In this document: positions 1 through 64,000 of the stretch, piece after piece
How the letters are laid out: the number at the start of each line of letters is the position of its first letter
Position numbering within the stretch: position 1 is the stretch's first letter
Assembly (NCBI GenBank): GCA_036275055.1
Contig: DASUEN010000170.1
Coordinates: 8,118-72,117 of the forward strand
From: Thermoanaerobaculia bacterium
GTDB lineage: Bacteria > Acidobacteriota > Thermoanaerobaculia > Multivoradales > UBA5704
DNA: 64,000 nt
Direction of reading: 5' to 3'
Translations under genes and position numbers: made by a program
The notes under the pieces: generated by a model
Databases searched by the model: none
Seen by the model: the letters and a program-made list of their open reading frames with translations, nothing else
Told to the model about the DNA's origin: nothing

Positions 1-1352
1 TCGCCACGGAGCTCGCGGCGATCATCCTCATCTTCACCTCCCAGGCCTGGAACATGACGTACAGCTTCTATCAGTCCGTCACCACCGTGCCGCAGGAGAT
101 CCGCGAGGCGGCGGCCATCTTCCGCCTTTCCCCCTGGCTGCGCTTCCGGGTGCTGGAGCTCCCCTTCGCCGCCGTAGGGCTGATCTGGAACAGCATGATG
201 AGCTGGGCCGGCGGCTGGTTCTTCCTCATGGCCGCGGAGATCTTCAAGGTGGGAAGCCGCGACTTCCGGCTGCCGGGCCTCGGTGCCTATCTGCAGACGG
301 CGGCGGATGCCAACGACCTCAGGGCCGTCGCCGCCGGCGTGCTGACGCTGGTCCTCACCATCGTGCTCCTCGATCAGCTCCTCTGGCGGCCGATCCTCGC
401 CTGGGCGGACAAGTTCAAGGTGGAAATGGTTTCGAGCGACGCGCCGCCGCTGCGGTCGTGGTTCTTCGGCGTCCTCAACCGCTCGCATTTGATCGAATGG
501 CTGCGGCACCGCTTCTGGGCGCCTTTGACCGAAGCCCTCGATCGCCGCGCCGTCCTGCCTGCCGAGGCCGGCGAGAGCACGCGGACGAAAGTCCTCTGGC
601 GGCGCCTGGGCGCCGGGCTCGCGGCTGCCCTCGGGGTGAGCGCGGCCGGAGGGCTGCTCTACGGCGTCTATCGCGCGATCGAGGCCCTCGCGGGGATGAC
701 GGCGGCCGCCTGGGGTGGGATCGGCACCGGCGTGCTGGCGACGTTCGGGCGGGTGGTGGCCTCGCTGATCCTGGCGCTCTTGTGGACGATTCCGGTGGGA
801 GTGGCGATCGGCACCAACCGGCGGCTGGCGGGAGTCCTCCAGCCGGTGGTGCAGGTGGTGGCCTCGATCCCGGCGACGGCCCTCTTCCCCGTGCTCGTCC
901 TGGCCCTGCTGCGGGTGCCGGGAGGGCTCAACCTGGCGGCCGTGGTGCTGATGCTGGCGGGCACGCAGTGGTACCTGCTGTTCAACGTCATCGCGGGCAC
1001 GGCGGCCATTCCCCAGGACCTGCGGGACTCCGCGGACCTGCTGCGGCTCTCCCGCTGGCAGCGCTGGCGCACCCTGACGCTGCCGGCCCTCTTCCCCTTC
1101 CTCGTCACCGGCGCCATCACGGCCGGCGGCGGCGCCTGGAACGCCAGCATCGTGGCGGAGTACGTGACCTTCGGCGGCAAGGTCCACAGCACGACGGGGA
1201 TCGGCGCGCTGATCGCCCAGGCCACCGCGACCTCCGACTACCGGCTGCTTCTGGCCTCGACGCTCGCCATGATCCTCGCCGTGGTGGGGCTCAACCGCAC
1301 CTGGTGGCGCTGGCTCTATCATCAGGCCGAGGTGCGCTTCAAACTGGAGTGA
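1..1352 (+). CDS. ABC transporter permease, NitT/TauT (nitrate/sulfonate/bicarbonate) type; 5' end outside window
   Basis: Track ORF 54..1352. The same frame stays open back to base 3 (..ILIFTSQAWN-MTYSFYQS..). Many hydrophobic helices. The stop lies 4 nt before the cognate ATPase gene. Confidence 0.8.
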   Translation, partial: ATELAAIILIFTSQAWNMTYSFYQSVTTVPQEIREAAAIFRLSPWLRFRVLELPFAAVGLIWNSMMSWAGGWFFLMAAEIFKVGSRDFRLPGLGAYLQTAADANDLRAVAAGVLTLVLTIVLLDQLLWRPILAWADKFKVEMVSSDAPPLRSWFFGVLNRSHLIEWLRHRFWAPLTEALDRRAVLPAEAGESTRTKVLWRRLGAGLAAALGVSAAGGLLYGVYRAIEALAGMTAAAWGGIGTGVLATFGRVVASLILALLWTIPVGVAIGTNRRLAGVLQPVVQVVASIPATALFPVLVLALLRVPGGLNLAAVVLMLAGTQWYLLFNVIAGTAAIPQDLRDSADLLRLSRWQRWRTLTLPALFPFLVTGAITAGGGAWNASIVAEYVTFGGKVHSTTGIGALIAQATATSDYRLLLASTLAMILAVVGLNRTWWRWLYHQAEVRFKLE

Positions 1353-1355
1353 GGC

Positions 1356-2657
1356 ATGACGACGACCCTGACGAGCGAAGACCTGCTGACCGTGCACGGC
1401 GTCACCAAGTCCTACGGCGCGGCCGGCAATACTTTCCTTGCCGTCAAGGATGTCGACCTGCGGATCGCGGAAGGGGAGTTCGTCTGCCTCCTCGGCCCCT
1501 CGGGCTGCGGCAAGTCCACGCTGCTGCGCATCATCGCCGGGCTGATGCCGGCAACCTCCGGCGAGGTGCTCTACTGCGGCCGCCATATCGAGGGGGTCAA
1601 TCCGTACGCCACCATCGTCTTCCAGACCTTCGCCCTGTTCCCCTGGCTGACGGTGGAGCAGAACGTGACCGTTGCGCTCAAAGCGCGCGGCGTCGATCCG
1701 CCCACGCGGCACGCCACGGCCCTGCGGCTGATCGACACCGTGGGGCTCGACGGCTTCGAGAAAGCCTATCCGCGGGAGCTTTCCGGCGGCATGCGCCAGA
1801 AAGTGGGGTTCGCCCGCGCCATGGCCGTGGAGCCCGAGCTCCTCTGCCTGGACGAGCCGTTCTCCGCCCTCGACGTGCTCTCCGCCGAAGCCCTGCGCGG
1901 CGAGCTCATGGAGCTGTGGCTGGGCAAGAAGCTCCCCACCCGCGCCATCCTCATGGTGACCCACAACATCGAGGAAGCGGTGCTGATGGCGGACCGCATC
2001 GTGGTGATGGGCAAGAACCCGGGGCACGTGGTGACGGAGATCCCGGTGACCCTGCGCCACCCCCGGGCGCGCAAGGACACGGCGTTTCAGGCCCTGGTCG
2101 ATCGCGTCTACGCCGCCGTCGCCGGCCACACCCCGTCGGAGGCCGAAGCCCTGGGCACGGCCCCCGGCCAGCCCGGCCTCACCCGCCGCTTGCCGCCGGC
2201 CCGCATCAACGCCCTGAGCGGTCTCATGGAGAGGCTCAACGAAGAAGGGGGACGCAGCGACCTCTACCGCCTGGGCGCCGACCTCCAGCTCGAGCTCGAC
2301 GACCTGCTCCCCGTGCTCGAAGCCGCGCAGCTCCTCGGTTTCGCCCAGGTCACGGAAGGGGACGCCGTGCTCACGCCGCTGGGCAAGGCCTTCGCCGAGG
2401 CGAGCATCCTCACCCGCAAGCAGCTTGTGGCCGGCCGCATCCTGCGCCAGCCCACGGTGCTGTGGATCTTCGAGACCTTGGAGAAGGACGACAACCAGCG
2501 GGTGGCGCAGTCCTACTTCCTCGACAAGCTCCGCGCCGACTTCGGCGACGAAGCCCCCCGCCAGCTCGAGCTCGCCATCAAGTGGGCCCGCTACGCGGAG
2601 CTGTTCGCCTTCGACGACGATACGGACGAGCTGTTCTTGGAGCGGGGGCAGGAGTAG
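1356..2657 (+). CDS. ABC transporter ATP-binding protein (NitT/TauT family) with extra C-terminal domain
   Basis: Walker A GPSGCGKST, signature LSGGMRQKV, Walker B LLCLDEPFSALD. About 180 aa follow the ATPase core. Confidence 0.9.
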   Translation: MTTTLTSEDLLTVHGVTKSYGAAGNTFLAVKDVDLRIAEGEFVCLLGPSGCGKSTLLRIIAGLMPATSGEVLYCGRHIEGVNPYATIVFQTFALFPWLTVEQNVTVALKARGVDPPTRHATALRLIDTVGLDGFEKAYPRELSGGMRQKVGFARAMAVEPELLCLDEPFSALDVLSAEALRGELMELWLGKKLPTRAILMVTHNIEEAVLMADRIVVMGKNPGHVVTEIPVTLRHPRARKDTAFQALVDRVYAAVAGHTPSEAEALGTAPGQPGLTRRLPPARINALSGLMERLNEEGGRSDLYRLGADLQLELDDLLPVLEAAQLLGFAQVTEGDAVLTPLGKAFAEASILTRKQLVAGRILRQPTVLWIFETLEKDDNQRVAQSYFLDKLRADFGDEAPRQLELAIKWARYAELFAFDDDTDELFLERGQE

Positions 2658-2679
2658 GGGCCTGCCCCTTCCAGACTCC

Positions 2680-3207
2680 TCAAACGCGCAGAAACTCGCT
2701 GGCGCTCAACGGTGCGCGGAACGTGGCCGAGCCGTTGCCGGCGGGGATGGCTTTGCCGGCCGGCCGGCGGAGCTGCTCCTGGCCGAAGAGGCGTTTCAGG
2801 AACTTCATCGCCTCCTCCTCGACGAGCGCCTGGGTGACGTCGGCGAGCCGCAGCTTGTCGGCAACGAGGCCGAAGCCGATCCCCTCGTGGGTAATTTTTA
2901 CGATCTGGGTGGAGTCGTCGCCATAGAACAACAGGGAGCGATCGTAGTCCTCCCAGCGGTCGAGCTTGACCTTCAAGCCGGCGGCGGTGGAGTGGTGGAA
3001 GATCGAGGCGGACTCCACCTTGCCCACCATCACGTCCTTGACCATCTCCAGTACCGGCACGATCATGGAACGCACCACGCGATTGAAGTCCCCCCGAAAG
3101 GGGTCGTTCTGCCGGAGAAGCCCCTCCGCCCAAGCCCTCTTCTCCTCCAGCAGCTCCGTATGTCCCTTGAGGAGGCTCCGCAGCCTTTCGAGATTGGCCT
3201 TGTCCAT
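2680..3207 (-). CDS. hypothetical protein (175 aa)
   Basis: Clean ORF with non-repetitive composition, convergent with the ABC operon. No motif recognised. Confidence 0.55.
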   Translation of the reverse strand: MDKANLERLRSLLKGHTELLEEKRAWAEGLLRQNDPFRGDFNRVVRSMIVPVLEMVKDVMVGKVESASIFHHSTAAGLKVKLDRWEDYDRSLLFYGDDSTQIVKITHEGIGFGLVADKLRLADVTQALVEEEAMKFLKRLFGQEQLRRPAGKAIPAGNGSATFRAPLSASEFLRV

Positions 3208-3320
3208 GGGAAACTGTCCTTTCGTTCCGCCCGAACGCAGCGGCTGTATAGGGCTGGGAAGACTGCGAAGAGCGTGCCAGGGGCGACACCTGCTAGGCTA
3301 TCCCCACCGAGGAGGCCCCC

Positions 3321-3827
3321 ATGGAGATCCAGCGCGTCGAGCCGTTCCTGGACTACTTCGAGAAGGTGCGCGAGCGCACCCGCCGCGTCGTCCTCTGCGT
3401 TCCCCCCGAGCGCCTGGAGTGGACCCACAAGCCGGGGGCCTTCACCTTCGGCGACTTGATCCGCCATCTCGCCGCCATCGAGCGCTACATGTTCGCCGAG
3501 AACGCGCAGTGCCGGCCCAGCCGCTACCCTGGCCACGGCAAGGAGCTGGCGGACGGCTGGAGCGCCGTGCTCGCCTACTTCGACGAACGGCACCGGGAGT
3601 CGGTGGAGATCTTCACCCGCCTCACCCCCGAAGACCTCACCCGCCGCTGCGAGACCCCGGGCGGCGCCAAGATCGCCGTCTGGAAATGGTTGCGATCGAT
3701 GATCGAGCACGAGATCCACCATCGCGGGCAGATCTACCTCATGCTCGGAATCCTCTGGATTCCCACGCCGCCACTGTATGGCCTCACCTCCGAAGAGGTG
3801 TACGCCCGATCCATGGGAGAAACCTGA
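3321..3827 (+). CDS. DinB-family (DinB_2-like) metal-dependent protein
   Basis: Four-helix-bundle-type sequence ending in ..MIEHEIHHRGQIY.., typical of DinB/YfiT-like proteins. Confidence 0.75.
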   Translation: MEIQRVEPFLDYFEKVRERTRRVVLCVPPERLEWTHKPGAFTFGDLIRHLAAIERYMFAENAQCRPSRYPGHGKELADGWSAVLAYFDERHRESVEIFTRLTPEDLTRRCETPGGAKIAVWKWLRSMIEHEIHHRGQIYLMLGILWIPTPPLYGLTSEEVYARSMGET

Positions 3828-5113
3828 TGCGAACGAAGAAGCTCCGGAAGTGGGCGCTGCTCCTGGCCGCCGCTGTCCTCGCCGCCGCCGCGGGACGAGC
3901 GCAAACGCCCCCGCCTTCGGCTCCAGCCAAACCGAGCTTCGAGGAGCGCCTGGCCGCGAAAGCCGCGCAGAACCGCTATGCCGTAACTTACAAGGACGGC
4001 GCCTTCTCCGGTCCGGGTTGGGACCTGCTCCTCACTCAGGGACGGGCCTCCCGCTTCTTCCTGGTAGGCGAGGAGCACGGCATCGCCGAGGTGCCCGCGG
4101 TCGTACGCGAGCTGTTCCGCGCCCTGGCGCCGGCCGGCTACCGCCACCTGGCGCTGGAGATTTCGCCTCCCGTGGCCGCGGCGCTCGACGAAACGGCCCG
4201 CGGCGGCTTCGCGAATCTCACGAAGTTCTATGCCGACCATCCACCGGGAGTCGTCTTCTACACCCTGCGCGAGGAGACCGAGCTCCTGGCCGCGGTGCGC
4301 GCGGCGGTGCCCGGGCCCGACGCCGTGCTCTGGGGTTTCGATTACGAAATACTGGCCGATCATTACCTCTTGGGCGGTGTGCGCGACCGCGCGCCCGAGG
4401 GGCCGGCGAAAGCCGCGGCCACGGCGCTCTACGAAAAATCCGGCGCCGCCTTCAAAACCGTGAAGGAGACGGGGAATCCCGCCGCCTTCTTCTCCTTCGG
4501 CAACCCGCCCGAGATCTTCGCCGGCCTGAAAGCCGCGTGGCCGCACCCCGACGCCGAGAGCGCCCTGGTGATCGACGTGCTCCAGGAGACGCTCGCCATC
4601 AATCAGATGTTTGTTCACGATCAGAACTGGGAGTCGAACCAGCGGCGCGCCCAGCTCAACCGGCGCGATTTCCTGCGCTACTGGAACGCGGCCAAAGCCA
4701 AGGGCGAGCCGCCGCGGGTGATGTTCAAATACGGCGGCAACCACATGGTGCGGGGTTTGAACATGGCGGAGGTCTTCGACCTCGGCAACCTCGCCTCGGA
4801 GATCGCCAACGCCGAAGGCTCGCAGTCCTTCCACCTCCTCGTCATCGGCGGCGCCGGCACCGAGCACGCCATCTTCAATCCCGTGAAGGTGACCTATGAG
4901 CCCGCGCCCATCGAGGAGATGGCGGAAAAATACTTCCAACCCATCGGCAGCCAGGCCCTGCCCGAGGGATTCACCTTGATCGACCTGCGCGCGCTACGCC
5001 CGCTTTTGACCGCCAACGTGGCGGCGAAAGTCGATCCCGACCTGATGCGCTTCGTCCAGGGCTTCGACGCCGTCCTCATCCTGACCGGCAGCCACCCGTC
5101 GAAACCGCTGTAA
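3827..5113 (+). CDS. secreted protein, tentatively Tiki/ChaN/erythromycin-esterase-like superfamily
   Basis: ATG at 3827 overlaps the DinB stop (TGATG). Signal peptide MRTKKLRKWALLLAAAVLAAAAGRAQ. FLVGEEHG motif. The upstream part of track ORF 2966..5113 is discarded. Confidence 0.6.
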   Translation: MRTKKLRKWALLLAAAVLAAAAGRAQTPPPSAPAKPSFEERLAAKAAQNRYAVTYKDGAFSGPGWDLLLTQGRASRFFLVGEEHGIAEVPAVVRELFRALAPAGYRHLALEISPPVAAALDETARGGFANLTKFYADHPPGVVFYTLREETELLAAVRAAVPGPDAVLWGFDYEILADHYLLGGVRDRAPEGPAKAAATALYEKSGAAFKTVKETGNPAAFFSFGNPPEIFAGLKAAWPHPDAESALVIDVLQETLAINQMFVHDQNWESNQRRAQLNRRDFLRYWNAAKAKGEPPRVMFKYGGNHMVRGLNMAEVFDLGNLASEIANAEGSQSFHLLVIGGAGTEHAIFNPVKVTYEPAPIEEMAEKYFQPIGSQALPEGFTLIDLRALRPLLTANVAAKVDPDLMRFVQGFDAVLILTGSHPSKPL

Positions 5114-5130
5114 GCTGAAAGGACCGGAGA

Positions 5131-5703
5131 GTGGCCATGACCCGCAGCGACAACCTTTACGCCCTGCCCGAAGGGCTTCCCGTCCCGGTGGACGACGGCG
5201 CCTGCGATCATCTCCCCGGGCTCCGCATTCCCGCGCTCCTCCTCCCCTCGACCTCCGGAGGCCGGGTCGATCTGTCATCGTTACCAGGTCGGACCGTCGT
5301 CTACCTCTATCCTCACACCGGCCGGCCCGACCGCGACGCCCTCCCTGGCTGGAACGACATTCCCGGCGCCCGCGGCTGCACGCCGCAGACCTGCGCTTTC
5401 CGCGACCATCACGCCGAGCTGCGCGGTCTCGGGGCCGCCGTCTTCGGTCTCAGCACGCAGAATACGGACTATCAGAAAGAAGCCGTCGAGCGTCTCCACC
5501 TCCCCTTCGAGCTGCTGAGCGACGAGCGCTTCGAGCTGATCGAGGCACTGCGCCTCCCCACCTTCGAGCTGGCGGGGATTCGCTTCGTGAAAAGGATCAC
5601 GCTCATCCTGCGGGACGGCGTGATCGAAAAGGTTTTCTATCCGGTGTTCCCGCCCGATCAGAACGCCGAAGAGGTGGCGGCGTGGTTGCGGGAGAATCCA
5701 TGA
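5131..5703 (+). CDS. peroxiredoxin (Bcp/AhpC-TSA family)
   Basis: ..GARGCTPQTCAFRDH.. peroxidatic/resolving Cys block; thioredoxin-fold length. Confidence 0.8.
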   Translation: MAMTRSDNLYALPEGLPVPVDDGACDHLPGLRIPALLLPSTSGGRVDLSSLPGRTVVYLYPHTGRPDRDALPGWNDIPGARGCTPQTCAFRDHHAELRGLGAAVFGLSTQNTDYQKEAVERLHLPFELLSDERFELIEALRLPTFELAGIRFVKRITLILRDGVIEKVFYPVFPPDQNAEEVAAWLRENP

Positions 5704-5720
5704 GGAGAGGAGGCAGGATC

Positions 5721-6497
5721 ATGACCCTTCACCGCACGTCGTTCTTGGCCGTGATGATGCTCGCGCTGGCTGGGCCTGCTATGGCCTGGGGTCCCACGGG
5801 ACACCGTGTCGTGGGACGGATCGCCGAGCATCACCTGACCCCGGAAGCGCAGCGGGCCGTGGCGGCGATCCTCGGTCCCGAGAGCCTCGCCCGCGTGAGC
5901 ACCTGGCCGGACGACATTCGCTCCGACCCGAACTGGAAGCAGTCGACGCCCTGGCACTTCCTCAGCATCGACGACAACGAGACCCTGGAGACCACCGCGC
6001 GAGCCCCGGAAGGGGACGTCCTTTCGGCCATGCAGCGCTTCGAGAAAGTCCTGCGCGATCCGCAAGCCGACCGTAAATCGAAAGCCGAGGCCCTGAAGTT
6101 CCTGGTGCATTTCGTGGGCGACGTGCATCAACCCCTGCACGTGGGCCGCCGCGCCGACCGCGGAGGCAACGAGATCATCGTCCTCTGGTTCAGCCAGCCC
6201 TCGAACCTTCATTCCGTCTGGGACGGCGGCATGATCGATGCGACCAAGCTCAGCTTCTCCGAGCTCGCCGAGTTCATCGATCACCCGACAGCGGAAGAGA
6301 TCACGACCTGGCAGAGTGCCCCCTACGCGGACTGGATCAAAGAATCCTTCGACGCCCGCCAGCAGGTCTACGACATCGGCAAGCGGGACCTGAGCTACGA
6401 CTACGCCTTCCGCCAGATGCCCCTGGTGGAACGCCGGCTCGTGCAGGCCGGCGTGCGGTTGGCAGGGCTGTTGAATTCGATCTTCAAGGGGCAGTAG
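5721..6497 (+). CDS. S1/P1 nuclease family protein, secreted
   Basis: GGAGAGGAGG RBS then ATG at 5721. Signal peptide ..LALAGPAMA-WGPTGHRVVG (mature N-terminal Trp typical of S1/P1). HFVGDVHQPLH. Confidence 0.85.
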   Translation: MTLHRTSFLAVMMLALAGPAMAWGPTGHRVVGRIAEHHLTPEAQRAVAAILGPESLARVSTWPDDIRSDPNWKQSTPWHFLSIDDNETLETTARAPEGDVLSAMQRFEKVLRDPQADRKSKAEALKFLVHFVGDVHQPLHVGRRADRGGNEIIVLWFSQPSNLHSVWDGGMIDATKLSFSELAEFIDHPTAEEITTWQSAPYADWIKESFDARQQVYDIGKRDLSYDYAFRQMPLVERRLVQAGVRLAGLLNSIFKGQ

Positions 6498-6515
6498 GTC
6501 CTCCCAGCCAGGCCC

Positions 6516-6704
6516 TCAAGTTGGGCATGGAGGCTGGCTGCAGACCACTCCGCTCGGCGTGGTGCAGCAGAAATCGCAGCAGATGAGCTGGCCGACCTCG
6601 TGGCAGGTGGTCCTGCAACTGGCTTCGGCGGGGCGGACTCCCACAGCCAGGGCGGCGGCGGTGAGGAGCAGCAGGAGACCGAGGTGGATCAGCTTCTTGT
6701 ACAT
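6516..6704 (-). CDS. small secreted cysteine-rich peptide (62 aa, 8 Cys in mature part)
   Basis: GAAGGAGGA RBS 5 nt before the ATG. Signal peptide MYKKLIHLGLLLLLTAAALAVGVRPAEA. Mature peptide SCRTTCHEVGQLICCDFCCTTPSGVVCSQPPCPT. Confidence 0.6.
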   Translation of the reverse strand: MYKKLIHLGLLLLLTAAALAVGVRPAEASCRTTCHEVGQLICCDFCCTTPSGVVCSQPPCPT

Positions 6705-6814
6705 GGCGTCCTCCTTCACGGGTTGAAGTGCCCTCCAAGAAGACAGGTGCTCCCCAAGGGGGGAAAGCGAGCAGGCGGAGGTGGACGGAGACGCGCGGGT
6801 TCGCCGGGCGGCTC

Positions 6815-7177
6815 TCAGATCCGCTCGAGGTTCTTGCGGGTCAGCCCGCTCTCTTCGGCGTTGCCGGTATTGAGAGTGGAAGCCGGCTCGAAGAGGAGGA
6901 TGTGTACCTCTTCCTCGGCCACGGGCCGGTGCTCGACGCCGCGGGGCACAACGAGGAATTCCCCCTCTTCCACCCAGACGTCGCGGTCCCGAAACTCCAT
7001 CCGGAAGCGCCCCTTGACGACGAGGAACAGCTCGTCCTCCGCCTCGTGATGGTGCCAGACGAACTCCCCCTTGGCCTTGACCAGCTTCACCTGCTGGCCG
7101 TTCAGCTCCCCGGCGATGCGCGGGTTGAAGTAGTCGGTGAAGGTGGCGAATTTCTGTGCGAGGTTCACCTTGTCCAT
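6815..7177 (-). CDS. cupin domain protein
   Basis: ..GEFVWHHHEAEDELFLVVKG..VVPRGVEHRP.. two-motif cupin signature. Confidence 0.85.
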   Translation of the reverse strand: MDKVNLAQKFATFTDYFNPRIAGELNGQQVKLVKAKGEFVWHHHEAEDELFLVVKGRFRMEFRDRDVWVEEGEFLVVPRGVEHRPVAEEEVHILLFEPASTLNTGNAEESGLTRKNLERI

Positions 7178-7325
7178 GCGGTCCCCCTTGGGGGCAACTC
7201 TACTCCGGGAGGAGATCCCTCGACATGACGTCGAGCGATCTCAGGGACGGATCGTTATCCGCCGCTTCGAGGCCCTCATCATCCAGACCTCCTCTCCCGT
7301 AAACTCTCCAGAAAGGAGACTCCTC

Positions 7326-7481
7326 ATGATCTCGATCCGGGTGATCCTGCTCGCCCTCCTTGCCGCGGCTCCGGCCCAGGCCCAAGCCCCGGTCCCCGCA
7401 CAGCCGGCCGCCGTCGAGCGGCTCGCGCACGTCGTCAAGCTGTGGACCTGGGGGAAGGCTACGAAGCCCTGGTGCGGATGA
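7326..7481 (+). CDS. signal-peptide ORF fragment, probable displaced N-terminus of the downstream S41 peptidase
   Basis: AAGGAG RBS then ATG at 7326. MISIRVILLALLAAAPAQAQA. It ends at 7481 inside the start of ORF 7442..8893, in a different frame. Confidence 0.4.
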   Translation: MISIRVILLALLAAAPAQAQAPVPAQPAAVERLAHVVKLWTWGKATKPWCG

Positions 7482-8893
7482 CCGAGATCGTCCCTTTCCC
7501 CGGCTGGAAGGGGCTCCACGCCGATGCGGAGGTGCCGCAGGCCGGGCCGGGCCAGCCGGACGCAGCCTTCGCCGCAGCCCTCCGCCTGGCGAAAGAAGCC
7601 GCGCCGCCGGCCGCCGCCGCCAGCCTCTCCTCGGGTGAGCCGCCACAGGAAGCCGTCTGGCGTCCGGACAAGACCTATCCCGAGATGAAGGACCCGTCGC
7701 CGGAGTACCGGCTGCTGGCCGTGGCCCGGATGTGGAACGTCATTCATTTCTTCTATCCCTACAAGCACCTGATCGGCGACTGGGACGCCGTCCTGCCGGA
7801 GTCGATCGCCAAGATGGAGGCGTCCAAGGGCGCCCGCGGCTATGCCCTCGCCCTGGCGGAGATGGCCGCCCACGTGGCCGATGGGCATACGAGGCTCTCC
7901 GGGCTCCCCGAGCTGGACCGAGTCCTCGGCGAGGATTGGCCGCCGGTCGGTGTGCGCTGGATCGCAGGCGCCTGCGTGATCACCGGCGTATTCGGCGATC
8001 CGGCCGATCCGGCCCCGGGAGCTGCGGAGATTGCCGCCGGCGACGTCGTCCTGAGCGTGGACGGCAAGAGTGTGGCGGAGCGGTTCGCCGAGCTGCGTCC
8101 CTATGTGACGGCCGCCACCGAGGGCGCACTGCAGTCGAAGCTCTGCACGCACGCCCTCGCCGGGGCCAAGGGCTCGCAGGCGGTGCTCAGCGTGCGGGGG
8201 CGAGAGGACAAGGTGAAGGAGGTCAAGCTCCAGCGTGGAGCCTGGAAACGGGGCCTGACTGGAGACGTCGTCCGCCTCCTGCCTGGCAATCTCGGCTACG
8301 TCGATCTCACCCGCCTCACCGTGCCCGAGGTGGACGGCATGTTCGAGAAGCTCAAGGCGACCCGCGGCATCGTTTTCGACATGCGCGGCTATCCCCGCGG
8401 CACGGCGTGGGCGATCGCGCCGCGGATCAATACCCGCGGCACCGTCTATGGCGCCACGTTCCGGCGGGCCGAGGTCTCCGCCATGACGGACGCCGACCTC
8501 GCCGAGACCGGTTTCCACTTTTCCCAGCCGCTCCCGGTGTCGCCGAAGTGGAAGTACACCGGCAAGACGGTGATGCTGATCGATGAACGGGCGATCAGCC
8601 AATCCGAGCACAGCGGCCTCTTCTACGAAGCGGCGAACGGCACGAAATTCGTGGGCACTCCCTCGGCGGGCGCCAACGGCGACGTGACCGATCTCACCTT
8701 GCCGGGCGGCGCCGACATGTTCTTCACCGGCCACGACGTGCGCCACGCCGACGGCCGCCAGCTCCAGCGCATCGGCCTGGTTCCGGACGTGCTCGTGGCG
8801 CCCACGATCCAGGGCCTGCGGGATGGTAAAGACGAAGTGCTGGACCGGGCGATGGAGGTCCTCAACCAGGACCTTGCAGAGCACCGCCCTTGA
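7442..8893 (+). CDS. S41-family (tail-specific-protease-like) peptidase; N-terminus probably frameshifted
   Basis: ..LAVARMWNVIHFFYPYKHL.., ..MLIDERAISQSEHSG.. (Ser nucleophile block), ..FVGTPSAGANGD... No signal peptide in this frame. Confidence 0.7.
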   Translation: MDLGEGYEALVRMTEIVPFPGWKGLHADAEVPQAGPGQPDAAFAAALRLAKEAAPPAAAASLSSGEPPQEAVWRPDKTYPEMKDPSPEYRLLAVARMWNVIHFFYPYKHLIGDWDAVLPESIAKMEASKGARGYALALAEMAAHVADGHTRLSGLPELDRVLGEDWPPVGVRWIAGACVITGVFGDPADPAPGAAEIAAGDVVLSVDGKSVAERFAELRPYVTAATEGALQSKLCTHALAGAKGSQAVLSVRGREDKVKEVKLQRGAWKRGLTGDVVRLLPGNLGYVDLTRLTVPEVDGMFEKLKATRGIVFDMRGYPRGTAWAIAPRINTRGTVYGATFRRAEVSAMTDADLAETGFHFSQPLPVSPKWKYTGKTVMLIDERAISQSEHSGLFYEAANGTKFVGTPSAGANGDVTDLTLPGGADMFFTGHDVRHADGRQLQRIGLVPDVLVAPTIQGLRDGKDEVLDRAMEVLNQDLAEHRP

Positions 8894-8980
8894 GTGTCCC
8901 GGCATCTCAAGGGTCCGCCGGGCCTCCGTAGTAGAATCGTGCTCTCGGATCCCAAGAGCGCCCTTCGAAAGGAGGCCCGG

Positions 8981-9397
8981 ATGTTTTGCCCCGAGTGTCA
9001 AGGAGAGTACCGGGAGGGGTTCGTCAAATGCGCGGACTGCGGCGTTCCGCTGGTCGAAAAGCTCCCCGAGCCGGAGCAGGAGAAGGATGAGTTTCCGGAC
9101 GCGACGCTGGTGACGCTGCTGCAAACGGCGGACCCCAACGAGCTCGCCTTCGCGGAGGCCGTGCTGACCGATGCGGAAATCCCATTCGTGAAGAAGGGAG
9201 AAGGCGTGCAGGACCTCTTCGCGCTGGGACGCGTGGGGCTCGGCTTCAATCCCCTCACCGGACCGATCGTCCTCATGGTCTCGGAGGAGCACGCCGAGGA
9301 AGCGGCCAGGCTCCTCGAGGAATCCGAACAGGCGGAGCTCGATGGCATGGAGGAGCTCGCGGAATCGGATCGGTACGACGACGAGGAGGAGGCTTGA
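8981..9397 (+). CDS. DUF2007-like protein with N-terminal zinc ribbon
   Basis: GGAGG RBS then ATG at 8981. MFCPECQGEY..CADCGVPL. Acidic C-terminus. Confidence 0.6.
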   Translation: MFCPECQGEYREGFVKCADCGVPLVEKLPEPEQEKDEFPDATLVTLLQTADPNELAFAEAVLTDAEIPFVKKGEGVQDLFALGRVGLGFNPLTGPIVLMVSEEHAEEAARLLEESEQAELDGMEELAESDRYDDEEEA

Positions 9398-10104
9398 ACG
9401 ACGCTCTGGAGGAACCGGCGGAGACTGAGATCCCCGCGGAGCCGGAGACCACGACCCCGGCCCCGGAGTCCCGAAGGCTCCGGATCTGCGAGCTGGCCCT
9501 CGTCCTGGGTGTCGGTTTCCTGAGGTCGAGTCTCTCTTCGCTGCGCGACTGGTGGAACGGTTCCTCGACGTACGTTTCGACGACGTTCGGTGAGCTGCAC
9601 CGCATCTTCGATGCGGGGCTGGCCATCGCGGTGCTCGCCTACGTCCTCTACCGGCAGGGACGAAACCTGCGAACCCTCGGGCTCACCTTCCGGGCCTCGG
9701 ACGTCGCCTGGGCACTGCCCATCGCGTTCCTCTCGCACCTGCTCACCATCGCCGTCGTCAATCTCCTCCATGCCTACGCGGTCCACTTTCCCAAAGGGCC
9801 TGCCGCTACCACTCCGAGCGGGCTAATCTGGTTGGCGATCCTGCCTCTGGCCGCCAAGGAGGAGCTCCTCGTCCGCGCCTATCTGATGACGGAAGTTTCC
9901 GCGCTGACGGGCAGCATGCCATTCGCCGTTTTCGCCAGTATCGGCTTTCAGTCGTTCTATCACCTGTATCAGGGGACGCCGGCGTTCTTCCTCCACCTCG
10001 GAGGTTTTTTCGCCTTCGCGGTTTACTACGCCACCACACGGCGAATCACCCCCGTGATCCTCGCCCACGCTTTTTATAATTTCTGGCTTCTCGCCAGCCG
10101 GTGA
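9394..10104 (+). CDS. CPBP family intramembrane glutamic endopeptidase (CAAX protease-like)
   Basis: AAKEELLVRAY, FQSFYHLYQG and LAHAFYNF motifs in TM helices. 4-nt overlap with the previous gene. Confidence 0.8.
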   Translation: MNDALEEPAETEIPAEPETTTPAPESRRLRICELALVLGVGFLRSSLSSLRDWWNGSSTYVSTTFGELHRIFDAGLAIAVLAYVLYRQGRNLRTLGLTFRASDVAWALPIAFLSHLLTIAVVNLLHAYAVHFPKGPAATTPSGLIWLAILPLAAKEELLVRAYLMTEVSALTGSMPFAVFASIGFQSFYHLYQGTPAFFLHLGGFFAFAVYYATTRRITPVILAHAFYNFWLLASR

Positions 10105-10105
10105 T

Positions 10106-11395
10106 TCATCCCGCCACGATCTGCCGCAGCAGCGCGATGTTGTCGCGGTGTCCCGTCAAGCGGGCGGTGACTTTGCCGCGGATGGGATAGCCCAGCAGGT
10201 AGAGGTCGCCCACGATGTCGAGGATCTTGTGGCGCACGAACTCGTCGGGGAAACGGAGCTCGGTGTTGATCACTTCGTCCTCGCCCACCAGGATGAAGTT
10301 ATCGAGCCGGCCGCCGGAGCCCAGCCCCAGCTCGTTGAGCATCTTCAGGTCCTTCATGAAGCCGAAGGTGCGGGCCGGGGCGATCTCCCGCTTGTAGTCC
10401 TCGGCCGAGGTGAGGGTGAAGTCGAACGACTGCTCCCCCACCGGCGGCGGATAGCGCAGAAGATAAGAGACGGAGAAGCGGTCCGCGGGCTCGATCGCCA
10501 AAACCTTTTCACCCGATCCCACCTCGTAGCGCCGGTCGATCACCACCTCGCGCTGGAGCTCGTCCTGCTCGGTGACGCCGATCTCTTCGAGGATCTTGCA
10601 GAACTCCAGGGCCGAGCCGTCGAGCACCGGGATCTCGCCGTGCACCTTGATCAGCAGGTTCCCCACGCCGTACGCGTGCAGCGCGGAGAGGAGGTGCTCG
10701 ACGGTGCGGATGCTCTCGCCGTCGCGGGAGAGGGTGGTGGCATAGTCCGTTTCGGCCACGGCGCGGACGTGGGCCGGGATCTCCAGCCCCGTGGGGAGGG
10801 AGACGAAATGAATGCCGCTGTTTTCCGGCAGGGGCTGGAGGACCATGCCGGTGCGCTGGCCCGAGTGGAGGCCGAGGCCGTAGACCACGGTCGATTGGCG
10901 GATCGTCCGCTGCCGCCGGCCGGTGCCGGCGAGGAGGGGCAGGGCGGGAGCGGCCTCGAAGCGGCGCTCGCCTTCCGCACGGTCGGCGTGGCGCTCCGGC
11001 CGGGCTGCGGCCTCCCCCGCCTCCAGCGAGCGCTTCCACGCCAGGGCTCCCGTGGCGGCGTCCACGGCCCGCTTGTAGGAGAGGGGCTTTTCCAGGTAGT
11101 CGAAGGCCCCCATCTTGATGGCTTTGACGGCGGTCGCCGTGGTGCCGTGGCCGGACATCATGACCACGGCCGCCGCCGGATCGGCCTCGCGCAGGGCCTG
11201 CAGGGTCTCGAGGCCGTCGCGGTCCGCCAGCCAGATGTCGAGGAACACCACGTCCGGCCGCTTCTCACCGTAGAGGGTCAGGGCCTCTTCGCCGCTGGTG
11301 GTGACGAGGGTCGAATAACCTTCGTCGGAAAAGATCCCCCCCAGGGTGGAAAGGATCCCCGGCTCGTCGTCCACGATCAGAATCAGCTCGGGCAT
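10106..11395 (-). CDS. lpxC: response-regulator receiver domain fused to UDP-3-O-acyl-GlcNAc deacetylase (REC::LpxC)
   Basis: REC: LIVDDEP.., ..VVFLDIWLADRDG.., ..FDYLEKP. LpxC: ..TVEHLLSALHAYGV.., ..FVRHKILDIVGDLYLLG.., ..LTGHRDN.. Confidence 0.85.
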   Translation of the reverse strand: MPELILIVDDEPGILSTLGGIFSDEGYSTLVTTSGEEALTLYGEKRPDVVFLDIWLADRDGLETLQALREADPAAAVVMMSGHGTTATAVKAIKMGAFDYLEKPLSYKRAVDAATGALAWKRSLEAGEAAARPERHADRAEGERRFEAAPALPLLAGTGRRQRTIRQSTVVYGLGLHSGQRTGMVLQPLPENSGIHFVSLPTGLEIPAHVRAVAETDYATTLSRDGESIRTVEHLLSALHAYGVGNLLIKVHGEIPVLDGSALEFCKILEEIGVTEQDELQREVVIDRRYEVGSGEKVLAIEPADRFSVSYLLRYPPPVGEQSFDFTLTSAEDYKREIAPARTFGFMKDLKMLNELGLGSGGRLDNFILVGEDEVINTELRFPDEFVRHKILDIVGDLYLLGYPIRGKVTARLTGHRDNIALLRQIVAG

Positions 11396-11437
11396 GGGTC
11401 AGGCGGCCTCCGGGGGGAAGCATAGCAGGCCGCAAGA

Positions 11438-11486
11438 CCAGCAAAGAAGGGACGAAAGGGACAGCAGGGACAACAGGGACGAGGGA
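11438..11486. repeat. 9-bp tandem repeat GGGACNNCA (x4) with conserved CCAGCAA(A)GAAG flank
   Basis: CCAGCAAAGAAGGGACGAAAGGGACAGCAGGGACAACAGGGACGAGGGA. A near-identical element in inverse orientation lies at 17052..17103. Confidence 0.8.
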
Positions 11487-11615
11487 GAATTGCGAGACCG
11501 CCCCAACCGCGCCCCCTTCTCCCGGTGAGGGGGGCTGGGAGGGGGCGGGAGAAGGGGCAGGGGAGAGGGTCTTGGGTGATGGAAGCCCTTGCCCGGAGAT
11601 GAATCGCCGGGCTAG

Positions 11616-11643
11616 GAACAACGCCCCCTGAAAGGGGGCTTTT
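11616..11643. terminator. GC-rich hairpin plus T-run (possible terminator downstream of the BlaR1-like gene)
   Basis: GCCCCCTGAAAGGGGGCTTTT, about 30 nt beyond the minus-strand stop at 11671. The T-run is better on the + strand. Confidence 0.45.
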
Positions 11644-11670
11644 GAGCCGGATTCATCAACCAGGGACGAC

Positions 11671-13803
11671 TCAGCGCGAACCGTCGTCCTCGTCCACGTC
11701 TTTCTCCTTCTCCTTGTCCTTCTGCTGCTTCTCCTTCGCCTTCTCCTTCTCGTGCACCTTCTTCGCCTTGTCCTTCTCCTTCGCCTTCTCGTGCGCCCGG
11801 TCCTTCAGTGCCTTTTCCCGCATCTCCCGCCGCTCTTCACGGCCGAGCTGGTGCCTCTGCTCCATGGCGCGGTGGAGCTCTTCGCGGACGCCACGCATTT
11901 CGCGCTCGATTTCTTCACGCATCTCGGCCTGCGCCTTGCGGATCTGCTCCCGGTTTTCGGCGGTGAACTCGTGGGCCATTTCCTCGTGCCGCTTGTGCAG
12001 CTCTTCACGCAGGGCCTCCATCCGCCGGCGCTGTTCCTCCGTCGGCTTCATCGACTCGGCCATGCGGCGCGCCTCGGCCCGCAGCTTCTCCCGTTGCTCC
12101 GCGGTGAGGGCCTCGCCGCGCATCTTGTAGGCCTCGGCCCGCATCTTGTCGAGAGCTTCCTGCGAGGGGCGCATCTGGGAGGCGAGCTTCTCCATCTCCC
12201 GCTGGAGCTTCTCCATCTCCGGATCCAGCGCCTTGAGGTGCGCCATCTTCTCGCTCATCTCGCGCGAGAGCTGTTCGAGGCGAGGCTGAAGACGCTTTTG
12301 CACGTCCTCGTTGATGCGCTCGATGTCCATCTCCAGCTTCTTCTGCTGTTCCCTGGAGAGACCGGCGTCGCCGAGCGAGGCGAGCTGATCGTTCATCCTC
12401 TCCAGGCTGGCGTCCAGGTAGGCGCTCGCCTGGCCCATAGCCTCGGAATCCATGGCCTCTTCCATGGCCTCGGCGGTGCCGTCCCCAACGTTGCCGACGT
12501 CGAAGTTGTGAGGATCGATGACCTCACCGTCCTCCACGTCCACGTCCTCCGCGTCGGCCTCGCCGTGATCCTTGTCCCGCATCTCGGCGACTTCCTGCAT
12601 TTCCCGGTCGTGCTCGGGGCGGGCGTCCAGCCAGGAGTCGTCCTTCTCGTGGTTGGCAGGCTGCGGCGACTCGGCCGCCTGGGGAGCCGGTGCGGCCTGC
12701 GGCGTCTTGGGAGGCTGGAGAGCCTCGGACCGGGCGGCGGAGACGGCCGGTGCCGCGGCGACGACGGCGATCAGCAGCGCCACCATGGCGGCGCCGAGCC
12801 ACAACCGGCGAGCCGGATGCTCAGGCCGCCGGGTCTCGTCGAGAAGGCGGCGAATTCGCCGCGCGAGGTTCGACGGGCGATCCGCCATTCCTGGCAAAGG
12901 AAGGGAGCGCAGGCTCACGGACCAGCCGGCGACCTCGGCCAGGCAGCCCGCCAGCGAGAGGGGACGCCCGGTGTTTTCCACCGCCCACTCGTCGCTCAGC
13001 ATCTCGGAGATCTCCCGCAGCCGGCGGCGGGCCACCCAGTTGAGCGGTTGGAAGAAGAAGACCGCGGCCATCAGATGACTAACGGCGAGCCAGACCGGAT
13101 CGCGCCGCACCAGGTGAGCCAGCTCGTGCGCCAGGAGCCCCTGCTGCTGCTCCTCGCTGAGCCCGGCGAGGGCGCGCGGGGGAATGCAGATCTCCGGCTG
13201 GCGGACTCCAAGAGCGAGCGGCACCGGCACCCGCGAGGAGCAGGAGAGGCGGACAGGCTCGTTCAGCCCCGCCCCGGCGGCCAGGTCGCGAAGCTGGGTG
13301 AGGAGGCTCCCCCCCACCACGCGGGGACGGGTCCGCAGCCGGCGGCGGATGCGCGAATAGGAGCGCACGTAAGCCCCCGCGAGCACCGCTGCGCCCAGCG
13401 CCCAAAGCCCAAGCAGAGCCGTTGGGATCGTGCTATTGGAAGCCGCTTCCGGCGCGCTCGGTACCGCCGCAGCCGGCGGATTCATCCGGGCGAAGCGGTG
13501 CGGCGCAGCCACGCTCCGAGTGACCGGAGCCGTCGTTACCGTCCCTTCGATCTCCGCTGGTATTCCTGCAACCGCCGGCCGTTCCTGCGCCAGCCGCCAG
13601 GTTCCAGCCGCGGGCTGCCAGCCGGCGCCGAGCTGAATCGAGGCCGTGACGAGCGCCCCCACGAGAGCGACCTTCCACACCGCCTCCTCCGCCGCCACGG
13701 ACCAGCGGGCGAGGGGCTTCGACGCGAGCCAGGCGAGGCTCAGCAGCAGGGTGCTGTGCAGGAGATAAGTGAGCAACCAGGCGAGAGCTTGCTGGGCGAG
13801 CAT
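11671..13803 (-). CDS. BlaR1/M56-family membrane metalloprotease with very long charged coiled-coil C-terminus
   Basis: N-terminal TM helices; HELAHLVRRDPVW (HEXXH); about 330 C-terminal aa of E/K/R/M-rich heptad-like sequence. Abuts the blaI-like gene. Confidence 0.8.
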   Translation of the reverse strand: MLAQQALAWLLTYLLHSTLLLSLAWLASKPLARWSVAAEEAVWKVALVGALVTASIQLGAGWQPAAGTWRLAQERPAVAGIPAEIEGTVTTAPVTRSVAAPHRFARMNPPAAAVPSAPEAASNSTIPTALLGLWALGAAVLAGAYVRSYSRIRRRLRTRPRVVGGSLLTQLRDLAAGAGLNEPVRLSCSSRVPVPLALGVRQPEICIPPRALAGLSEEQQQGLLAHELAHLVRRDPVWLAVSHLMAAVFFFQPLNWVARRRLREISEMLSDEWAVENTGRPLSLAGCLAEVAGWSVSLRSLPLPGMADRPSNLARRIRRLLDETRRPEHPARRLWLGAAMVALLIAVVAAAPAVSAARSEALQPPKTPQAAPAPQAAESPQPANHEKDDSWLDARPEHDREMQEVAEMRDKDHGEADAEDVDVEDGEVIDPHNFDVGNVGDGTAEAMEEAMDSEAMGQASAYLDASLERMNDQLASLGDAGLSREQQKKLEMDIERINEDVQKRLQPRLEQLSREMSEKMAHLKALDPEMEKLQREMEKLASQMRPSQEALDKMRAEAYKMRGEALTAEQREKLRAEARRMAESMKPTEEQRRRMEALREELHKRHEEMAHEFTAENREQIRKAQAEMREEIEREMRGVREELHRAMEQRHQLGREERREMREKALKDRAHEKAKEKDKAKKVHEKEKAKEKQQKDKEKEKDVDEDDGSR

Positions 13804-14190
13804 CTAACGATCCTCCTTCCGCTCCCGGGACGCGATCATCTCCCGAAGCTGCGCCAGCTCCCCGGAGTCGATGTCGTGCTCGGACAATAAGTGATTGACC
13901 AGGGCGGTGACGTCCCCGCGGAAGAGCTGCGAGGTGAGGTCCGACACCATCGAGCGGCGGACCTGGCCCTCGCTGACGAGGGGACGATAAATGAAGCGGC
14001 GGCCTTCGGCGCGGTGGTCGACCACGCCCTTCTTTTCCATCTTGGTGAGCATGGTGGCGATGGTGGTGAGGGCGAGCCCGCGCTCGGGTTCCAGCGTCTC
14101 GTGCACGTCCGACACCGTGGCCTCGCCGTGGTTCCACAGCACCCGCATGATGGCGAGTTGCAGGTCTCCGAGGTGGTGGGATGTCTCCAT
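13804..14190 (-). CDS. BlaI/MecI/CopY-family transcriptional repressor
   Basis: METSHHLGDLQLAIMRVLW..ATVSDVHETL..LALTTIATMLTKMEKKGVV.. winged-helix pattern. Internal ATG chosen (14190). Confidence 0.85.
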   Translation of the reverse strand: METSHHLGDLQLAIMRVLWNHGEATVSDVHETLEPERGLALTTIATMLTKMEKKGVVDHRAEGRRFIYRPLVSEGQVRRSMVSDLTSQLFRGDVTALVNHLLSEHDIDSGELAQLREMIASRERKEDR

Positions 14191-14343
14191 GTCCGTGTTC
14201 TCCTTGGCGTCAACTACCAGGATAGTACTACCCGAGTCGTTGACTGTCAAGGGGGAGGTACGGAGGTGGAGGGGAGAAGGTTGCAGAGAATTCCCTCAAC
14301 CAAACGGTTGACAATCGTCACGCACCCGACTATCCTCAACCAT

Positions 14344-14682
14344 ATGGTTGAGCAACAGCCCGAGCACCTCGATTCCGTCTTCCACGCCTTGGCCGATCCC
14401 ACCCGGCGGCAGATGCTGCGCAGCCTGGCCCTGCAGGAGCGCACGGTCAGCGAGCTCGCCGGTCCCTTCCACATGTCGCTGGCGGCGGCCTCCAAGCACG
14501 TCAAGACCCTGGAGCGCGCCGGCTTGGTGCAGCGCACCATCCAGGGGCGCACCCACCTCTGCCGGCTCGATCCCAAGCCCCTGGCGGAAGCCAGCGGCTG
14601 GCTCCGGTACTACGAACGCTTCTGGACCCAGAGCCTCGACGCCCTCGAAGCCCTGTTCCCAAACCCCGACAAGGAGCAATGA
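14344..14682 (+). CDS. ArsR/SmtB-family transcriptional regulator
   Basis: ..VFHALADPTRRQMLRSLA..ERTVSELAG.. HTH pattern. Confidence 0.85.
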   Translation: MVEQQPEHLDSVFHALADPTRRQMLRSLALQERTVSELAGPFHMSLAAASKHVKTLERAGLVQRTIQGRTHLCRLDPKPLAEASGWLRYYERFWTQSLDALEALFPNPDKEQ

Positions 14683-14685
14683 CCT

Positions 14686-15162
14686 ATGGAAACCTCGACC
14701 ACCGCCGTCACCCAGACCCGCACGATCAAGGCTACAGCGCAGGAGGTCTTCGCGGCCTGGACCGATCCCGCGCTGATCCCCCTCTGGCTGGGGGCCGGCC
14801 CCAACGTCGTCACGACCGCGGAAGTCGATGCGCGCGTGGGCGGCCACTACCGCATCGAAACGCGGGTCGCCGAGGACGTGCACGTGACGACCGGAGAATA
14901 CCGGGAGCTGGAGCCGGGCCGCCGGCTGGTGAAGACCTGGATCTACCGGGGTCCGCTCGCCGAGTTCGAGCACCACGAAACCCTGGTGACCGTGGACTTC
15001 CGGGAAACCGGGCCGGGAGTCACCGAGCTGACCCTCAAGCACGAGCGCCTCCCGAGCACCAAGTACGCCGACTCCGTCCGCCAAGGCTGGGCCGCCTGCT
15101 TCGACAACCTGGAAACCCTCGCCAGCGAAGGCCGCCTGGCACCGGCGCGGTCGGGGGCGTGA
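14686..15162 (+). CDS. SRPBCC/AHSA1-like domain protein
   Basis: Classic partner of ArsR. ..FAAWTDPALIPLWLG..TGEYRELEPGRRLV.TW.. Confidence 0.75.
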   Translation: METSTTAVTQTRTIKATAQEVFAAWTDPALIPLWLGAGPNVVTTAEVDARVGGHYRIETRVAEDVHVTTGEYRELEPGRRLVKTWIYRGPLAEFEHHETLVTVDFRETGPGVTELTLKHERLPSTKYADSVRQGWAACFDNLETLASEGRLAPARSGA

Positions 15163-15240
15163 GAGGGGGAGCCCAGCAAGTCCGCCTCAGCCAGGACCAG
15201 CCCGTCAGCAAGTCGCCGCGCCGCCGTCCCTCTCCGTGAG

Positions 15241-15382
15241 CCCGTAGGGCGGCAGATTCGTAGCCCAGGCCGTGAGCCCTGGGCGACCGGGCGGGGCCCG
15301 GACGAACCCTCCCCGGCGAGTCGTCGATGCCGCCTGCCGCCCAGGGCTCACGGCCTGGGCTACGAATCTGCCGCCCTACGGG
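15241..15382. repeat. perfect 43-bp inverted repeat with 56-bp spacer (REP/MITE-like palindromic element)
   Basis: 15241-15283 CCCGTAGGGCGGCAGATTCGTAGCCCAGGCCGTGAGCCCTGGG is the exact reverse complement of 15340-15382. Confidence 0.9.
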
Positions 15383-15480
15383 CTGGGGTTGCCCAGCCCC
15401 CCACAATCCCCCCTCCCGGCGTAGAATCTCCTCGTCCATTGACGTCAGGCCGGGCGGACCCGGCGAAAGGGGGCCTCATC

Positions 15481-16698
15481 GTGCGGTTCAACGTGCTGAA
15501 GATCGCCATCCTGTTGCTGCTGGCCGCGGTCGCGGCTCAGGCGCAGATCTGGCAGGGAGCGGCGGCCCTCGAGATCCGGGTCGAGGACCAGAAGGGGAAG
15601 CCCTTGGCGGGGGCTCAGGTCCAACTCCAGTACACCCTCCTCAATCCCCCGGATGGGCCGCCCCCCGTCCTCACCGACGCCAAGGGGCACGCCACGGTGA
15701 GCGGCCTCATTGAAGGAGCCTGGCGCCTCTCGGTCAGCCACGACGGTTTCATGACTTACCAGGTCGAGGTGAACGTGCGCAGCGGCCGGCCGGCACTGTC
15801 GGGAGCGACGCAGATCAAGGTCTCGGGCTCCCTGACCCCGATGGAGGTCCGGGTCTCCCGCGGCACCCCTTCGGCGGCTCCCGCTCCGCGCCCGGCGGCC
15901 CCGGCTCCGGCGCCCGCCCCGGTGCGGCCGGTCCAAGTGGAGCCCGCGCCGCGGCCGGAGCCCACACCGCAACCGCCGGCTCCCAAGCCGCAGCCGCCTC
16001 CTCCCACTCCGGCCCCAACTCCAGCACCGATGCCCAAGCCGGTCCAGGAAACTCCGGCCACGGTTCCTCCTGCCAAGCCGCCTGCGCCGGCTCCGGCTCC
16101 AACTCCGAAGCCTCTACCTCCACCGCCGGCCCCGGCACCCAAACCCAAACCTTTGCCGCCTCCGGCTCCCGCTCCTACTCCCAAGCCCGTGCCTCAGCCG
16201 CCAGCCCCCGCTCCGGCTCCGGCCGCTCCAGCCGCACCTGCGCCCACGCCGGCTCCGGCGGCTCCTCCTTCCGCGGAGCGCCTGCTGACCTCCAAGGACC
16301 GTAACTGCGTGGAGTGCCAGCCGGGCGAGTCCGCCCTGTCGCTCGAGTGGACGGTCTCCCCAGGCACGGCAACCGGTTGCAGCGCGGACGTGGCGAAGCG
16401 GCTGGCGGGAGGCGACGTGCCCGCGGACCTCTCCGCCGGTTGCCACGTGCTGCGGATCGCCCTGCCGGCCGGGATGAAGTACGTGGCCTATCGCTACGAG
16501 ATCCTTGCCGGCGGCGACAGCCTCGACTGCCCCACGGGCAAGGACTGCCCGCGGAACATGGGACGCTGGCCCATCGATCCCGTGCTCTTCCGCGGCGATC
16601 AGGGGACGGTGATCCTCGCGCCCTTCGAGCCCGGCTCCTCCCAGGCCGAGCGGAGGGCCATCCTCACCGTCTACTTCACGGCGGCGAAGCGGCGCTGA
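15481..16698 (+). CDS. secreted protein: carboxypeptidase-regulatory-like N-domain, about 150-aa Pro/Ala linker, Cys-containing C-domain
   Basis: GTG at 15481 after AAAGGGGG. Signal peptide ..LLLLAAVAAQAQ. PAPAP.. repeats. Track ORF starts at 15439. Confidence 0.6.
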   Translation: MRFNVLKIAILLLLAAVAAQAQIWQGAAALEIRVEDQKGKPLAGAQVQLQYTLLNPPDGPPPVLTDAKGHATVSGLIEGAWRLSVSHDGFMTYQVEVNVRSGRPALSGATQIKVSGSLTPMEVRVSRGTPSAAPAPRPAAPAPAPAPVRPVQVEPAPRPEPTPQPPAPKPQPPPPTPAPTPAPMPKPVQETPATVPPAKPPAPAPAPTPKPLPPPPAPAPKPKPLPPPAPAPTPKPVPQPPAPAPAPAAPAAPAPTPAPAAPPSAERLLTSKDRNCVECQPGESALSLEWTVSPGTATGCSADVAKRLAGGDVPADLSAGCHVLRIALPAGMKYVAYRYEILAGGDSLDCPTGKDCPRNMGRWPIDPVLFRGDQGTVILAPFEPGSSQAERRAILTVYFTAAKRR

Positions 16699-18002
16699 GG
16701 GCGCATCTCCCGCACCTGAAGGCCGAAGTGGACGAGGGAGAGGATGGGGACGAGGGACGAGGAGAGCCAGAGCCAGGGGAGGTTCGCGGCCGTCCAGCCG
16801 TAGCGGCCGAGGTACGAGCCAACCCCGATCAGGTCGGTGCGGGTAAGGCCGTCGGCCAGCGCCGCCAAGGCCAGGAGCCCGAAGAGCACCTGCCGCCAGG
16901 TCGTGGCGCGCGCCGTCCAGCGGCAGGCGAGGAGGGCCAGCCCCGGCAACTGTAAGAGCTGGTAGTGATACCAGGAGATCGGGGAGGCCGCGAGGGCCAA
17001 GGAAACGGCGGCGGCGAGGGCGAAGAGCTGGGCGTCTCCCACCTTGAAGCGTCCCCCTGTTGTCCCTGCCGTCCCTGTTGTCCCTGTCGTCCCTTCTTGC
17101 TGGCGCCCCGCAAGCCACAGAGCCGCGCCACCCATCACCAGGAGAAAACCCGCCACCGCCGCCGAGAGCAGTCCCTGGCCACGCGAGAGCTGGAAGGCCA
17201 GCGGATCGTTGCCGCTGCGCCAGCTCGCGGGGAGCGCCTCACCCGCTGCGGGGGGATCGGCGAGCCGGAGCGCCACGGCCGGCAGAGAGAAGTTGAGCAG
17301 GGCCGGCGTGCCGAGCCAGTAATCCTTCGTCGTGGGTGAATGGGGCGGCGGCACTCCGAGCAGGGGGAGCCAGGAGAGGACTACGAAGGCGACCGCCGCT
17401 CCTCCGGCTGCCACGGCTCGCCGCCGGTGGAACGGGGCCACGGCTGCCAGCAGCACCCCCGGCCAGAGCTTGAGCGCCGTGGCGAAGCCGATCGCCATTG
17501 CCGCGAGCCCACTGCGGTTGCGGCGGGCTCCCCACCACGCCGCCACGACAAGAAGGAGCAGCACCGGATTCACCTGGCCCAGGACGAGGTTCTCCGGCAC
17601 GGTGCCACCGAGCGCCCAGAGGGCCACCACCGCCAGCGCAGCCCTGCGGTCCCCTCCTAGGAGCCGCACCAAGACCACGCCGCTCCCGGCCAGGCAGAGC
17701 CAGTTGACGATCAGCCAGGCCACCCGCGCTTGCGGATAGGGAAGCCAGGCCACCGGCATCACGATCAGGGCGGTCAGCGGCGGATAGTCGAAGCGGCCGA
17801 CCTCGTACGGCGAGAGGCCAGCCAGCCAGCGGGCCGCGGCTTGGTAATAATTCTGGAAGTCGGCGTCGAAGAGGCGAAGGGCTTGGAACGGCAGCCACAG
17901 GCTGCGATAGAGGAAGACGGCGGCGAGCCCGGCGATCAGGATATCGATGCCCAGCCGGCGGCCCGAGGGCACCGGCGAGCCGGCCGCCGCGCCCTCAAGC
18001 AT
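16671..18002 (-). CDS. GT87/DUF2029-like polytopic membrane glycosyltransferase
   Basis: ..FDADFQNYYQAAARWLAG..PY....FDYPPLTALI.. and more than 10 TM helices. Contains an in-frame GTTGTTGTAGTTGG insert. Confidence 0.65.
   Translation of the reverse strand: MLEGAAAGSPVPSGRRLGIDILIAGLAAVFLYRSLWLPFQALRLFDADFQNYYQAAARWLAGLSPYEVGRFDYPPLTALIVMPVAWLPYPQARVAWLIVNWLCLAGSGVVLVRLLGGDRRAALAVVALWALGGTVPENLVLGQVNPVLLLLVVAAWWGARRNRSGLAAMAIGFATALKLWPGVLLAAVAPFHRRRAVAAGGAAVAFVVLSWLPLLGVPPPHSPTTKDYWLGTPALLNFSLPAVALRLADPPAAGEALPASWRSGNDPLAFQLSRGQGLLSAAVAGFLLVMGGAALWLAGRQQEGTTGTTGTAGTTGGRFKVGDAQLFALAAAVSLALAASPISWYHYQLLQLPGLALLACRWTARATTWRQVLFGLLALAALADGLTRTDLIGVGSYLGRYGWTAANLPWLWLSSSLVPILSLVHFGLQVREMRPQRRFAAVK
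17052..17103. repeat. 9-bp tandem repeat (GGGACNNCA x5 on minus strand) inside the GT87 CDS
   Basis: TCCCCCTGTTGTCCCTGCCGTCCCTGTTGTCCCTGTCGTCCCTTCTTGCTGG. Its reverse complement aligns with 11438..11486, including the flank. Confidence 0.8.
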
Positions 18003-18037
18003 CCGTTCCCCGCATCAGGGCATTCTAGACCGGGGGG

Positions 18038-19297
18038 CTACGCCTTGAGGAGAGGAAGGCGCTTGCCCGTCCAGCCCGGGAAGAGGCGGGCGTCGTCCTT
18101 GATCCCCAGGTGCTTGCCCGCGAGCTCGCAGAAGACGGCGCGGAAATCCGTCGTCACCGGCAGGTCCCTCCCCTCGTAGAGGGCTGCCGTGGAGAGGCCG
18201 GGGAAGCTGCCGTGCACCTTGCCGCCATCCACCTGGTTGCCGAGCACGAAGAGGCAGGAGCCGTGGCCGTGATCCGTGCCGCCGGAGCCGTTCTCGCGCA
18301 CGGTGCGGCCAAACTCGGTCATCGTGGTCAGCAGGACCTGGTCCTGGTAAGGGCCGAGGTCCGTCCAGAACGCCTGGATCGACTCCGCGAGATCGCGCGC
18401 CTGCCGGTTGAAAGTGCCCACCTGCTGCACGTGCGTGTCCCAGCCGCCGGATTCGGCGAAGGCCACCTCCAGCCCCACGTCGGACTTGACGAGGATGGCG
18501 ATCTGCCGCAGGGCATTGCCGAGCGGGCTTTGCGGATACTCCGCTCCGTTCGCCGGCTTGTAGCCACGGATCTCGGCGGCCGAAAGCATGTGGACGGCGC
18601 GGAAGGTCTCGTTTCCCGTGTCGCGCAGGAGCCCCTGGGAGGTCTGCTGATAGAGGGTCTCGAATCCTTGCCCCGCCGCCGCGGCCGTGCGGTCCGCGCC
18701 CGGCAGCTCGACGCGGAAATCCGCGAGGTTGGTCACCGCCAGCGCCGGCTCGTCGCCGTAGAGGGAACGCGGGAGCGAGGTGGTGAGGGCCACGGCGCGG
18801 AAGGGCGAGCTGTCGTGCCCAAGGAGCCCCACGGCGCGATTGAGCCAGCCATTGGGAGTCCCCTTGCGGCCGGGAGTGCCCGTCTCCATGAAGTCCTGCG
18901 CGTCGAAATGGGAGCGGGTCGGGTCCGGCGACCCCACGGCGTGGACGATCGCGAGGCGCTTGTCCTGCCACAGGGGATAGAGGGGCGCGAAACCCGGATG
19001 GAGGCCGAAACCCGTCTGGAGATCGAGCAGGCCCGGCTCCGTCGACCCTTGAGCCGCGCTCAAAGCGAGCCGCGGCCGGAGCGACTTCAGGCTGTCGTCC
19101 ACCGGAGGCACGGCGGCCAGGCCGTCCATGGCGCCCCGCTGGAAAATTGTCACCAAAACCTTGCGTTTGCGTGAAGGGGTCGCGCCCGTACCCGTCGCCG
19201 CCTCCGCCGTGCGGGTGAGGAAGCTCGGGTTGCCAGCCACGCCAAGGGCGAAAAAGGCGATGCCGCCGCCTTTGAGAAACATTCTGCGAGTGAACAT
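18038..19297 (-). CDS. DUF1501 domain protein (sulfatase-like fold), Tat signal
   Basis: MFTRRMFLKGGGIAFFALG.. twin-Arg leader. ..GGWDTH.., ..GSGGTDHGHG.. Confidence 0.85.
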   Translation of the reverse strand: MFTRRMFLKGGGIAFFALGVAGNPSFLTRTAEAATGTGATPSRKRKVLVTIFQRGAMDGLAAVPPVDDSLKSLRPRLALSAAQGSTEPGLLDLQTGFGLHPGFAPLYPLWQDKRLAIVHAVGSPDPTRSHFDAQDFMETGTPGRKGTPNGWLNRAVGLLGHDSSPFRAVALTTSLPRSLYGDEPALAVTNLADFRVELPGADRTAAAAGQGFETLYQQTSQGLLRDTGNETFRAVHMLSAAEIRGYKPANGAEYPQSPLGNALRQIAILVKSDVGLEVAFAESGGWDTHVQQVGTFNRQARDLAESIQAFWTDLGPYQDQVLLTTMTEFGRTVRENGSGGTDHGHGSCLFVLGNQVDGGKVHGSFPGLSTAALYEGRDLPVTTDFRAVFCELAGKHLGIKDDARLFPGWTGKRLPLLKA

Positions 19298-19319
19298 CGG
19301 GTGCTCCTATGAGTCTTCT

Positions 19320-19366
19320 CGTTGCTGATCGGTCCGATCCGTCCAATCCGTCTGATCCGTCCGATT
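19320..19366. repeat. 9-bp tandem repeat CCGTCYRAT (x4) in the DUF1800-DUF1501 intergenic spacer
   Basis: gatcggtccgatccgtccaatccgtctgatccgtccgattg. Confidence 0.7.
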
Positions 19367-19371
19367 GCCCC

Positions 19372-21381
19372 TCACCGCCGCTGAAACTCCGGCGAGCCCA
19401 AAATCACCCCCACCACCTGCTCCAGCGGCGTGGGCGGCCTGCGGTCGATGGGCTCCTTTGTTTCATCCCCCAGCTTGCCGCGCACCTTCACGGTTTTGAT
19501 CCCGCTGGCGCCCATCGTCTCCGGGCCGCCGCTCAGGACCTCGTCCTCCGCGTCGCCGCCGCCCGGCGCGCCCTTGGCGTCTTTCGGCGAGGCTTTGTCC
19601 ACCTTCTTCGCCAGATTGGGATCGGTCACCATGGGGGTGAGGAGCTTCAGGGTGGAGGCCAGGTCGCGCCCGGGCATCAAGAGGCCGCTGTAGGTCTTGA
19701 GAGCCGCCTCCCGCGACTCGGGCTCCCGGCCGCCGTCGAGGGCCGGGAGATCGAGATCGACCCCCTTCACCCGGCCGGCGGCGAGTTGGAGGCCGAAGTT
19801 CATCCGGTTGAGGAGCGAGCCCGTGTTCACCCAGGCCTCGGCGCGGTCGGGATAGCCCGTGGGCGCCTGGTAGGCGTAGAGGGGCTGGCCCATACGGGCG
19901 ATCCACTTCAGGGTCTCCTTGGGATCGTCCAGCCGGCTCCCCGTGGCGCGCAGAGCCGAGGCCGCGAGCTCGAAGGGAGACTTGACCTTGGCGCCCACGG
20001 CCTCCTTGCTCCAGAACTCCGGCGACTCGGCGATGGCGATCAGCAGCCGGCGGGAATCGCCCCCCGTCTTGAGATAGACGTCCGTCAGCCGATCGACCAG
20101 CGTCTGCGGCGGATGGTCCGAAACGAAGCGGACGGCGAGCTGCGAGGCGATGTGGCGCGCCGTGGCCTTGTGCGCGGCGAGCAGGTCGAGCACGGCGTCG
20201 CCGTCCTCGATGCCGCGGCCGGCAGGGAAACGGGTGCCGAGGACGGTTTTCTCGCCCGCGTCGTGCTGATCGGCCCGGAAGAGGAACTCCCCTTCGGAAA
20301 CGAAGCCGAGGCCGCCGGCCTTCTCAACCCGGGCGAGGCGGTTCTCCGCCTGCTCGCGGGCCTTACCCGGGGGGAGCACGGTCCAGCCGGTAAAGGCGCG
20401 GGCCACCTCGATCACGTCCTGCTGGCTGTAGCCGCCGTCCACTCCCAGGGTGTGGAGCTCCATCAGCTCGCGGGCATAGTTCTCGTTGAGTCCCTTCGGT
20501 CCCTTCTTCCCCGCACCCGCGGCTTCCCCGGCCTGCTGCTGCCGTTGTTGCTGCGCTTGTTGCATCTTCGCGAACCTGCCGCCGGCACGCCCCTGGAGGC
20601 GCGGCCGGCGGGCGATCTCGTCCTGCATCGTCGTGGTGGCGCCGGCCGGAGCCGCGGACTGGGCATTATCGAGATAGATGAGCATGGCCGGGCTCTTCGC
20701 CGTGGCCTCCAGGAGGTCGCGGAAACGGGCCAGCGAGTAGGGGCGAATGGCGTCCCGCTCATAAGGAAGGAGGTAGGCGCGGGCGCGGCCGTTGGTCAGC
20801 GAGACGTTGAAGTGATTGAACCAGAAGTCAGTCATCACCTCGTTGAGCTGGTTCTCGGACTCCACCGCCCGCGTCAGCTTCTGCACCATGAGCTGACCCG
20901 TGAGCTCCTTCTCCGGGTGATACCCCTGCTCGCGGGCCCAATCCATCACCTTCTGGCGCAAGGCCTTCTTGTCGTCTTTCTGGAGATCCTTGGGATCCGT
21001 GTCCTGGGGCAGGACGCCAGCCTCGCGCGCCTGGCGAAAGACGAGCCCGGGGGGCGGATAGGTGCGGACGATCTCGGCGGTCGCCATGTGCAGGGCCGGC
21101 AGCGTATGGAGGTCCTCCTCCACCTTGCCATCCGGCAGATCGCCGCCAAGCTGGCGCTCGAACCAGCGGTCGAGGCCCATCTTCACGACCGCGTCCACCT
21201 CCCCCGGACGGGGGCCGAACGCGAAGCGATTCAAGAGGTGAGCTGCCGCCTGGCGCTCGCTGAGCCCCGCGGCCTTCCAAGGCAGATGAACCGACGCCGG
21301 CTTGTCGTCGGCAGCCAAGCCGCCCCAGGCCACGAAAGCGGCGAGGGAAACAGCGGTCAAAGCGGTGAGGATGGTTTTCAT
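19372..21381 (-). CDS. DUF1800 domain protein, secreted
   Basis: Start set at MKTILTALTAVSLAAFVAWG (cat at 21379-21381). ..LLNRFAFGPRPGEVD... Usual upstream partner of DUF1501. Confidence 0.8.
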   Translation of the reverse strand: MKTILTALTAVSLAAFVAWGGLAADDKPASVHLPWKAAGLSERQAAAHLLNRFAFGPRPGEVDAVVKMGLDRWFERQLGGDLPDGKVEEDLHTLPALHMATAEIVRTYPPPGLVFRQAREAGVLPQDTDPKDLQKDDKKALRQKVMDWAREQGYHPEKELTGQLMVQKLTRAVESENQLNEVMTDFWFNHFNVSLTNGRARAYLLPYERDAIRPYSLARFRDLLEATAKSPAMLIYLDNAQSAAPAGATTTMQDEIARRPRLQGRAGGRFAKMQQAQQQRQQQAGEAAGAGKKGPKGLNENYARELMELHTLGVDGGYSQQDVIEVARAFTGWTVLPPGKAREQAENRLARVEKAGGLGFVSEGEFLFRADQHDAGEKTVLGTRFPAGRGIEDGDAVLDLLAAHKATARHIASQLAVRFVSDHPPQTLVDRLTDVYLKTGGDSRRLLIAIAESPEFWSKEAVGAKVKSPFELAASALRATGSRLDDPKETLKWIARMGQPLYAYQAPTGYPDRAEAWVNTGSLLNRMNFGLQLAAGRVKGVDLDLPALDGGREPESREAALKTYSGLLMPGRDLASTLKLLTPMVTDPNLAKKVDKASPKDAKGAPGGGDAEDEVLSGGPETMGASGIKTVKVRGKLGDETKEPIDRRPPTPLEQVVGVILGSPEFQRR

Positions 21382-21483
21382 GGGCTTCGGCTCCTGGTGG
21401 CTGGCGAGTGTCTCCATTCTGAACCTGAAACCCTGGAGGGGGGTAATTCCTGCGGGGGTGGGCGGGCCTGATATCCTCCCTCC

Positions 21484-23376
21484 GTGAGCGAACCGGCCGA
21501 CCTCCACGAAGAAGAAGTCCTCGGCAAGGCCTACGACGCGCGCCTCATGCGCCGGCTGCTGGCCTACCTGCGTCCCTACCGGGGGATGACGGTGGGCGCC
21601 CTGGCGCTGATCCTGGCTTCGTCCCTCTTCCAACTCGTGGGACCGCTCGCCACGGCCGTGGCGCTCGACCTCTTCATCCGGCCGCGGGGGACCGAGGCGC
21701 AGATCTCGGCGCCCAGCCTCTTCATCCGCCACCAGCTCCTGGCGCGCGGGATCGACCCGGCGCAGATCGCCGTGCCGGGCTTGACCGTCACCTCCCTCAT
21801 CTTCCTGGCGGCGCTGATCCTCACCTTCATCTCCCTCTATGCCCAGGGCTACGTGTTGCAGCTCATGGGGCAGTACATCATGAACGACCTGCGCCGGCAG
21901 ATCTTCGGCCATCTCCAGCGCCTCCCCCTCGCTTTCTTCGACCGCAACCCCATCGGCCGCCTGGTGACGCGGGTGACCACCGACGTCGACGCCCTGAACG
22001 AGATGTTCACGGCCGGCATCGTCACCATCTTCGGTGACGTCCTGGTCCTCGCCGGCATCGCGACCATCCTTTTCTGGCTCGACTGGCGCCTCGCCCTGGT
22101 GGCGTTCTCGATCGTCCCCCTGCTCCTGCTGCTGACCTCCTGGTTCAAGACCAAAGTGCGGGAGAGCTTCCGTGAAGTGCGGGTGAAGATCGCTCGCATC
22201 AACGCCTACCTTCAGGAGCACATCACCGGCATGCCCGTGGTGCAGCTCTTCAACCGCGAGGCGCGGGCCTATGAAGACTTCGACGGGATCAACGCCGCGC
22301 ATCGCGACGCGAACATCCGGTCGATTTTCTACTACGCCGTCTTCTTCCCCGGCGTCGAGCTGATCACCTCCGTCGGCACCGGCCTGCTGATCTGGGTGGG
22401 CGGCGGCCGGGTGCTGGTGAGCGCCCTTTCCATCGGCGGCCTGATCGCCTTCCTTCAGTATGCCCAGCGGTTTTACCAGCCGCTTTCGGACCTCTCGGAG
22501 AAATACAACATCCTGCAAGCGGCCATGGCCAGCTCCGAAAGGATCTTCCGGCTGATCGATACATCGGTGACCATTGCCACGCCGCCGGACGCCTACAGCC
22601 CGGAGCGGGTGAAAGGGGACGTCGAGTTCGAGGACGTCTGGTTCTCTTATAAAGAGGACGAGCCGGTGCTGAAGGGCGTCTCCTTCCACGTCCGCCCGGG
22701 CGAGACCCTGGCCGTGGTGGGACACACGGGCGCCGGCAAGAGCACACTGGCGAGCCTGCTGCTCCGTTTCTACGACATCGACCGCGGCGCGCTACGGGTG
22801 GACGGCGTGGACGTGAAGCAGTGGGACCTCGCCAAGCTGCGGCGCAGCGTCGCCATGGTGTTGCAGGACGTCTTCCTCTTCTCCGGCAGCGTCGGCGCCA
22901 ACATTCGCCTGGGAGAAGAGTCGATCGACGACGAGCGGGTGCGCTGGGCAGCGGGAGAGGTGCACGCCCTCCCCTTCATCGAGCGCCTGCCCGGGGGCTT
23001 CGACGCCGCCGTCCGCGAGCGCGGGGCCGGCCTCTCCGTGGGTCAGAAGCAGCTCATCGCCTTCGCCCGCGCCCTGGCCTTCGACCCCAGCATCCTGATC
23101 CTCGACGAGGCCACCTCCTCGATCGACACCGAAACCGAGCAGCTCATCCAGAAAGCCCTGGACCGTCTCCTCGTAGGCCGCACCAGCGTCGTCATCGCCC
23201 ACCGCCTCTCCACCATCCAGAAAGCCGACCGCATCCTCGTCCTCCACAAAGGAGAAGTCCGCGAGTACGGAACCCACCAGGAGCTGCTGGCCTTGCGGGG
23301 GATCTACTACAGGCTTTACCTGCTCCAGTACAAGGATCAGGAGGGGGCGGCGGTGCGGGTGGGGGTGGGGTCGTAG
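21484..23376 (+). CDS. ABC exporter, fused permease/ATPase (MsbA-like)
   Basis: GTG start. Six-TM domain. GHTGAGKST, LSVGQKQLIAFARAL, ILILDEATSSID. Confidence 0.9.
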   Translation: MSEPADLHEEEVLGKAYDARLMRRLLAYLRPYRGMTVGALALILASSLFQLVGPLATAVALDLFIRPRGTEAQISAPSLFIRHQLLARGIDPAQIAVPGLTVTSLIFLAALILTFISLYAQGYVLQLMGQYIMNDLRRQIFGHLQRLPLAFFDRNPIGRLVTRVTTDVDALNEMFTAGIVTIFGDVLVLAGIATILFWLDWRLALVAFSIVPLLLLLTSWFKTKVRESFREVRVKIARINAYLQEHITGMPVVQLFNREARAYEDFDGINAAHRDANIRSIFYYAVFFPGVELITSVGTGLLIWVGGGRVLVSALSIGGLIAFLQYAQRFYQPLSDLSEKYNILQAAMASSERIFRLIDTSVTIATPPDAYSPERVKGDVEFEDVWFSYKEDEPVLKGVSFHVRPGETLAVVGHTGAGKSTLASLLLRFYDIDRGALRVDGVDVKQWDLAKLRRSVAMVLQDVFLFSGSVGANIRLGEESIDDERVRWAAGEVHALPFIERLPGGFDAAVRERGAGLSVGQKQLIAFARALAFDPSILILDEATSSIDTETEQLIQKALDRLLVGRTSVVIAHRLSTIQKADRILVLHKGEVREYGTHQELLALRGIYYRLYLLQYKDQEGAAVRVGVGS

Positions 23377-23509
23377 GGCCCTCGCGGGGTAGCCGATCGG
23401 TCTCTGGCTTCGTAGCGAGGCGGCTCAGGTTTTGGTAAGCTCAACGGCGAACGAGGGCTCGGGTGAAGCATCGTGCTCGGCCGGATTACGAAATTCAGGA
23501 GAGGTTCGG

Positions 23510-23737
23510 ATGAGCGCTTCCACTGCTGCTTCGGTGTTTGACCTCAGCCCATCGGAGAAGCTTCAACTCGTTGAGGATCTATGGGATGACCTTGCGAGTA
23601 CCTCCAATGCCGTGCCGGTCCATGATTGGCAGAAGCAAGAGCTCGCCCATAGGAAGGCAAACCTGGCGGAGAATCCAGCGTCTGGCCTGACCTGGGAAAA
23701 AGTGAAGCGACGGTTTCGTGACCGCTATGGCCGCTGA
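23510..23737 (+). CDS. putative addiction-module antitoxin (75 aa), orphan
   Basis: AGGAGAGG RBS. ..LSPSEKLQLVEDLWDDL..VPVHDWQKQEL..R... Its stop overlaps the ATG of a truncated downstream ORF. Confidence 0.6.
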   Translation: MSASTAASVFDLSPSEKLQLVEDLWDDLASTSNAVPVHDWQKQELAHRKANLAENPASGLTWEKVKRRFRDRYGR

Positions 23738-23925
23738 GTTGATCGTCGCGCCGGCCACCTCCTCGACCGAAACCGAGCAACTCATCCAGAAAGCCCTGGA
23801 CCGTCTCCTCGTGAGACGTGCCCGTGTCGTCATCGACCGCCACCTCTCCACCATTCAGAGAGCCGACTGCGTCCTCGTCCTCTAAAAAGGAGAAGCCCGC
23901 GAGTACCGGCCTCCACCAGGGACTC
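23727..23925 (+). pseudogene. chimeric remnant: about 8 codons of a toxin-like start fused to a degenerate copy of the ABC-exporter 3' end
   Basis: 23753-23925 aligns with 23109-23287 (roughly 85% by eye) with a 6-bp deletion and an in-frame TAA at 23883. Confidence 0.75.
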
Positions 23926-23944
23926 CGCATTTCATGGCATGGAC

Positions 23945-24496
23945 TCAGCCTTCGAGTTCGCGGATTCTCTCCTTGGCTTCTTCGATCTGTTTCCTCAGAG
24001 CAAACTTCTGAGAGGAGTCAGCGGCGATAGCCTCTTGCTCTTGGAAAAAAGCCAACTTCTCCTTCCAAAGAGTCAGCGCGCGGCCCTTTGGACTCTCCTC
24101 GGCGGTGGGCGAGATGGTTGCTGGTCTACTTGCATGTGCATCGTGGCCTAGTAGATCAGCGATTTCGCCGGCGAGAGAGGAGAGGTCCTTCTCGATCTGG
24201 ACCGCGCTGCCGTCGGCAAGCGGCCGGCCGTCCTTGGGCCGGGCCTGGATCCCCGCCAGCCAGGCAACTCGTTGCCAAGGGCAAGGCCAAAGGATCAAAG
24301 GGATGATTCGCAAGCCTTCTTCTGCTCGGCGCTCAAGCAGACGGGGCACTTCGGTGCCGCGGATGAAACCGGAGGTCAAAAAGTCGGCCGAGATTAGTAG
24401 AACGGCGATACCGGCTCCCCCCATGGCTACCTCGATCTCGGTTTGCCAAGCATCGCCTGCGGCGATCCTTCGGTCATCCCAGACTTCGAAGACCCC
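23945..24496 (-). CDS. remainder of the TIR domain plus coiled-coil tail (frame B, continuation of 24427..27699)
   Basis: Frame is open from 24496: GVFEVWDDRRIAAGDAWQTEIEVAMGGAGIAVLLISADFLTSGFIRGTEVP..RIIPLILWPCPW.. then ..LWKEKLAFFQEQEAIAADSSQKFALRKQIEEAKERIRELEG. Confidence 0.75.
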   Translation of the reverse strand, partial: GVFEVWDDRRIAAGDAWQTEIEVAMGGAGIAVLLISADFLTSGFIRGTEVPRLLERRAEEGLRIIPLILWPCPWQRVAWLAGIQARPKDGRPLADGSAVQIEKDLSSLAGEIADLLGHDAHASRPATISPTAEESPKGRALTLWKEKLAFFQEQEAIAADSSQKFALRKQIEEAKERIRELEG

Positions 24497-27400
24497 TCAA
24501 GCTCCAGGACACGCAACTGGCGGAGGAGCTTATCTTTCCATACCTCGTCTTGGTGGCTATAGCTAATGAAGACTTTGGGCTTCGATCGCTCAGTCATAGG
24601 GTGCCGATCTCCTTTAGTCAATGGAACCGAATGCAAGGCAACATGCGTCATAGCGCTGTGGACGAAACTCGAGAGGCGGAGAGACTCGCCAGGTTGTATT
24701 GCAGACCCTTTTGCTACAGTTAGGACCGCCTCTCGGCCCAGCCGGCGGTAGCTCTCGAACTGCGCCTCGCTGCTCCACGACTCGATCTTCTCCTGAGGAA
24801 ACTCAGGGTAGGACCGGGCATAGGTGACTATTTCGTAAGGCTCGCTGCCACAAAGCATCGGCTTGAAAAAGATTAGTGTGCCATCCCTCGCCCCGGGTCC
24901 ATCAACTGCGGAGTAGCGAATTAGGCCGAGTGCGCAGTAACGAGGCGCACTGTTTGCGTTTGTGAACGAAGGCATCTGCTCTTTCAGGTCGATTGGCACC
25001 CCGGTCTCAACCTGCGTCCTTTGCAGGGCTATGACCAATGCCTCGTAGGTGTAGTTCGGGTCGTATCCCGCGTCGCATACAACAATTACTCGGCAACGGC
25101 GTCGGATCATTTCGGTTAGGCCGAGGGGGTCGAGCCGGGCTCCGCTCGATAGTTTTATATAAGGGGTCTGTTCGCCCGCCGTACCGAAGGCATGCCTTAG
25201 TAGCAGGGTCACGCGGTTCCTCGGCCCGTTATAGCGGGAGGATCGACGCCCGCAAGGCCCCGGATTGCCCATCCATCTCCCAATCCCCACACTCAAAATC
25301 GCGAGCGCAAACCTGAAGACTGGTGGTTGGTATGGCTCCGCATCCACTCCCGCGATCGCCGTTGTCCGCTCCAAGGACAGTCCCTGCTCTCCGCCGTAGA
25401 CCTGGGTTCGCCGGTAGCCGAGCCCCGCGCTACCGCAGTGCAGTGGAGACGCCGTGAAATTCTCTAGCCGGCGTTCATTCCAAGAGAGTTCGCCTACATC
25501 CATTACCTCCATTGCCATTTGAGTCAACAGTAGAGGCCGGTTACGCTGCAGGTCGTGGAGATAAAGAGGGTCCGTTGGACCTGTACTCGAGTTCAGGCCG
25601 CGAAGTCGGTGGCTGGCAGCGAGATAAGCACGGGCAACGCGCTCCCGCAACATCATCTGAACCGAAAACCGGCTACCACTGGCCAAACGCCCTAGCGCAA
25701 TGCCAAACCCTAAAAGGGAGAGAATGACAATCAGTAAGAAGAACGTATATAAGGAAAGTTCCCGTAGTTCCCGTGGATAGTAATAGTAGAAGGCATAGCC
25801 ACTCCAACTTGCGGGGAACGCACGAAGATAGCTCTGTGCACAAATCGAAATGAAGGCGAGGAATGTTCCCCAGAAAAAGGGGGGCACGACGACGAGCAGG
25901 AGTCTTCTCCCCAGGAGGCCTATTGCTGCCCTTTCCTTCTGTCCTGCACCTGGCCGGCAGAGCCAGAGCATCACTCCGCCGAAGCCCACTGCAGCCATCA
26001 GCAGAGCGCACTTCTTTAACAAGGTCCAAAATATACTTGGCGCGTAGAATGCTAGAATGCTAGCGCTCGACCAAAGAAGAATGGCAACGGCGATCCACTT
26101 CGACCAACGGAGCCACAACTCGCGGCTGACGGTAGCAACCTCGGTGGGATAGCGACCTCCTTCAGCGAGGCCGGTCACGGCAACGAACACCGCATTGCCG
26201 ATCAACATGGGTCCAAGCACAAGCCCAGGTCCCAGGATTTCGTAAAGCGAATGGGGGGCGCTTACGATCCAGGGAAGCCAGCCTTTGAGGGCCAAGGTGT
26301 ATATCGCCATCTCCACCACGCCGCGGCAAAGCAGAGCGACGAGATCCACCCAAAGAAAAGAGAGTTGGCGCCCAAACGGCCATCTTTGGGCTAGGACCCC
26401 GGCCACCAGAGCCACCATTGGCACAACGATTGACCACATCAGGCAGCACAGCAGCACATCAGGTGTGTACAGCACGTGCCCGGGATGTCGACTGCTGAAA
26501 AAAGAGACAGAAAGAATAATTAGAGACGTGGCCAAAAGCGTCAAATGGAGCGCTAGTTTGAGGCGCAGTGGTCGGGGCAGAATCCTCTCCAGGGATTTGT
26601 GCACCGGGTGGGCACTGACTCGCAGGGAGTTCATGAAGAAAAGTGCAACGCCGTGGAGGCAGATAGCTATCCACCAAAGACTCTTTGGGCTCGGAATCAG
26701 TTCTTGCATCCAAATTGGCTTAGAGATGGTAAGAAGCGGCACCACCAGAGCCGCGGCTAGGATCGGCAGGAGGACGAACAGGTCGAATGCGAAGTCCACC
26801 AAAGACGCCAGGAAATTTCCTTTCTGTGTGAGGACGTTGCGGTGATGGCGCAGGAACCTGACTGCCTCCTCTTCTTGGCTCTCCCCTCCGAGGTCGCTTG
26901 GTATTCTTTGCGCAGTCTGATCAGAGCTTCCAGCTCGGTGGGTCAGAGCGACGAACCAACTTGCGATAAAGCTTCCGCCCGAAACACTCGACAGGTAGTC
27001 GAATCTTGAGAGCAGACCGATCTTAGCTAGACCCTGCATGACTCCGAGACCAAAGATCGCGCCTCGCACCCCGTCCCCTGCTAGGCAAAGCCCAGCAAGG
27101 CCATCCGTGTCAACGTCCTCCGAAGATCGCCTGTGTATAATCCGGCGTAGCGCGGCAAGCCTCTCTTTCTCGTTTGCCCGAGGATCACTGACCATAGAAT
27201 CGGCTGCGAGTTCCACCCTCCAGCGCGGTCGGAGCGCTTCATACTCCTCTCGAAGCACCTCGGCAGCAGTGAGAACCCGATTGACTCCTGCCACTAGGCC
27301 CACCGCGATTCTGCGCGGCTCCGAGCCATAGACAGTAACCTGGATCCTGATCACGGCCTTGGCTTCTTGTCCCTCCTTGCCGCCGCGGCATGCGACAGGG

Positions 27401-27699
27401 ATCGTGACTCGAACTGGCTGCTGGGAGTCGAGCGCTACGATCTTTGCTGCCTCCACCGCAAAGCGAAACAGACCGACCTCCTGTATCGGCTCAACCTCGA
27501 CCCGGAGATCCTTCACCGCTTCCGGTGCACAGCCAACAAGAAGGATGATCTCCCGTCGTTCGTGCCCGCCCTCTATCCCGAGTTCGAACACCACAGGGTC
27601 CGAAACGGCCCTCAGGGAGAAGTTTTGTGTCTCCAAAGGTACCTCCGAAACAAGTATGGCTCTGTGTGAGTGTAACTCACCAGCCAGAGCGTGCAGCAA
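24427..27699 (-). CDS. patatin-like lipase domain split by a polytopic membrane region, then the first part of a TIR domain (frame A of a frameshifted gene)
   Basis: GLCLAGDGVRGAIFGLGVMQGL; FDYLSSVSGGSFIASW; about 10-12 hydrophobic helices; ..RRRCRVIVVCDAGYDPNY..; KVFISYSHQDEVWKDKLLRQLRVLELEG followed by 20 junk codons. Confidence 0.75.
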   Translation of the reverse strand: MLHALAGELHSHRAILVSEVPLETQNFSLRAVSDPVVFELGIEGGHERREIILLVGCAPEAVKDLRVEVEPIQEVGLFRFAVEAAKIVALDSQQPVRVTIPVACRGGKEGQEAKAVIRIQVTVYGSEPRRIAVGLVAGVNRVLTAAEVLREEYEALRPRWRVELAADSMVSDPRANEKERLAALRRIIHRRSSEDVDTDGLAGLCLAGDGVRGAIFGLGVMQGLAKIGLLSRFDYLSSVSGGSFIASWFVALTHRAGSSDQTAQRIPSDLGGESQEEEAVRFLRHHRNVLTQKGNFLASLVDFAFDLFVLLPILAAALVVPLLTISKPIWMQELIPSPKSLWWIAICLHGVALFFMNSLRVSAHPVHKSLERILPRPLRLKLALHLTLLATSLIILSVSFFSSRHPGHVLYTPDVLLCCLMWSIVVPMVALVAGVLAQRWPFGRQLSFLWVDLVALLCRGVVEMAIYTLALKGWLPWIVSAPHSLYEILGPGLVLGPMLIGNAVFVAVTGLAEGGRYPTEVATVSRELWLRWSKWIAVAILLWSSASILAFYAPSIFWTLLKKCALLMAAVGFGGVMLWLCRPGAGQKERAAIGLLGRRLLLVVVPPFFWGTFLAFISICAQSYLRAFPASWSGYAFYYYYPRELRELSLYTFFLLIVILSLLGFGIALGRLASGSRFSVQMMLRERVARAYLAASHRLRGLNSSTGPTDPLYLHDLQRNRPLLLTQMAMEVMDVGELSWNERRLENFTASPLHCGSAGLGYRRTQVYGGEQGLSLERTTAIAGVDAEPYQPPVFRFALAILSVGIGRWMGNPGPCGRRSSRYNGPRNRVTLLLRHAFGTAGEQTPYIKLSSGARLDPLGLTEMIRRRCRVIVVCDAGYDPNYTYEALVIALQRTQVETGVPIDLKEQMPSFTNANSAPRYCALGLIRYSAVDGPGARDGTLIFFKPMLCGSEPYEIVTYARSYPEFPQEKIESWSSEAQFESYRRLGREAVLTVAKGSAIQPGESLRLSSFVHSAMTHVALHSVPLTKGDRHPMTERSKPKVFISYSHQDEVWKDKLLRQLRVLELEGSSKSGMTEGSPQAMLGKPRSR

Positions 27700-27771
27700 A
27701 GGCTGCGGCGCTTACTTGCCAGTAGGAATACACTCAGCGATCGAGCGGCTGTCCGTGCCTCACTGCCCACC

Positions 27772-27960
27772 TTACGGTTCGAGCCACTTGGCCATCCGAC
27801 GGTCAAACTCTTCTTCGGAAACCGTACGCCCCGCTTCCACGTCCTCGAGCCCATACTCAATCTTCTGTCGAACGTAGATGTGGTACTGGATGTCGTCGAA
27901 GGAGGCGTCTTCCGGCAGGCCCTCCAGGATGCGCATGACTTCTTCTTTGGCAGCGTTCAT
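27772..27960 (-). CDS. small acidic protein (62 aa), antitoxin-like, unassigned
   Basis: MNAAKEEVMRILEGLPEDASFDDIQYHIYVRQKIEYGLEDVEAGRTVSEEEFDRRMAKWLEP. Lies 72 nt upstream of, and co-oriented with, the giant gene. Confidence 0.5.
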   Translation of the reverse strand: MNAAKEEVMRILEGLPEDASFDDIQYHIYVRQKIEYGLEDVEAGRTVSEEEFDRRMAKWLEP

Positions 27961-28206
27961 GGGGAGATTCTAGCTCAGTTAGGCCCGCCTGGCAGGAGTA
28001 GCCGGTGAACTCGGCCAGGTGCCGCTGCCTCAGGGTGATGATCAAGCGGTCGCCTACCCCGCGAGGGTGAGGGCGGTTTCGTTCTCAGCCTGTCCTGGAT
28101 TAGAGGAAAAGCCGACCTTTTTCGCCGCGGCTCAGGCACCCTAACACCGGGGATGGTTTTCGGTCCCACGATGGGGCAGAGAGAAGCGCCCTCACAGGAG
28201 GTTCCT

Positions 28207-28371
28207 GTGGGCCGCCGAGCTTCTGTACGTGCCGCTCTCCCTCTCGCCGCCCTCACCCTTGTTGCCTCGCCCTCCGTTGCGCTCGCACCTCAAGGCGGAG
28301 GCGACCACGGAGGACGGCGTTTGCCCAATCCACGGAAGGCCCGCGATTGCCGGCGATGCCATGGACGCTGA
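28207..28371 (+). CDS. possible small exported peptide (54 aa)
   Basis: AGGAGG then 6 nt then GTG at 28207. VGRRASVRAALPLAALTLVASPSVALA-PQGGGDHGGRRLPNPRKARDCRRCHGR. Speculative. Confidence 0.25.
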   Translation: MGRRASVRAALPLAALTLVASPSVALAPQGGGDHGGRRLPNPRKARDCRRCHGR

Positions 28372-28460
28372 TACGATACCGGCTCAGCTTGGCAGACGAC
28401 GAGGCGGCTCTTATCCGGAAGACGATACCGCGCGATGGACCGCCGTACCCTTGGATGGCC

Positions 28461-28735
28461 CGAAATAACCATAGACAGCCCAGAATATCGATAGATGGCC
28501 CAGAATAAGAATCGATGAGCCATCGATCGATCGATGAGCCGAAATAAGGATCGATGGCGCAAACTAAGGATCGATGGGCCGTCGATCCATAGATGAGGCA
28601 AAATAAGAATCGATGAGGCGTCGATTAATCGACGGCTCAGAATAAGAATCGACGGGGCGTCGATCGATCGACAGACAAAAATAAGAATCGATGAGCCATC
28701 CTATCAATAGACGAGGCGTCGATCGATCGACAGCT
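28461..28735. repeat. iteron-like array: 8 copies of a roughly 20-bp direct repeat interleaved with four palindromes (three GTCGAT(C/T)(G/A)ATCGAC, one ATCGATCGATCGAT)
   Basis: Direct repeats (consensus cAGAATAAGAATCGATGAGCC) start at about 28462, 28481, 28501, 28541, 28561, 28600, 28638 and 28677. Palindrome cores at 28523-34, 28621-32, 28660-71 and 28719-30. AT-rich relative to the genome. Confidence 0.85.
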
Positions 28736-29093
28736 CATCGATGGATCGATGCCGCATCGTATCGATCGGCGGCGTCTCGTAAGGATCGGTGAGGCTCGTA
28801 GCGATCGGGAGGTCCGCGCCGGAGCAAGTCTCCCAGGGAAACAGCGAGGAGGGATCAGAGCTTGACGCTGGCGTATAGTTCAGCGATCCGGCACCATCTG
28901 CATATCGTCTCGCGAATATCGCATAACTCCGGCCAGGCTGTCAAGAGGCCCTGCCTGGAGAGGGGACCCGGCCGGGGAGGGCTCCAGGTCTGCTGGGGCT
29001 CGACGCTTGGAGCTACTTGTATATGCTTGCAAGTCCATGCCCGGACGAAGGGGCTGGCAACGGTTGCCAACTCCAGCCGGGAGGAGGAAAGCC

Positions 29094-29345
29094 ATGAACC
29101 GGAAGTGGATGCGCGTCACCCTTCTCCTCGCCGCCGTGTTCCTCTCTCTTGCCGCCGTCGCTCCTGATGCCCAAGCCTGCCTCTTCTCCTGCACGACGGA
29201 AGGAGACACCATGAACCTCCAGGACGGCTGCTGCAACGTCGGGCTGTTTGGACCCACCTACCGCTATCGCCTCTACGTTTGCCATAGCGGCTGCTTCCAG
29301 CGGACCAACACCACGAAGTGCAGCCTCACCGATCCGTGCGTGTGA
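29094..29345 (+). CDS. small secreted cysteine-rich peptide (83 aa, 8 Cys in mature part)
   Basis: GGAGGAGG RBS. Signal peptide MNRKWMRVTLLLAAVFLSLAAVAPDAQA. Mature peptide CLFSCTTEGDTMNLQDGCCNVGLFGPTYRYRLYVCHSGCFQRTNTTKCSLTDPCV. Confidence 0.6.
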   Translation: MNRKWMRVTLLLAAVFLSLAAVAPDAQACLFSCTTEGDTMNLQDGCCNVGLFGPTYRYRLYVCHSGCFQRTNTTKCSLTDPCV

Positions 29346-29394
29346 GAAGGGAAGCGACGGAATCGCGGCCGCCATGGGAAGGGTCGAATCAAAC

Positions 29395-29793
29395 TCATCG
29401 AATGGGCTCCGAATTCGCTCGGAGCCAGCCGGCGAGATCCGATTCGGTGCGTTGGCCGTCTGCTGCTGCGATCACGGTGTCGTAGGCCTCGGTTTCCGAT
29501 GCCGTCAACCTCCAGCCGTTGAGCCGCAGGAAGGTGGCGGCGGCCGCAAAGGCCACGCGTTTGTTGCCATCCATGTAGCCATGGTTCTTGACGAGGCCGA
29601 AGAGGTAGGCGGCGGCCAGAGTAGCCAGATCCGAGGTGGGCTCGTAGGCGAGACGATTCTTCGGACGCGCGAGGGCCGACTCGAGGAGATCGTCACCTCC
29701 GGCCCTGACGCCGGCTGTGCCACCATGCTCCATGAGGAGCTCGGAATGAATCGCGTCCACGATCCACCGGGTCAGCCAGCGAGGCTCCTCCAC
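29395..29793 (-). CDS. doc: death-on-curing (Doc/Fic) family toxin
   Basis: ..IHSELLMEHGG..GVRAGGDDLLESALARP.. and Fic motif HGYMDGNKRVAFAA. Confidence 0.85.
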   Translation of the reverse strand: MEEPRWLTRWIVDAIHSELLMEHGGTAGVRAGGDDLLESALARPKNRLAYEPTSDLATLAAAYLFGLVKNHGYMDGNKRVAFAAAATFLRLNGWRLTASETEAYDTVIAAADGQRTESDLAGWLRANSEPIR

Positions 29794-29796
29794 GGG

Positions 29797-30024
29797 TCAT
29801 TCCGCCAACTTTTTGAGCGTGTTGCGATATTGCCGGCGGACCTCGGAAAAGGCTTCCATGGCGTCATGAAAGTCGGGATCATACGGAGTCAGCAGGACTC
29901 CGTTCTTCGTCTCAACCGCGAACATCCGGTCTCCCGGCCGGACCTGAAGCCGCTCCGCCATCTCTTTGGGCAGCGTCGCCGTCACCGATCCTCCCGCCTG
30001 CCTCAAGGTGATTTCCTTGATCAT
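29797..30024 (-). CDS. AbrB/MazE/SpoVT-fold antitoxin (Doc partner)
   Basis: MIKEITLRQAGGSVTATLPKEMAERLQVRPGDRMFAVETKNGVLLTP. Ends 3 nt before doc. Confidence 0.75.
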   Translation of the reverse strand: MIKEITLRQAGGSVTATLPKEMAERLQVRPGDRMFAVETKNGVLLTPYDPDFHDAMEAFSEVRRQYRNTLKKLAE

Positions 30025-30142
30025 CGGCTCACCTCCACTCAAGAAGTGTAGCACAGAAGTAGCACAGAGTACATTCTTGCTGGCCGCGCCTCCTGTCTGA
30101 GCTCCTGGCTGACCGGTTGGGTGTACGGGGCTCGAAAGGATT

Positions 30143-31624
30143 TCACCGCCCATCCACCTCAGCGGAGAGATCGAACATCCTGCGCGCCGCGGTGGAGACT
30201 CCCGCCAGCACGGCTCCTCCAGGGTCCGCGGCGCGCAGGCGCGGAGAGATCACGTCCCGGACGATCTCCAGGCTCACTCGGGAATTGACCGGAGTGCCGA
30301 CGTCGCGGCCGAGGAGGAGCTCGACTCTCTGATCGTCGAGCGACACCAAAAGGAAGATGCCGCGCTCGCTGACCCTCCAAGCCTTGAAAAGCTCGGAGGA
30401 GAGGGTCTGCGACGGGGCGTTCCGCATCGTGCCGACCACCAACACGGCGATCTCGCCGTTGCGCCTGGCCTTGACCGCGTCGCCCAAACGATCGATCTGC
30501 GCCAGGGTCTCCCGGGGAATGCGCCCGCTGAGGTCTACGCACCAGCCGTTGGGGCGAGGGCTGGGAATTTCCCGGGCGGCAGGGGCCACCCGGGCCGGCG
30601 AGGGTACGGCGGCGCGGACGTCAGAAGACGGAGATGGCGACGGCGGCGCAGTGGTTTGCGCCGTAGCGGCCTGCTCCCGGCGGGCGTCCGCAGCCGCCAT
30701 GCCGAGCCATACCGCGAGGCCGGCGTGGGAGGCGATCAGCAGGAAGATCGCCGCCCCCAGCTTCTGACGCATTGCGCTCTTCGTATGCGCTATGACGCCG
30801 AACGGATTGCCGCGGATGAGCTTCAGCACTTTCCGGGGTTGCGGAACGAGCTCGCGCTGCGCCGCCCGGTACAAGCCAATAGCGCAAACTCTTTCGCCGG
30901 GCGGGATGATCGTTTCCTCCAGCGTGTGCTTTCCGGGATCTAGGATGAATCCCGCACCCTCCGCCGTGGTCCGCCAATCCGAGCGCAACTCCCCATCGCG
31001 GGCGGCCGAGGCGTTCCAGGCATACACGTCCGAGACTGCGTCGGCCATCTTCCAACCGCTCCGGTCGACGAATCGGGTCACCTGGAGATAGTCGCCGGCA
31101 TGGGCATAATGGGAGGGCTCCTCCAGGTGCGTGGGCAAGAAACCCTGCGGCATGTGGTTCGGGCTGAGACGGACCTCTCCGGTGCGGGTCCGAACGATCA
31201 GCGGCGCAGTGGCGCTGCCGATGAAGTCCGTGCGAGTGCGAGTTACGGGTCCCTCGTCCGTTTCGACTTTTTCCCGGTGGGAGATCTTGTAGGAGTAGGA
31301 CGCGCACAAGGTGCGGCTGAAGGGCGAGGTGAGAGCCGGCCCCAGAGTCTGCAGCGTACCCACGACGGCTGAGCGCTGGCCGTCGGCCGGCGGCTTTCCC
31401 GCCAGGGCCGCACTGACCAGGCCGTGGTCCTCCCGGGACCGCAGGATGCTGCGCACGGCACCGATCGCGAGGAGGACGAAGATCGCCATCACCAGGGCGC
31501 CCCTCGTGGCGATCTCCGTTCCGTAGCCGCGCAAGGCGAGGTAATACCCCCCGGCGATCGCCAGGTAGAGCGCAAGCCACGGACCCAAGCTCTGTTTCAT
31601 CGCAGCCCACGAAAAATCTAGCAC
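30143..31624 (-). CDS. membrane protein with GIDE-like domain and C-terminal TPM (TLP18.3/Psb32/MOLO-1) domain
   Basis: Two N-terminal TM helices; ..VVGTLQTLGPALTSPFSRTLCASYSYKI..; mid TM helix; ..GEIAVLVVGTM..ELFKAWRV..RGIFLLVSLDDQRVELLLG... GTG start (an ATG alternative lies at 31600). Confidence 0.55.
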   Translation of the reverse strand: MLDFSWAAMKQSLGPWLALYLAIAGGYYLALRGYGTEIATRGALVMAIFVLLAIGAVRSILRSREDHGLVSAALAGKPPADGQRSAVVGTLQTLGPALTSPFSRTLCASYSYKISHREKVETDEGPVTRTRTDFIGSATAPLIVRTRTGEVRLSPNHMPQGFLPTHLEEPSHYAHAGDYLQVTRFVDRSGWKMADAVSDVYAWNASAARDGELRSDWRTTAEGAGFILDPGKHTLEETIIPPGERVCAIGLYRAAQRELVPQPRKVLKLIRGNPFGVIAHTKSAMRQKLGAAIFLLIASHAGLAVWLGMAAADARREQAATAQTTAPPSPSPSSDVRAAVPSPARVAPAAREIPSPRPNGWCVDLSGRIPRETLAQIDRLGDAVKARRNGEIAVLVVGTMRNAPSQTLSSELFKAWRVSERGIFLLVSLDDQRVELLLGRDVGTPVNSRVSLEIVRDVISPRLRAADPGGAVLAGVSTAARRMFDLSAEVDGR

Positions 31625-31691
31625 GCGGCGAGGGGAGGGCGAATGGCGTTCGTGTGACAGGAACCCCGGGCCTGCCTTTGGGCTGCACGCT

Positions 31692-32696
31692 TCAGCGCAG
31701 CGTGACGGTCGGGTTGCGGCTGAAGCGGGTGCGGTGGGGCAGGCGGTCGTTGAGGGCGAGGAGGAGCCGGAACAGGCGGGGCCTCTGGATCCACAACAGC
31801 TTCCAGCGCAGGCGCAGGCCCGGGTGGCGCAGGGCCGCGAAGTGGTTGACCGATGCGAGGGCCAGCCGCGCGCCCTGCCAGTCGCGCGCCGAACAGGCCC
31901 GCACGTAGTCGTCGAGCGAGGTGAGGAAGAAGCGCGGCGCGATGGCTTTGCTCACGTAGTAGCGAAACATGCGCGAGTCGTCCGGAAGGATCGACACGAG
32001 CTTCGCCGCGTAGCGCAGGCGGCTCTCCAAAAAGCGGGGGGACGCCGACGAGCCGGCGGCGTGGACCCGGAAACGCAGCAACGGGCGAGGCACGAAGACG
32101 TGGTCCCAGCCGAGCCGGAAAAAACGTACGAACAGGTCGTCGTCCTCGTAGCCGCAGAGCGTTTCGTCGAAGCCGCCCACCTGCTCGAAAGCGGCGCGCC
32201 GTATCACGCTCGCCGAAGGGAGCACCATCAGGTCGCCGGCCACGCATTCGTAGATGGTGCGCTTGGGATGGGGCGCGCCCAGCGTCGCGAGGAACGCGCG
32301 GGTCACCAGGTTGCCTTCGAGGTCCATCTCGTCGAAATCGCAGTAAGCCCAGCCCACGTCAAGGCCGGCGGCGAAGGGAACGAAAAGCTCCTCGAGGTGG
32401 CGCGGGTGCCAATAGTCATCCTGATCGATGAAAGCCAGAAATTCCCCCTCGGCCTCGCGGGCGGCGGCGTTGCGCGCCGCCGACTGGCCGGCGTTGGCCT
32501 GCCGCAGCACGCGCACCGGAAACGGCGCCGGAGGGAGACCCTCGAGCTCTTCCAGCGAGCCGTCCGTCGAGCCGTCGTCCACAATGATTAGCTCGCAAGG
32601 CGGCAGCGACTGCGCGAGCACGCTGCGCACCGCGCCGAGCAGGAAGCGGCGGCCGTTGAAAACCGGCAGGATGGCCGAAATTCGGGGGGTCGTCAT
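31692..32696 (-). CDS. family-2 glycosyltransferase
   Basis: Start MTTPRISAILPVFNG..; ..ELIIVDDGSTDGS..; ..FIDQDDYW... Upstream extension of the track ORF rejected. Confidence 0.85.
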   Translation of the reverse strand: MTTPRISAILPVFNGRRFLLGAVRSVLAQSLPPCELIIVDDGSTDGSLEELEGLPPAPFPVRVLRQANAGQSAARNAAAREAEGEFLAFIDQDDYWHPRHLEELFVPFAAGLDVGWAYCDFDEMDLEGNLVTRAFLATLGAPHPKRTIYECVAGDLMVLPSASVIRRAAFEQVGGFDETLCGYEDDDLFVRFFRLGWDHVFVPRPLLRFRVHAAGSSASPRFLESRLRYAAKLVSILPDDSRMFRYYVSKAIAPRFFLTSLDDYVRACSARDWQGARLALASVNHFAALRHPGLRLRWKLLWIQRPRLFRLLLALNDRLPHRTRFSRNPTVTLR

Positions 32697-35446
32697 GGCG
32701 GATCTCCCCGCGGCCCCGGCGCCACACGCAGGCCCGCGACCGGATACCGCCGCGCCCGCTCCGCGCTCTCCCCCGCTCTCGAGGGCCACGCCACGGCACC
32801 CGGCGGGATCTCTTCGACCTTGCGGGCGAGGATCTCGGCCATCGCGAAGACCGGGACGGTCGGCATCTCGAGATGTTGTTGCCGCCACCGCGGACTGGGG
32901 ATCAGTGCCGCCGTTCCGGAATCCTGGGCATCCAGTACCTCGAAGCCGCTCGCCGGCCCGAACAGCACGCGCAACCCCTCGGCCGACATGCGCCAGAAGT
33001 CGTTCGGCTGCGCGTGAGCCGGCCAGGCTCCAGGCGCCGCGTGATAGACGAGCCCGCCGGGTTTGAGCACGCGGTTGGTCTCGGCCGCGAAAAGCCATGG
33101 CGCCTGGAGGTGCTCCAGGACCGAGGCGGAGACCACGGCATCGACGGAGCGTGCGCGCAGGAATCCGCTCAAAGAGTGGGCGTCGCCCACGAGATCGACA
33201 CAGAACCCAGGGTGGATGTCGAGCCCGGTCACCGGGCCGCGCAGCAACGGCCGCGGCGGCGCCGCTTCGTGGCCCGCCGGAGAGCGAGCCCCGACCTGAA
33301 GCACGCGGCCACCGCGGACGTTGGCGAGCTCGACGAAGCGGCGCAGCATCGGCGACACGACGTCGAAGTCCTCGTGGGCTCCGGGCCAGGGAGGCAGAGG
33401 CCCTTCCGGCAAGCGGAGGGGGATTCTCGCGAAGCCGCCGTCGGTCTCCAGCGTCAAGCTCACGGGATGGCCGGGTGGGCAGGCGAGGTAGACGGTGAAG
33501 CCGCCGTAGCGAACGTGCTCGTGCTCGGGATAGTGAGCGAGCAGGTCGGGACGGTCCGTGAAGGTGTCCACCCGGGCGGAGCGGCCCGCGGATTCGATGC
33601 GCAGCGCCCGCACCCGGTGCTCATGGGCATGCACCCAGCCGTGCAGGTAGAGGCCATGCGCATCGCACCAGAACGCGTCCAGCCAGTAGGCGGCGCGGAC
33701 CCCGGAGCGGCCTGCGGATGCGATGCGAAACGCTGCGATGCCGCGCTCGTCGGTCAGCGGGTCCGTGGCCTCGCGTCCCGTTCCTTCCCCTGGGCCCCGG
33801 CAGACGAGGGTGATCGGCGGACGGACGGCGGCGGCGGCACGGATCGCCCGGAGATCGGCCTCGACCGGGGCCGCGGCCTCGCCGGACAGATCGAGGACGC
33901 CGAGGAAGTACGAGGCGCCAGGCAAGCCGTCGAAAGGCGCGAATTCGAGACGCAGGGACTCCTCCGGCGAGAGGCGCGGATTGGAGAGAGTCGCGGCACG
34001 ATAATCCGGAGACCGGTCCGTTCCGCCCTCGGCGAGGAGGAGAACGCGCAGCCGCGTCGCCGGCTGGCGGGCGATCACGTCCAGCGGCAGGGCCACTCCG
34101 GAGAGCCGCGCGACGGAGGCGACGAAGCGTTCGGCGATCACCAGGGGCCGCCGGCGGCGGAAACGATCGAAGAGACTCGTGGCCCTGGCCCCCTCCCGGG
34201 CCGGCTCCGTGGCCGCGAGCGCCATCGGCAGGTGCTTGCGGCTCTGGGCCACGAGCTCTCCCGTTTCCCCGTCGTGAAGCCCGAAGGGGTTTTGACGCCC
34301 CTGCAGGAGGTCGCCGGCAGCCACGGCCGCGGCAAAATGGCTGGCGGCCCGGCCGGGGCGGCCGAGGCCGTTGAGCTCCAGGATGCCCGAGAAGAAAAGA
34401 GCGCCCGTCAGGTTGAAGGGGAGGGTCCGCTCAGCTTCCAGGTTCGGCTTCTCCAGGTCGAGGCCGAAGCGTTCGCGATAGATCCGCGCCAGCCGGGCCC
34501 GGCTCGCCTCCGCCTCCCCGTAGAGGCCGGCGTTGACGCACTCCTTGAAGTGCCGGTAGGCGAAGCCGCAAGCGAAGGCGGAAGCGAAGGCGGAAGCGGG
34601 AGGAGAGCTCTCCGCCCGGGCCGCGAAATAGTCGCGCAGGAGGGCTCGCTCCGCCGCCGGATCGGCCGGGCGCAGCCGTTCGAGCGCCGCCGGAGAGCGG
34701 GAAGCGAAGGCGCGGAGCGTCTCCGGCGACTCCTCGACGCGGACGGCGGCAAAGCCGGCGCTTTCGAGCACCCGGACGAGAGCGTCGCGGCTGTAGAGCA
34801 CCATGTGGAACCCGGGGCTGAGGGCGCGGCCGAGCGCCGCCGGCTCCGCTTCCGGCCGGACGATCGCGAGGTTCGGAGTCGAGAGGACGAGAATCCCATC
34901 CGGGGACAACCGGTCGCGGATCGCGGCGAGCAATCCGTGAGGCTCGGCGACATGTTCGAGGATCTCCGAGCAGATCGCCAGGTCGAAAAGCTCGGGGCCG
35001 AGATCGAGATCGGCGCTGAAGTAGGCGCGGCGGACGGGAAAGCCCAACACCTCGGCGCCCGCCGCGGCGAGCGGCGAGGGGTCCACTCCGAGCACCTCCC
35101 AGCCGAAAGCGAAACGGCTGAAATCGAGCGCGAAGCCCACGCTGCAGCCGATCTCCAGGCAGCGCCGGACCATTCCAGGCGGCACGCGCAGAAGCGGCGC
35201 CACGATGAGGTCGATTCCAGCTCCCTGCTCGACGTAATAGTCGAGCATCACGGCCACGTCCCGCTCGTAGTCGGGAGGCGTCAGCTCCTGGAGGAAGGCG
35301 GCGCCGCAGACCGAACAAGCCAAAAGGGTGATGGGCGGCTGCCCAGGCACGACGTGATCCGTGGACAGCACCGCCTTCTTCGTCCCCGTCACGCTGCAGA
35401 GCGGGCAGTGGGCCTCGACTTCATGCTGGAGCCAATGGAGACGCAT
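32693..35446 (-). CDS. large protein with two class-I SAM-methyltransferase domains flanking an unassigned central region
   Basis: N-terminus: CPLCS..CSVCG zinc ribbon, CLEIGCSVGF..ICSEILEHV..PDGILVLSTPN. C-terminus: RVLQVGA..VSASVLEHLQ..LKPGGLVYH. ATGA overlap with the GT2 gene. The track start at 35521 is a TTG. Confidence 0.65.
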   Translation of the reverse strand: MRLHWLQHEVEAHCPLCSVTGTKKAVLSTDHVVPGQPPITLLACSVCGAAFLQELTPPDYERDVAVMLDYYVEQGAGIDLIVAPLLRVPPGMVRRCLEIGCSVGFALDFSRFAFGWEVLGVDPSPLAAAGAEVLGFPVRRAYFSADLDLGPELFDLAICSEILEHVAEPHGLLAAIRDRLSPDGILVLSTPNLAIVRPEAEPAALGRALSPGFHMVLYSRDALVRVLESAGFAAVRVEESPETLRAFASRSPAALERLRPADPAAERALLRDYFAARAESSPPASAFASAFACGFAYRHFKECVNAGLYGEAEASRARLARIYRERFGLDLEKPNLEAERTLPFNLTGALFFSGILELNGLGRPGRAASHFAAAVAAGDLLQGRQNPFGLHDGETGELVAQSRKHLPMALAATEPAREGARATSLFDRFRRRRPLVIAERFVASVARLSGVALPLDVIARQPATRLRVLLLAEGGTDRSPDYRAATLSNPRLSPEESLRLEFAPFDGLPGASYFLGVLDLSGEAAAPVEADLRAIRAAAAVRPPITLVCRGPGEGTGREATDPLTDERGIAAFRIASAGRSGVRAAYWLDAFWCDAHGLYLHGWVHAHEHRVRALRIESAGRSARVDTFTDRPDLLAHYPEHEHVRYGGFTVYLACPPGHPVSLTLETDGGFARIPLRLPEGPLPPWPGAHEDFDVVSPMLRRFVELANVRGGRVLQVGARSPAGHEAAPPRPLLRGPVTGLDIHPGFCVDLVGDAHSLSGFLRARSVDAVVSASVLEHLQAPWLFAAETNRVLKPGGLVYHAAPGAWPAHAQPNDFWRMSAEGLRVLFGPASGFEVLDAQDSGTAALIPSPRWRQQHLEMPTVPVFAMAEILARKVEEIPPGAVAWPSRAGESAERARRYPVAGLRVAPGPRGDPP

Positions 35447-35590
35447 CGCGGAGCGCAAACGTAGCACGGTTCGCCGGAGAGGCGCCTCCTCTGCCGGTCT
35501 CCAGAGGCATTTTTTTTGCAAGTACGGCCAGGGCTGAGCATCAGCTTGGCGAGACGCTCACCTGGTCCTACCCGCGAAAGGAGATTGCTC

Positions 35591-36076
35591 ATGAAGTCGA
35601 AGCTTCAAAGGCCGGCCACGATCATGATCCTTGGCCTCGCCCTCCTCATGTTCCTGGTCGCCGCCGCTCCCAATCCCATCACGCAGCCGTCCCGGGTCGT
35701 CCACAACCAGGTCATCGTGCCCGAGGAAGATCGCTTCACGCCCTTTTCACAGACGATCCACGCCGGCGATGCCGTGCGCTGGATCAACATGGACACCGAT
35801 GACCATTCGGTGGTGAGCGACGACGCCTTCAACACGGCCGGCAACCGCAAGATCGATATCGTACTGCCAGGAACCGACAACAACGGCGGCAAGCCGGGGA
35901 CGCTGGTCCTCCACTTCGGCCACCCCGGAACCTTCGTCTACTACTGCCGGTTCCACGCTCATCTGGATGGGGACAACCAGCCGGTGGCCCCCGGTCCCGA
36001 AGGCGGAATCGAGGACCCCGACGGCAACCACGGCACGCCTATGATGGGGATCATCACGGTCCTGCCCAGAGACTGA
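35591..36076 (+). CDS. cupredoxin (plastocyanin/azurin-like) copper protein, exported
   Basis: AAGGAG RBS. TM/signal segment. ..DDHSVVSDD.. and ..YYCRFHAHLDG..MMG.. (His/Cys/His/Met ligands). Confidence 0.75.
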   Translation: MKSKLQRPATIMILGLALLMFLVAAAPNPITQPSRVVHNQVIVPEEDRFTPFSQTIHAGDAVRWINMDTDDHSVVSDDAFNTAGNRKIDIVLPGTDNNGGKPGTLVLHFGHPGTFVYYCRFHAHLDGDNQPVAPGPEGGIEDPDGNHGTPMMGIITVLPRD

Positions 36077-36142
36077 GCAGCTCAGCGGGGTGTCTGAAAG
36101 GGCGTCCCGTCTCCTGATGGGATGCCCCTTATGAACAAGCCC

Positions 36143-38569
36143 TCAGTCCCGCGCCAGGATCTCGCCGTAGGCGTTGAGCAGGACCTTTTTGGGGGCCTTC
36201 GGGAGCTTGAGCTTCACGTCGATCGGTACGGTGGCCTCTCCCCTCATCGGTATCGTCCCGATGCGGGCCAATTCGTTCTTGTCGAATTCGACCTCGAGCG
36301 GGACGAGGGTGCGGAAATCCTTTCCGACGCCCTGCTGGGAGACCTGGCCATGGAGCCGGTACTCGCCACCGTCCGCCTTCTCGATTTTCAGGTCGGAGAC
36401 GAAGCGGGGCACCTCGGTGCCGTAGACCCATTGGCTGAAAAACCAATCCATCCTGCCGTCGCCCGTGAGGTTCAGGGCCGGCACCATGTGCCGCTCCACC
36501 ACGCGCTGGAAATCGGCGGTGGTGGCCGATTTGCCGCCATAGGTGGAGGTGAAGTCCTTCATCATGGCGATGAAGTTGGCGTCCGGCGTCTTCGATTTCT
36601 GGTCCCACATCTGGGTGCGCAGCATGTGCAGGACGTAACCCCCCTTGGAATAGATCATGGCTTGTGGCGCCGAGCGGCTGTGTGGCGTGCCGAGCCGCCA
36701 GCCCTGGCTGATGGGGCCCGCCTGGTCATGGGGGACCGCATTGCCCGGGTACTTCCCGAAGATGAACTTGCGGGCGTTGCGCCAGAAGCCGTTGTAGCCG
36801 TCCCAGCCTTGAGTGTGCTGCACGGCCAGGGCTGACGAGAACTCGGCAAAGCCCTCTTCCAGCCACTCGTCGCGGTAGGTGGCGGCGCCCACGAGATGAC
36901 CCCACCACTGGTGGGCGAACTCATGAAAACCCACCTGATTGATGAAATCGGTCGCCGAGGTCAGGCTCAGGGCAGCCCGCTGGGTACTGGTCAGGAAGGC
37001 CATGTAAGGCAGGAAGATCAGCGACGGCCAGGACTGGCCGAAGGACCACTGCGCCTGCTGGGTGATGGCGACATGGGTCTGCGGCAACGGGCCGAAGTAC
37101 GTGGTGAAGATCCGCGCCGAGTTGAGCCCGTCCACGGCGGCGCTGTCGGCCAGCCGGGAGGCGGATACCAACCCCACCTCGGGTCCCAGGTCGGGGTGGT
37201 CGTCCCCGGTGAAGACTTCGACCTGGATGCCGCTGACGTCGTCTTTCCGTTCGAGCCGGTTGAACTTGCCATAGTTGAAGCCGGCGACCTGGACCGGAGT
37301 TTCGGTCCGCCACTCCGAGACCCGCTGTTTCCCTTCGGCGTGCTCCTCTACCTTGCTCCCCACGGAGACGATGTCGAACCCGGCAGGAATCCGGTAGACG
37401 AGATCGAATTTCGCCGGGTCGGAGAAAATGTTGAGGTTGGGGTACCAGCTTTCGCGAGCGGCGACCACGAAGGTTTTGCCCTCGACGTTTTGCAGCACGT
37501 CGCCACCCTGGTACGCGAGACGGAGCTTCACGGTCGCCCCTTTGGCCAGAGGCTCGGGGAAGACGACCGCGGCATCGGCGTCCTTCTTTTCGTCCTCCTG
37601 AACCCAGGCGAGCGGCTTCCAAGCGGGCTCGGTCCCCGCCACCTCGACGGCATAGGAAGCGTCGCCGATCCGGAGCTTCGACATCAGGTTCACCGGCAGG
37701 ACGCGCAGACCCTCCACCAGGGTCTGGAAGCGGACGGTGGCCTTCCCCGCGATGTCGGCGTCGCGTTTGACCTCGGTTTCGATCCGGTAGTCGAGGGCGT
37801 CGGCGAGCCGTTTTTCCGGCGAGGCCTGCCGCCGCGCCACTTCCTCTTTGCGATCACAGAGATACCAGATCCCTCCCTTGTACGTATCGGCGACGTAGAA
37901 AACGGTATCCTCTCCGCCCAGACGCGGGGAGATGTGCAGCGCCTCGGCGCCGTCGGGGTCCACGGCCGCGAGCGCAGGGGGATTCTTTCGGCCGTCGATC
38001 AGGGCCAGGAAGACGCCGTCGGTCCGCCCCGGAGTGTTCAACAGGTCCTCGAGAATCCGCAGATGGAAGTTGGTCCGGAAGTCCTTCTGCTGCCGCTTGA
38101 GCCATCGCTCGTAGGCATCGACGGCGTGGGGGTCGGGAGCGCCGGTCTGAATGGCGGCATGGTGCTCCAGCTCGGCCAGAGTGCCATCGGTAAAAAGAAG
38201 GAACAGGTTCTCGAACGTATCGGTCAGCGCCTCGAAGCCCTTGTCGGCCGCGGAGGAAAGGGCGAGCTGCCGCGACTCGTAGGGCGTGGCGGGGCTCAGC
38301 CGGTAGCTCCCCTTGCCCACGAAGACCGCGCCGATCGTGCGCCCTTCGACCGGAGCGAGCAGGTAGAGGGCTCCGGAGTCGAGCTGGAAACGGAACGCGT
38401 CGCGCTCCAGGACCAGGTTCTGGACGGGGATCTTCCGTCCATCCGGCTTCGCGCCGCGGAGCGCGGCATACGTCGGATCGGTGGCCGCCTGGAGAGGGGC
38501 GGCCAGCGCGGCAACCAAGAAGGAGATGGCGAGGACGCCGCTCAGGCGGAGACGCGAGGGAAGGGACAT
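36143..38569 (-). CDS. M1-family zinc aminopeptidase-like, secreted
   Basis: Start MSLPSRLRLSGVLAISFLVAALAAPLQA. GFHEFAHQWWGH..(18 aa)..WLEEGFAEF. Confidence 0.8.
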   Translation of the reverse strand: MSLPSRLRLSGVLAISFLVAALAAPLQAATDPTYAALRGAKPDGRKIPVQNLVLERDAFRFQLDSGALYLLAPVEGRTIGAVFVGKGSYRLSPATPYESRQLALSSAADKGFEALTDTFENLFLLFTDGTLAELEHHAAIQTGAPDPHAVDAYERWLKRQQKDFRTNFHLRILEDLLNTPGRTDGVFLALIDGRKNPPALAAVDPDGAEALHISPRLGGEDTVFYVADTYKGGIWYLCDRKEEVARRQASPEKRLADALDYRIETEVKRDADIAGKATVRFQTLVEGLRVLPVNLMSKLRIGDASYAVEVAGTEPAWKPLAWVQEDEKKDADAAVVFPEPLAKGATVKLRLAYQGGDVLQNVEGKTFVVAARESWYPNLNIFSDPAKFDLVYRIPAGFDIVSVGSKVEEHAEGKQRVSEWRTETPVQVAGFNYGKFNRLERKDDVSGIQVEVFTGDDHPDLGPEVGLVSASRLADSAAVDGLNSARIFTTYFGPLPQTHVAITQQAQWSFGQSWPSLIFLPYMAFLTSTQRAALSLTSATDFINQVGFHEFAHQWWGHLVGAATYRDEWLEEGFAEFSSALAVQHTQGWDGYNGFWRNARKFIFGKYPGNAVPHDQAGPISQGWRLGTPHSRSAPQAMIYSKGGYVLHMLRTQMWDQKSKTPDANFIAMMKDFTSTYGGKSATTADFQRVVERHMVPALNLTGDGRMDWFFSQWVYGTEVPRFVSDLKIEKADGGEYRLHGQVSQQGVGKDFRTLVPLEVEFDKNELARIGTIPMRGEATVPIDVKLKLPKAPKKVLLNAYGEILARD

Positions 38570-38704
38570 CGGGAGCACCTCCTGGGAAACCGGAAATCCG
38601 CTTGACAGGAAGTGCTTCCAGAGTCCAATCCATTTCGCGAAGGTCCCTCGGCCGCCCCCAATCGCGGTATCCTCGGAGAAATCTCTCTTCCGGGGAGGAA
38701 GCCG

Positions 38705-39160
38705 ATGAGCCCGAACAAGCTCGCAGCCTGGTATGACAGAGTCCTGGTCTTGCTGGAGAGGACGAATTGGGTGCCTATCCTCCTGGCTCGGCTCACCCTG
38801 GGGATCGTCTTTGCCGAGTCGGGCTGGGGAAAGCTCCACAACCTGCCCAAAGTGGTGGCGTTCTTCACCGAGCTCGGCATCCCCGCTCCCGGCATTCAAG
38901 CTCCCTTCGTGGCCGGCGTGGAATTCGTCGGCGGGCTGCTGCTTCTCGCGGGCCTGCTGACGCGGCTCGCGGCCATCCCACTCTCGATCACCATGCTGGT
39001 GGCCATCGCGACGGCCAAGATGAGCGACGTCCACAGCCTCGGCGACTTCGCCGGCCTCACCGAATTCGCCTACTTCGTCCTCCTGCTCTGGATCGCCTGG
39101 TCAGGCGGCGGCAAGGTCTCCCTGGATCATCTCCTCTGGGGACGCCGCAGGAAGGTCTGA
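38705..39160 (+). CDS. DoxX-family membrane protein
   Basis: GGGGAGGAAG RBS. ..LARLTLGIVFAESGWGKL..FVGGLLLLAGLLTRLAA.. Confidence 0.8.
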   Translation: MSPNKLAAWYDRVLVLLERTNWVPILLARLTLGIVFAESGWGKLHNLPKVVAFFTELGIPAPGIQAPFVAGVEFVGGLLLLAGLLTRLAAIPLSITMLVAIATAKMSDVHSLGDFAGLTEFAYFVLLLWIAWSGGGKVSLDHLLWGRRRKV

Positions 39161-39191
39161 GATGGGGGCGCCGACGGCGGCATGGAGCGAT

Positions 39192-39270
39192 CGACGCCGG
39201 CTTGGAGCTACAGACATCGGCTTGGCGCCGCAGACACCGGCTTGGATCCAAAGACGCCGGCTCCGGGGGT
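39192..39270. repeat. 4 x 20-bp degenerate tandem repeat between convergent genes
   Basis: cgacgccggcttggagcta / cagacatcggcttggcgccg / cagacaccggcttggatcca / aagacgccggctccgggggt. Confidence 0.75.
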
Positions 39271-39276
39271 GCCGCT

Positions 39277-39558
39277 CTACTTCTCCGTCGGGTGACCGAG
39301 GACCGCTGCCGCCGCTTCCGAGGAGGTGATCACTGGAATCACCTCGAAGTCGACCAAGTCCGCCCAGTTGGCCATCCATTCCTCCAGGAGCGCCCGATCT
39401 TCGCACTCCATCACCTGGAAGCACTGGTGAAGGTCCGCCGTCACCCAGATTCCCACGTACCGGAGCCCCTCCGGCGCCAGCCGGCCCTGCTCGCGGAAGC
39501 GCTGATATACCGGCCGCGCATCGCCGCCGCGAAAGCGCTCGACGATCATGTACAGCAT
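39277..39558 (-). CDS. DUF3303-like small protein
   Basis: MLYMIVERFRGGDARPVYQRFREQGRLAPEGLRYVGIWV..CFQVMECED.. Confidence 0.7.
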   Translation of the reverse strand: MLYMIVERFRGGDARPVYQRFREQGRLAPEGLRYVGIWVTADLHQCFQVMECEDRALLEEWMANWADLVDFEVIPVITSSEAAAAVLGHPTEK

Positions 39559-39591
39559 GATGCCCATCGCGGCGCAGGAACGGCGCCACAC

Positions 39592-40566
39592 TTACCACCC
39601 TGTTTGTTGATAGGTTTCACCGCGAGTCGCCCTTTTGTTGTAGAAAAAAGATAGAGCAAAGTTGGCGCAAGGCACCACACAAAGGAGAAAGAAGGTAAGA
39701 ATTGTCAGTTCGTTCGAAGCGGCAGCAGATCCGGTCACTGCACCAACGTGCACCAGTCCAGACAACAGTAGGCTTCGTGAAGTGCCGCGAAAGCTGAGCA
39801 CAGTCAGCCCCAAAGCAACAAGCGTGAGAAAAAAGCCCAGGACCGGGAGCACGAGAAGAAATCCTGGAGGATTTTCCACTTCGACCATGAGGGGAAATAC
39901 CTGGAGAAAGCCGGATACAGCGATCAGCCATAGTAGGGCTAACACGCGCCGGCCGGGTCGAACGAGTGACAGCCAGTTTCCCAGTCGATAGGCGAAGGAG
40001 TTGGGATTTGAGGCGGTCGTACTTGGTACGTCTGCTCCGACCTCCGATACGTTAGGCTTCGGCGTCGCAGATGGCTCCGGTGAGCCTTTGGGTACAATCC
40101 GCTTGAGCTCTTCGAATAAAAGATGCATGTCGGATTTGAGCCGGTCAGAGCGAATCTCGACTGCGTTCAGGCGTACGAATCGAGACAAGTCAGCCGGCAA
40201 TTCCTCGGACCGGGGCATCGCCGTGCCCTCGAGCAGGATCGGAATAATTCGGGATCCGCGCTCCAAGGCCGCCATCAACTCGAGACGGACGAAGTCGCCG
40301 GGATCGTGAAGGCCCCCCGGTTCCCAGTTCCACCCGATCAGTACCAAGACGACGACCGATTCGGCGATGGCTTTGGTAATAGCTTCGACGAAGTCAATTC
40401 CCGCGCCGATGGAGTCAACGTCAATGAAAACACTATCGGTACCGAACTCCTGCTCCAATCGATTGTGGAGAAGGTGGGCAAAAAAAGTGGAGTCAGCACG
40501 ACGATAGCTGATGAAAATTTTGTTGGTCACGGCATGCACCGAATGGCGTGCCTTCCGGAATGTCAT
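39592..40566 (-). CDS. TIR-domain protein with C-terminal 4-TM membrane anchor
   Basis: KIFISYRRADSTFFAHLLHNRLEQEFG..VFIDVDSI..VVVLVLIG..DFVRLELMAALERGSRIIPILLEG. C-terminal helices LALLWLIAVSGFLQVFPLMV, FLLVLPVLGFFLTLVALGLTVL, LLLSGLVHVGAVTG, ILTFFLLCVVPCANFALSFF. Confidence 0.8.
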   Translation of the reverse strand: MTFRKARHSVHAVTNKIFISYRRADSTFFAHLLHNRLEQEFGTDSVFIDVDSIGAGIDFVEAITKAIAESVVVLVLIGWNWEPGGLHDPGDFVRLELMAALERGSRIIPILLEGTAMPRSEELPADLSRFVRLNAVEIRSDRLKSDMHLLFEELKRIVPKGSPEPSATPKPNVSEVGADVPSTTASNPNSFAYRLGNWLSLVRPGRRVLALLWLIAVSGFLQVFPLMVEVENPPGFLLVLPVLGFFLTLVALGLTVLSFRGTSRSLLLSGLVHVGAVTGSAAASNELTILTFFLLCVVPCANFALSFFYNKRATRGETYQQTGW

Positions 40567-40877
40567 CGAACATCGAGCGCCACCTTGATGGCCTGATTCA
40601 GTTCTTTCACTTTCGGGGTGTCACAGGCGCCCATCAGCCGCTTGAGATGATTGCGCGGAACCGTGAGGATGTTGTCGAGATTCGCAACGCATCGGATGGG
40701 TAACCCCTGCTGACGGCCGAGCTCCACTTCACTCGGGAGCTCACGGATGGTTCGAGTCACAAGGGTCACTACGATGGAGCCGATCGAGTGGAGGACGGCA
40801 TCACGGGTCAGAATCACTACTGGCCGGTCGCCGACCGGTGGGGGCAGCTCAGCCCACCAGACCTCTGCACGTCTCAC
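40563..40877 (-). CDS. mazF: MazF/PemK-family toxin (endoribonuclease)
   Basis: MRRAEVWWAELPPPVGDRPVVILTRD..VVTLVTRT... 4-nt overlaps with both neighbouring genes. Confidence 0.8.
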   Translation of the reverse strand: MRRAEVWWAELPPPVGDRPVVILTRDAVLHSIGSIVVTLVTRTIRELPSEVELGRQQGLPIRCVANLDNILTVPRNHLKRLMGACDTPKVKELNQAIKVALDVR

Positions 40878-41095
40878 TCACGGCCGTCCTTCCACGGTGC
40901 GATTCCGCGAAGCTCACTAGCCAGTGCAAGCTGAGTCTCGGCAACCTGTGCGGCGTCCAGGTCGGTAATGGCCTCGGCTTCGAGATATTGGCGGACTGCC
41001 TCTTCCACGAGGGCTCCAACATCCCGGTTTTGCCTTTCGGCGAGACTTCGCAGGGGCTTTTCCACGTTGCCCGGAAGCTCGATAGTCATGTACAT
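40874..41095 (-). CDS. ribbon-helix-helix-type antitoxin (MazF partner)
   Basis: MYMTIELPGNVEKPLRSLAERQNRDVGALVEEAVRQYLEAE.. Confidence 0.65.
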   Translation of the reverse strand: MYMTIELPGNVEKPLRSLAERQNRDVGALVEEAVRQYLEAEAITDLDAAQVAETQLALASELRGIAPWKDGRE

Positions 41096-41142
41096 AGATT
41101 ACAAGAACTTCGGGCTGGCTGCAAGGTAGTTGGTGAGGCCTC

Positions 41143-42594
41143 CTACGGCAACGGCAGCACGCTGTGCTTGGCGAGCTCGATGAAGGGCCCGGGGAAGATT
41201 CCGAGGGCCAGGGTCGCCAGGGCGCAGAAAGCGATGGTGCCGACCAGGGCCGGGGCTTGGAGGGGGACCGGGGTGGTCTGGTCCGAGTCCTTCAGGTACA
41301 TGTAGAGGACGATGCGGAAATAGTAGTAGAGGGAGATGGCGCTGGTGAGGACGCCGATCACCGCCACCCAGCCCCAGCCCCCCTGCACGGCCGCGGCGAA
41401 GAGGTAGAACTTGCCCACGAAGCCGCCGGTGGGGGGAATGCCGGTGAGCGCCACCATGAAGAGGAGCATCATCGCCGCCAGGAACGGTGAGCGGCGCGCG
41501 AGGCCGGCGTAGTCGGCGCACGTCTCGCCCGCGTACTCCCGCCGCTCCAGCAGGACCACCGTGCCGAAGACGCCGAGGGTGATGAACGTGTAGGCCAGGA
41601 GGTAGAAGAGCACGGACCACAGCCCCACCTCGGACACCGTCAACACACCGATCAGGATGTAGCCGGCGTGGGCGATCGAGCTGTAGGCGAGCATCCGCTT
41701 GACGTTCTCCTGGGTCAGCGCGGCCACGTTTCCCCACACCATGGTGATCACGGAGACGATGGCCACGATCATCTGCCAATCGGCCCGCACGCTCCACAGA
41801 CCCTCATAGAAGATGCGCAGCAGGATGGCGAACGAGGCCGCCTTGGAGGCCACCGCCAGCCAGGCCGTCACCGGCGTGGGCGCGCCCACGTAGACGTCCG
41901 GCGTCCAGACGTGGAACGGCACCGCCGCCACTTTGAAGAACAGCCCCGCCGCCAGCAGCAGCCAGCCGAGCGGCACCAGGGTATTTCCCTGCGCGGTGTG
42001 CAGCCCCTCGGAGAGCTCGCTGAGCTGCACCGTGCCGGCCGCACCGTAGAGCAGCGAGATGCCGTAGAGCAGGATGCCGGACGACAGGGCGCCGAGGATG
42101 AAATATTTGAGCGCCGCCTCGTTGCTCCGCCGCTCACGCTTGAAGTAGCCGGCCAGCACGTAGCTCGCGAGCGCCATGGTCTCGAGCGAAATCCAGATGG
42201 TTAGCAGCGTATAGCCGCTCGCCATGAACATCATCCCCGAGGCCGCGAGCAGGAGCAGGGCAAAGTACTCGGAGGCGCGGTACTGGGCCTCTTCGAGGAA
42301 ACGGACGGAGAGGAGCACCGTCAGCGCCGTGGCACCCAGCACCAGCAGCTTCATGTAGAAAGAGAAGCCGTCCAGCACGAAGGTGCCACCCAGGATCAGC
42401 AGCCGCGGAGTGCTCAGCACCGAGTGGACGCGCCACAACACGCCGCCCGTCAGCGCGAGGCTCACGACGGTCACCAGCGCCGAATCCCGGGTTCCCATGC
42501 CGCGGCCGATGGCGCCCGCGAGCAGCATCAGCAAGCCCGCCGCGGCGAGCAGGATCTCCGGAGAGAGCAGCAGGTACTCTTGCGCGTTCGGCAC
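41143..42594 (-). CDS. nuoN: NADH-quinone oxidoreductase subunit N
   Basis: 483-aa polytopic antiporter-like subunit, last gene of the nuo operon. Confidence 0.9.
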   Translation of the reverse strand: MPNAQEYLLLSPEILLAAAGLLMLLAGAIGRGMGTRDSALVTVVSLALTGGVLWRVHSVLSTPRLLILGGTFVLDGFSFYMKLLVLGATALTVLLSVRFLEEAQYRASEYFALLLLAASGMMFMASGYTLLTIWISLETMALASYVLAGYFKRERRSNEAALKYFILGALSSGILLYGISLLYGAAGTVQLSELSEGLHTAQGNTLVPLGWLLLAAGLFFKVAAVPFHVWTPDVYVGAPTPVTAWLAVASKAASFAILLRIFYEGLWSVRADWQMIVAIVSVITMVWGNVAALTQENVKRMLAYSSIAHAGYILIGVLTVSEVGLWSVLFYLLAYTFITLGVFGTVVLLERREYAGETCADYAGLARRSPFLAAMMLLFMVALTGIPPTGGFVGKFYLFAAAVQGGWGWVAVIGVLTSAISLYYYFRIVLYMYLKDSDQTTPVPLQAPALVGTIAFCALATLALGIFPGPFIELAKHSVLPLP

Positions 42595-42597
42595 GGG

Positions 42598-44178
42598 CTA
42601 TTCCCCCGCCGCCGCGACGGGAGCCGGCACAGAGGCCGGTGAAGCGGCCACCGCCGTGGCGTAGTGCGGATCGACTTTCGCCACCACGTAGTTGACCGGC
42701 TTCTCCAGCACCTCCAGGAAGGGCTTCGGGTAGAGACCGATCCAGAAGCAGAGGATGATCAGCGGCGCCAGGTACAGGACCTCCCGCTTGTTGAGGTCCT
42801 GCAGCCCCTTGTTTTCCGGGTTGGTCAGCGGCCCGAAGAAGACCCTCTGATACATCCACAGCATGTAGGCCGCCCCGAGCACGATCCCCAGCGCCGCCAC
42901 CAGACCCCACCACCAGACGCGGTTGAAGGCGCCCACCAGGATGGTGAACTCGCCCACGAAACCATTGAGCGTCGGCAGACCGATGGACGACATGGTGATG
43001 ATCAGGAACACGATGGCGAAAACCGGCATCACCTGCGAAAGGCCGCCGTACTCGGCGATCAATCGCGTATGCCGCCGCTCGTAGATGACGCCCACCAGGA
43101 GGAACAGGGCGCCGGTCGAAAGACCATGATTGATCATCTGCAACACGCTGCCGTTCAAGCCCGGGCCGTTCAGGGCTAACATCCCCAGCATGACGAACCC
43201 CAAGTGGGAGACGGACGAATAGGCCACCAGCTTCTTCATGTCCTTCTGCGCCATGGCCACCAGCGCGCCGTAGATGATGCCGATGAGCGAAAGCCCGGCC
43301 ATCCACGGCAGCAGCTTCATCGTGGCGGCAGGAAGGATAGGGAGCGAGAAGCGGACGAAGCCGTACGTGCCCATCTTCAGCAGGACGCCCGCCAGGATCA
43401 CCGAGCCCGCCGTGGGTGCTTCGACGTGCGCGTCGGGCAGCCAGGTATGGAACGGGAACATCGGCACCTTGATGGCGAAGCCCACGAAGAAGGCGAGGAA
43501 GATCCAGAACTGCAGGTCGGGCGGAATCGAGGCGCCGATCTTGTGGAACTGCTCGATCGAGAACGACGGCGCATTGCCCAGCCCCTTCCAGCCGAGCAGG
43601 CCGGTCGAGTTGTAGAAGTAGAGCGCCAGGATACCCAGGAGCATCAGCACGGAGCCCACCAGGGTATAGAGGAAGAACTTGATCGCCGCGTAGAGCCGGC
43701 GTCCGCCGCCCCAGATGCCGATCAGGAAGTACATTGGCACCAGCATGACTTCCCAGAAGACGTAGAACAGGAAGAAGTCCATGGCCATGAAGACGCCGAG
43801 CATGCCCGTCTGCAGCAGGAGGAGGAAGATGTAATATTCCTTCTCGCGCTCGTGAATGGCGCTCCAGGAGGAGAGGAAGGCCAGCACGCCCAAGAGCGTC
43901 GTCAGCAGCACCAGCAGCAGGGCGATGCCATCGATCCCGAACTCGTAGCGCACGCCGATGGAATCGATCCACGGCACGCTCTCGCGGAACTGGAACAGCT
44001 CGCCTTTGCGCTCGAAGAGGAACCAGAGCGGAATCGACAACAGGAAGTCGACGAACACGAAGCCCGTCGCCACTTTCCGGATCAACGCCGCCTGGCTGCC
44101 CTTCATCCCGAAGGCGATGAGCAGCGCTCCCGCGAGGGGCAGGTAGCAAATGATCGAGAGGATCGGAACGTTGTGCAT
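42598..44178 (-). CDS. nuoM: NADH-quinone oxidoreductase subunit M
   Basis: 526-aa antiporter-like subunit. ..FHTWLPDAHVEAPTAGSVILAGVLLKMG.. Confidence 0.9.
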   Translation of the reverse strand: MHNVPILSIICYLPLAGALLIAFGMKGSQAALIRKVATGFVFVDFLLSIPLWFLFERKGELFQFRESVPWIDSIGVRYEFGIDGIALLLVLLTTLLGVLAFLSSWSAIHEREKEYYIFLLLLQTGMLGVFMAMDFFLFYVFWEVMLVPMYFLIGIWGGGRRLYAAIKFFLYTLVGSVLMLLGILALYFYNSTGLLGWKGLGNAPSFSIEQFHKIGASIPPDLQFWIFLAFFVGFAIKVPMFPFHTWLPDAHVEAPTAGSVILAGVLLKMGTYGFVRFSLPILPAATMKLLPWMAGLSLIGIIYGALVAMAQKDMKKLVAYSSVSHLGFVMLGMLALNGPGLNGSVLQMINHGLSTGALFLLVGVIYERRHTRLIAEYGGLSQVMPVFAIVFLIITMSSIGLPTLNGFVGEFTILVGAFNRVWWWGLVAALGIVLGAAYMLWMYQRVFFGPLTNPENKGLQDLNKREVLYLAPLIILCFWIGLYPKPFLEVLEKPVNYVVAKVDPHYATAVAASPASVPAPVAAAGE

Positions 44179-44207
44179 GGCTCCCCCTAATACAAACTCT
44201 CGAGTGC

Positions 44208-46289
<2,082 letters not shown>

Positions 46290-46290
46290 G

Positions 46291-46599
46291 CTATCCCTTG
46301 AGCTCCGAGGCCCGGTCGAGCGCCGTGGTCTCGCGCAGGCGGAAGTAGGCGATCAGGATGCCGAGCCCCACCGCGGCCTCGCCGGCGGCGACGGTGATGG
46401 TGAAGATGGAGAAGATCTGCCCCGTCAAATCCGAGTGCTGGTAGGAGAAGGCGATCAGGTTCAGGTTCACCGAGTTGAGCACCAGCTCGATCGACATCAG
46501 CACGGTGATCATGTTCTTGCGGGAGGCGATCCCGAAGATGCCGATGGCGAAGAGCAGGAAGCTCACCACCAGGTAGTGCGTCGTCGTCACCGCGAACAT
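46291..46599 (-). CDS. nuoK: NADH-quinone oxidoreductase subunit K
   Basis: 102 aa, 3 TM helices. ..MSIELVLNSVNLNLIAF..AAGEAAVGLGIL.. Confidence 0.9.
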   Translation of the reverse strand: MFAVTTTHYLVVSFLLFAIGIFGIASRKNMITVLMSIELVLNSVNLNLIAFSYQHSDLTGQIFSIFTITVAAGEAAVGLGILIAYFRLRETTALDRASELKG

Positions 46600-46609
46600 G
46601 GAAGCCCTC

Positions 46610-47143
46610 CTATTGCCGCCGTCCCAGCACCACCGCTCCGATCATCGCCACCAGCAGGAAGATGGAGGCGATCTCGAAGGGGAGGAGGGCCTGGGTGAAG
46701 AGACCGAAGGCCACGGCCTGGGAGTTCCCCTTGGCCACGCCCTCGACGTTCTGGAACGTCTCCGGCCGGGCGAAAGCGGGGCCGAAGGCGACGTGCACGA
46801 AGAAGTAGCCGAACAGGGCCAGCAAGGCCACGGAGAGCGCCAGCACGAACGGCGACTGGCCGTGGAACAGCCGCAGATCCGGCAGCTTGTGCAGGTTCAC
46901 CAGCATGATGACGAAGAGGAACAGCACCATGATGCCGCCGCCGTAGACGAAGATCTGCACGATCCCCACGAACTCGGCGCTGCGCAAGAGGAACAGCACC
47001 GCCACCGAAAGGAACGTCACCAACAGCGAAAGCGCGCCATACATGGGGTTTCGCAGCGTCACCACGCCGAGAGCTCCGCCCACCGCCAGGAGAGCGAAAA
47101 CGTAGAACACCAGGTCCGCGCCATGCGCCGTCACGAATTCCAT
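46610..47143 (-). CDS. nuoJ: NADH-quinone oxidoreductase subunit J
   Basis: MEFVTAHGADLVFYVFALLAVGGALGVV..; internal ATG preferred over the track start at 47164. Confidence 0.85.
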   Translation of the reverse strand: MEFVTAHGADLVFYVFALLAVGGALGVVTLRNPMYGALSLLVTFLSVAVLFLLRSAEFVGIVQIFVYGGGIMVLFLFVIMLVNLHKLPDLRLFHGQSPFVLALSVALLALFGYFFVHVAFGPAFARPETFQNVEGVAKGNSQAVAFGLFTQALLPFEIASIFLLVAMIGAVVLGRRQ

Positions 47144-47147
47144 GGTT

Positions 47148-47627
47148 TTACGCGATCTCCTCATCCGTGTAGGCGGGCCGCGTCTTCCACTCCTGCAGCT
47201 CGTCCATGTCCACGTACAGGTTGTTCCAGCGGTCGTAGGAGGCGAGCTCGTAGGTCTTGGTGGTGAGCCAAATTGATTTGGGCTCCGTCGGGCACCCCTC
47301 CTCGCACAGGCCGCAGAACATGCAGCGCTGCACGTCGATGTCGAAGCGGTCCAGGAGCTTCTCTTTCTTGTTCGTCTCCGGGTTCACTTCCTGGTGCCAG
47401 TCGATGTAAATGATGTCGATCGGGCAGTCGCGGGCGCAGATGGTGCACTTGATGCACCGGTCCTCGTCCAGCCGGAACATGCCGCGGAAGCGGTGCGCGG
47501 GCTCCCAGCGCTCTTCTGGATATTGCACCGTGGCCTTCTTTTTGAACATGTGCTTGAAGGTAATCCCGAGCCCCGCGAAGAGGTCCAGGAGCATGATCTT
47601 GTCGGCGAACCGTTTCAGCGCGCTCAA
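47148..47627 (-). CDS. nuoI: NADH-quinone oxidoreductase subunit I (2x[4Fe-4S])
   Basis: CIKCTICARDCP and CMFCGLCEEGCP. TTG at 47627 follows GGGAGG; an ATG alternative lies at 47594. The track ORF extension is rejected. Confidence 0.85.
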   Translation of the reverse strand: MSALKRFADKIMLLDLFAGLGITFKHMFKKKATVQYPEERWEPAHRFRGMFRLDEDRCIKCTICARDCPIDIIYIDWHQEVNPETNKKEKLLDRFDIDVQRCMFCGLCEEGCPTEPKSIWLTTKTYELASYDRWNNLYVDMDELQEWKTRPAYTDEEIA

Positions 47628-48697
47628 TGGAAGCCTCCCGAAACCCACAGCTTGACGAGACCGGTGACGAAGATGTTCAGCAACGAGAGCGGGATCATCC
47701 ACTTCCAGCCCAGGTCCATGAGCTGATCGAAGCGGTAGCGCGGGAACGTGCCGCGGAACCAGATGTAGGAGAAGAGGAAGACCAGCGCCTTGAGGATGAA
47801 CCAGATCGGCCCCGGGATGACGGACAGCCACGGCAGCAGGTGCGGGAACGGCGGCAGCCAGCCGCCGAAGAAGAGCGTCGTCGCCACCGCCGAGATCACG
47901 ATCATGTTGGCGTACTCGCCGAGGAAGAAAAGGGCGAAGCGCATGCCGCTGTACTCGGTGTGGAACCCCGCCACCAGCTCCGACTCCGCCTCCGGCAGGT
48001 CGAACGGGTTGCGGTTCGATTCCGCGACCCCGGCCACGAAATAGATGAAGAACGCCACGATCTGCGGAATGACGTACCAGATCTTCTGATCGCGCTGCGC
48101 CTCGACGATCCCCACCAGCGACAGCGTGCCGGCGAGCATCAGCGGCCCCACCAGCGCCAGCCCCTGCGGCACCTCGTAGGAGATCATCTGCGCCGCCGAG
48201 CGCAGGCCGCCCATCAGCGAGAACTTGTTGTTCGACGCCCAGCCGCCGATGATCAGTCCGTAGACGCCGATGGTCGCCATGGCGACGATGAACAGCAGCC
48301 CCGTGTTGACGTCGGTGATGAACCAGTTGAGGTGCCCCAGCTCGCCCTCGCGCGGGCCGACGGGGATCACGGAAAAGATGATGAACGCGGGCCCCACCAC
48401 GAGGCAGGGGGCGAGGATGAAGGCCCACTTCACCGCCTGGCGAGGGAGCGTATCCTCCTTGACCAGCAGCTTCATCACGTCCGCGATCGGCTGCAGGAGC
48501 CCCCACGGCCCCACCCGGTTGGGGCCGAGCCGGGCCTGCATGTAGCCCAGGATCTTGCGCTCGGCAAACGTGAGATAGGTGATGAGCGGCAGGATGCCGA
48601 GGAACAGCAGGACCACGATCTTGATCACCGGCGACACGGCCCAGTAGAAGAGCGTGTCACCCACCGCCTTGTGGAGCGACTCGAACAGCCCGGTCAT
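47624..48697 (-). CDS. nuoH: NADH-quinone oxidoreductase subunit H
   Basis: Start MTGLFESLHKAVG.. overlaps the nuoD stop by 1 nt (ATGA). ..ERKILGYMQARLGPNRVGP.. Confidence 0.9.
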   Translation of the reverse strand: MTGLFESLHKAVGDTLFYWAVSPVIKIVVLLFLGILPLITYLTFAERKILGYMQARLGPNRVGPWGLLQPIADVMKLLVKEDTLPRQAVKWAFILAPCLVVGPAFIIFSVIPVGPREGELGHLNWFITDVNTGLLFIVAMATIGVYGLIIGGWASNNKFSLMGGLRSAAQMISYEVPQGLALVGPLMLAGTLSLVGIVEAQRDQKIWYVIPQIVAFFIYFVAGVAESNRNPFDLPEAESELVAGFHTEYSGMRFALFFLGEYANMIVISAVATTLFFGGWLPPFPHLLPWLSVIPGPIWFILKALVFLFSYIWFRGTFPRYRFDQLMDLGWKWMIPLSLLNIFVTGLVKLWVSGGFH

Positions 48698-49851
48698 CAG
48701 CGGTCGACCTCCCCGAGCACGATGTCGGTGGTGCCGATGATCGCCACGAGGTCGGCGATCAACGCCCCCTTGCACAGCTCGGGGACGGATTGCAGGTTGA
48801 CGAACGACGGCGGACGCACGTGGCAGCGGTAGGGATTCGGCGTGCCGTCGCCCACGATGTAGAAGCCGATCTCCCCCTTGGGGCCTTCGATGCCGTGATA
48901 GACCTCGGCGTCCTTGCCGGCCTTCATCACGCGCGGCCGCTTGGCCATGATCGGCCCCTCGGGGAGCTTGTCCAGGCACTGCTTCAGGATGCGGTTGGCC
49001 TGCCGCATCTCCTCCATGCGCACGAGATAACGGTCGTAGGTGTCGCCGTTCTTACCCAGGGGCACGTCGAACTCCACCTCGGGATACGCCTCGTAGGGCA
49101 TGGCCTTGCGGATGTCCCACGAGATGCCGCTGCCGCGCAGCATGGGGCCGGTGATGCCGTAGTCGATCGCCGTCTCCGGATCGAGCACGCCCACGCCCAC
49201 CGTGCGCTTCTTCCAGATGCGGTTCTCGGTGAGGAGCCCCTCGTACTCGTCGATGCGCGGCAGGAAGCCGTCCACGAACTCGCGGCACTTCTCCGTCCAG
49301 CCCACGGGGAGGTCGTGCGGCTGGCCGCCGGGACGCATGCAGTTGAGCGTCAGCCGGGCGCCGCAGTACTGCTCGAAGAGGTCGAGGATCAGCTCGCGCT
49401 CGCGGAAGGTGTAGAAGAACGGCGTCATGGCGCCGATGTCGATGGCATGGGTGGCGAGCCACAGCAGATGCGACGAGATGCGCTGCAGCTCCGCCAGCAT
49501 CGTCCGGATGTAGCGCGCCCGCGGCGGCACCACCAGCCCCATCAGCTTCTCCACCGCCCCCACGTAGGCGAGGTTGTTGGTCGCCGCCGCCACGTAGTCC
49601 ATGCGGTCGGTGTGGGGGATGTTCTGGAAGTAGGGGTGGAGCTCGAACAGCTTCTCCGTGCCGCGGTGGAGGTAGCCGATGATCGGGTAACAATCGATGA
49701 TCCGCTCCCCGTCCACCCGCAGCTTGAGGCGCAGCACGCCGTGCGTCGACGGGTGCTGGGGGCCGAAGTTCAGCTCCATCTCCTCGGAACGGTTGAGGAG
49801 GTTGTCGCCGAGCGACGGATCGTCGAAAGGCTGGACGAAGGGCTCGCTCAT
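48697..49851 (-). CDS. nuoD: NADH-quinone oxidoreductase subunit D
   Basis: ..NFGPQHPSTHGVLRL.., ..IIGTTDIVLGEVDR C-terminus. Confidence 0.92.
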   Translation of the reverse strand: MSEPFVQPFDDPSLGDNLLNRSEEMELNFGPQHPSTHGVLRLKLRVDGERIIDCYPIIGYLHRGTEKLFELHPYFQNIPHTDRMDYVAAATNNLAYVGAVEKLMGLVVPPRARYIRTMLAELQRISSHLLWLATHAIDIGAMTPFFYTFRERELILDLFEQYCGARLTLNCMRPGGQPHDLPVGWTEKCREFVDGFLPRIDEYEGLLTENRIWKKRTVGVGVLDPETAIDYGITGPMLRGSGISWDIRKAMPYEAYPEVEFDVPLGKNGDTYDRYLVRMEEMRQANRILKQCLDKLPEGPIMAKRPRVMKAGKDAEVYHGIEGPKGEIGFYIVGDGTPNPYRCHVRPPSFVNLQSVPELCKGALIADLVAIIGTTDIVLGEVDR

Positions 49852-50846
49852 GACGGCTTCTCCGATGTCGGCGGGGCCGGTTCCGCGGGCGGTTTCGCCG
49901 GCTTCCAGCCGGTGCCGGTGCCGGCGACGGGGCCTGCCGTCTCCTCGTAATACTCGGGATAGATCGCCGAGCCCGTGTCGATCCCCTCGACGGGGAAGTC
50001 CTTGCGCAGCGGGTAGCCGTTGAACCCTTCCCAGAGGAGAATGCGGGTCATGTCCGGATGGCCGGCGAAGCGCACGCCGTACATGTCGTAGACCTCACGC
50101 TCCGACCAGTTCGCCGCGCGCCACACCCCGCAGACCGTGGGGACGGGAGACTCCTCATCCGTGACCACCCGCAGCCGGATGCGGCGGTTCGTCTCGAAGG
50201 TGTGGAGGTGGTAAACGACGTCGAAGCGCGGCGTGCGCTTCGGGTAGTCGGCGCCGCAGACGTCGATCAGATAGGTGAACCCGTGCTTCGTCTTCAAGGA
50301 GGCGGCGACCTCGGCCAAGGCGTTGCGCTGGATCTGGAGGGTGAGGTCGCCGGCGAAGGTGCGGGCGGACTCGATCTTCTCCCCGAACTCCTCTTTGAGC
50401 GCCGCGGCCAGGGGATCGTCCCCGGCGTCCTTCCAATCGGGGACGATAGGGTCCCGCTCCCAGAGCGGCTTGTTCTCGTCCTCGGCCGGCTTCGGCTTGG
50501 CGGCTGCGGGAGCGGCGGCTCCGGCGGCAGGAGCCGGCTGGCCCGCGGCGGCAGCGGCGGCTTTCGCGGCGGCGGCAGCCTTCGCCTTCTCCAGGGCCGC
50601 GGCCTTGGCGGCAGCTTTCGCCTCGGCATCCGAGGCCGGGGCGGGAGCGGCGGCTGGAGCGGCCGGTTGCTGCACGTCGCCCACGGCGGCTTCCGAGCCC
50701 GCAGCGGTCACCGCGGTATCCGTCTTGGCCTCGGCGACCTCGCGGGCCTTCTGGGCTTCCTCGGTGGGAGCCGCGGCCTCGGCGGGAGCCGCAGGCTGCG
50801 CGGGATCGGGTCCTCCTCCCGCAGGCTTCTCCGGCTCGTCGCTCAT
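49848..50846 (-). CDS. nuoC: NADH-quinone oxidoreductase subunit C with about 150-aa Ala/Pro/Lys-rich N-terminal extension
   Basis: C-terminal 180 aa match the NuoC pattern (..FDVVYHL....N.RIRLRV.., ..[22 protein letters not shown]..). The N-terminus is low complexity. Confidence 0.85.
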
Positions 50847-51355
50847 GCGCGGACCTCAGAGGAGGCCGCCGACGCGGCCTTGGGCTTGGCCACCGTCATG
50901 CGGTCGATCTTGCGTTGCAGGTGGAGGAGCCCCCAGAGGAGGGCCTCCGGCCGCGGCGGGCAGCCGGGCACGTAGACGTCCACCGGGATCACGCGGTCCA
51001 CCCCCTGGGTGACGGCGTAGGTGCGATAGGGGCCGCCGCAGGTGGCGCAGGCGCCCATGGCGAGGGCCCACTTCGGCTCCGGCATCTGGTCCCAGAGGCG
51101 GCGCACGATGGGGGCCATCTTCTCCGTCACCGTGCCGGCGACGATCATGAGGTCGCTCTGGCGCGGCGTGGCGCGAAAGACCTCGGCGCCGAAGCGGGAC
51201 ATGTCGTGCCGCGGGTCGAGGACGGCCATCATCTCGATGGCACAGCAGGCGAGGCCGAACTGCATCGGCCAGATGGCCGAGCGGCGCGCCCAGTTGAAGA
51301 TCTTGTCGTACGTGGTGGTGAGGACGTTCGCCTCGACCGAATCCATCAGGCCCAA
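50843..51355 (-). CDS. nuoB: NADH-quinone oxidoreductase subunit B
   Basis: ..[11 protein letters not shown].., ..[10 protein letters not shown].., ..[11 protein letters not shown].. (N2 cluster cysteines). Confidence 0.92.
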
Positions 51356-51702
51356 CGCAGCGCCCCCCGATTCCAGATGTAGGCGTACCCCGTGATCAGG
51401 ATGACCAGGAACACGGCCATCTCGATGAACCCGAAGAGGGCCAGGCGGTTGAACATCACCGCCCAGGGGAAGAGGAAGATGGTCTCGACGTCGAAGATGA
51501 CGAAGAGGACGGCGATCAGGTAGTAGCGGATGCTGAAACGGTGGTCATGGGCGAAGGTCTCGGGCTCGTTGCCGCACTCATAGGGGTCGAGGTTGGTATC
51601 GACCGAGCTCCCATGGCGCAGCATCCGGGCAGCCACCAGCGAGACCACCACGAAGACGATGGCCACCAGCGTGAACACGAGGATCGGCAGATAGCTCGTC
51701 AT
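51346..51702 (-). CDS. nuoA: NADH-quinone oxidoreductase subunit A
   Basis: 118 aa, 3 TM helices. ..YECGNEP......[18 protein letters not shown].. Confidence 0.9.
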
Positions 51703-51867
51703 GGTAGACCGCCTTCACCTCCGTAGATACGACTTGGGGACTCCCCTTTCGCGTGACGCGGCGTATTCTTACCCGGGGGCTGGGGGGTGTGTCAAGGAAG
51801 GGGAACCCCGGGGACCCGATCTCCACCAGGGCTGGAGGGTTCCGCCAGCAACGCCGTACCCGAGAGA

Positions 51868-52202
51868 CCGTAGAGACGACACAGGCCGTAACGATATCCG
51901 TTCCTCTACCACGGGGACGGCGGGTCGTCTCCGGGGCGGGCTGGGACGTTTCGAACCCCTCCAACCGGGGACGGGGCGCCGAACGTCGTCCCACCGTCAA
52001 CCGGGGCGTTCCGCATGCACGTCATCCAAATCGTGGGATAGGGCATTCCGCACCTTCGCGGGAACCCCTAGAGGATAGTAAGGGTCGTCCTCGTGCCGCC
52101 GCTACGCCAGGGTGAGGCCGGCCTGTTCCTCCGATCCGGAGACGACCCGCCGTCCCCGTGGTAGAGGAGAGGATATCGTTACGGCCTGTGTCGTCTCTAC
52201 GG
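51868..52202. repeat. MITE-like element: 67-bp terminal inverted repeats flanking a 201-bp core
   Basis: 51868-51934 ccgtagagacgacacaggccgtaacgatatccgttcctctaccacggggacggcgggtcgtctccgg matches the reverse complement of 52136-52202 except for about 3 mismatches. Confidence 0.85.
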
Positions 52203-52326
52203 ACACGGTGTCGATGGGCTCTGCGGTGGCGAGTCTACGGATCGTCCTCGAGCTCCAATTCGTCCGGCAGGTCCTCCAGATAGGGAATCCTCGCAGCTCG
52301 TCCAGAGAGAAGGGGCAATACAACGC

Positions 52327-52809
52327 TCATTCTTCTTCAGCAAGGATTTCAAAAGCTTCCGCAAACGAGACGCTTCGGGTTTCGCGTAATTCGTTCACAA
52401 CCTCGAACGCTCGAAATAGTGCGGCCTTTCCGGCAGGCACCCACTTCCCTGTTGCCCAATCCTCCTGTACCTCAAGGGCGCCAGCACGGCACTCCACGAA
52501 ACGGAGTTTCCCTTCTCGGTAGTCTTTACCGGGCCTTTCGCGGGCCAGTCGAAGCACCTCTTCAGCCTTCAAATCTAATGCCGCGAGAAAAAATGCGTCA
52601 GGATGGAAAGAATGCAGATCAAAACCGAGCCCCAAGAGCTTAATCGCATTGGGCCGTATATACTTAAGAAGGTCTCGAGAGATTTCTTCCCCTATCCCTC
52701 GCTCTACAGATGCGAAAGGGTGAGGAATACCCCGAGGTGTGTAGCCTTCCTGCTTCGCCTCCTCCGGCAATTCATCCGTCTCAATTCGGTTGACTCTCAC
52801 GAATGGCAT
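52327..52809 (-). CDS. hypothetical protein (160 aa), translationally coupled partner of the TIR gene
   Basis: ATG at 52809 lies 13 nt inside the end of the TIR ORF. Low GC. No family recognised. Confidence 0.6.
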   Translation of the reverse strand: MPFVRVNRIETDELPEEAKQEGYTPRGIPHPFASVERGIGEEISRDLLKYIRPNAIKLLGLGFDLHSFHPDAFFLAALDLKAEEVLRLARERPGKDYREGKLRFVECRAGALEVQEDWATGKWVPAGKAALFRAFEVVNELRETRSVSFAEAFEILAEEE

Positions 52810-53813
52810 AATACTCTCAACATTTCGTCCAAATAGCGGTTTATGTTTTCGGCCACCGACGATGTCAGGAGCTTAGGAACGGCAGAGATCCTGCTGCTTC
52901 GCGCTTGATACCCGCAGAAGCCATCGCTCGTCAATATTGTAGTGGCCGTATCCAGGATATTTGACAGCTTAGAACCTCGGACTGAACCCTCGTCAACAAT
53001 CTTCGAAAGACTCAGGTACTCCTCACAGGCTTCGAGAAGCCCCGGCTCACCGACCAACTCCCTAAATGCTGCGTTCAAGCCCTCGAAGTCAAACCAACTC
53101 ACTGGGCCAAGTCTTAACTCGATCGAATAACGTTCCAGAGTGCTATCGACTCCGGACATTGGATTCTCTCTCCAATCTAAAAGCCTGACGTTTGGTCCGT
53201 TGAAAAACACAGCGCCACGCGCCTTGGTCTCGGCTTCCTTTTTGGCGAGAATTTTTTTCATGTGGCCATAGAGCGCAACGGGTGGGTTGAACGGATCGTT
53301 ATCGTAAACTATTTGCACTCGCGAGATATTGTAGAATCTATCGCCGGCTCCGACGAGCCGGATCTCTGGAATATCACGAAACAAGCTATTGCTGGCAAAA
53401 TTCTCGACCGAACCCATTTTGTCATATTCTCTGGCTCTTGAAACAAAGAGCATTCTTGCCGCTTCGTTCTTCAGCTCTGCAAGATTTTGCAGATATTTAA
53501 GATGGCCAACCGGAGCTGGAGGCTTCAGATTGAGTTCGGCAAGCAGGCACCAGATCTCGCGCCTCAATGCCCATGCTATTCCAAGCTCAAATAGTACCCA
53601 CTCTGACTTCAAGCTCTCACGAGAGACAATGACTACAAGATGGGTCGCGCTTCTGACTAACTCTCGAAGTGCCTCTGAGACTGCCTGGCCAGGCACCATA
53701 TTCAGCTCATCCATAAGCACACGAAGACCGACAGCCTCCAGGCATTCTCGTACTTCCTTTGCAAATATGGCGTCCTTGCGTGAATAGCTCAAGAGAAACA
53801 ATGGGGCAGCCAT
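52797..53813 (-). CDS. TIR-domain protein with unassigned 200-aa C-terminal domain
   Basis: LFLLSYSRKDAIFAKEVRECLEAVGLRVLMDELNMVPGQ..THLVVIVSRESLKSEWVLFELGIAWAL... Low GC. Confidence 0.75.
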   Translation of the reverse strand: MAAPLFLLSYSRKDAIFAKEVRECLEAVGLRVLMDELNMVPGQAVSEALRELVRSATHLVVIVSRESLKSEWVLFELGIAWALRREIWCLLAELNLKPPAPVGHLKYLQNLAELKNEAARMLFVSRAREYDKMGSVENFASNSLFRDIPEIRLVGAGDRFYNISRVQIVYDNDPFNPPVALYGHMKKILAKKEAETKARGAVFFNGPNVRLLDWRENPMSGVDSTLERYSIELRLGPVSWFDFEGLNAAFRELVGEPGLLEACEEYLSLSKIVDEGSVRGSKLSNILDTATTILTSDGFCGYQARSSRISAVPKLLTSSVAENINRYLDEMLRVLCHS

Positions 53814-53829
53814 CTTGGATCGTACCTCT

Positions 53830-54081
53830 CTATAGTCCAGGCACGTCGTGATTTCTCGACAAACCGCCGACGGTCAAGCCCCAGTTCGCCTGCCAAGATT
53901 GCGAGCCCGATTCGGCGATGTCGCCCGACACGGCTACGAGATCTATGCGGGAGCCCTTGGCGAAGGTCCCCCTGGCGGCTCCGAGATCCTTGAAGAAGGC
54001 CTTTCCCAGTTTGGTGAGGTCCTCGCCCTTGAAGCGACTGTGGGCGCCGAAGTGGAGGTCGGAGAGATGGAGGATGAGCAT
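53830..54081 (-). pseudogene. truncated, frameshifted duplicate of the 5' end of the metallophosphoesterase::TIR gene
   Basis: MLILHLSDLHFGAHSRFKGEDLTKLGKAFFKDLGAARGTFAKGSRIDLVAVSGD.. matches the first residues of 56458..58332. ..LAGELGLDRRRFV.. continues in another frame. Homology ends just after the GNHD codons at about 53838. Confidence 0.85.
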
Positions 54082-54229
54082 GCGGTACCCCGGGTCTTGG
54101 TTCGTGTCTCAGTCCGTTCGCAGACCATTCTATCCTGGACTTTGGGAGGGGCGACTGCTGAGGTCGGCGCCTGCGTGGCCAGCGGAGTGTCGTCTCGTGG
54201 TACTCTCTAAGTGGAAGGAGATCGTGCCG

Positions 54230-54466
54230 ATGAATGACCAAGTCGTGATCCGGGTCGTGCAGTTCCAGGAGGGTGGATGGCTCGTCGCACAGTGTCTGGA
54301 GGTAGACATTGCTGCCCAGGGCAAGACGGAGAGCGACCTCCACTACCAGTTGGGCCGCCTGCTGGTGGGGCGGATCCTGGCGAGCGAGATGCTTGGAGTC
54401 GAGCCCTTCGCTACCCTGCCTCCTGCGCCGAAGCGGTATTGGGACATGTACACCGGGGCAGGATAA
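54230..54466 (+). CDS. small protein, tentatively HicB-like antitoxin fold
   Basis: GGAAGGAG RBS. MNDQVVIRVVQFQEGGWLVAQCLEVDIAAQGKTESDLHYQL.. Confidence 0.4.
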   Translation: MNDQVVIRVVQFQEGGWLVAQCLEVDIAAQGKTESDLHYQLGRLLVGRILASEMLGVEPFATLPPAPKRYWDMYTGAG

Positions 54467-54513
54467 GGGGGCTGGTACTATACTGGCTTGGGTAGGCACC
54501 ATCTGGAGGCGGT

Positions 54514-54762
54514 ATGGCTAGAACCAGAGAAGCACAGGTTTTGCTGGAATCCGAGGAGTACGAATGGTTGGAAGCCATTGCGGCTCAACGCCGGACCTCC
54601 GTCTCGGACTTGATTCGCGAAGCCGTTCGGGACCGGTATCTCTCACTCGCCGAACAGCGTAAGAGAGCCTTCGAGGCAATCTGTCAGATCCACATTCCGA
54701 TCCCAGATTGGGACACACTGGAAAAGGAGATCGCAGAAGCCCATGACAGCGATCTTCCTTGA
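54514..54762 (+). CDS. ribbon-helix-helix antitoxin (VapB-like)
   Basis: ..EYEWLEAIAAQRRTSVSDLIREAVRDRYL... Its end overlaps the start of a PIN-like ORF. Confidence 0.65.
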   Translation: MARTREAQVLLESEEYEWLEAIAAQRRTSVSDLIREAVRDRYLSLAEQRKRAFEAICQIHIPIPDWDTLEKEIAEAHDSDLP

Positions 54763-54841
54763 CGCGAACGTCTTTTTCTATGCGGTCGGGGCTGATCATC
54801 CTCTGCGCGACGCAAGCCAGCAAGTTCTGCGCCGTGCATGA
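54743..54841 (+). pseudogene. truncated PIN-domain (VapC-like) toxin, 32 codons only
   Basis: MTAIFLDANVFFYAVGADHPLRDASQQVLRRA* is the N-terminal PIN strand with its acidic residue, then a stop. Confidence 0.65.
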
Positions 54842-54883
54842 CCATCCGAGGACGTTGAGTTGACCACTCGCCGGAGGAGCCGA

Positions 54884-55045
54884 ATGTCCACATCGCCACG
54901 CCTGAGCCTCGAAGAGCGGCTCCGCCTGTTCGACGAGGCCACGGAGCGACAGCAGGCACGGGAGGCGGGCAGACCCCCGGTGGACAGGGTGACGGAGCGG
55001 GATTGGCGGCGGGAGGATCTCTATATCCGTAGCAGCTCTCGTTGA
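54884..55045 (+). CDS. small hypothetical protein (possible orphan antitoxin fragment)
   Basis: GGAGGAG RBS. MSTSPRLSLEERLRLFDEATERQQAREAGRPPVDRVTERDWRREDLYIRSSSR. Confidence 0.3.
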   Translation: MSTSPRLSLEERLRLFDEATERQQAREAGRPPVDRVTERDWRREDLYIRSSSR

Positions 55046-55275
55046 CTGCCCCGAAGGGGCAAAGGCATGTAGCCTGGGCGGACGCGAAGCGCTGAGCCCC
55101 GGGAAAAGCCGATCCATCCATCCGTTAAAGCCCTGAAAGGGCGACGGCAGCTCATCGTTCGACAGGACTGCCGCCGCCCCTTCGGGGCTTTAGGGGTTTG
55201 TTGGGCCACATCTACCCGGGGCTGGCAAAAGGCGCCAGCCCCGGGCTACATGCCGTCGCCCCTTCGGGGCTGGCG
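55046..55275. repeat. cluster of REP-like palindromic units (GCCCCTTCGGGGC hairpins with GGGCTACATGCC arms)
   Basis: 55046-55078 is an inverted copy of 55238-55270. A third partial unit lies at 55168-55188. The family resembles the 15241..15382 palindrome. Confidence 0.75.
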
Positions 55276-55334
55276 CAACAGCGCCTTTCTATTTTGTCTC
55301 AGAGCTCGGTGAGAGTCCTCCACGCCGATCTCCG

Positions 55335-55600
55335 AGCCCCTCTTGCCAAACTCCAGATCCTCCAGATCGATCTCCAGGTTGTCCTGGAGGGAGGTCTGGA
55401 GCTTCCAGACCTCGGCGTAGATCCTCCACAGCAAGCTCCAGGTCTTCCTGATCAAGGTCTGGACCCTCTGGACCCTGATGCGGGTCCTCCAGACCTCGGT
55501 CTGGGTCGTCCGCAGCAATCTCCCGGTCATCTGCAGCGAGGTCTGGATCCTCGAGAGCAAGGTCCAAGGCTTCTGGAGCAAGGTCTGGACCGCTTGGAAT
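55335..55600. repeat. degenerate 42-bp tandem repeat (about 5-6 units) built around GGTCTGGA/TCCAGACC
   Basis: GGTCTGGA-like cores at 55456, 55498, 55540 and 55582 (42-bp spacing), plus 55393. On the minus strand this encodes 14-aa repeats (V/I)QT(L/S)L.K.W.LL.R. Confidence 0.75.
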
Positions 55601-55820
55601 TCGATTCAGATTATCTGGCCGGTCTTCGCCAGCACAGAACGACCGAGAGCGAGAATCCCGGCGGAGATCAGCACTTTCCAGATATCCTCTGAGGAGGCTT
55701 TCTCCGCCAGCGGGGAAGGCTGCGGGTTTTGATACGGTCCGCTGCCCGCGTAATAGGTCAAAATCATACAAGGGACCGTCTCTCGCGTCCAGACCTGAAG
55801 CTCATGATCGTGCAGACTGA

Positions 55821-55917
55821 TGGCGGAGAGGGCGGGATTCGAACCCACGCGGCGACTTCGAAAGCCGCCGGCTTCCGGGTAGCAACCGGACACTTTGCCA
55901 GGCTCAGTCACCTCTCC
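55821..55917 (-). tRNA. tRNA-Ser (anticodon GCU), class II, 3'-CCA encoded
   Basis: Acceptor GGAGAGG/CCTCTCC. Anticodon arm TCCGG-TTGCTAC-CCGGA. Long variable arm. T arm GTGGG-TTCGAAT-CCCGC. Confidence 0.88.
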
Positions 55918-55918
55918 A

Positions 55919-55995
55919 TGGTGGCTCCGGTGGGATTCGAACCCACACGGGACGGGTTTTGAAGCCGATGCCTCTGCCGGTTGGGCTACGGAGCC
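55919..55995 (-). tRNA. tRNA of uncertain identity: class-I shape, best-fit anticodon CAA, imperfect anticodon stem, CCA encoded
   Basis: Acceptor GGCTCCG/CGGAGCC-A-CCA. D arm GCCCAACCGGCAGAGGC. T arm GTGGG-TTCGAAT-CCCAC. Anticodon region TCGGC-TTCAAAA-CCCGT forms only 3 central base pairs. Confidence 0.55.
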
Positions 55996-55998
55996 AGG

Positions 55999-56077
55999 TG
56001 GTGCCCCTCCTCGGATTCGAACCGAGAACCTCCGGTTTCTGAGACCGGCGCCTCTGCCAAGATTGGGCTAGAAGGGC
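55999..56077 (-). tRNA. tRNA with Leu anticodon CAG but a 5-nt variable loop (class-I shape), CCA encoded
   Basis: Acceptor GCCCTTC/GAGGGGC-A-CCA. D arm GCCCAATCTTGGCAGAGGC. Anticodon arm CCGGT-CTCAGAA-ACCGG (perfect). Variable loop AGGTT. T arm CTCGG-TTCGAAT-CCGAG. Confidence 0.7.
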
Positions 56078-56132
56078 GTGGTTGGTGGGAGTGGAATACG
56101 CTCCCTTTGGCAAAGAACCAAAACGTGAACGA

Positions 56133-56225
56133 TGGCGGAGGGTGAAGGAGTCGAACCCTCGCCGAGGATCACCCGGCGCCCCGGTTTTCGGGACCGGTTG
56201 CCGCACCATCGCAGCGGCACCCTCC
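56133..56225 (-). tRNA. tRNA-Ser-like (anticodon CGA) with Sec/allo-tRNA-like 8/4 architecture, CCA encoded
   Basis: 8-bp acceptor GGAGGGTG/CACCCTCC. 2-nt linker. 6-bp D stem GCTGCG/TGCGGC with 4-nt loop ATGG. Anticodon arm CCGGT-CCCGAAA-ACCGG (C at position 33). 7-bp variable stem. 4-bp T stem AGGG/CCTT. Confidence 0.7.
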
Positions 56226-56252
56226 GGTACTCTCCGGTACTCTCCAGAATGC

Positions 56253-56288
56253 AAAAAGCCCCCGCGGCTCATCACCGGGGGGCTTTTT
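56253..56288 (-). terminator. rho-independent terminator (bidirectional form) downstream of the metallophosphoesterase::TIR gene
   Basis: AAAAAGCCCCC-gcggctcatcacc-GGGGGGCTTTTT. Confidence 0.7.
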
Positions 56289-56457
56289 GGCGTATAAGCT
56301 GATGGCTCTTCAGGTTACACGTCAATCCCCCTGGCGGTGGCCAGCGAAAGGTAGTAACTTGAAGAGAGTCGCAAGCAGCGCATAGCGAAGTCAGTAAACC
56401 ATGTCGAAGCGCGGATGTCAAGAGGGATTTCGATTCTCTTCGCCGGCAGAGGCCGTT

Positions 56458-58332
56458 TCATGTGAGACCTGCCGCCATCCGCCGCCGTAGGGCTTCCCGG
56501 ACAACCTGGAAGTCATCGTCGAGATAGACCTCGAGCTTGCGGGGCATGAGAACGTCCTGAAGGAAGACGAGAATGTCGTCCACGTGATTGGCAAAATCTT
56601 GGACCAGTTTAAACTCCTTCCAGGACTCGGAGCTGGGCTGGAGATTCGGATTGCGGATCAGGACTCCGAGCTTCACCGCTCGCTCGGACCAGTATTCCAG
56701 GTAGGGCGCCCTTTCCTCGAAGCTTCCGGTCTTCACTTCCGGCAGCATGATTGGCACCAGACGCTGGACCAGGTCGTCGGCTTCGCCCTGGCAGCTCTGC
56801 CAGAGCTTGTAGATCTCGTACATGCAGTAGGAAGATCGGAGGTACTTATTGCTGATCACAGCCACGATGTGATCAGCGTGGGTGAGGCGGCGGATGAATG
56901 CCGAGATCTGCTCCCCGGGGAGGATCTGGTCGCGGTCTCGGACGGGGAGGAAGCCGTCCGCGACGAGAGCCGCACAGAGACCCTCGACGGCCTGCGCACG
57001 GATCCTGCCCTCGGGAGTCTCGTCATCTCCCCAGGCATAGGAGATGAAGACCTCTCGGGGCTTCTCGGGGGGCTTCTCGCCCGGGGTGGGGGCAAGGGGG
57101 GTAGTGCCAGGCTCGGAGGTTTTCCCGGTCGCGCGGGTTTCTGCGGGGCGGTGCTCCCGGCCATCGAAGAAAGTGGCGAAGGCTGCGGCGGGGACCGGCT
57201 TCTCGAGGTCGAGCACGCGGCCGTCGCTTCCCGGTGGCAGGTAAAGGGAAAGCTCCTGCCAATACCCACCCGGCTCCATGGGATCAGGAATGAACGCTCC
57301 ATGTCGCAGCTCACCTTTGGCTCTGGCGCGTGGATCGAAGACAAGGCTCCGGGCGCGGATTTCTTTCTCCCTGGTGTCCAGTGCGATGAGACGCACGGAA
57401 AGCGGCTCGTCTTCGGGTAAATTGTCTGGCGTCAGGCTGAGGCTTCCTGCGGAGAGCACCGCCGCGCGACCCTTGATTCTGCTCTGCCAGTCCCAGCTCT
57501 GCTCGTCTTTGGCATGATGGTGGCCATGAAGGATGAGCTGAACGTGCGAGTCCTCGACGATCGCCCGCAGGCGCTCCTGCCCCTCGAAACCCACAATGTC
57601 GCTCTCATACCGCGCGACCAGCTCCGGGTCCAGCCCCTTCTCCTCCATCTCCTTCCGCCACTTTGCAAGGTTCCCGGGCACGGTGACTCCGGGATTGTGG
57701 TGGACAGTCACGATCTTCAGCCATCCGGATCTCTGCGGGGTCAGCCATTCCGTCATCAACGCTTCGGCCTGTTCGCGGCTCAGGAAACCGACGTGATCGG
57801 CCGGGCGGTGCGACTCCTTCTCGCACGAATTCAGTGCAGCCACGGAGAGGTGGAGATCCGGAAAGTCGTACAGGAAGGCTCCCCGGCCCAAGGGGAGGGC
57901 CACCTCGGCGAGGTCCTTCACGCCGTAGAAGCTGAGGAGGAACTCCTCGTAACGATCCAGTTTCACGGCGTCGAGCCGTTTCCGGAGCTCGGCCTCGTCA
58001 AAGCCCTCCTCTTCCTGATCGGCTGCAACCTTCTTGCAGGCGGACCAGGAGACGTCGTGATTGCCGGGCACGAATACGAACCGCCGGCGGTCGAGCCCAA
58101 GCTCTCCTGCCAGAGCGGCGAGGAACAGCTCCCCTTCCTGGAGCTCCGGAGGCTTGCCGGATTCGGACACGTCGCCGGTCACGGCCACCAGATCGATGCG
58201 GGAGCCCTTGGCGAAGCCCCCCCTTGCCGCTTCGAGATCCTTGAAAAAGGCCTTCCCCAGCTTCGTGAGGTCCTCTCCCTGCAAGGGGCTGTGTGCGCCG
58301 AAGTGAAGGTCGGAGAGATGCAGGATGAGCAT
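56458..58332 (-). CDS. calcineurin-like metallophosphoesterase fused to a C-terminal TIR domain
   Basis: MPE motifs LHLSDLHFG, VTGDVSESG, VPGNHDVSW, VHHNP, LHGHHHAKD. TIR: REVFISYAWGDDE..HIVAVISNKYLRSSYCMYEIYKLWQ. Confidence 0.8.
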   Translation of the reverse strand: MLILHLSDLHFGAHSPLQGEDLTKLGKAFFKDLEAARGGFAKGSRIDLVAVTGDVSESGKPPELQEGELFLAALAGELGLDRRRFVFVPGNHDVSWSACKKVAADQEEEGFDEAELRKRLDAVKLDRYEEFLLSFYGVKDLAEVALPLGRGAFLYDFPDLHLSVAALNSCEKESHRPADHVGFLSREQAEALMTEWLTPQRSGWLKIVTVHHNPGVTVPGNLAKWRKEMEEKGLDPELVARYESDIVGFEGQERLRAIVEDSHVQLILHGHHHAKDEQSWDWQSRIKGRAAVLSAGSLSLTPDNLPEDEPLSVRLIALDTREKEIRARSLVFDPRARAKGELRHGAFIPDPMEPGGYWQELSLYLPPGSDGRVLDLEKPVPAAAFATFFDGREHRPAETRATGKTSEPGTTPLAPTPGEKPPEKPREVFISYAWGDDETPEGRIRAQAVEGLCAALVADGFLPVRDRDQILPGEQISAFIRRLTHADHIVAVISNKYLRSSYCMYEIYKLWQSCQGEADDLVQRLVPIMLPEVKTGSFEERAPYLEYWSERAVKLGVLIRNPNLQPSSESWKEFKLVQDFANHVDDILVFLQDVLMPRKLEVYLDDDFQVVREALRRRMAAGLT

Positions 58333-58381
58333 GTGGTACCCCTGAGTCGGTATGTCTTTTCCAGCCCGTTAGGAGATCATT

Positions 58382-59455
58382 CTACCCTGAGAGATTTTCG
58401 ATTTCCTTCGCCGGCCGGGCTCCCAACATTTTCAGGTCGAGCACCGCCGCGGGATCGATCCCCTTCGCCTGGACGAGGACGCGGATCTCCTCGCCCATTC
58501 CTTCCCCATCCAGCAGGGCCATGGCGCCGTGGCGGGTGGCGACGTCGGCGCCCTGGAGCTCCTCGAAGAGGCCGCAGGCGGTGAGCCAGAGGGCCTGGCG
58601 CGTGAGGACCACGGTGGTGAGGCCCGCCGCCTCGCCTTCGCGGATCAGGGTGGTGAAGTCCACGTGGGCCGTCAAGTCCTGCTCCCCCACCTTCACGAAG
58701 GGATTGCGATGGACCCGCTGGCGGGTGTAGCAGGCGAGCGTGCCGTGAAGCCGTACCCGGGGGTCGAAGAGGCGCTCCCTCTCGAAGCCGTAGTCGCAGG
58801 TCACCAGCAGCCCCCGCCCCAGCCGCCGCGCCAGATCGCCGTAGAGAGGTCCCCATCCAGGAGACACGTCTGCGACCTGCCCGGGCTGGAGGGAGACGCC
58901 GTGCAGCAGGCCAAGAAGAGCGGGATCGGACAGCTCTCCCTCCCGCCAGGCGAACGCCCCTTCCTGATCGACGTCCACCCACAGCTCCCCCACCGCCCCG
59001 TCCCCCTTTCCCAGGAAGCGATGGACCGGCAGGGCGTCGAAGAGCTCATAGGAGAAGATCAGCCCCTCGACCTCCCCCTCCCCGATCGCCTCCAGGCTGC
59101 CGATCTGCTCCACCCCGGCCGGCACCTTGCGAGCGATCCGGTCCCAGGCCCGCACCTTCCGCCCCCTATCTACTAAGGAGGAGACCACGTTCGCGAGGTG
59201 CACCCCGGTCCCAAACCCCGCCTCGAACATCTCCGCCGGCTGCCCGAGGGCTTCGTCCAGCCGCCTGAGCAGACGCGCCGTCACCCGTCCGAAGAGAGGC
59301 GAGAGCGAGGCGCCGGTAACGTAGTCCCCGGGCTCGCCGATGGGGACGTCCTCCCGGTTGTAGTAGCCGCCCTCGCCGTAGAGGGCCTCTTCCATGAAGG
59401 CGGCGAAGGGGATGGGGCCTTGGGCGCGGATGCGGGAGTGGAGGCGGGGGAACAT
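58382..59455 (-). CDS. MidA/NDUFAF7-family class-I SAM-dependent methyltransferase (DUF185)
   Basis: ..GPIPFAAFMEEALYGEGGYY.., ..EAGFGTGVH.. Confidence 0.75.
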   Translation of the reverse strand: MFPRLHSRIRAQGPIPFAAFMEEALYGEGGYYNREDVPIGEPGDYVTGASLSPLFGRVTARLLRRLDEALGQPAEMFEAGFGTGVHLANVVSSLVDRGRKVRAWDRIARKVPAGVEQIGSLEAIGEGEVEGLIFSYELFDALPVHRFLGKGDGAVGELWVDVDQEGAFAWREGELSDPALLGLLHGVSLQPGQVADVSPGWGPLYGDLARRLGRGLLVTCDYGFERERLFDPRVRLHGTLACYTRQRVHRNPFVKVGEQDLTAHVDFTTLIREGEAAGLTTVVLTRQALWLTACGLFEELQGADVATRHGAMALLDGEGMGEEIRVLVQAKGIDPAAVLDLKMLGARPAKEIENLSG

Positions 59456-59623
59456 GGGAGGGGAAGCTTAGCCCATGGGCTGGACCCTTCAGACTGACGG
59501 AGGGATGCCGGTGGTTCCTGGGGCGGCGGCTGAGGCAGGACGGACACGGACGGGCATGGACGGCTCTTGAGGCAGAGGGAGCGCCTATGCCCGATCCCCT
59601 CTTCTCCGGTACCATCCCGCCTC

Positions 59624-60670
59624 ATGCACGTCCAGATCCTCCCCACCACCGACCGGCTCCTGCGCCTGGTGGACGCCATGGCCGGGCAGCCCGTGGTGTT
59701 GCTCGCCGATCTGGTGGCGGACGTGTTCATCACCGGAGTCCCCAAGCGGATCAGCCGCGAGGCTCCCGTGCTCATCCTCTCCTATCAGGACGAGCGCCTC
59801 ATCCCTGGCGGCGGGGCCAATGCCGTGGCCAACGTGGCGGCCCTCGGCGGCCGGCCGCTGCCGCTGGGAGTAGTGGGGGACGACCCTCACGGTCAGGGCC
59901 TGCTTCAGGATCTGGAGGGCCGGGGGATTCCCACCGAGGGAATCGCCGTCCGCGCCGGCTATCGCACCCCCACCAAGGTGCGCATCCTGGGCGGCGGTAA
60001 GCACTCGATCAAGCAGCAGATCGTGCGCTACGACGTGGAGGAGACGCTCACCCTCTCGGGGGAGGAGCGCGGGCGGTTTTCCGATCTCCTCGCCCGCTGG
60101 GCCGGGGAGGCGCGGGTGGCGATCCTCTCGGATTACGGTTACGGCGCCGTGGAGCCCGGGATGCTGCCGCAGGTGCGCGCCGCCCTGGGCGAGCGGGCCA
60201 CGATCCTCGCCGACAGCCGCTACCGGCTGGGCGATTTCTCCGGCCTGGACGGGGCCACGCCCAACGAGGAGGAGGCCGAGGCGCTCCTGGGGACGCGGAT
60301 CAACGACGATCCCGAGCGCCTGGAGGAGGCCGGCCGGCGGCTGCGCGAAAGCCTGCGCGCGCGCTTCCTCCTCATCACCCGCGGCAGCCGGGGGATGAGC
60401 CTGTTCCGGCCGGAGCTTTCCGCTCACCTCCCGGTTTCGGGAACGGACCAGGTCGCGGACGTCACCGGCGCGGGCGATACGGTGATCGGCACCTTCGCCC
60501 TCGCCCTGGCCGCCAAGGCGGACCCGCTGGAGGCGGCGCTCCTCGCCAATTATGCCGGCGGCGTGGTGGTGATGAAGACCGGGACGGCCACCTGCTCGCC
60601 CGAGGAGCTGAAGCAGGCCGTGCAGCGAGACCCCCGTCCTCTCGAGGAGCTGCGATGGGGATTGCCCTGA
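59624..60670 (+). CDS. hldA: D-glycero-beta-D-manno-heptose-7-phosphate kinase (RfaE domain I, PfkB family)
   Basis: ..[28 protein letters not shown]...LGG.., ..[11 protein letters not shown]... Confidence 0.75.
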
Positions 60671-61131
60671 CCATCCCGGAGCTCAAGGCGCGGGTGGCGG
60701 CCCTTCAGAAGGAGGGGAAGAAGGTCGCCTTCGCCAACGGCCATTTCGACCTCCTGCACGTGGGGCACCTGCGCTACCTTCAGGCGGCGCGGGCCGCGGG
60801 GGACGTCCTGGCGGTGGGGATCAACGACGACGACTCGGTGGCGCGCCTCAAAGGCCCCGGCCGCCCGGTGGTGCCGGCGGCCGAGCGCGCCGAGCTCCTC
60901 GCCGCCTTGGAGCCGGTCGATTTCGTGGTGGTCTTCCCGGGGGACTCCCCCGCTCCCCTCCTCGCGGAGCTGAAGCCGGACGTCCACTGCAAGGGGACGG
61001 ACTACGGCACCCCGGAGCGCGTCCCCGAATACGACGTGGTCCAGGCGTACGGCGGCCGCACGGCCCTGGTGGGCGATCCCAAGGACCATGCCACGAGCGA
61101 CCTGATCGCCAAGGTCAAGGCGCTGCCGTGA
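60655..61131 (+). CDS. hldC: D-glycero-beta-D-manno-heptose-1-phosphate adenylyltransferase (RfaE domain II)
   Basis: ..[23 protein letters not shown].. cytidylyltransferase HxGH motif. 16-nt overlap with the kinase gene. Confidence 0.8.
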
Positions 61132-62144
61132 GGGTGCTGATCGTCCGCACCAGCGCGATGGGCGACGTCGTCCACGCCCTGCCGGTGCTGACGGCTCTGC
61201 GCCGCCACCTCCCTGCGGCGAAGATCGGCTGGGTGGTGGAGGAATCCATGGCCCCCCTCCTCCAGGGGCATCCCGATCTCGACGAGCTGCTGGTGGTGCG
61301 CCTGCGGCACTGGCGGCGGTCGCTGGCCCCGGAGAGCCTGCGCGAGCTGGGCGCCTTCCTCTCCGCGCTCGACCGCTTCGCTCCCGATACGGTTCTCGAC
61401 CTCATGGGCAACCACAAGGCAGGGGCGATCGCCGCGCTCACCCTCGCCGACCGGCGGATCGGCTTCGCCCGCGCATCCCGGCGCGAGCCGTCGAGCGCGA
61501 TCTGGATCAGCCAGCCCGTGATGCCCCGGGGGCTCCATGCCGTGGACCGCATGCTCTCGCTGCTCGATCCCCTCGGCCTGCCCCCCGAGCCCGCGGACTT
61601 CGGCCCGGAGAAGCTCTTCCGGGAGGAGCCGCCGGCGGCGAGGGAGATCGCGACGGAGGAACCGGAGCCGTTCGTCCTCCTCCACCCGGGGGCGGGATGG
61701 GCCAACAAGCGCTATCCGCCGGCCTGGTGGGGGAAGGCGGCCCGGGAGATCCACGCCGTGGCTGGGGTGCCCACCTGGGTGGCGGTGGCTCGCGGCGAGG
61801 AGGAGCTGGCGGCGGGGGTGGAAGTGGCGGGAGGGGGGGCGGTCCGCCTCGTGCCGGCTGCGGATCTCCCCACGCTGGCCGCGCTCCTGCGCCGGGCACG
61901 GCTGGTGCTGGGAGGCGACTCCGGCCCCACCCACCTCGCCCACGCCCTGGGCACGCCGGTGCTCATGGTGATGGGACCCACGGACCCCGAGCGCAGCGGC
62001 CCCTATGGCGCTCCGGATCACGCCCTCTTCCGGCGGCTGCCGTGCAGCTTCTGCTACAAGCGCCTCGAAGAGACCAAGGCCTGCCTGCTGGAGATCCCTC
62101 CCCGCCGGGTGGCGGAGAAGGCGGCGGAGATCCTGGCGGCATAG
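61128..62144 (+). CDS. lipopolysaccharide heptosyltransferase (GT9)
   Basis: [24 protein letters not shown].., ..[17 protein letters not shown].. Confidence 0.85.
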
Positions 62145-62162
62145 GCGCTATTTTGCCTCAGC

Positions 62163-63464
62163 CTACGCCCGCCGCCGCGCCGGCCGCGGCCGCCGGGGAC
62201 GCTCAGGCAACTCGCCTTCCTGCGGCGGCGTGGTGACGTTGACGGGAGGCCGCGACGCGCGCTCCGGAGCGCCAGAGCCCCCTGACAGCTTCCCCGGCTT
62301 CCCCTTGCGCCACCTGCCGTTGACCCCGAACAGGCTCTCCCACAGCAGGGCGAACGGGCTCGCTACGTAGATCGACGAGTAGGTGCCGACGATGATGCCC
62401 ACCACCAGGACGAACGCGAAGCCCTTCAGCACGTCGCCGCCGAGGATGAACACGGCCAGCACGGTGAGGAAGGTCAGGCCGCCCGTCATGATGGTTCGCG
62501 ACAGCGTCTCGTTGATGCTCTCGTTCATCACCTCGATCAGCGGCTTGCGGCGGCTCTTCCGCATGTTCTCGCGCACGCGGTCGAAGATCACCACCGTGTC
62601 GTTGGTCGAGTAGCCGATCAGGGTGAGGAAGGCGGCGATGGTCGTCAGGTTGAACTCATAGCCCATCAGGGTGAAGAGGCCGAGCGTCACCATCACGTCG
62701 TGGAGCGAGGCCATGATGGCGCCGATGCCGAAGCGCAGCTCGAAACGGAAGCCGATGTAGATCAGCATCGCGGCCAGCGACAGGATCACCGCCCAGAACC
62801 CCTGCTGGCTGAGCTCCTTTCCCACCTGGGGACCGACGTTCTCGGTCGCCAGCACGGCGAAGGTGCCAAGGTAGGTCCCCTTCCGCAGCGCCTCGGCCAC
62901 GGCCGGCGAGACTCCCGGCAGGTGGCCGATGCGGTCCAGGTTGGTGAAGATCCCGTTGCGCGTCCGCTCCTTGAAGATGGCGTCGGCGATCGGGCGGTAG
63001 TGGGCGTTGGCGGCCTCGGGTCCTTGGGCCGCCACGTGGTCCGGGTCCGACTGGATGAGGAACTGCGTGATCGCGTCGCCGCCGATCTCGTTCAGGTCCA
63101 GCCCCTGCGCGCCCTGGTTGAAAACGCCGCTCAGGGCCTTGACGACGCGTTCGCGGCTCCCTTCCTCCGAGCCCTTGGTCACCGCCGTCTTGATGATGAC
63201 CTGGTTGTCCACCTCTTTGCCGAAGCGCTGGATCACCGCCTCGCGCATCCCCTGCTGCTCCAGCACCGTGCGGATGCGGTCCACGTCCGGCTTGGTGCGA
63301 AAACCGAGGGTGAGCTGCGTGCCGCCCGCGAAGTCGATGCCGAGGTTCAGCCTGTGGGGGCCGAAGATGGTGTAGAACCCCACCACCACCAGCACGAAGG
63401 ACACGATGATCCAGAACCGGCGGTACTTCATGAAGTCGATATGAGTGTCGTGCAGGATTTGCAT
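62163..63464 (-). CDS. secF: protein translocase subunit SecF with basic/Pro-rich C-terminal tail
   Basis: ..IDFMKYRRFW..LGIDFAGGT.., ..TNDTVVIFDRVREN.. Confidence 0.9.
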   Translation of the reverse strand: MQILHDTHIDFMKYRRFWIIVSFVLVVVGFYTIFGPHRLNLGIDFAGGTQLTLGFRTKPDVDRIRTVLEQQGMREAVIQRFGKEVDNQVIIKTAVTKGSEEGSRERVVKALSGVFNQGAQGLDLNEIGGDAITQFLIQSDPDHVAAQGPEAANAHYRPIADAIFKERTRNGIFTNLDRIGHLPGVSPAVAEALRKGTYLGTFAVLATENVGPQVGKELSQQGFWAVILSLAAMLIYIGFRFELRFGIGAIMASLHDVMVTLGLFTLMGYEFNLTTIAAFLTLIGYSTNDTVVIFDRVRENMRKSRRKPLIEVMNESINETLSRTIMTGGLTFLTVLAVFILGGDVLKGFAFVLVVGIIVGTYSSIYVASPFALLWESLFGVNGRWRKGKPGKLSGGSGAPERASRPPVNVTTPPQEGELPERPRRPRPARRRA

Positions 63465-63496
63465 GGCTTGCTCCTAATGTCGCGCCGGCGGCGCCC

Positions 63497-64000
63497 TCAG
63501 ATCGACAGCCTCTGGACCCGGCGTCGCGACAGCACGAGGTCGAAGAGCCAGCGGCTCACGAAAACCGCGGTGAACAGGGAGGCGAGGAGACCGATGAACA
63601 GGGTGATCGCGAACCCCTTGATCGGACCCGTGCCGAACTGGAAGAGGAGCAGGGCCGAGACCATGGTGGTGACGTGGGTGTCGATGATCGACGAGAAGGC
63701 GCGGTCGAAGCCCTGATCGATCGACGAGCGCACCGTGCGGCCGGCGCGCATCTCTTCCCGGATACGTTCGAAGACCAGCACGTTGGCGTCCACCGCCATG
63801 CCGATGGTCAGGATGATGCCGAAGATGCCGGGCAGGGTCAGCGTCGAATGGAACAGCCCCATGCCGCCGAAGAGGATGAGGATGTTGAGCACCAGCGCCG
63901 CCACCGCGTTGACGCCCGAGAGCTTGTAGTACACCAGCATGGTGAGGATCACCAGCAGCGTGCCCAGGATGCCGGCGCGCAAGCCGTCGCGGATCGAGTC
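63497..64000 (-). CDS. secD: protein translocase subunit SecD, C-terminal part (5' end outside window)
   Basis: ..GIILTIGMAVDANVLVFERIREE..; frame open to the window end. Confidence 0.9.
   Translation of the reverse strand, partial: DSIRDGLRAGILGTLLVILTMLVYYKLSGVNAVAALVLNILILFGGMGLFHSTLTLPGIFGIILTIGMAVDANVLVFERIREEMRAGRTVRSSIDQGFDRAFSSIIDTHVTTMVSALLLFQFGTGPIKGFAITLFIGLLASLFTAVFVSRWLFDLVLSRRRVQRLSI

Follow-up and report, generated by a model that had tools for sequence, protein, structure and literature searches.

The closest described systems are the EAD-coupled STAND/NTPase systems, the Ser-Asp patatin/cPLA2-like phospholipases, Thoeris and the type II toxin-antitoxin modules. Effector-associated domains (EADs) are defined by an architectural signature, a non-enzymatic domain that is shared by an effector and its NTPase (Kaur, Burroughs, Iyer & Aravind 2020, PMC7159879). 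Here we analyse a locus in a 64-kb window (the whole stretch of DNA under study) in which a large membrane-patatin-like reading frame runs into a TIR domain (Table 1). A preliminary description had proposed a membrane-patatin/TIR defence or effector family; we find instead a singleton among the public proteins searched, and its TIR part reproduces in full a gene that normally stands alone. Rather than a new defence family, the locus most likely represents an accident in decay.

Table 1. Coordinates of the features discussed, as positions in the window.
Feature	Coordinates	Strand	Details
Orphan addiction-module antitoxin (Unstab_antitox / TIGR02574)	23432..23737	+	No toxin after it
Degenerate ABC-exporter 3'-end fragment	23740..23920	+	82% identity to 23096-23281; in-frame stop
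TIR + adaptor-tail cassette	23945..24597	-	217 aa if repaired; collinear with standalone proteins; broken after residue 35
C-terminal helical hairpin tail	23948..24094	-	W.EKL.FF.EQEAI..D..QKF.LRKQIEEA.ERI.ELEG; AlphaFold helices 183-204, 208-229
Large ORF as encoded	24427..27636	-	TTG start, GGAGG Shine-Dalgarno, TAG stop; 1069 aa
G4 run (plus-strand C4)	24493-24496	-	One base short relative to the family reading frame
Internal Shine-Dalgarno AAGGAG	24609..24614	-	11 nt upstream of ATG 24595-24597 (MTERSKPKVFISYSH...)
Patatin C-half, strongly degenerate	24712..25674	-	Motif alignment
Polytopic membrane insertion, aa 275-651	25684..26814	-	About 10 long hydrophobic helices; hydropathy and AlphaFold helices
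Patatin N-half	26932..27105	-	Pfam Patatin and motif alignment
N-terminal beta-sandwich (Ig/PapD-like), aa 1-120	27277..27636	-	AlphaFold strands 7-118, pLDDT about 70-83
62-aa orphan antitoxin, ParE-type module	27772..27960	-	Toxin remnant (first ~30 codons) at 27735-27806
Doc toxin with MazE/AbrB-type partner	29395..30153	-	Doc 29395-29793, partner 29797-30153; right part of the low-GC3 patch

Reading frames and the break at the G4 run

Counted from its first possible start, the minus-strand ORF 24427..27699 has 1090 codons. The true start is likely the TTG at 27634-27636, which lies 5 nt after the GGAGG; the deposited product P0001 begins there too, and the aligned N-termini of homologues match it. 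In the resulting 1069-aa ORF, a membrane-patatin-like module (aa 1-1013) is followed by the opening 35 aa of a TIR cassette and by 21 out-of-frame codons. A second minus-strand ORF (23945..24424) is the continuing frame. The two frames overlap only in the G4 run, and adding one G there gives the joined reading ...LRVLELEGVFEVWDDRRIAAGDAW... within a 1230-aa protein. The 1-nt frameshift reported earlier at this run is therefore correct in position and nature, as is its repair by one G, and the repaired length is to be corrected from roughly 1250 aa to the 1230 aa counted from TTG 27636.

It is also conceivable, although we regard it as quite improbable, that sequencing or assembly introduced the frameshift and that the gene is intact in the organism, giving a 1230-aa membrane-anchored TIR protein that, if real, would be a new effector architecture. 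The break does lie inside a homopolymer, everything past it is perfectly conserved and the source contig is metagenome-assembled. However, a separately produced Logan assembly (contig L011, SRR25158407) has the identical G4 at 100% identity over 2807 nt, from a sequencing run that may be the same as that of the deposited assembly, and a technical error is unlikely given this second occurrence. Since the run may be shared, a systematic homopolymer error or a minority or majority G5 allele is still conceivable. The deposited annotation likewise breaks the gene in two, with products of 1069 aa and 173 aa, and a four-base run is short for systematic indel error.

We attach far less weight still to the idea that the G run controls production of a TIR-bearing isoform, whether by programmed -1 ribosomal frameshifting, transcriptional slippage or phase variation. 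The shift needed is indeed -1 and the site is a homopolymer, but GAG GGG UCU does not fit the X XXY YYZ pattern of slippery heptamers, and the aligned cassette homologues (18/18) are continuous across the site with no frame break. G4 is also far below the lengths of known phase-variable or slippage tracts.

A divergent membrane-patatin-like module

Judged from its alignments, the region spanning aa 1-1013 is a long-branch member of a widespread, uncharacterised polytopic-membrane patatin-like family, which combines an Ig-like N-domain, a patatin N-half, about 10 transmembrane helices and a patatin C-half. Its closest homologues (38-44% identity, 1014-1054 aa) have no TIR and carry canonical GGGIRS, SVSGG and SDGGHF motifs. 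The N-terminal domain, for which Foldseek gives weak matches to PapD/ASH-like sandwiches, is common only to the Thermoanaerobaculia-type subfamily, and the query N-terminus is covered by the closest matches alone. The Pfam Patatin profile matches the N-terminal half only, at 25.2 bits and thus just below the cut-off of 27.7, so that the earlier patatin assignment gains a half-domain match that falls short of the threshold. All scanned homologues with a Pfam match show the same half-domain match, and 9 of the 10 scanned pass the cut-off. Structure comparison did not find the patatin fold (AlphaFold model pLDDT 62; Foldseek without a patatin match). The membrane insertion stands between the two patatin halves, and the 10-12 helices described earlier inside the lipase fold are borne out as about 10 by hydropathy and AlphaFold.

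By motif alignment, the nucleophile elbow SVSGG is kept, including its serine, and the oxyanion motif is degenerate, with GDGVRG in place of the family's GGGIRS. In the C-half, LSSGARLDP (25126-25152) stands where the family has an invariant LSDGGHF[ED]N, and AGVDAEP where it has SGAAxNPNMG. The catalytic Asp is thus gone, and the family alignment supports the earlier observation that SSGA replaces DGG. Beside this Asp and the oxyanion glycine, 40 further family-invariant residues are changed in this copy, a loss of about 40%: it retains 65 of the 107 columns found invariant across 18 other members, which themselves retain 89-100% each. Its mean identity to outgroups is 28.9%, as against 40-42% for all 12 clade members. 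When neutral substitution to 39% amino-acid change was simulated, 8-27 stop codons arose and no run was free of stops (0/100), so that selection must have kept the frame open while the sequence diverged. Such clear maintenance implies that the patatin-like ORF does something. We propose that this copy would no longer act as a canonical phospholipase and would at best be a membrane scaffold or pseudoenzyme. The canonical homologues occupy one conserved housekeeping neighbourhood (4 loci, two Thermoanaerobaculia lineages) and not a defence island; co-localisation with defence genes had been put forward earlier as something to test.

A TIR and adaptor-tail cassette

After repair, the cassette scores 48.6 bits against Pfam TIR_2 (cut-off 28), and its best PADLOC match is the ThsB1 model (3.4e-27, profile positions 2-180). 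The AlphaFold model of the TIR has a pLDDT of 86.7 and its top-ranked PDB matches are overwhelmingly TIR domains; the conserved TIR glutamate is kept. Pfam, PADLOC and AlphaFold/PDB therefore agree on the TIR domain with conserved Glu that the preliminary description had named, and its domain order (patatin-like, membrane helices, second lipase half, TIR, tail) is correct; its sequence-level statements all stand, apart from small corrections. Over its entire length the cassette can be aligned with free-standing proteins of 207-210 aa, and only one of their 44 invariant columns is not kept (43 of 44). Its internal AAGGAG and ATG coincide with the start position of the standalone genes and, on these sequence grounds, are a retained translation start of the TIR cassette. 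The 5' leader is open in only one frame out of three, so that it would not take an improbable event to join the two in frame.

The standalone relatives are genes that adjoin STAND-type NTPases. At L005-L010 the tail motif is also present at the N-terminus of the gene directly downstream of the TIR gene, which at L008-L010 is a Pfam AAA_16/NACHT NTPase; at L005 and L006 it is additionally found at the C-terminus of a PNP_UDP effector. The tail is presumably an EAD-like homotypic adaptor. Neither a second copy of the tail motif nor an NTPase partner is present in the window, and the island and flanking ORFs scanned gave no match to STAND or ThsA. A cognate NTPase with the tail motif could lie elsewhere in the genome, beyond the visible 64 kb; for effector-associated domains, effector and NTPase partner may be apart in the genome (Kaur et al. 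2020, PMC7159879).

No other membrane-patatin and TIR protein was among the best 150 matches listed in an exhaustive HMMER search of 1.84e9 representative proteins, in which a second fusion would be expected to out-score the weakest listed match. A word-indexed search of 5.8e9 clustered proteins likewise gave no second case. The cassette was near the family gene at 0 of 80 genomic loci of the membrane-patatin family, and no TIR is present in the scanned family members that carry C-terminal extensions. Three odd high scorers, considered as further fusions, were rejected as multi-TIR proteins. The statement that a membrane-patatin and TIR family is undescribed stands.

The surrounding patch and the origin of the fusion

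Set between housekeeping genes, the locus forms a patch of toxin-antitoxin debris with low GC3. GC3 is 0.61-0.76 in the island genes, whereas the flanking genes have 0.81-0.91 and canonical homologues 0.86-0.91, so that the low GC amid toxin-antitoxin genes noted earlier is more exactly low GC3. On its left, the rearranged patch is bounded by the ABC-exporter fragment, which adjoins the end of the TIR cassette. The 62-aa protein is one of an abundant family (79-98% identity), whose gene at L093 overlaps a gene downstream of it that weakly matches Pfam ParE_toxin. It is real and antitoxin-like, as had been suggested, but belongs to its own truncated ParE module rather than partnering the large gene; in the homologue loci compared, it was not found as a conserved neighbour of the patatin-like family.

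We propose that the locus is probably a one-off, accidental chimera of two unrelated modules, of which the TIR half is now inactivated. The first would be a fast-evolving extra copy of the membrane-patatin-like family, and the second a complete TIR and helical adaptor cassette that is otherwise a separate gene beside STAND/AAA_16 NTPases. In relatives, the TIR presumably docks to the NTPase via the homotypic helical adaptor, following the effector-associated-domain principle (Kaur et al. 2020). Recombination would have placed the cassette with its own leader (AAGGAG...ATG) at the 3' end of the patatin-like ORF, with removal of the ORF's stop, and a nominal 1230-aa fusion ORF would have resulted because the leader, by chance, has no stop in the patatin frame. 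Loss of a single base (G5 to G4) after cassette residue 35 would then have cut the TIR between helix alphaA and strand betaB, an event that appears recent since the TIR coding sequence is otherwise undecayed. The present product is expected to be a 1069-aa membrane protein ending in a 35-aa TIR stub and 21 junk residues; an N-terminally truncated TIR fragment of 159 aa is the most that might be made besides. Neither NADase nor signalling activity would be expected from these products.

The two modules share an atypical GC3 (about 0.62-0.68), which fits co-residence or a common donor and hence possibly a selected association, not a fresh accident. A functional association would also suit the undecayed TIR cassette (43/44 invariant columns), the patatin-like ORF that is open despite heavy divergence and the lack of an in-frame stop between the modules. 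On such a reading, which taken as a whole we consider rather unlikely, the locus was functional until very recently: the catalytically dead membrane-patatin would serve as membrane anchor or lipid sensor for a TIR effector, the TIR would be made either as part of a fusion or, in a two-gene operon, by co-translation from its own start, and the frameshift would be a fresh inactivation or strain polymorphism in a real, rare system. Against it, the fusion is a singleton (best 150 listed of 1.84e9 representatives; 5.8e9 clustered proteins), the cassette has an independent Shine-Dalgarno/ATG and a docking tail without a partner in the window, the leader frame puts the probability of a chance fusion at roughly 1/3, and the surroundings are gene fragments.

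The 62-aa gene resembles ParE/RelE type II toxin-antitoxin modules in its antitoxin family, but differs in that its toxin is cut to about 30 codons. With the PF01734 phospholipases (CBASS effector CapV, ExoU, cPLA2) the large module shares a sub-threshold Patatin N-half match and the elbow serine, and a profile of the membrane-patatin family gives a marginal match to cPLA2-delta over the same N-half. In contrast to these enzymes, a polytopic membrane insertion of roughly 380 aa divides its fold, the window copy is without catalytic Asp, oxyanion Gly and many invariant residues, and none of the canonical homologues examined has a defence neighbourhood. The cassette is like Thoeris ThsB in its best PADLOC match and in its TIR fold with conserved glutamate, whereas no ThsA (SIR2/SLOG or Macro) was matched among the ORFs scanned, the cassette relatives accompany STAND NTPases rather than ThsA, and Pfam ThsB_TIR is below significance on the relatives scanned. 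It differs from the EAD systems (PMC7159879) in that no Pfam EAD model recognises its tail at E <= 1, the window is without an NTPase or other motif carrier, and the window cassette is joined to a membrane protein and frameshifted. It is like them in that its TIR clade is the one known in fusions with EAD1, EAD7, bDLD3 and nSTAND/AAA_16 modules, and the standalone relatives of the cassette carry a small non-enzymatic helical tail that recurs on the downstream gene and on a second effector (PNP_UDP) at the same locus.

Reading frames and the break at the G run

The large minus-strand gene is, in our judgement, probably a one-off chimera in which a catalytically disabled membrane-patatin copy is joined to a captured TIR-adaptor cassette (residues 1014-1230 of the repaired protein), the cassette having been inactivated by a recent 1-nt deletion. 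Direct reading of both frames bears out what the preliminary description had seen at the sequence level, namely the ORFs and the frame break at the G4 run. The overlap of the two frames is confined to GAG GGG TCT, and the addition of one G gives the joined reading ...RVLELEG VFEVWDDRRIAAGDAW..., so that the TIR frame is interrupted by a -1 break after cassette residue 35. The deposited large product (P0001) and all close homologues start at a TTG downstream of the earliest possible start (see table), and the protein is therefore 1069 aa as encoded and 1230 aa if repaired.

Coordinates of the probable chimera, its surroundings and features of related loci (window positions unless a locus is named)
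Feature	Position	Strand	Remark
Long overlapping ORF	19309-21471	+	720 aa; no Pfam match
Long overlapping ORF	19372-22725	-	1117 aa
ABC exporter, intact	21484-23376		bounds the interval on one side
ABC-exporter 3' duplicate, degenerate	23740-23920	+	82% identity to 23096-23281 over 187 nt; in-frame stop
Segment matched by Logan contig L011	23783-26589		2807 nt, 100% identical
Second frame	G run 24493-24496 down to TGA 23945-23947	-	ORF reading
Large ORF	27699 (earliest possible start) to TAG 24427-24429	-	ORF reading
Internal AAGGAG	24614-24609	-	11 nt upstream of ATG 24597-24595 (MTERSKPKVFISYSH)
TTG start of P0001 and close homologues	27634-27636	-	GGAGG five nt before
ParE-like toxin remnant	27806-27735		about 30 codons
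AT-rich tandem array	28464-28717		~20-nt units, ATCGAT cores; super-periods 39, 59, 78; 63-82% matches
ORF with signal-peptide-like segment	29007-29345	+	MNRKWMRVTLLLAAVFLSLAAVAPDAQA, then ~60-aa cysteine-rich region
TPM-domain gene	30143-31624		bounds the interval on the other side
Region of second GC dip	52000-56300		GC down to 0.52-0.55 at 52-54 kb
Acido-Lenti-1 RNA	55215-55271		adjoins the GC dip
Four tRNA genes (Ser, Leu, Leu, Ser)	55821-56225		adjoin the GC dip
Conserved membrane-patatin neighbourhood	L001 1-13165; L002/L003 7416-13090		Thermoanaerobaculia
~45-aa tail motif copies	L005 1322-1477, 6480-6618, 6621-6767; L008 6480-6630, 6657-6773		motif recurring within single operons

The break recurs outside the deposited contig. 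A Logan contig from run SRR25158407 (L011) reproduces the G4 run and both gene calls, and the large gene is split in the deposited annotation too. This match is good but not conclusive support for a real frameshift, as SRR25158407 may also have fed the MAG. When metagenome contigs were scanned for other alleles, with a G run of 3-6 bases permitted, 0 matches were returned. That the frameshift is technical and the fusion intact seems to us quite improbable. We regard as very unlikely a reading in which G4 is an error or minority allele and an intact 1230-aa protein combines a catalytically dead, polytopic-membrane patatin module, as membrane anchor or sensor of lipid or envelope damage, with a TIR NADase or signal generator that could also dock by its EAD-like tail onto a STAND NTPase encoded elsewhere; if true, the protein would represent an undescribed effector architecture with a membrane-tethered TIR.

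Programmed frameshifting at the run is exceedingly improbable, and both it and phase variation were rejected because a slippery heptamer is absent and the run is just 4 nt. G4 is shorter than the phase-variable tracts that are known. A promoter and terminator scan of 23.3-28.4 kb gave nothing useful beyond shuffled expectation, with the exception of one weak promoter-like site 5' of the neighbouring 62-aa gene.

The membrane-patatin family and its window copy

By collinear homology, we assign the large module to a membrane-inserted patatin family, and its sequence lacks the oxyanion motif and the catalytic Asp of patatin phospholipases. The family layout consists of a patatin N-half, about 10 transmembrane helices and a C-half, and the window protein fits it by collinear full-length homology (E = 6.6e-254, 43-44% identity across 77-79% of the query). 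A word-indexed search of 5.8e9 proteins returned 13 full-length relatives (974-1054 aa, 38-44% identical). Most of them come from Thermoanaerobaculia MAGs, and a TIR is absent from all. The family is large: among species-representative genomes, at least 595 loci were confirmed, distributed over Acidobacteriota, Pseudomonadota, Verrucomicrobiota, Nitrospirota, Gemmatimonadota, Methylomirabilota and Bacteroidota and with the cultured genera Steroidobacter, Massilia and Spirosoma among the carriers, and an exhaustive HMMER search of 1.84e9 representatives gave 3804 proteins at E <= 1e-30, membrane-patatins and TIR proteins pooled. One family member from the exhaustive search, P0179, has a C-terminal cytochrome P450 domain; the family therefore occasionally gains C-terminal enzymatic fusions.

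The family-invariant motifs are GGGIRS, SVSGG and LSDGGHF[ED]N, with a hydrophobic block between them. Members align to the first ~50-70 positions of the Pfam Patatin model alone, in the N-half, at 24.6-38 bits, and 9 of the 10 scanned exceed the 27.7-bit cut-off (at 29-38 bits); searching PDB sequences with a family profile yielded a marginal match to cPLA2-delta (E = 0.036). Canonical homologues in Thermoanaerobaculia share one gene order, in which MFS_1, a 4HBT thioesterase and a small secreted Kazal-like protein are followed by the membrane-patatin and by Fer2/xanthine-dehydrogenase-family genes; in L001 the MFS gene is itself preceded by one for an AMP-binding enzyme. This neighbourhood is no defence island. 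It resembles gene sets for lysophospholipid or acyl-chain recycling, which hints, by analogy, at a role for the family in membrane-lipid turnover. Full-text literature searches found neither a described function for the family nor any account of a membrane-inserted bacterial patatin, and this uncharacterised, taxonomically broad family is a by-product of modest independent interest.

Within its family, the window copy stands apart. The nucleophile elbow SVSGG, with the catalytic Ser, is kept, the same as in the family. In place of the oxyanion motif G-G-G-x-[KR], which reads GGGIRS in 18/18 homologues, the window protein has GDGVRG, with G188D in the oxyanion loop, and the SGAAxNPNMG block has become AGVDAEP. 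The catalytic Asp of D-G-[GA] is lost: LSSGARLDP stands against the invariant LSDGGHF[ED]N (D831S, together with G833A, H834R, F835L and N837P). Among the 107 columns invariant in 18 other aligned members, the window copy retains 65, and each other aligned member retains 89-100%. Measured against six outgroup members, it averages 28.9% identity, where all 12 members of its own clade reach 40-42%: a clear relative-rate excess.

The patatin half of the proposed patatin-plus-TIR assignment was not confirmed by profile or structure searches of the window protein. Pfam Patatin (PF01734) scores 25.2 bits, below the gathering cut-off of 27.7. In the AlphaFold model of 1030 aa (pLDDT 62), residues 7-118 are predicted as a beta-sandwich and residues 275-651 as about 10 long helices, the C-half being poorly resolved, and Foldseek against the PDB gave a weak match to the N-terminal beta-sandwich only, with no patatin or cPLA2. 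Because only the sandwich was recognised, the patatin assignment rests on sequence motifs.

Despite this divergence from the family, the patatin frame is stop-free through 1048 codons. Simulated neutral substitution of a homologous gene to 39% amino-acid change introduced 8-27 stops, and 0 of 100 runs were stop-free, so neutral pseudogene decay of this module was rejected. The gene would therefore have been translated while it diverged, and its constraint would have been altered rather than lost as in a dead pseudogene. The GC3 of the module is 0.62-0.64, versus 0.86-0.91 in canonical homologues and 0.81-0.91 in flanking genes.

Surroundings of the probable chimera and the 62-aa gene

The chimera lies in an interval of 23.4-30.1 kb bounded by an ABC exporter and a TPM-domain gene, both of high GC3 and with more housekeeping genes beyond them. 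Between these, the interval contains an orphan Unstab_antitox gene, a fragment of the exporter, the chimera, the 62-aa gene, the tandem array and a Doc/MazE-type pair. The exporter fragment lies just past the orphan antitoxin and abuts the stop of the TIR cassette; it looks like a displaced gene end from insertion or recombination.

The 62-aa gene had been described as antitoxin-like and as preceding the large gene; a pairing of the two is not borne out by its distribution. Its protein family comprises more than 500 clusters, the 120 listed being 79-98% identical, and the DNA of the gene is 91% identical to copies on other contigs, with homology ending at its stop codon. Homologues precede ParE-like genes or nothing; at one locus (L093) the homologue overlaps a ParE-like toxin gene, and a truncated ParE-like remnant lies beside the 62-aa gene in the window. 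Adjacency to the large gene is not conserved: none of 80 membrane-patatin loci has a match to the 62-aa protein, and the genes upstream of canonical patatin homologues, which encode Kazal-like secreted proteins, are unrelated to it (no BLAST match). Given the abundance of the family, the ParE-like partner in L093 and the toxin remnant here, we take the 62-aa gene to be an orphan antitoxin, not the partner of the large gene.

Several further features were noted in the window. The tandem array, which is non-coding and lies between the orphan antitoxin and the Doc pair, might, as one possibility, consist of iteron-like binding sites. Neither Pfam nor PADLOC gave a match for the plus-strand ORF that begins its cysteine-rich product with a signal-peptide-like segment. 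The second GC dip, at the tRNA cluster, may mark a second foreign island. The Acido-Lenti-1 RNA, taken with the affinity of the patatin clade and of the 62-aa family to Thermoanaerobaculia, would point to an acidobacterial host. The two long ORFs that overlap on opposite strands show the typical behaviour of shadow ORFs in high-GC DNA.

The TIR cassette, its probable capture and related conflict systems

The C-terminal 217 residues are far better conserved than the N-terminal 1013, and hundreds of TIR proteins share 45-75% identity with them. Fourteen standalone proteins, of 206-248 aa and mostly of 207-210, align over the whole stretch, first strand (M..(V/I)F(I/V)SYSH) and last residue (...KIRELS) included, and the window cassette keeps 43 of the 44 columns invariant in 18 other aligned sequences, on either side of the frameshift. 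Here the assignment of the preliminary description held: after repair, Pfam TIR_2 (PF13676) is matched at 48.6 bits (cut-off 28), and the best-ranked PDB matches of the cassette model (pLDDT 86.7) are overwhelmingly TIR domains (RPP1, L7, TLR1, BtpA, SPARTA, RUN1, AbTir and SARM1). The Glu of GTEVP is invariant in 19/19 aligned cassette proteins and aligns with the KEL glutamate of PdTIR, from which we infer a catalytic role.

The tail of the cassette is a 45-aa C-terminal stretch (W.EKL.FLR.QEAI..DP.QKF.LKKQIEEA..KL.ELS) conserved in the 207-210-aa relatives and predicted to form a helical hairpin after a disordered linker. Standalone cassette genes share operons with AAA_16/NACHT-like proteins, and the tail motif recurs in these loci. 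In L005/L006 and L008-L010 it lies N-terminally in the next gene downstream of the TIR gene, which in L008-L010 encodes an AAA_16/NACHT protein; in L007 it is present in a 75-aa downstream gene, and in L005/L006 it also lies C-terminally on a DUF4062-PNP_UDP effector. A duplicated adaptor of this kind is the defining signature of effector-associated domains, or EADs (Kaur et al., 2020; PMC7159879). No Pfam model matches the 70-aa tail at E <= 1, and EAD1, EAD7 and bDLD3 match other TIR relatives; by analogy, the tail possibly behaves like an effector-associated adaptor outside the current Pfam EAD models. An unmodelled EAD-like tail common to a TIR effector, a PNP_UDP effector and a downstream NTPase gene is of modest independent interest.

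The union of patatin and TIR appears to be unique. Among the best 150 of the 3804 HMMER matches, drawn from representatives clustered at 50% identity, there is no second membrane-patatin with a TIR; each of these matches is either a membrane-patatin that lacks a TIR or one of the multi-TIR proteins P0157, P0160 and P0163. A real fusion should out-score the weakest listed match and would therefore not have been missed, with the clustering at 50% identity as a caveat. The C-terminal extensions of scanned family members contain no TIR, one being a P450 domain and the others lacking a recognisable domain; tblastn found no TIR cassette in 80 membrane-patatin loci, and a full-text literature search found no description of a patatin-TIR protein. 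The proposal of a new patatin/TIR defence family, with homologues beside defence genes, is not supported by a frame-broken singleton whose canonical homologues occupy one conserved neighbourhood outside defence islands.

The junction suggests how the fusion arose. The captured cassette still bears its own ribosome-binding site, the ATG that follows coincides with the start position of standalone cassette genes, and the patatin-family tail can be traced to about nine codons before this ATG. In the cassette leader, TTGACTAAAGGAG..., only the patatin frame is open, the remaining frames containing TGA and TAA. We propose, as the simplest history, that recombination exchanged the 3' end of a patatin-like gene for a complete cassette together with its leader, which landed in the open patatin frame by chance. 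The recipient would have been a fast-evolving, catalytically disabled extra copy of the family, and the cassette, parted from its NTPase, would then have been inactivated by the recent 1-nt deletion. Expression of the locus would then be expected to give a 1069-aa membrane protein bearing a TIR stub, and to yield no active TIR.

It is also conceivable, if unlikely, that the two modules worked together, the dead patatin serving as membrane anchor or sensor, and that the frameshift ended this function. The equal GC3 of both modules and the undecayed TIR favour such a history; the singleton status of the fusion and the SD and ATG that its cassette keeps speak against it. The chimera, unique in these searches, is broken and was probably captured by accident; it carries little weight as a defence-system discovery, and as a novelty it amounts to no more than an unusual variant, probably non-functional. 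The locus would then be a snapshot of the in-frame capture of a mobile effector cassette by an unrelated gene, an event that provides raw material for new architectures.

Two known systems bear comparison with the cassette. It matches the PADLOC ThsB1 model (3.4e-27); the 15 island and flanking ORFs scanned contain no match to ThsA, nor did the ORFs scanned in and around the patch match an NTPase, and Thoeris was rejected, the ThsB match reflecting the shared TIR fold. Like the effectors of EAD-coupled STAND conflict systems, the cassette joins an effector to a small non-enzymatic adaptor, here the helical hairpin tail. In those systems a copy of the adaptor sits on a nearby core NTPase, as in the relatives' loci L008-L010, whereas tblastn of the window finds the tail itself only. 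The visible 64 kb lack the core NTPase, and the locus therefore does not make up a complete system. In other relatives this TIR is fused to EAD1, EAD7, bDLD3, nSTAND2, AAA_16 or CHAT modules, a repertoire that Kaur et al., 2020 (PMC7159879) describe for NTP-dependent conflict systems. Judged by its sequence, the TIR module is to be grouped with the TIR effectors found in EAD-coupled STAND conflict systems, and it would work as they do.

What the first reader, a model, noticed from the sequence alone, without database searches (positions are those of the whole stretch)
39592..41095. Three-gene overlapping operon: RHH antitoxin, MazF toxin, TIR protein with a 4-helix membrane anchor
- The three minus-strand genes are translationally coupled by 4-nt overlaps (40874-40877 and 40563-40566, the latter an ATGA).
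- The third gene encodes an N-terminal TIR domain (KIFISYRRADS.., ..DFVRLELMAAL.., ..IIPILLEG), a Pro/Ser linker and four predicted TM helices.
- The cassette is visibly lower in GC than its flanks. It is wedged between the end of nuoN and a DUF3303 gene, consistent with an inserted accessory module.
- I do not recognise a canonical MazEF module hard-wired to a membrane TIR effector as a described system. It could be a TA-guarded or TA-triggered abortive-infection module.
Basis: partly seen in the sequence, partly recalled or inferred. Interest (0 to 1): 0.8.

Follow-up and report, generated by a model that had tools for sequence, protein, structure and literature searches.

The report
MazEF module beside orphan membrane TIR gene
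The three genes exist as described, but they are two separate mobile modules, an ordinary MazEF toxin-antitoxin pair and a rare membrane-anchored TIR gene, stacked in a variable hot spot after the nuo operon rather than one hard-wired three-gene system.

Summary
Three minus-strand ORFs lie at 39592-41095: an RHH-like antitoxin (73 aa), a PemK/MazF toxin (104 aa) and a TIR protein with four C-terminal TM helices (324 aa). Their GC3 is 0.60-0.68, against 0.86-0.93 for the flanking genes.

- The RHH-MazF pair is a common self-contained cassette. It occurs in 39 other contexts, 33 of them with at least 1 kb downstream. None has a TIR gene downstream on the same strand.
- At the same site after nuoN, close Thermoanaerobaculia relatives show every combination. 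These are empty, a different TA, MazEF alone (L051), and TIR-4TM without mazF (L001). L022 has a disrupted mazF with an unrelated TIR gene on the opposite strand.
- The ATG that creates the ATGA overlap lies in DNA belonging to the MazEF module's 3' flank. The TIR gene's conserved start is probably a GTG 27-36 nt downstream.

The TIR domain is SARM1-like, with the catalytic Glu (E96) conserved. The 4TM domain is an orphan: one homologue among billions of proteins.

Most likely this is a canonical TA module next to a stand-alone membrane-tethered TIR NADase-type gene in a small TA/defence islet. They may be co-transcribed here, but they are not an obligate unit. Interest is modest.

The parts
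40874..41095 (-). RHH-type (MazE/EndoAI-like) antitoxin gene, 73 aa
   Evidence: - The ORF is.
- Pfam RHH_1 scores 6e-4 at 20.1 bits against a 20.5 cutoff. NCBIfam RelB-like antitoxin scores 1.5e-5, below its cutoff.
- A profile of 23 orthologues hits CopG-family RHH proteins and the B. subtilis antitoxin EndoAI in the PDB at E about 0.02.
- 7 of 23 orthologues hit RHH_1.
- The gene sits directly upstream of MazF in 26 other contexts.
40563..40877 (-). PemK/MazF endoribonuclease toxin gene, 104 aa, GTG start overlapping the antitoxin stop (GTGA)
   Evidence: - Pfam PemK_toxin scores 1.1e-13.
- PDB sequence hits are M. tuberculosis MazF3, MazF9 and MazF6, and B. subtilis EndoA, with the RPVVILTR motif aligned to RPVLILTR.
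- More than 650 homologues exist, the best 120 at 75-92% identity and nearly all 104 aa long.
40545..40566 (-). Module junction: the 3' flank of the MazEF cassette, which supplies ATG 40566 and the first 5-7 codons of the TIR ORF
   Evidence: - Homology with the MazEF-only locus L051 runs through ATGAYATTCCGGAAGG, to window 40551 and possibly 40545.
- Homology with the TIR-4TM-only locus L001 starts at about 40543-40540.
- In L051 this flank continues as the C-terminal remnant of an Unstab_antitox gene.
39592..40566 (-). TIR-4TM gene (324 aa from ATG 40566; probable native start GTG 40539 or 40530)
   Evidence: - The ORF is.
- There is one full-length homologue, P0002/L001, at 66% amino-acid identity.
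- Window versus L001 gives dN/dS 0.36 and dS 0.47. The neighbouring nuoN gives dS 0.43.
40096..40527 (-). SARM1-like TIR domain (residues about 14-157); catalytic-Glu codon E96 at 40279-40281
   Evidence: - Pfam TIR_2.
- The best PDB sequence hits are SARM1 TIR domains at 1.4e-9, with E96 aligned to the Glu of SARM1's WVHKE motif.
- E96 is invariant in a 42-sequence alignment.
- The AF2 model has pLDDT above 90 here.
- Foldseek's best matches are SARM1 TIR, target-normalised TM-score 0.87-0.88, rmsd 1.7-1.9.
39997..40095 (-). Pro/Ser-rich disordered linker (residues 158-190)
   Evidence: - The AF2 model has pLDDT of about 50-60 and no secondary structure here.
- L001 carries a 28-residue insertion that is a tandem duplication in this linker.
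39625..39996 (-). Short amphipathic helix plus four TM helices (residues 191-314): an orphan membrane domain
   Evidence: - Hydropathy and AF2 helices at 191-201, 204-228, 235-258, 265-280 and 285-314.
- A phmmer search of residues 182-324 against 1.84 billion representative proteins returned only its own cluster.

Best explanation
Two independent mobile modules are stacked head to tail in a chromosomal hot spot just downstream of the nuo operon of a Thermoanaerobaculia (Acidobacteriota) genome.

**Module 1: a canonical type II toxin-antitoxin pair.**
- The RHH antitoxin presumably binds and neutralises the MazF endoribonuclease and autoregulates the operon. This is inferred from the family.
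- Its likely roles are selfish maintenance or stabilisation of the islet, and possibly generic abortive infection.

**Module 2: a single-gene cassette.**
- It encodes a cytoplasmic SARM1-like TIR domain tethered to the inner membrane by an orphan four-helix anchor.
- TIR NADases form their active site between two TIR domains and are switched on when accessory domains cluster them. SpbK, SARM1, TIR-STING and TIR-SAVED are established examples (PMC12847820).
- The most likely mechanism is therefore that an unknown membrane or infection cue clusters the anchors. The TIR domains then self-associate and E96-dependent NAD+ cleavage arrests the cell. This is inferred.

**Relationship between the modules.** In this genome the TIR gene is probably co-transcribed with mazEF, because it was inserted 0-36 nt behind mazF. 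That linkage is historical rather than mechanistic: each module exists and is maintained without the other.
For: **Shown: MazEF is self-contained**
- The RHH-MazF pair, usually with the 4-nt overlap, recurs in 39 distinct contexts. These span Acidobacteriota, Planctomycetota, Actinomycetota, Dormiibacterota and other phyla.
- 33 of them have at least 1 kb downstream, and 26 carry this RHH antitoxin.
- A TIR profile HMM built from 128 domain sequences found no significant TIR hit (E < 0.01) within 4 kb of any. The one real TIR, in L022, scored only E = 0.015 with that HMM and was confirmed by Pfam.

**Shown: the orthologous site is variable.** Relatives with nuoN 88-90% identical in amino acids carry:
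- L050: empty site.
- L048/L049: an Unstab_antitox TA module.
- L051: RHH (79%) and MazF (93%) only.
- L022: RHH, a mazF broken by a 278-bp insertion, an HTH gene, and an unrelated S1-S1-TIR_2 gene on the opposite strand.
- L001: another TIR gene, a truncated RHH remnant, no mazF, TIR-4TM, and BrnTA.

**Shown: the junction is a seam between modules**
- The junction maps to window 40551-40540.
- ATG 40566 lies on the MazEF side of it.

**Shown: TIR-4TM is maintained without mazF**
- Window versus L001 gives dN/dS 0.36 (0.26 for the TIR domain).
- dS is 0.47 against 0.43 for nuoN, which fits vertical co-descent.

**Shown: TIR genes are common cargo here**
- Two further TIR_2 ORFs lie in low-GC3 DNA in the same 64 kb.
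- TM-bearing relatives of this TIR domain (P0020, P0011) stand alone without PemK neighbours.

**Shown: the TIR domain looks catalytically competent.**
Against: - The window and L001 share the RHH-remnant-then-TIR-4TM order. The triplet therefore existed in their common ancestor and persisted for some time (dS about 0.45), so a lineage-specific functional interaction cannot be excluded.
- All three genes have similar GC3, so joint acquisition is possible.
- No promoter-like site was found for the TIR gene alone or for the cassette. TIR expression here probably depends on the mazEF promoter or on nuo read-through.
- Three different TIR genes sit next to this same nuoN-site MazEF copy in three genomes. 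That could hint at more than hot-spot clustering.
- NADase activity, membrane insertion and any defence phenotype are untested.
- Pairwise dN/dS of 0.36 is relaxed compared with nuoN (0.11). It cannot show which lineage is under selection.
Confidence: 0.75

Rival explanations
1. RHH-MazF-TIR-4TM is one tripartite abortive-infection system. Either the TA pair guards or triggers the TIR effector, or the TIR protein senses infection and acts through MazF. In one version, phage-induced loss of the labile antitoxin frees MazF and also derepresses the TIR gene.
For: - The genes are tightly packed and co-oriented, with 4-nt overlaps and no terminator-like site between mazF and the TIR gene.
- All three share low GC3.
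- The RHH remnant still precedes TIR-4TM in L001.
- No separate promoter was detected for the TIR gene.
Against: - Synteny is not conserved from the MazF side. No TIR gene lies downstream on the same strand in 39 contexts.
- L051 carries MazEF alone at the same site.
- L001 keeps an intact TIR-4TM without mazF and with a truncated antitoxin.
- The ATGA overlap is built from MazEF-flank DNA and is absent from L001.
- Four literature searches found no MazEF-TIR system.
Confidence: 0.08
2. An addiction-anchored cargo slot. MazEF has no mechanistic link to the TIR protein, but as a resident addiction module it stabilises the hot spot. Defence or conflict cargo landing next to it (TIR-4TM, TIR383, S1-TIR, BrnTA) is then retained longer, and in the window the cargo also borrows the TA promoter.
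For: - MazEF, intact or as a remnant, is the common element in four orthologous loci: the window, L051, L022 and L001. The cargo next to it differs in each.
- Nested TA remnants of Unstab_antitox are present at the site.
- It is established general knowledge that chromosomal TA modules can stabilise adjacent dispensable DNA.
Against: - mazF itself has decayed in two of the four loci (L001 and L022), so stabilisation is not strict.
- Cargo also accumulates on the nuoN-proximal side, for example TIR383 in L001.
- The sample is only six or seven loci from one clade.
Confidence: 0.3
3. TIR-4TM is not an enzyme-based defence effector. It could be a non-catalytic membrane scaffold or signalling adaptor, or a slowly decaying orphan gene with no current function.
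For: - Only two members are known anywhere.
- dN/dS is relaxed, at 0.43 in the linker and TM half.
- The linker tolerates a 28-residue duplication in L001.
- Matches to defence-system models are weak. PADLOC ThsB scores 2.7e-8, and NCBIfam ThcB4 scores 43.8 bits against a 220-bit cutoff.
Against: - The ORF is intact over 311 aligned codons at dS 0.47.
- The TIR domain has dN/dS 0.26.
- The catalytic Glu and 12 other positions are invariant across 42 family members.
- The closest structural and sequence match is the NADase SARM1, not a scaffold TIR.
Confidence: 0.15

Closest known systems
RHH-antitoxin MazEF modules: B. subtilis EndoA/EndoAI (PDB 4me7) and M. tuberculosis MazF3, MazF6 and MazF9
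   Same: - A PemK/MazF-fold toxin of about 100-120 aa follows a small antitoxin gene with a 4-nt overlap.
- The antitoxin profile hits EndoAI and CopG RHH proteins.
- The RPxxxLTR motif is shared with MazF3.
   Different: - Nothing is architecturally different.
- This is one of more than 650 close relatives of a 104-aa subfamily common in Acidobacteriota and Planctomycetota metagenomes.
- Cleavage specificity is unknown.
Single-protein TIR NADase defence genes, for example B. subtilis SpbK (PMC12847820), and the SARM1 TIR domain
   Same: - A TIR domain with the catalytic Glu is fused through a flexible linker to a non-catalytic accessory domain that could cluster it.
- SARM1 TIR is the best match by both sequence and fold.
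- The gene stands alone, with no partner effector.
   Different: - The accessory domain is C-terminal, and it is a four-helix membrane anchor with no detectable homologues.
- SpbK uses a soluble N-terminal domain that docks on a phage portal.
- No trigger is known and no activity has been shown.
E. coli relA-mazE-mazF-mazG operon (from my own knowledge, not checked here)
   Same: A third gene is co-transcribed directly downstream of mazEF.
   Different: - mazG encodes a nucleotide pyrophosphohydrolase.
- Here the third gene is a TIR-TM protein, and it is not conserved with the pair.
Thoeris (ThsB TIR sensor plus ThsA effector, including the TM-macro ThsA of type II)
   Same: - There are weak profile similarities to ThsB-type TIR models.
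- Membrane involvement and TIR chemistry appear in one defence context.
   Different: - No ThsA-like gene is adjacent.
- TIR and TM are fused in one polypeptide.
- The NCBIfam ThcB4 score is far below its cutoff.
Variable TA/defence hot spots (defence islets) at conserved chromosomal positions
   Same: - A fixed anchor, the nuoN 3' end, is followed by ECF-sigma in the relatives.
- Low-GC3 cargo of TA modules and TIR genes differs between close relatives.
   Different: - The islet is small, 0.4-4 kb.
- No integrase or recognisable recombination site was found.
- In the window the distal flank is DUF3303 rather than ECF-sigma.

Membership tests
Type II TA, MazEF (PemK/MazF toxin with RHH antitoxin) | Toxin matches the PemK/MazF profile above the curated threshold | tested here: met
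   PF02452 scores 51.8 bits against a 23.1 cutoff. PDB hits are MazF3, MazF9, MazF6 and EndoA.
Type II TA, MazEF (PemK/MazF toxin with RHH antitoxin) | Small antitoxin gene immediately upstream, overlapping or abutting the toxin gene, and conserved as a pair | tested here: met
   GTGA overlap. The same RHH plus MazF pair occurs in 26 other contexts and in L051.
Type II TA, MazEF (PemK/MazF toxin with RHH antitoxin) | Antitoxin has a ribbon-helix-helix DNA-binding domain | tested here: inconclusive
   RHH_1 scores 20.1 bits against a 20.5 cutoff. 7 of 23 orthologues hit RHH_1. The family profile hits CopG and EndoAI at E about 0.02. This is consistent but sub-threshold.
Type II TA, MazEF (PemK/MazF toxin with RHH antitoxin) | Toxin arrests growth and the antitoxin neutralises it | not testable with these tools
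   Needs expression assays.
   No same-strand TIR gene downstream in 39 MazF contexts. L051 has the pair alone at the orthologous site. L001 has TIR-4TM without mazF.
   ATG 40566 lies in MazEF-flank DNA. The homologue starts at the equivalent of GTG codon 13.
Catalytic (SARM1-like) TIR NADase | TIR fold | tested here: met
   PF13676 scores 48.7 bits against a 28 cutoff. AF2 pLDDT exceeds 90. Foldseek target-normalised TM-score is 0.87-0.88 to SARM1 TIR.
Catalytic (SARM1-like) TIR NADase | Conserved catalytic glutamate | tested here: met
   E96 aligns with the Glu of SARM1's WVHKE motif and is invariant in 42 sequences. That this Glu is SARM1 E642 rests on my own knowledge; the PDB 7cm7 title names an E642A mutant.
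Catalytic (SARM1-like) TIR NADase | NAD+ cleavage activity dependent on self-association | not testable with these tools
   Needs biochemistry.
Thoeris | ThsB-type TIR above the family threshold, together with an adjacent ThsA effector (SIR2-SLOG or TM-macro) | tested here: not met
   ThcB4 scores 43.8 bits against a 220 cutoff. The neighbours are nuoN, MazF, DUF3303 and DoxX.
CBASS/Pycsar effector | Adjacent nucleotide cyclase and a nucleotide-sensing domain (SAVED, STING or cNMP-binding) in the effector | tested here: not met
   TIR_2 is the only Pfam domain in the protein, and no cyclase is among the neighbours.

The most novel reading that the evidence does not exclude
In this lineage the stacking has created a real regulatory coupling. 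TIR-4TM has no promoter of its own and is expressed from the RHH/MazF-autoregulated promoter. Phage-induced shut-off would then degrade the labile antitoxin, which would both free MazF and derepress the membrane TIR NADase. The result would be an emergent two-effector abortive-infection unit. The repeated arrival of three unrelated TIR genes beside this one MazEF copy would reflect selection for that synergy.
Probability: 0.1. Interest if true: 0.6.

Novelty: new variant of a known kind. Interest (0 to 1): 0.27.

Why it matters
**What it is not.** As a three-gene system it does not hold up, so it should not be reported as a new defence-system type.

**What remains**
- There is a rare TIR architecture: a SARM1-like catalytic-type TIR domain fused to an orphan four-helix membrane anchor. 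If active, it would add a membrane-tethered example to the rule that TIR NADases are activated by clustering.
- There is a clear small example of a chromosomal hot spot, the 3' end of the nuo operon in Thermoanaerobaculia. Nested TA modules and at least three unrelated TIR genes turn over there between close relatives.

**Practical lesson.** A 4-nt ATGA overlap can arise by chance when a cassette lands behind a gene ending in CGATGA. Tight packing alone is weak evidence for a functional unit.

Tried and rejected
**Searches that added nothing**
- A metagenome-contig scan with the TIR-4TM protein found only a 42-residue fragment match and no new locus.
- An exhaustive phmmer search of the linker-TM half against 1.84 billion representatives found only its own cluster. 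The anchor could not be assigned to any family.
- The promoter and terminator scan found no sigma-70-like promoter. The only terminator-like hit near the cassette lies inside the TM4 coding region, so it is uninformative.
- An Rfam scan of 38000-42000 gave only a far sub-threshold sRNA hit inside nuoN, which I dismissed.
- Four literature searches or reads for MazF/PemK with TIR, or for TIR-TM proteins, found no described MazEF-TIR system. The "TIR-TM" hits were plant or animal receptor papers.

**Ideas considered and rejected**
- An 18-nt imperfect direct repeat (15/18) lies at 39537-39554 and 41077-41094, spaced 1540 bp apart. I considered it as a target-site duplication. I rejected it because both copies lie in the conserved N-terminal coding sequence of DUF3303 and RHH. 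By my own rough estimate about one such pair is expected by chance in 2.2 kb.
- Thoeris, CBASS and Pycsar membership were rejected; see the membership tests.
- DUF3303 was considered as a fourth operon member. I rejected it because its GC3 (0.86) matches the host and it is absent from L001.

**Limits**
- I looked for the relatives' distal flank (ECF sigma, anti-sigma, M23 peptidase) in the window and it is absent. The island's distal border in this genome could therefore not be defined from an empty site.
- The correct numbering is codons 10 and 13.
Full report
**1. What is in the sequence**

Three co-oriented minus-strand ORFs occupy 39592-41095.
- 40874-41095 encodes a 73-aa protein.
- 40563-40877 encodes a 104-aa protein from a GTG start. 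Its first four bases, GTGA, contain the upstream stop codon.
- 39592-40566 encodes a 324-aa protein. Its ATG is part of CGATGA, the end of the middle gene.

Pfam gives the following.
- PemK_toxin for the middle gene, at 1.1e-13.
- TIR_2 for residues 17-124 of the third, at 1.4e-12.
- RHH_1 for the first, at 20.1 bits, just under the 20.5 cutoff.

Other antitoxin evidence points the same way but stays weak.
- NCBIfam gives a sub-threshold RelB-like antitoxin match.
- A profile of 23 orthologous antitoxins hits CopG-family RHH proteins and the B. subtilis MazE-type antitoxin EndoAI at E about 0.02.
- 7 of the 23 reach RHH_1 individually.
- I therefore treat the RHH assignment as likely but not formally above threshold.

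The MazF matches M. tuberculosis MazF3, MazF9 and MazF6 and B. subtilis EndoA in the PDB.

The membrane anchor is supported from three directions.
- Hydropathy finds four hydrophobic segments.
- AlphaFold2 gives a confident TIR domain (pLDDT above 90). It is followed by a disordered Pro/Ser linker (158-190), a short helix, and four long helices at 204-228, 235-258, 265-280 and 285-314 with moderate confidence.
- Arg and Lys lie before TM1, between TM2 and TM3, and in the C-terminal tail. The TM1-TM2 loop is acidic. This fits an N-in/C-in topology with a cytoplasmic TIR domain (read from the sequence).

The cassette is compositionally foreign. Its GC3 is 0.62, 0.68 and 0.60, against 0.93 for nuoN and 0.86 for DUF3303.

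**2. The MazEF pair is a common, self-contained cassette**

- The MazF has more than 650 homologues. The best 120 are 75-92% identical and nearly all are exactly 104 aa.
- I fetched contexts through four exact-protein look-ups and a scan of one genome per species.
- This gave 39 distinct contexts, 33 with at least 1 kb downstream of mazF.
- 26 of them carry the same RHH antitoxin directly upstream, typically with the same 4-nt overlap.
- The hosts include Acidobacteriota/Thermoanaerobaculia, Planctomycetota, Kuenenia, Binatia, Actinomycetota and Dormiibacterota.
- The genes downstream of mazF are unrelated from place to place: YiaAB, a GDSL lipase, DUF3617 and hypotheticals.
- tblastn with the window's TIR domain found no TIR within 4 kb of any of these mazF genes.
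- A TIR profile HMM built from 128 domain sequences of the hits gave no significant hit (E < 0.01) there either. The one exception is L022, described in section 3.

**3. The orthologous site in close relatives shows every combination**

nuoN homologues at 88-90% amino-acid identity come from Thermoanaerobaculia. Their loci give these states.
- **L050:** nuoN, a 371-bp spacer, then ECF-sigma. This is an empty site.
- **L048/L049:** about 740 bp of extra DNA encoding an Unstab_antitox (PF09720, 6.8e-11) and a possible toxin ORF.
- **L051:** RHH (79%) and MazF (93%), followed only by a C-terminal remnant of that same Unstab_antitox gene and then ECF-sigma. There is no TIR gene.
- **L022:** a 71-aa ORF, RHH (82%), a mazF split by a 278-bp insertion, and an HTH-like ORF. 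On the opposite strand lies a 682-aa protein with two S1 domains and a C-terminal TIR_2 domain (6.2e-16). It is unrelated to TIR-4TM.
- **L001:** this contig carries the only full-length TIR-4TM homologue (66% amino-acid identity). Its order is nuoN, a different 383-aa TIR protein, a 49-aa remnant of the RHH gene lacking its N-terminal strand, about 35 nt, TIR-4TM, an opposite-strand BrnTA, then ECF-sigma.
- In L001 mazF is missing almost exactly. About 313 bp of the window have no counterpart there.

So MazEF exists without TIR-4TM, and TIR-4TM exists without MazF, at the same chromosomal position.

**4. The junction**

- Homology between the window and the MazEF-only locus L051 continues past the mazF stop through ATGAYATTCCGGAAGG. 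It reaches window 40551 and perhaps 40545.
- Homology with the TIR-4TM-only locus L001 begins at about 40543-40540, at TTCGGTGCATGCCGTGACC.
- ATG 40566 and the first 5-7 codons of the annotated TIR ORF therefore belong to the MazEF module's 3' flank. That flank is itself a scrap of the older Unstab_antitox gene.
- The ATGA "coupling" follows from a cassette landing in frame behind a gene that ends in CGATGA.
- In L001 the gene was called from the GTG equivalent to window codon 13. Window codons 10 (40539) and 13 (40530) are in-frame GTGs.
- No terminator-like structure separates mazF from the TIR gene, and no sigma-70-like promoter was detected anywhere in the cassette.
- Co-transcription in this genome remains likely, but as a by-product of the insertion.

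**5. Is TIR-4TM a live gene, and what is it?**

Window versus L001 gives the following.
- Over 311 codons, dS is 0.47 and dN/dS is 0.36. dN/dS is 0.26 for the TIR domain and 0.43 for the linker plus TM region.
- The adjacent nuoN segment gives dS 0.43 and dN/dS 0.11.
- The matching dS values argue that the cassette has descended vertically with the chromosome since the two genomes split.
- The intact frame and dN/dS below 1 argue for purifying selection, although relaxed. That includes a lineage without mazF.

The TIR domain's best PDB matches are SARM1 TIR.
- By sequence the match is 1.4e-9.
- By fold the target-normalised TM-score is 0.87-0.88 with rmsd 1.7-1.9 Å.
- E96 aligns with the Glu of SARM1's WVHKE motif. 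From my own knowledge this is catalytic E642, and PDB 7cm7 is titled as an E642A mutant.
- E96 is invariant in a 42-sequence alignment, together with Y21, R22, R23, D49, G56, G78, W81, D91, P109 and others.

The same TIR subtype (30-42% identity across the alignment; 35-50% in local BLASTP alignments) is fused in other proteins to many different C-terminal modules. These include FGE-sulfatase, PASTA, TPR, WD40, thioredoxin and single TM helices. This is the pattern of an effector domain joined to variable sensor or anchor domains.

The 4TM half has no detectable homologue in 1.84 billion representative proteins. A metagenome scan found no further locus. Two TM-bearing relatives of the TIR domain stand alone with no PemK neighbour.

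**6. Mechanism**

- *Shown:* the modules are separable, the TIR domain is SARM1-like with an intact catalytic Glu, and four C-terminal helices are predicted with a cytoplasmic TIR domain.
- *Inferred for MazEF:* it acts as a standard RHH-MazF addiction module.
- *Inferred for TIR-4TM:* it is a stand-alone, membrane-tethered TIR NADase. Its activity is gated by clustering of the anchor, by analogy with the general rule that accessory domains concentrate TIR domains to form the inter-subunit active site (SpbK paper, PMC12847820).
- *Unknown:* the trigger.

I put about 0.75 on the stacked-independent-modules reading. Within it I put roughly even odds on the NADase-defence mechanism.

**7. Comparison with known systems, and novelty**

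- The TA pair is an ordinary member of the MazEF family with an RHH antitoxin.
- The TIR protein is not Thoeris. It has no ThsA partner, and its ThcB4 score is 43.8 bits against a 220-bit cutoff.
- It is not a CBASS or Pycsar effector, because it has no cyclase neighbour and no sensing domain.
- Functionally it most resembles single-gene TIR NADase defences such as SpbK. It differs in having an orphan membrane anchor.
- Literature searches found no MazEF-TIR system.
- I classify what is really there as a new variant of a known kind, because of the TIR-4TM architecture. It sits next to an already known kind of TA module.

**8. Verdict**

- A lineage-specific regulatory coupling through the shared transcript cannot be excluded (about 0.1).
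- Interest is 0.27.

Noticed in passing
window 52327-55117 (TIR ORF 52797-53813, minus strand): A second low-GC3 island (GC3 0.50-0.58) lies immediately upstream of nuoA (51346-51702, GC3 0.92). It holds a 338-aa TIR_2 protein (1.2e-17, with ThsB-like PADLOC hits) and three ORFs with no family match. Both ends of the nuo operon are therefore flanked by TIR-bearing islands.
   Followed up: partly
window 23948-24496 and 24427-27699 (minus strand): A third TIR_2 ORF (Pfam 5e-7; PADLOC ThsB 4e-19; GC3 0.64) lies directly downstream of a 1090-aa ORF. That larger ORF has a sub-threshold Patatin-like match (2e-5) and GC3 0.63. Together they could be a two-gene or frameshifted TIR-phospholipase unit.
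   Followed up: partly
L022 5103-7151 (minus strand), 4173-4451 and 4587-5018: At the orthologous nuoN site of another Thermoanaerobaculia MAG, mazF is split by a 278-bp insertion. The neighbouring cargo is an HTH-like 143-aa ORF and a 682-aa protein with two S1 RNA-binding domains and a C-terminal TIR_2 domain, an unusual S1-TIR architecture.
   Followed up: partly
L001 712-1863, and 2560-2700 within the TIR-4TM homologue: L001 carries an additional 383-aa TIR protein (TIR_2 1.2e-22) with an uncharacterised C-terminal region of about 260 aa, inserted between nuoN and the RHH remnant. Its TIR-4TM copy has a 28-residue tandem duplication in the linker.
   Followed up: partly
L048/L049 6465-7504; L051 7061-7225: The same hot spot holds an Unstab_antitox (PF09720) gene and a possible partner toxin ORF that gene callers missed. 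L051 keeps only its C-terminal remnant right after mazF, which suggests that MazEF inserted into an older TA module.
   Followed up: partly
window 39178-39262: A 20-nt tandem repeat of 4.2 copies at 76% match (consensus CGGCTTGGAGCCACAGACAC) starts just past the end of the DoxX ORF (39160) and ends just before the DUF3303 stop (39277). Its function is unknown.
   Followed up: no
window 39537-39554 and 41077-41094: An imperfect 18-nt direct repeat (15/18) sits at the 5' ends of the DUF3303 and RHH coding sequences and brackets 1540 bp. It is probably a chance match.
   Followed up: partly
window 36143-39591: In this genome the cassette is followed by DUF3303, DoxX and an M1-type peptidase-like ORF. 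The five closest relatives instead have ECF-sigma, anti-sigma and an M23 peptidase there. The window has no copy of those genes, which implies a rearrangement at the hot spot.
   Followed up: partly

Follow-up and report, generated by a model that had tools for sequence, protein, structure and literature searches.

Results

Gene layout at the locus

Two overlapping open reading frames occupy positions 52327-53813 of the window, by which we mean the whole 64,000-nt stretch of DNA that was analysed. A sequence-only reading of the same DNA had described them as a two-gene cassette, in which a TIR protein overlaps a partner of unknown family. The sizes of the two frames and their overlap of 13 nt are as that reading gave them. 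They are, nonetheless, parts of one gene, whose features are as follows.

52327..53813, minus strand: whole disrupted gene, TIR domain plus NUDT22-like Nudix module, ~495 aa after frame repair (from the ORFs, collinear homologue alignments and GC)
52797..53813, minus strand: ORF1, 338 aa
52327..52809, minus strand: ORF2, 160 aa
53487..53795, minus strand: TIR domain (Pfam TIR_2), ORF1 residues 7-109, with putative catalytic Glu76 in WVLFELG
52824..53432, minus strand: first part of the NUDT22-like module, ORF1 residues ~128-330 (family HMM, hhalign, AF2 with Foldseek), comprising an N-terminal beta domain (FFNGPNVRL, LGPVSWFDFEGLN) and the first Nudix strands, ending SSVAEN / NRYLDE
52845..52862, minus strand: SSVAEN strand, first half of the Nudix-box equivalent (E322 100% and N323 94% conserved in the family)
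52822..52826, minus strand: frameshift site, 2 surplus nt relative to the homologous locus L001 (GACG[AA]ATG versus GACG--ACG)
52327..52821, minus strand, -1 frame: second part of the module, consisting of ORF2 and four open upstream codons in the same frame, with the Nudix helix and the remaining fold
52678..52719, minus strand: PFASVERGIGEEIS, the Nudix-helix equivalent (RGxxEE), containing VERGIGEEI

One gene broken by a frameshift

A DNA alignment of the window with L001, the locus of the nearest homologue (P0002), places the frameshift at ~52824-52825, and every other indel between the two copies is a multiple of three. The window reads GACGAAATG across the junction, where a frame-intact form would be of the GACGAATG or the GACGATG type. 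Past this point ORF1 runs on for just eight out-of-frame residues (MLRVLCHS) before its stop. It had been proposed that reads be checked for a frameshift at 52797-52812; the sequence does contain one, but it lies 12-28 nt upstream of that interval.

The conserved domain is thereby divided between two frames, with no uninterrupted frame across it: positions 42-249 of the family HMM fall on ORF1, and positions 261-410 on the stop-to-stop frame 52330-52872. The nearest homologue is continuous across the window's junction, and seven further homologues of 496-502 aa are single intact ORFs that cover 90-98% of the repaired C-terminal region. Across the domain, nearly all of the ~28 distinct loci compared carry a single ORF, while for ORF2 no stand-alone homologue was found, its sole match being the read-through P0002. 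We conclude that 52327-53813 is one gene broken by a frameshift, not two genes, and that ORF2 encodes the last 160 aa of the protein that begins with ORF1.

A functional two-gene or recoded system, in which the halves assemble or a programmed -1 frameshift fuses ORF1 and ORF2, is in our view extremely unlikely. To be sure, ORF2 starts at an ATG of its own, which a GAGAG stretch precedes by 4-5 nt, the 13-nt overlap resembles that of translationally coupled genes, and a second lineage persists in split form: L027, L033 and L034, from three samples, share an identical frameshift that is independent of the window's. The window's break, however, falls within the Nudix fold: it leaves the AEN strand in ORF1 and the catalytic RGxxEE helix in ORF2, so that the presumed active site is cut and the two ORFs are pseudogene halves rather than partners. 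Moreover, most homologues are encoded by a single ORF, ORF2 has no counterpart that stands alone, and the position of the disruption differs among lineages (HMM ~250, 189, 304 and 120). Since the junction, GAC GAA ATG, also contains no X XXY YYZ slippery heptamer, a programmed frameshift was rejected.

The nearest homologue is itself disrupted, at another position than the window's frameshift, by an in-frame TAA that arose by substitution. In each segment of the gene, including those downstream of both lesions, dN/dS is 0.07-0.15, with dS saturated. These ratios show that purifying selection acted on the entire frame until a recent time, and the loss of the gene is probably recent.

Composition, neighbourhood and the reality of the lesion

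The region had been called a low-GC stretch, and so it is: the window averages 0.653 (sd 0.044), whereas the region has a GC content of 0.507 (z = -3.3), lower than any other 1.5-kb stretch of the 64 kb. Its GC3 is 0.50-0.54, compared with 0.78-0.95 in neighbouring genes. The DNA common to the window and L001 consists only of the gene and ~12 nt upstream of its ATG, and the two loci share no mobile-element flanks. Both the composition and the unshared flanks mark the gene as foreign, and we take it to be horizontally acquired.

The gene sits in a variable islet of 6.7 kb (51703-58381), between the nuo operon (nuoA) and a group of housekeeping genes (methyltransferase, PfkB, SecF). The islet also holds the following features.

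53830..54137, minus strand: degenerate second copy of the metallophosphoesterase-TIR gene's promoter and first ~103 codons; homology ends at ~53843
55821..56225, minus strand: cluster of four tRNA genes (Ser-gct, Leu-caa, Leu-cag, Ser-cga)
56458..58332, minus strand: intact 624-aa metallophosphoesterase-TIR gene (Pfam Metallophos 2.5e-14, TIR_2 2.5e-12), the source paralogue of the remnant

The 624-aa gene is a candidate defence gene, judging by its matches to PADLOC PDC-S60 and to the NCBIfam model DS9_1 of an anti-phage phosphoesterase (2e-29, below the cut-off). An Acido-Lenti-1 RNA match is also present in the window. No ThsA-like gene (SIR2/TM-SLOG/Macro) was found in 51703-58381, and no ThsA, CD-NTase or Argonaute gene lies near the gene in the window.

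The truncated metallophosphoesterase copy said to adjoin the cassette is likewise real, with homology ending at ~53843, close to the ~53838 first given. Its 83-aa remnant (53830..54081) is 82% identical over 236 nt to the 5' end and promoter of the 624-aa gene, and it carries frame-breaking deletions of 34 nt and 8 nt; these genuine deletions indicate that the islet is decaying. The two pieces had been read as an effector-cassette replacement. Their juxtaposition stands, and 'replacement' is no more than a description of it: the two pieces meet ahead of the TIR start codon rather than within a shared TIR domain, and the remnant is broken by its deletions. The arrangement is explained no less well if a foreign gene inserted into, or next to, a duplicate that was decaying.

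These surroundings bear on whether the frameshift stems from an error of sequencing or assembly, such that the organism would have an intact, functional TIR-NUDT22-like gene. The DNA apparently derives from a contig of the metagenome type (the longest contig has 88,246 bp), the indel is small and next to a short run of A (GAAAT), and the purifying selection described above lasted until recently. Nevertheless, the run comprises just three A's, and the copies differ by 2 nt. Across the window, long housekeeping ORFs are intact (nuoA-D, and ORFs of 1090 and 963 aa), so the assembly is not indel-prone. The adjoining remnant bears genuine deletions of its own, and independent lesions occur elsewhere, in L001 and in the three-sample lineage. 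We therefore rate an artefact as quite unlikely; most likely, the local copy is a horizontally acquired gene that was recently inactivated.

The TIR domain

The N-terminal part of ORF1 had been assigned to the TIR domains with a conserved glutamate, and both points hold. Residues 7-109 match Pfam TIR_2 (PF13676) with E 1.2e-17 (65 bits, against a cut-off of 28 bits), and E76 aligns with an invariant glutamate in all nine of the TIR-bearing homologues aligned. Matches of this part among PDB sequences are to TLR1, TIR-STING and AbTIR, and those found by Foldseek are to the TIR domains of SARM1, SPARTA and TIR-STING. The PADLOC models for ThsB and SAVED-TIR match the TIR part only.

A NUDT22-like Nudix module

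Searches of the ORF1 C-terminus, ORF2 and the repaired 381-aa region against Pfam, NCBIfam, PADLOC and PDB sequences gave no matches outside the TIR domain. A PDB profile match to TtpB1 (E 0.46) was dismissed as chance, this being a cytochrome P450 for diketopiperazines, and for ORF2 an RNA methyltransferase and de novo designed proteins came up only weakly and were set aside.

The AF2 model of the repaired window protein (pLDDT 89.1, pTM 0.76) was compared with the PDB by Foldseek, and the top six matches are all human NUDT22, with E from 2.4e-15 to 2.8e-14 and TM (target) of 0.71-0.75 over 331-347 columns, spanning the whole of the 282-301-residue NUDT22 chains. Other matches are to an R. 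rubrum MutT/Nudix protein (3dup; 7.8e-5) and to viral ADP-ribose pyrophosphatases (~1e-3). A structure search with another homologue (P0004) likewise arrives at human NUDT22. By hhalign, the family profile aligns with NUDT22 (sequence checked against 5lor_A) at a probability of 90.6% and E 1.3e-6, over 251 columns that take in both domains (NUDT22 residues 16-269); hmmsearch of the PDB gives E = 2.3 for the same pair, which with HMMER alone is not significant. According to these models and profiles, the ~380 aa outside the TIR domain form a two-domain module with a NUDT22-like Nudix fold.

The sequence-only reading had hesitantly seen a Nudix-type fold running across both ORFs, with a box of the wrong spacing, and had suggested structure and profile searches on an in-silico fusion. 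Such searches do reach NUDT22, and both of the motifs it cited, SSVAEN and VERGIGEEI, are in place; what it had called a partner of unknown family is the C-terminal part of this fold. The canonical Nudix box, GX5EX7REUXEEXGU, is absent, and Pfam NUDIX has no match at E<=10. Its equivalent consists of AEN, a stretch of ~45 residues (~28 in some members), and RGxxEE, in which the first Glu of REx2EE is replaced by Gly. In the family, the R of RGxxEE is conserved at 99%, the G at 98%, the first E at 85%, the second E at 100% and S at 95%.

Across 131 members, R224, E241 and E294 are conserved at 100%, D216 and R289 at 99%, and E146, D248 and E351 at 98%; alignment set A4, which overlaps these members, includes at least nine HTH-fused proteins. 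This conservation of E, D and R residues lends indirect support to a catalytic role, and the Nudix part would then be a metal-dependent NDP-X pyrophosphatase.

The family and its fusion partners

The module defines a family of at least 409 cluster representatives at 50% identity. No model for it exists in Pfam (2025), PADLOC (2023) or NCBIfam (June 2026), and a full-text search of the literature returned no description of the module and no papers on 'TIR-Nudix', although the module may have been mentioned before.

In a Pfam scan of 97 members, the N-terminal partner is a TIR domain in 30. Cytidine deaminase, CHAT, PNP_UDP_1, HD-CE, NTase-conflict, SEFIR, EAD7, EAD11 and bDLD1 also occur in this position, as do HTH, TM, esterase and CAP12-type TIR domains. 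There are three-part fusions as well, TIR+deaminase+NUDT22L and HD+deaminase+NUDT22L. In one protein (P0043) the module is fused to bDLD1 alone; four members (P0008, P0010, P0012 and P0014) are TM-anchored; and members of 348-376 aa have next to no N-terminal extension. A Terriglobia MAG (L011) encodes an HTH-fused member of 446 aa. The fusions to conflict-type domains mark the module as part of conflict systems, and we infer that it is the constant part of an unannotated conflict or defence family, whose joined domains are interchangeable and mostly act on nucleotides.

Neighbouring genes include a type I R-M system (L008), HNH genes (L002, L006), and NACHT/DUF4062 and TPR-S proteins. An HNH gene lies 3' of the gene in L002, weakly so in L006, and not elsewhere. 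All-versus-all BLASTP of the neighbours in L002, L005, L006 and L012, and tBLASTn of these against the window, revealed no conserved partner gene, and no CD-NTase/SMODS cyclase adjoins the gene in the window, L002, L005, L006, L008, L010, L011 or L012. We found no viral relatives in IMG/VR contigs and no NUDT22-like match in BFVD.

One might ask whether the family belongs instead to ordinary metabolism, such as UDP-sugar turnover, with no connection to conflict systems. Its closest solved structure is that of a UDP-glucose hydrolase serving pyrimidine salvage (PMC10101856), and at some loci (for example, L010) the neighbours are housekeeping genes only. We consider this very unlikely, because the fusion partners are overwhelmingly of conflict type (TIR, CAP12-type TIR, SEFIR, CHAT, deaminases, EADs, bDLD1, NTase-conflict), the distribution is sporadic, with relatives in just 2 of 185,579 species genomes, the window gene is foreign in composition, and inactivation is frequent among the loci.

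Discussion

A co-effector or a sensor

We think it moderately probable that the locus holds one acquired, frameshift-inactivated gene whose intact form combines two activities. Upon activation, the TIR domain would cleave NAD+; the Nudix module would then hydrolyse a molecule of the nucleotide-diphosphate-sugar type. The most plausible substrates are ADP-ribose or an ADPR derivative made by the TIR domain, or else UDP-sugars, as for NUDT22. The outcome would be a deeper or an irreversible depletion of metabolites. There is precedent for joining a Nudix enzyme to a nucleotide-targeting defence enzyme, in the CAAD-Nudix pair (PMC12993439), and for placing one behind an N-terminal membrane part, in the CBASS-associated 2TM-NUDIX proteins (PMC9226505). 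Phage NARP1 rebuilds NAD+ from ADPR (bioRxiv 10.1101/2024.02.11.579819), which would provide a selective rationale for a partner that destroys ADPR.

Several observations tell against this reading. The canonical Nudix box is missing, HMMER alone does not link the family to NUDT22, relatives are few among species genomes and were not found in viral contigs, and the neighbourhoods examined have no partner gene in common. A constant module behind many exchangeable N-terminal effectors is, moreover, what one classically expects of a sensor domain rather than of a co-effector, and no evident chemistry connects a Nudix reaction with the fusions to CHAT, TM and HTH domains.

There is a second reading of the same frameshifted gene, in which the module is mainly a ligand sensor or regulator. 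Binding of a signal of the NDP-X type or of a metabolite derived from infection, perhaps with slow hydrolysis, would activate the N-terminal effector, which in this gene is the TIR NADase, by analogy with SAVED, SLOG, STING and cNMP-binding domains and with the ADPR-sensing Nudix domain of NrtR. This is a serious possibility, though we lean against it. The C-terminal module is constant while the N-terminal outputs vary (TIR, TM, deaminase, CHAT, PNP, HD, esterase, HTH); a stand-alone TIR protein needs a sensing part, and the module is the sole other domain; the neighbourhoods examined offer no conserved partner gene; and the HTH fusions, such as that of L011, resemble ligand-controlled regulators. 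Nudix domains have been described as ADPr sensors (PMC9503650), and the CBASS-associated 2TM-NUDIX protein is again a precedent (PMC9226505).

On the other side, every architecture retains the complete complement of acidic and Arg residues, at 98-100% conservation, whereas known sensor Nudix domains, for example that of NrtR, are usually degenerate at these positions. The members of 348-376 aa resemble autonomous enzymes, and a signal-producing enzyme does not consistently adjoin the gene. Furthermore, EAD7 and bDLD have been described as recruiting effectors (PMC7159879), and the EAD7 fusions and the fusion to bDLD1 alone thus put the module in the slot of a recruited effector.

Implications

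The two overlapping 'hypothetical' genes of the annotation are one broken gene, in which a fold that can be recognised is masked by the break. As the local copy is probably dead, it is useful for leading to the family rather than as a working system. Intact members couple a TIR NADase, as we take it, to a Nudix module of a rare type, that of NUDT22. If the module is active, it would add a pyrophosphatase step to immunity by depletion of NAD+ and nucleotides, and human NUDT22, whose physiological role is still being worked out, would gain a relative in a prokaryotic immune system, as cGAS, STING, TIR and gasdermin already have.

A bolder proposal, which we regard as doubtful, is that the module represents an undescribed and widespread class of single-chain, nucleotide-centred immune proteins of prokaryotes, and maybe the bacterial source of animal NUDT22, in which the Nudix enzyme destroys ADPR or TIR-made signals. 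Were this true, NAD+ depletion would be irreversible and would resist the reconstitution of NAD+ from ADPR by phages, as practised by NARP1.

Comparison with known systems

Bacterial single-chain TIR effectors (TIR-SAVED, TIR-STING, NADases of the AbTIR type, Thoeris ThsB) have a TIR_2 domain with a catalytic-type Glu, as does the window gene. Instead of SAVED, STING, APAZ or SLOG, the partner domain here is the NUDT22-like Nudix module.

The 2TM-NUDIX effector of SMODS/CBASS systems consists of an N-terminal membrane or effector part and a C-terminal Nudix domain, and is exchangeable between defence systems (PMC9226505, PMC7159879); the TM-anchored members of the present family mimic this layout. 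The 2TM-NUDIX proteins, however, are described as having NUDIX hydrolase domains, while the present module is of the two-domain NUDT22 type and escapes Pfam NUDIX. In type III CRISPR systems, the product of CAAD (CARF-adenosine deaminase) is processed by a Nudix partner (PMC12993439), and the deaminase+NUDT22L fusions offer a parallel. CAAD and its Nudix partner, however, are encoded separately in CRISPR loci and controlled by cOA; in the present family the parts occur in one chain, without CARF or a CRISPR context.

Regulators of the NrtR type, which sense ADPR, combine a Nudix domain with an HTH, and the L011 protein likewise combines an HTH with a Nudix-type module. The order is reversed, the HTH being N-terminal in the family, and, unlike NrtR, the module is NUDT22-like with its acidic residues fully conserved, and has no NAD-metabolism operon context.

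The closest likeness is to human NUDT22 itself, a UDP-glucose/galactose pyrophosphatase (PDB 5lf9, 5lor, 5lou) that has been reported as an outlier of the human NUDIX family without a conventional box (PMC5688067). The two share a two-domain layout, an N-terminal beta domain followed by a Nudix fold with a non-canonical, insert-interrupted box, at an identity of only 15-19%. The canonical Arg is retained in the bacterial box, AEN...RGxxEE, whereas that of NUDT22 reads GGHPE...QEICDE, and the insert is longer in the window's subgroup (~45 aa) than in NUDT22. Finally, NUDT22 stands alone, while the bacterial module is fused to TIR and to many other effector domains.

One gene, broken by a frameshift

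The sequence-only reading had described a low-GC cassette of two genes, a TIR protein followed by a separate partner of unknown family. The two open reading frames overlap by 13 nt:

52797..53813, minus strand: ORF1, 338 aa
52327..52809, minus strand: ORF2, 160 aa

The low GC content holds: it is 0.507 over the 1,487-bp ORF1-ORF2 stretch, compared with a mean of 0.653 ± 0.044 in windows of the same size (z = -3.3), which makes this the GC minimum of the whole 64 kb, and third-position GC is 0.50-0.54 in the two ORFs versus 0.78-0.95 in neighbouring genes. So does the TIR N-terminus with its conserved glutamate: residues 7-109 of ORF1 match Pfam TIR_2 (1.2e-17) and the PADLOC ThsB and SAVED-TIR models, their PDB sequence matches are TLR1, TIR-STING and AbTIR, and E76 (WVLFELG), a catalytic-type Glu, is invariant across TIR-bearing homologues. 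Neither the last 220 residues of ORF1 nor ORF2 has a match in Pfam, NCBIfam, PADLOC or PDB sequences.

The separate partner, however, must be given up. Among 5.8 billion proteins searched, the sole homologue of ORF2 is P0002 (223 aa, 73% identity), which begins within a region resembling the C-terminus of ORF1 and continues unbroken into the ORF2 match (...LLTSSVAENINRYLDDVEATLPLRRINRVEGDELPWEAKQEGY...). On its contig, L001, a 272-aa TIR ORF lies upstream in the same frame, split from P0002 only by a TAA that stands in place of a Ser codon of the window gene. Searching with the in-silico repaired C-terminal region recovered intact proteins of 496-502 aa (P0004-7, P0009, P0013, P0015) that cover 90-98% of that region. 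ORF1 and ORF2 are therefore almost certainly one gene, which we call TIR-NUDT22L.

When the window gene is aligned with the L001 DNA, all indels are multiples of three with one exception: at ~52824-52825 (minus-strand GACG[AA]ATG) the window has two extra nucleotides. This is the lesion; the interval 52797-52812, where a frameshift had been suspected, is the ORF overlap. Past the frameshift ORF1 adds eight wrong residues and stops, and the ORF2 frame is open from 52872. Between the two copies dS is saturated, and dN/dS stays within 0.07-0.15 in each of the four segments, the ones lying downstream of either lesion among them. Thus, the full-length frame was kept through almost the entire divergence, and the lesions in the window and in L001 are each recent. 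We think it quite likely that the window lesion is biological and not an assembly error. As the copy here is probably a pseudogene, the window by itself can show only so much.

A NUDT22-like module

AlphaFold2 models were obtained for the intact homologue P0004 (pLDDT 85.6, pTM 0.71) and the repaired window protein (pLDDT 89.1, pTM 0.76). For both, human NUDT22 takes the first six PDB places in Foldseek (E 2.4e-15 to 8e-13, TM on target 0.71-0.75, 330-347 alignment columns over chains of 282-301 residues), and TIR domains come next. Generic Nudix enzymes (3dup, viral ADP-ribose pyrophosphatases) stand lower. With hhalign, the TIR-less family profile aligns to NUDT22 (a sequence 100% identical to PDB 5lor_A) at 90.6% probability and E 1.3e-6 over 251 columns that cover both the N-terminal and the Nudix domain; in the former, FFDGPNTRL pairs with LFDAPKFRL and LGPVGWYDY with LGLTSYRDF. 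HMMER alone gave no significant match between family and NUDT22 (E 2.3), yet it aligned equivalent strands.

NUDT22, a UDP-glucose/galactose hydrolase, is reported to be the outlier among human NUDIX proteins, lacking the conventional box (PMC5688067, PMC10101856). In our family the equivalent of the box is a strand, ..S-x-V-A-E-N.., followed 28-45 residues on by a helix, ..P-F-A-A-V-x-R-G-x-x-E-E-x-S... The faint Nudix resemblance of wrong spacing that had been noticed across the two ORFs was correct. We conclude with high confidence, from models and profiles, that the module is predicted to adopt a NUDT22-like Nudix fold. The window frameshift falls exactly between the SxVAEN strand and the RGxxEE helix, leaving conserved residues E227, D297, R305, E322, N323 and D329 in ORF1 and R37, G38, E41, E42, S44 and E99 in ORF2; neither half can form a complete fold.

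Partners and conservation

Searched exhaustively with an HMM of the TIR-less alignment, the family comes to 409 representatives of 50%-identity clusters at E ≤ 1e-3, of which 200 reach E ≤ 1e-30. In 97 members scanned with Pfam, the module itself has no match and the N-terminal partners are diverse.

N-terminal partners of the module among 97 members
TIR_2: 30
XRE-type HTH: at least 9
dCMP/cytidine deaminase; CHAT: 3 each
CAP12/Pycsar-type TIR; PNP_UDP_1; LuxR (GerE); OmpR-type HTH (Trans_reg_C); EAD7: 2 each
EAD11; bDLD1; NTase-conflict; HD-CE; SEFIR; DUF676: 1 each

Composite architectures also occur (HD-CE+deaminase, TIR+deaminase, CHAT+TIR, TIR+TIR, module+bDLD1); P0008, P0010, P0012 and P0014 add only a hydrophobic anchor at the N-terminus, and some members nearly lack an extension. 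These fusion partners are typical of conflict systems. Across 131 near-full-length members (P0008 numbering), R224, E241 and E294 are conserved in 100%, D216 and R289 in 99%, and E146, D248, G290 and E351 in 98%; the invariant acidic and Arg residues of the module form a set like that of an enzyme.

Distribution and other broken copies

The family is sporadically distributed: only 2 of 185,579 species-representative genomes carry the module (a Terriglobia MAG and a Streptomyces), and no IMG/VR viral contig does. Comparing the neighbourhoods of homologues revealed no conserved partner gene; type I R-M genes occur at locus L008 and HNH genes at L002 and L006. The Terriglobia MAG (PSRJ01000196, 7749-14252) has an HTH-NUDT22-like gene with, behind it, a paralogous pair of nucleoside-2-deoxyribosyltransferase-like genes and a STAND protein of DUF4062-NACHT-FGE-sulfatase architecture; together they may constitute a multi-gene conflict locus. 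In Streptomyces sp. NPDC059900 (5635-10148) a 649-aa TPR-S ('sensor' TPR) protein directly precedes the TIR-NUDT22-like gene; after that gene come, on the opposite strand, a TIR-like protein of 351 aa and a transposase gene of TnpB type.

At most of the ~28 distinct loci the domain lies within one ORF. It is independently disrupted at four: the window, L001, L035, and a single population recovered three times from different samples (L027, L033, L034; 99.6-99.9% identical). The three contigs carry one and the same frameshift in the NUDT22-like gene, directly behind its Nudix helix (L027, 595-749), and represent a second lineage with a persisting split copy.

The local islet

The broken gene lies in a variable islet, flanked by nuoA-D on one side and by Methyltransf_28, PfkB and SecF genes on the other.

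51703-58381: variable islet, 6.7 kb
51868-51939 and 52131-52202: 72-nt inverted repeat pair, 94-97% complementary, 191 nt apart
54514-54762, plus strand: orphan RHH (CopG-type) antitoxin-like gene, 82 aa
55048-55271: nested palindromic repeats with GCCCCGAAGGGGC-type arms
55215-55271, plus strand: Rfam Acido-Lenti-1 RNA match within the palindromic region, 39.6 bits (gathering score 37)
56458-58332, minus strand: intact metallophosphoesterase-TIR gene, 624 aa (N-terminal calcineurin-like metallophosphoesterase, C-terminal TIR)

The DNA common to the window and L001 is confined to the gene and ~12 nt upstream, and the L001 copy is likewise a low-GC insert within high-GC DNA; the transfer unit therefore appears to be a single gene. 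As first noticed, it adjoins a truncated metallophosphoesterase copy. This remnant, a decayed duplicate, corresponds to the promoter of the metallophosphoesterase-TIR gene and its first ~103 codons, less two deletions of 34 and 8 nt, and its homology to the intact gene stops at ~53843, upstream of the TIR-NUDT22L start codon and not within a shared TIR. The juxtaposition may reflect either the replacement of a cassette or an insertion next to a duplicate already in decay.

The metallophosphoesterase-TIR protein is related to PADLOC PDC-S60 and, at a score far short of the cut-off, to the anti-phage phosphoesterase DS9 (NF053862, 2e-29); its gene may be an uncharacterised defence gene in its own right. 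No recognisable toxin ORF lies beside the RHH gene, another sign of islet decay. The Acido-Lenti-1 RNA match points to a host in Acidobacteriota (or Lentisphaerota). The inverted repeats, in the intergenic DNA that separates nuoA from the broken gene's 3' end and without further copies in the window, may represent a MITE-like element or else form a large hairpin.

Six imperfect direct repeats (55420-55598, 21-nt period, 62-79% identity) lie within overlapping ORFs on both strands, for which Pfam has nothing; the repeats may be non-coding or specify a peptide of heptad repeats (coiled coil). Among the islet's four tRNA genes, the long-arm tRNA-Ser(cga) at 56133-56225 (minus strand) scores sub-threshold for Rfam tRNA-Sec (41.1 versus 47 bits) and is most likely a plain class II tRNA. 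Outside the islet, the NuoC (30-kDa subunit) homologue (49848-50846, minus strand) carries, ahead of the Complex1_30kDa domain, an N-terminal extension of 170 residues that is of low complexity and rich in Ala, Pro and Glu, with local GC up to 0.77.

Possible function

We infer that intact TIR-NUDT22L works as a single, self-sufficient protein in conflict or defence. A conflict role is fairly likely, and it is about as probable that the module is an active hydrolase. As a co-effector, the Nudix module would hydrolyse an NDP-X compound, either the TIR's ADPR-type product or UDP-sugars. Counted in favour are the conservation of residues in every architecture, HTH fusions included; the module-only and module+Death-like or EAD forms, EAD7 and bDLD being said to recruit effectors (PMC7159879); the mostly nucleotide-metabolising partners (TIR, deaminase, HD, PNP); and the precedent of CAAD-Nudix (PMC12993439). 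Since phage NARP1 rebuilds NAD+ from ADPR (bioRxiv 10.1101/2024.02.11.579819), there is also a rationale for an ADPR-destroying partner. Slightly less probable is that the module acts as a sensor or regulator, as would suit a constant module with swappable outputs in a one-protein system that needs some sensing element.

The NUDT22-type module as a recurrent effector partner is absent from Pfam, PADLOC and NCBIfam, and was not found in the searchable literature, whose coverage is incomplete. Both TIR fusions and Nudix components are already familiar from conflict systems.
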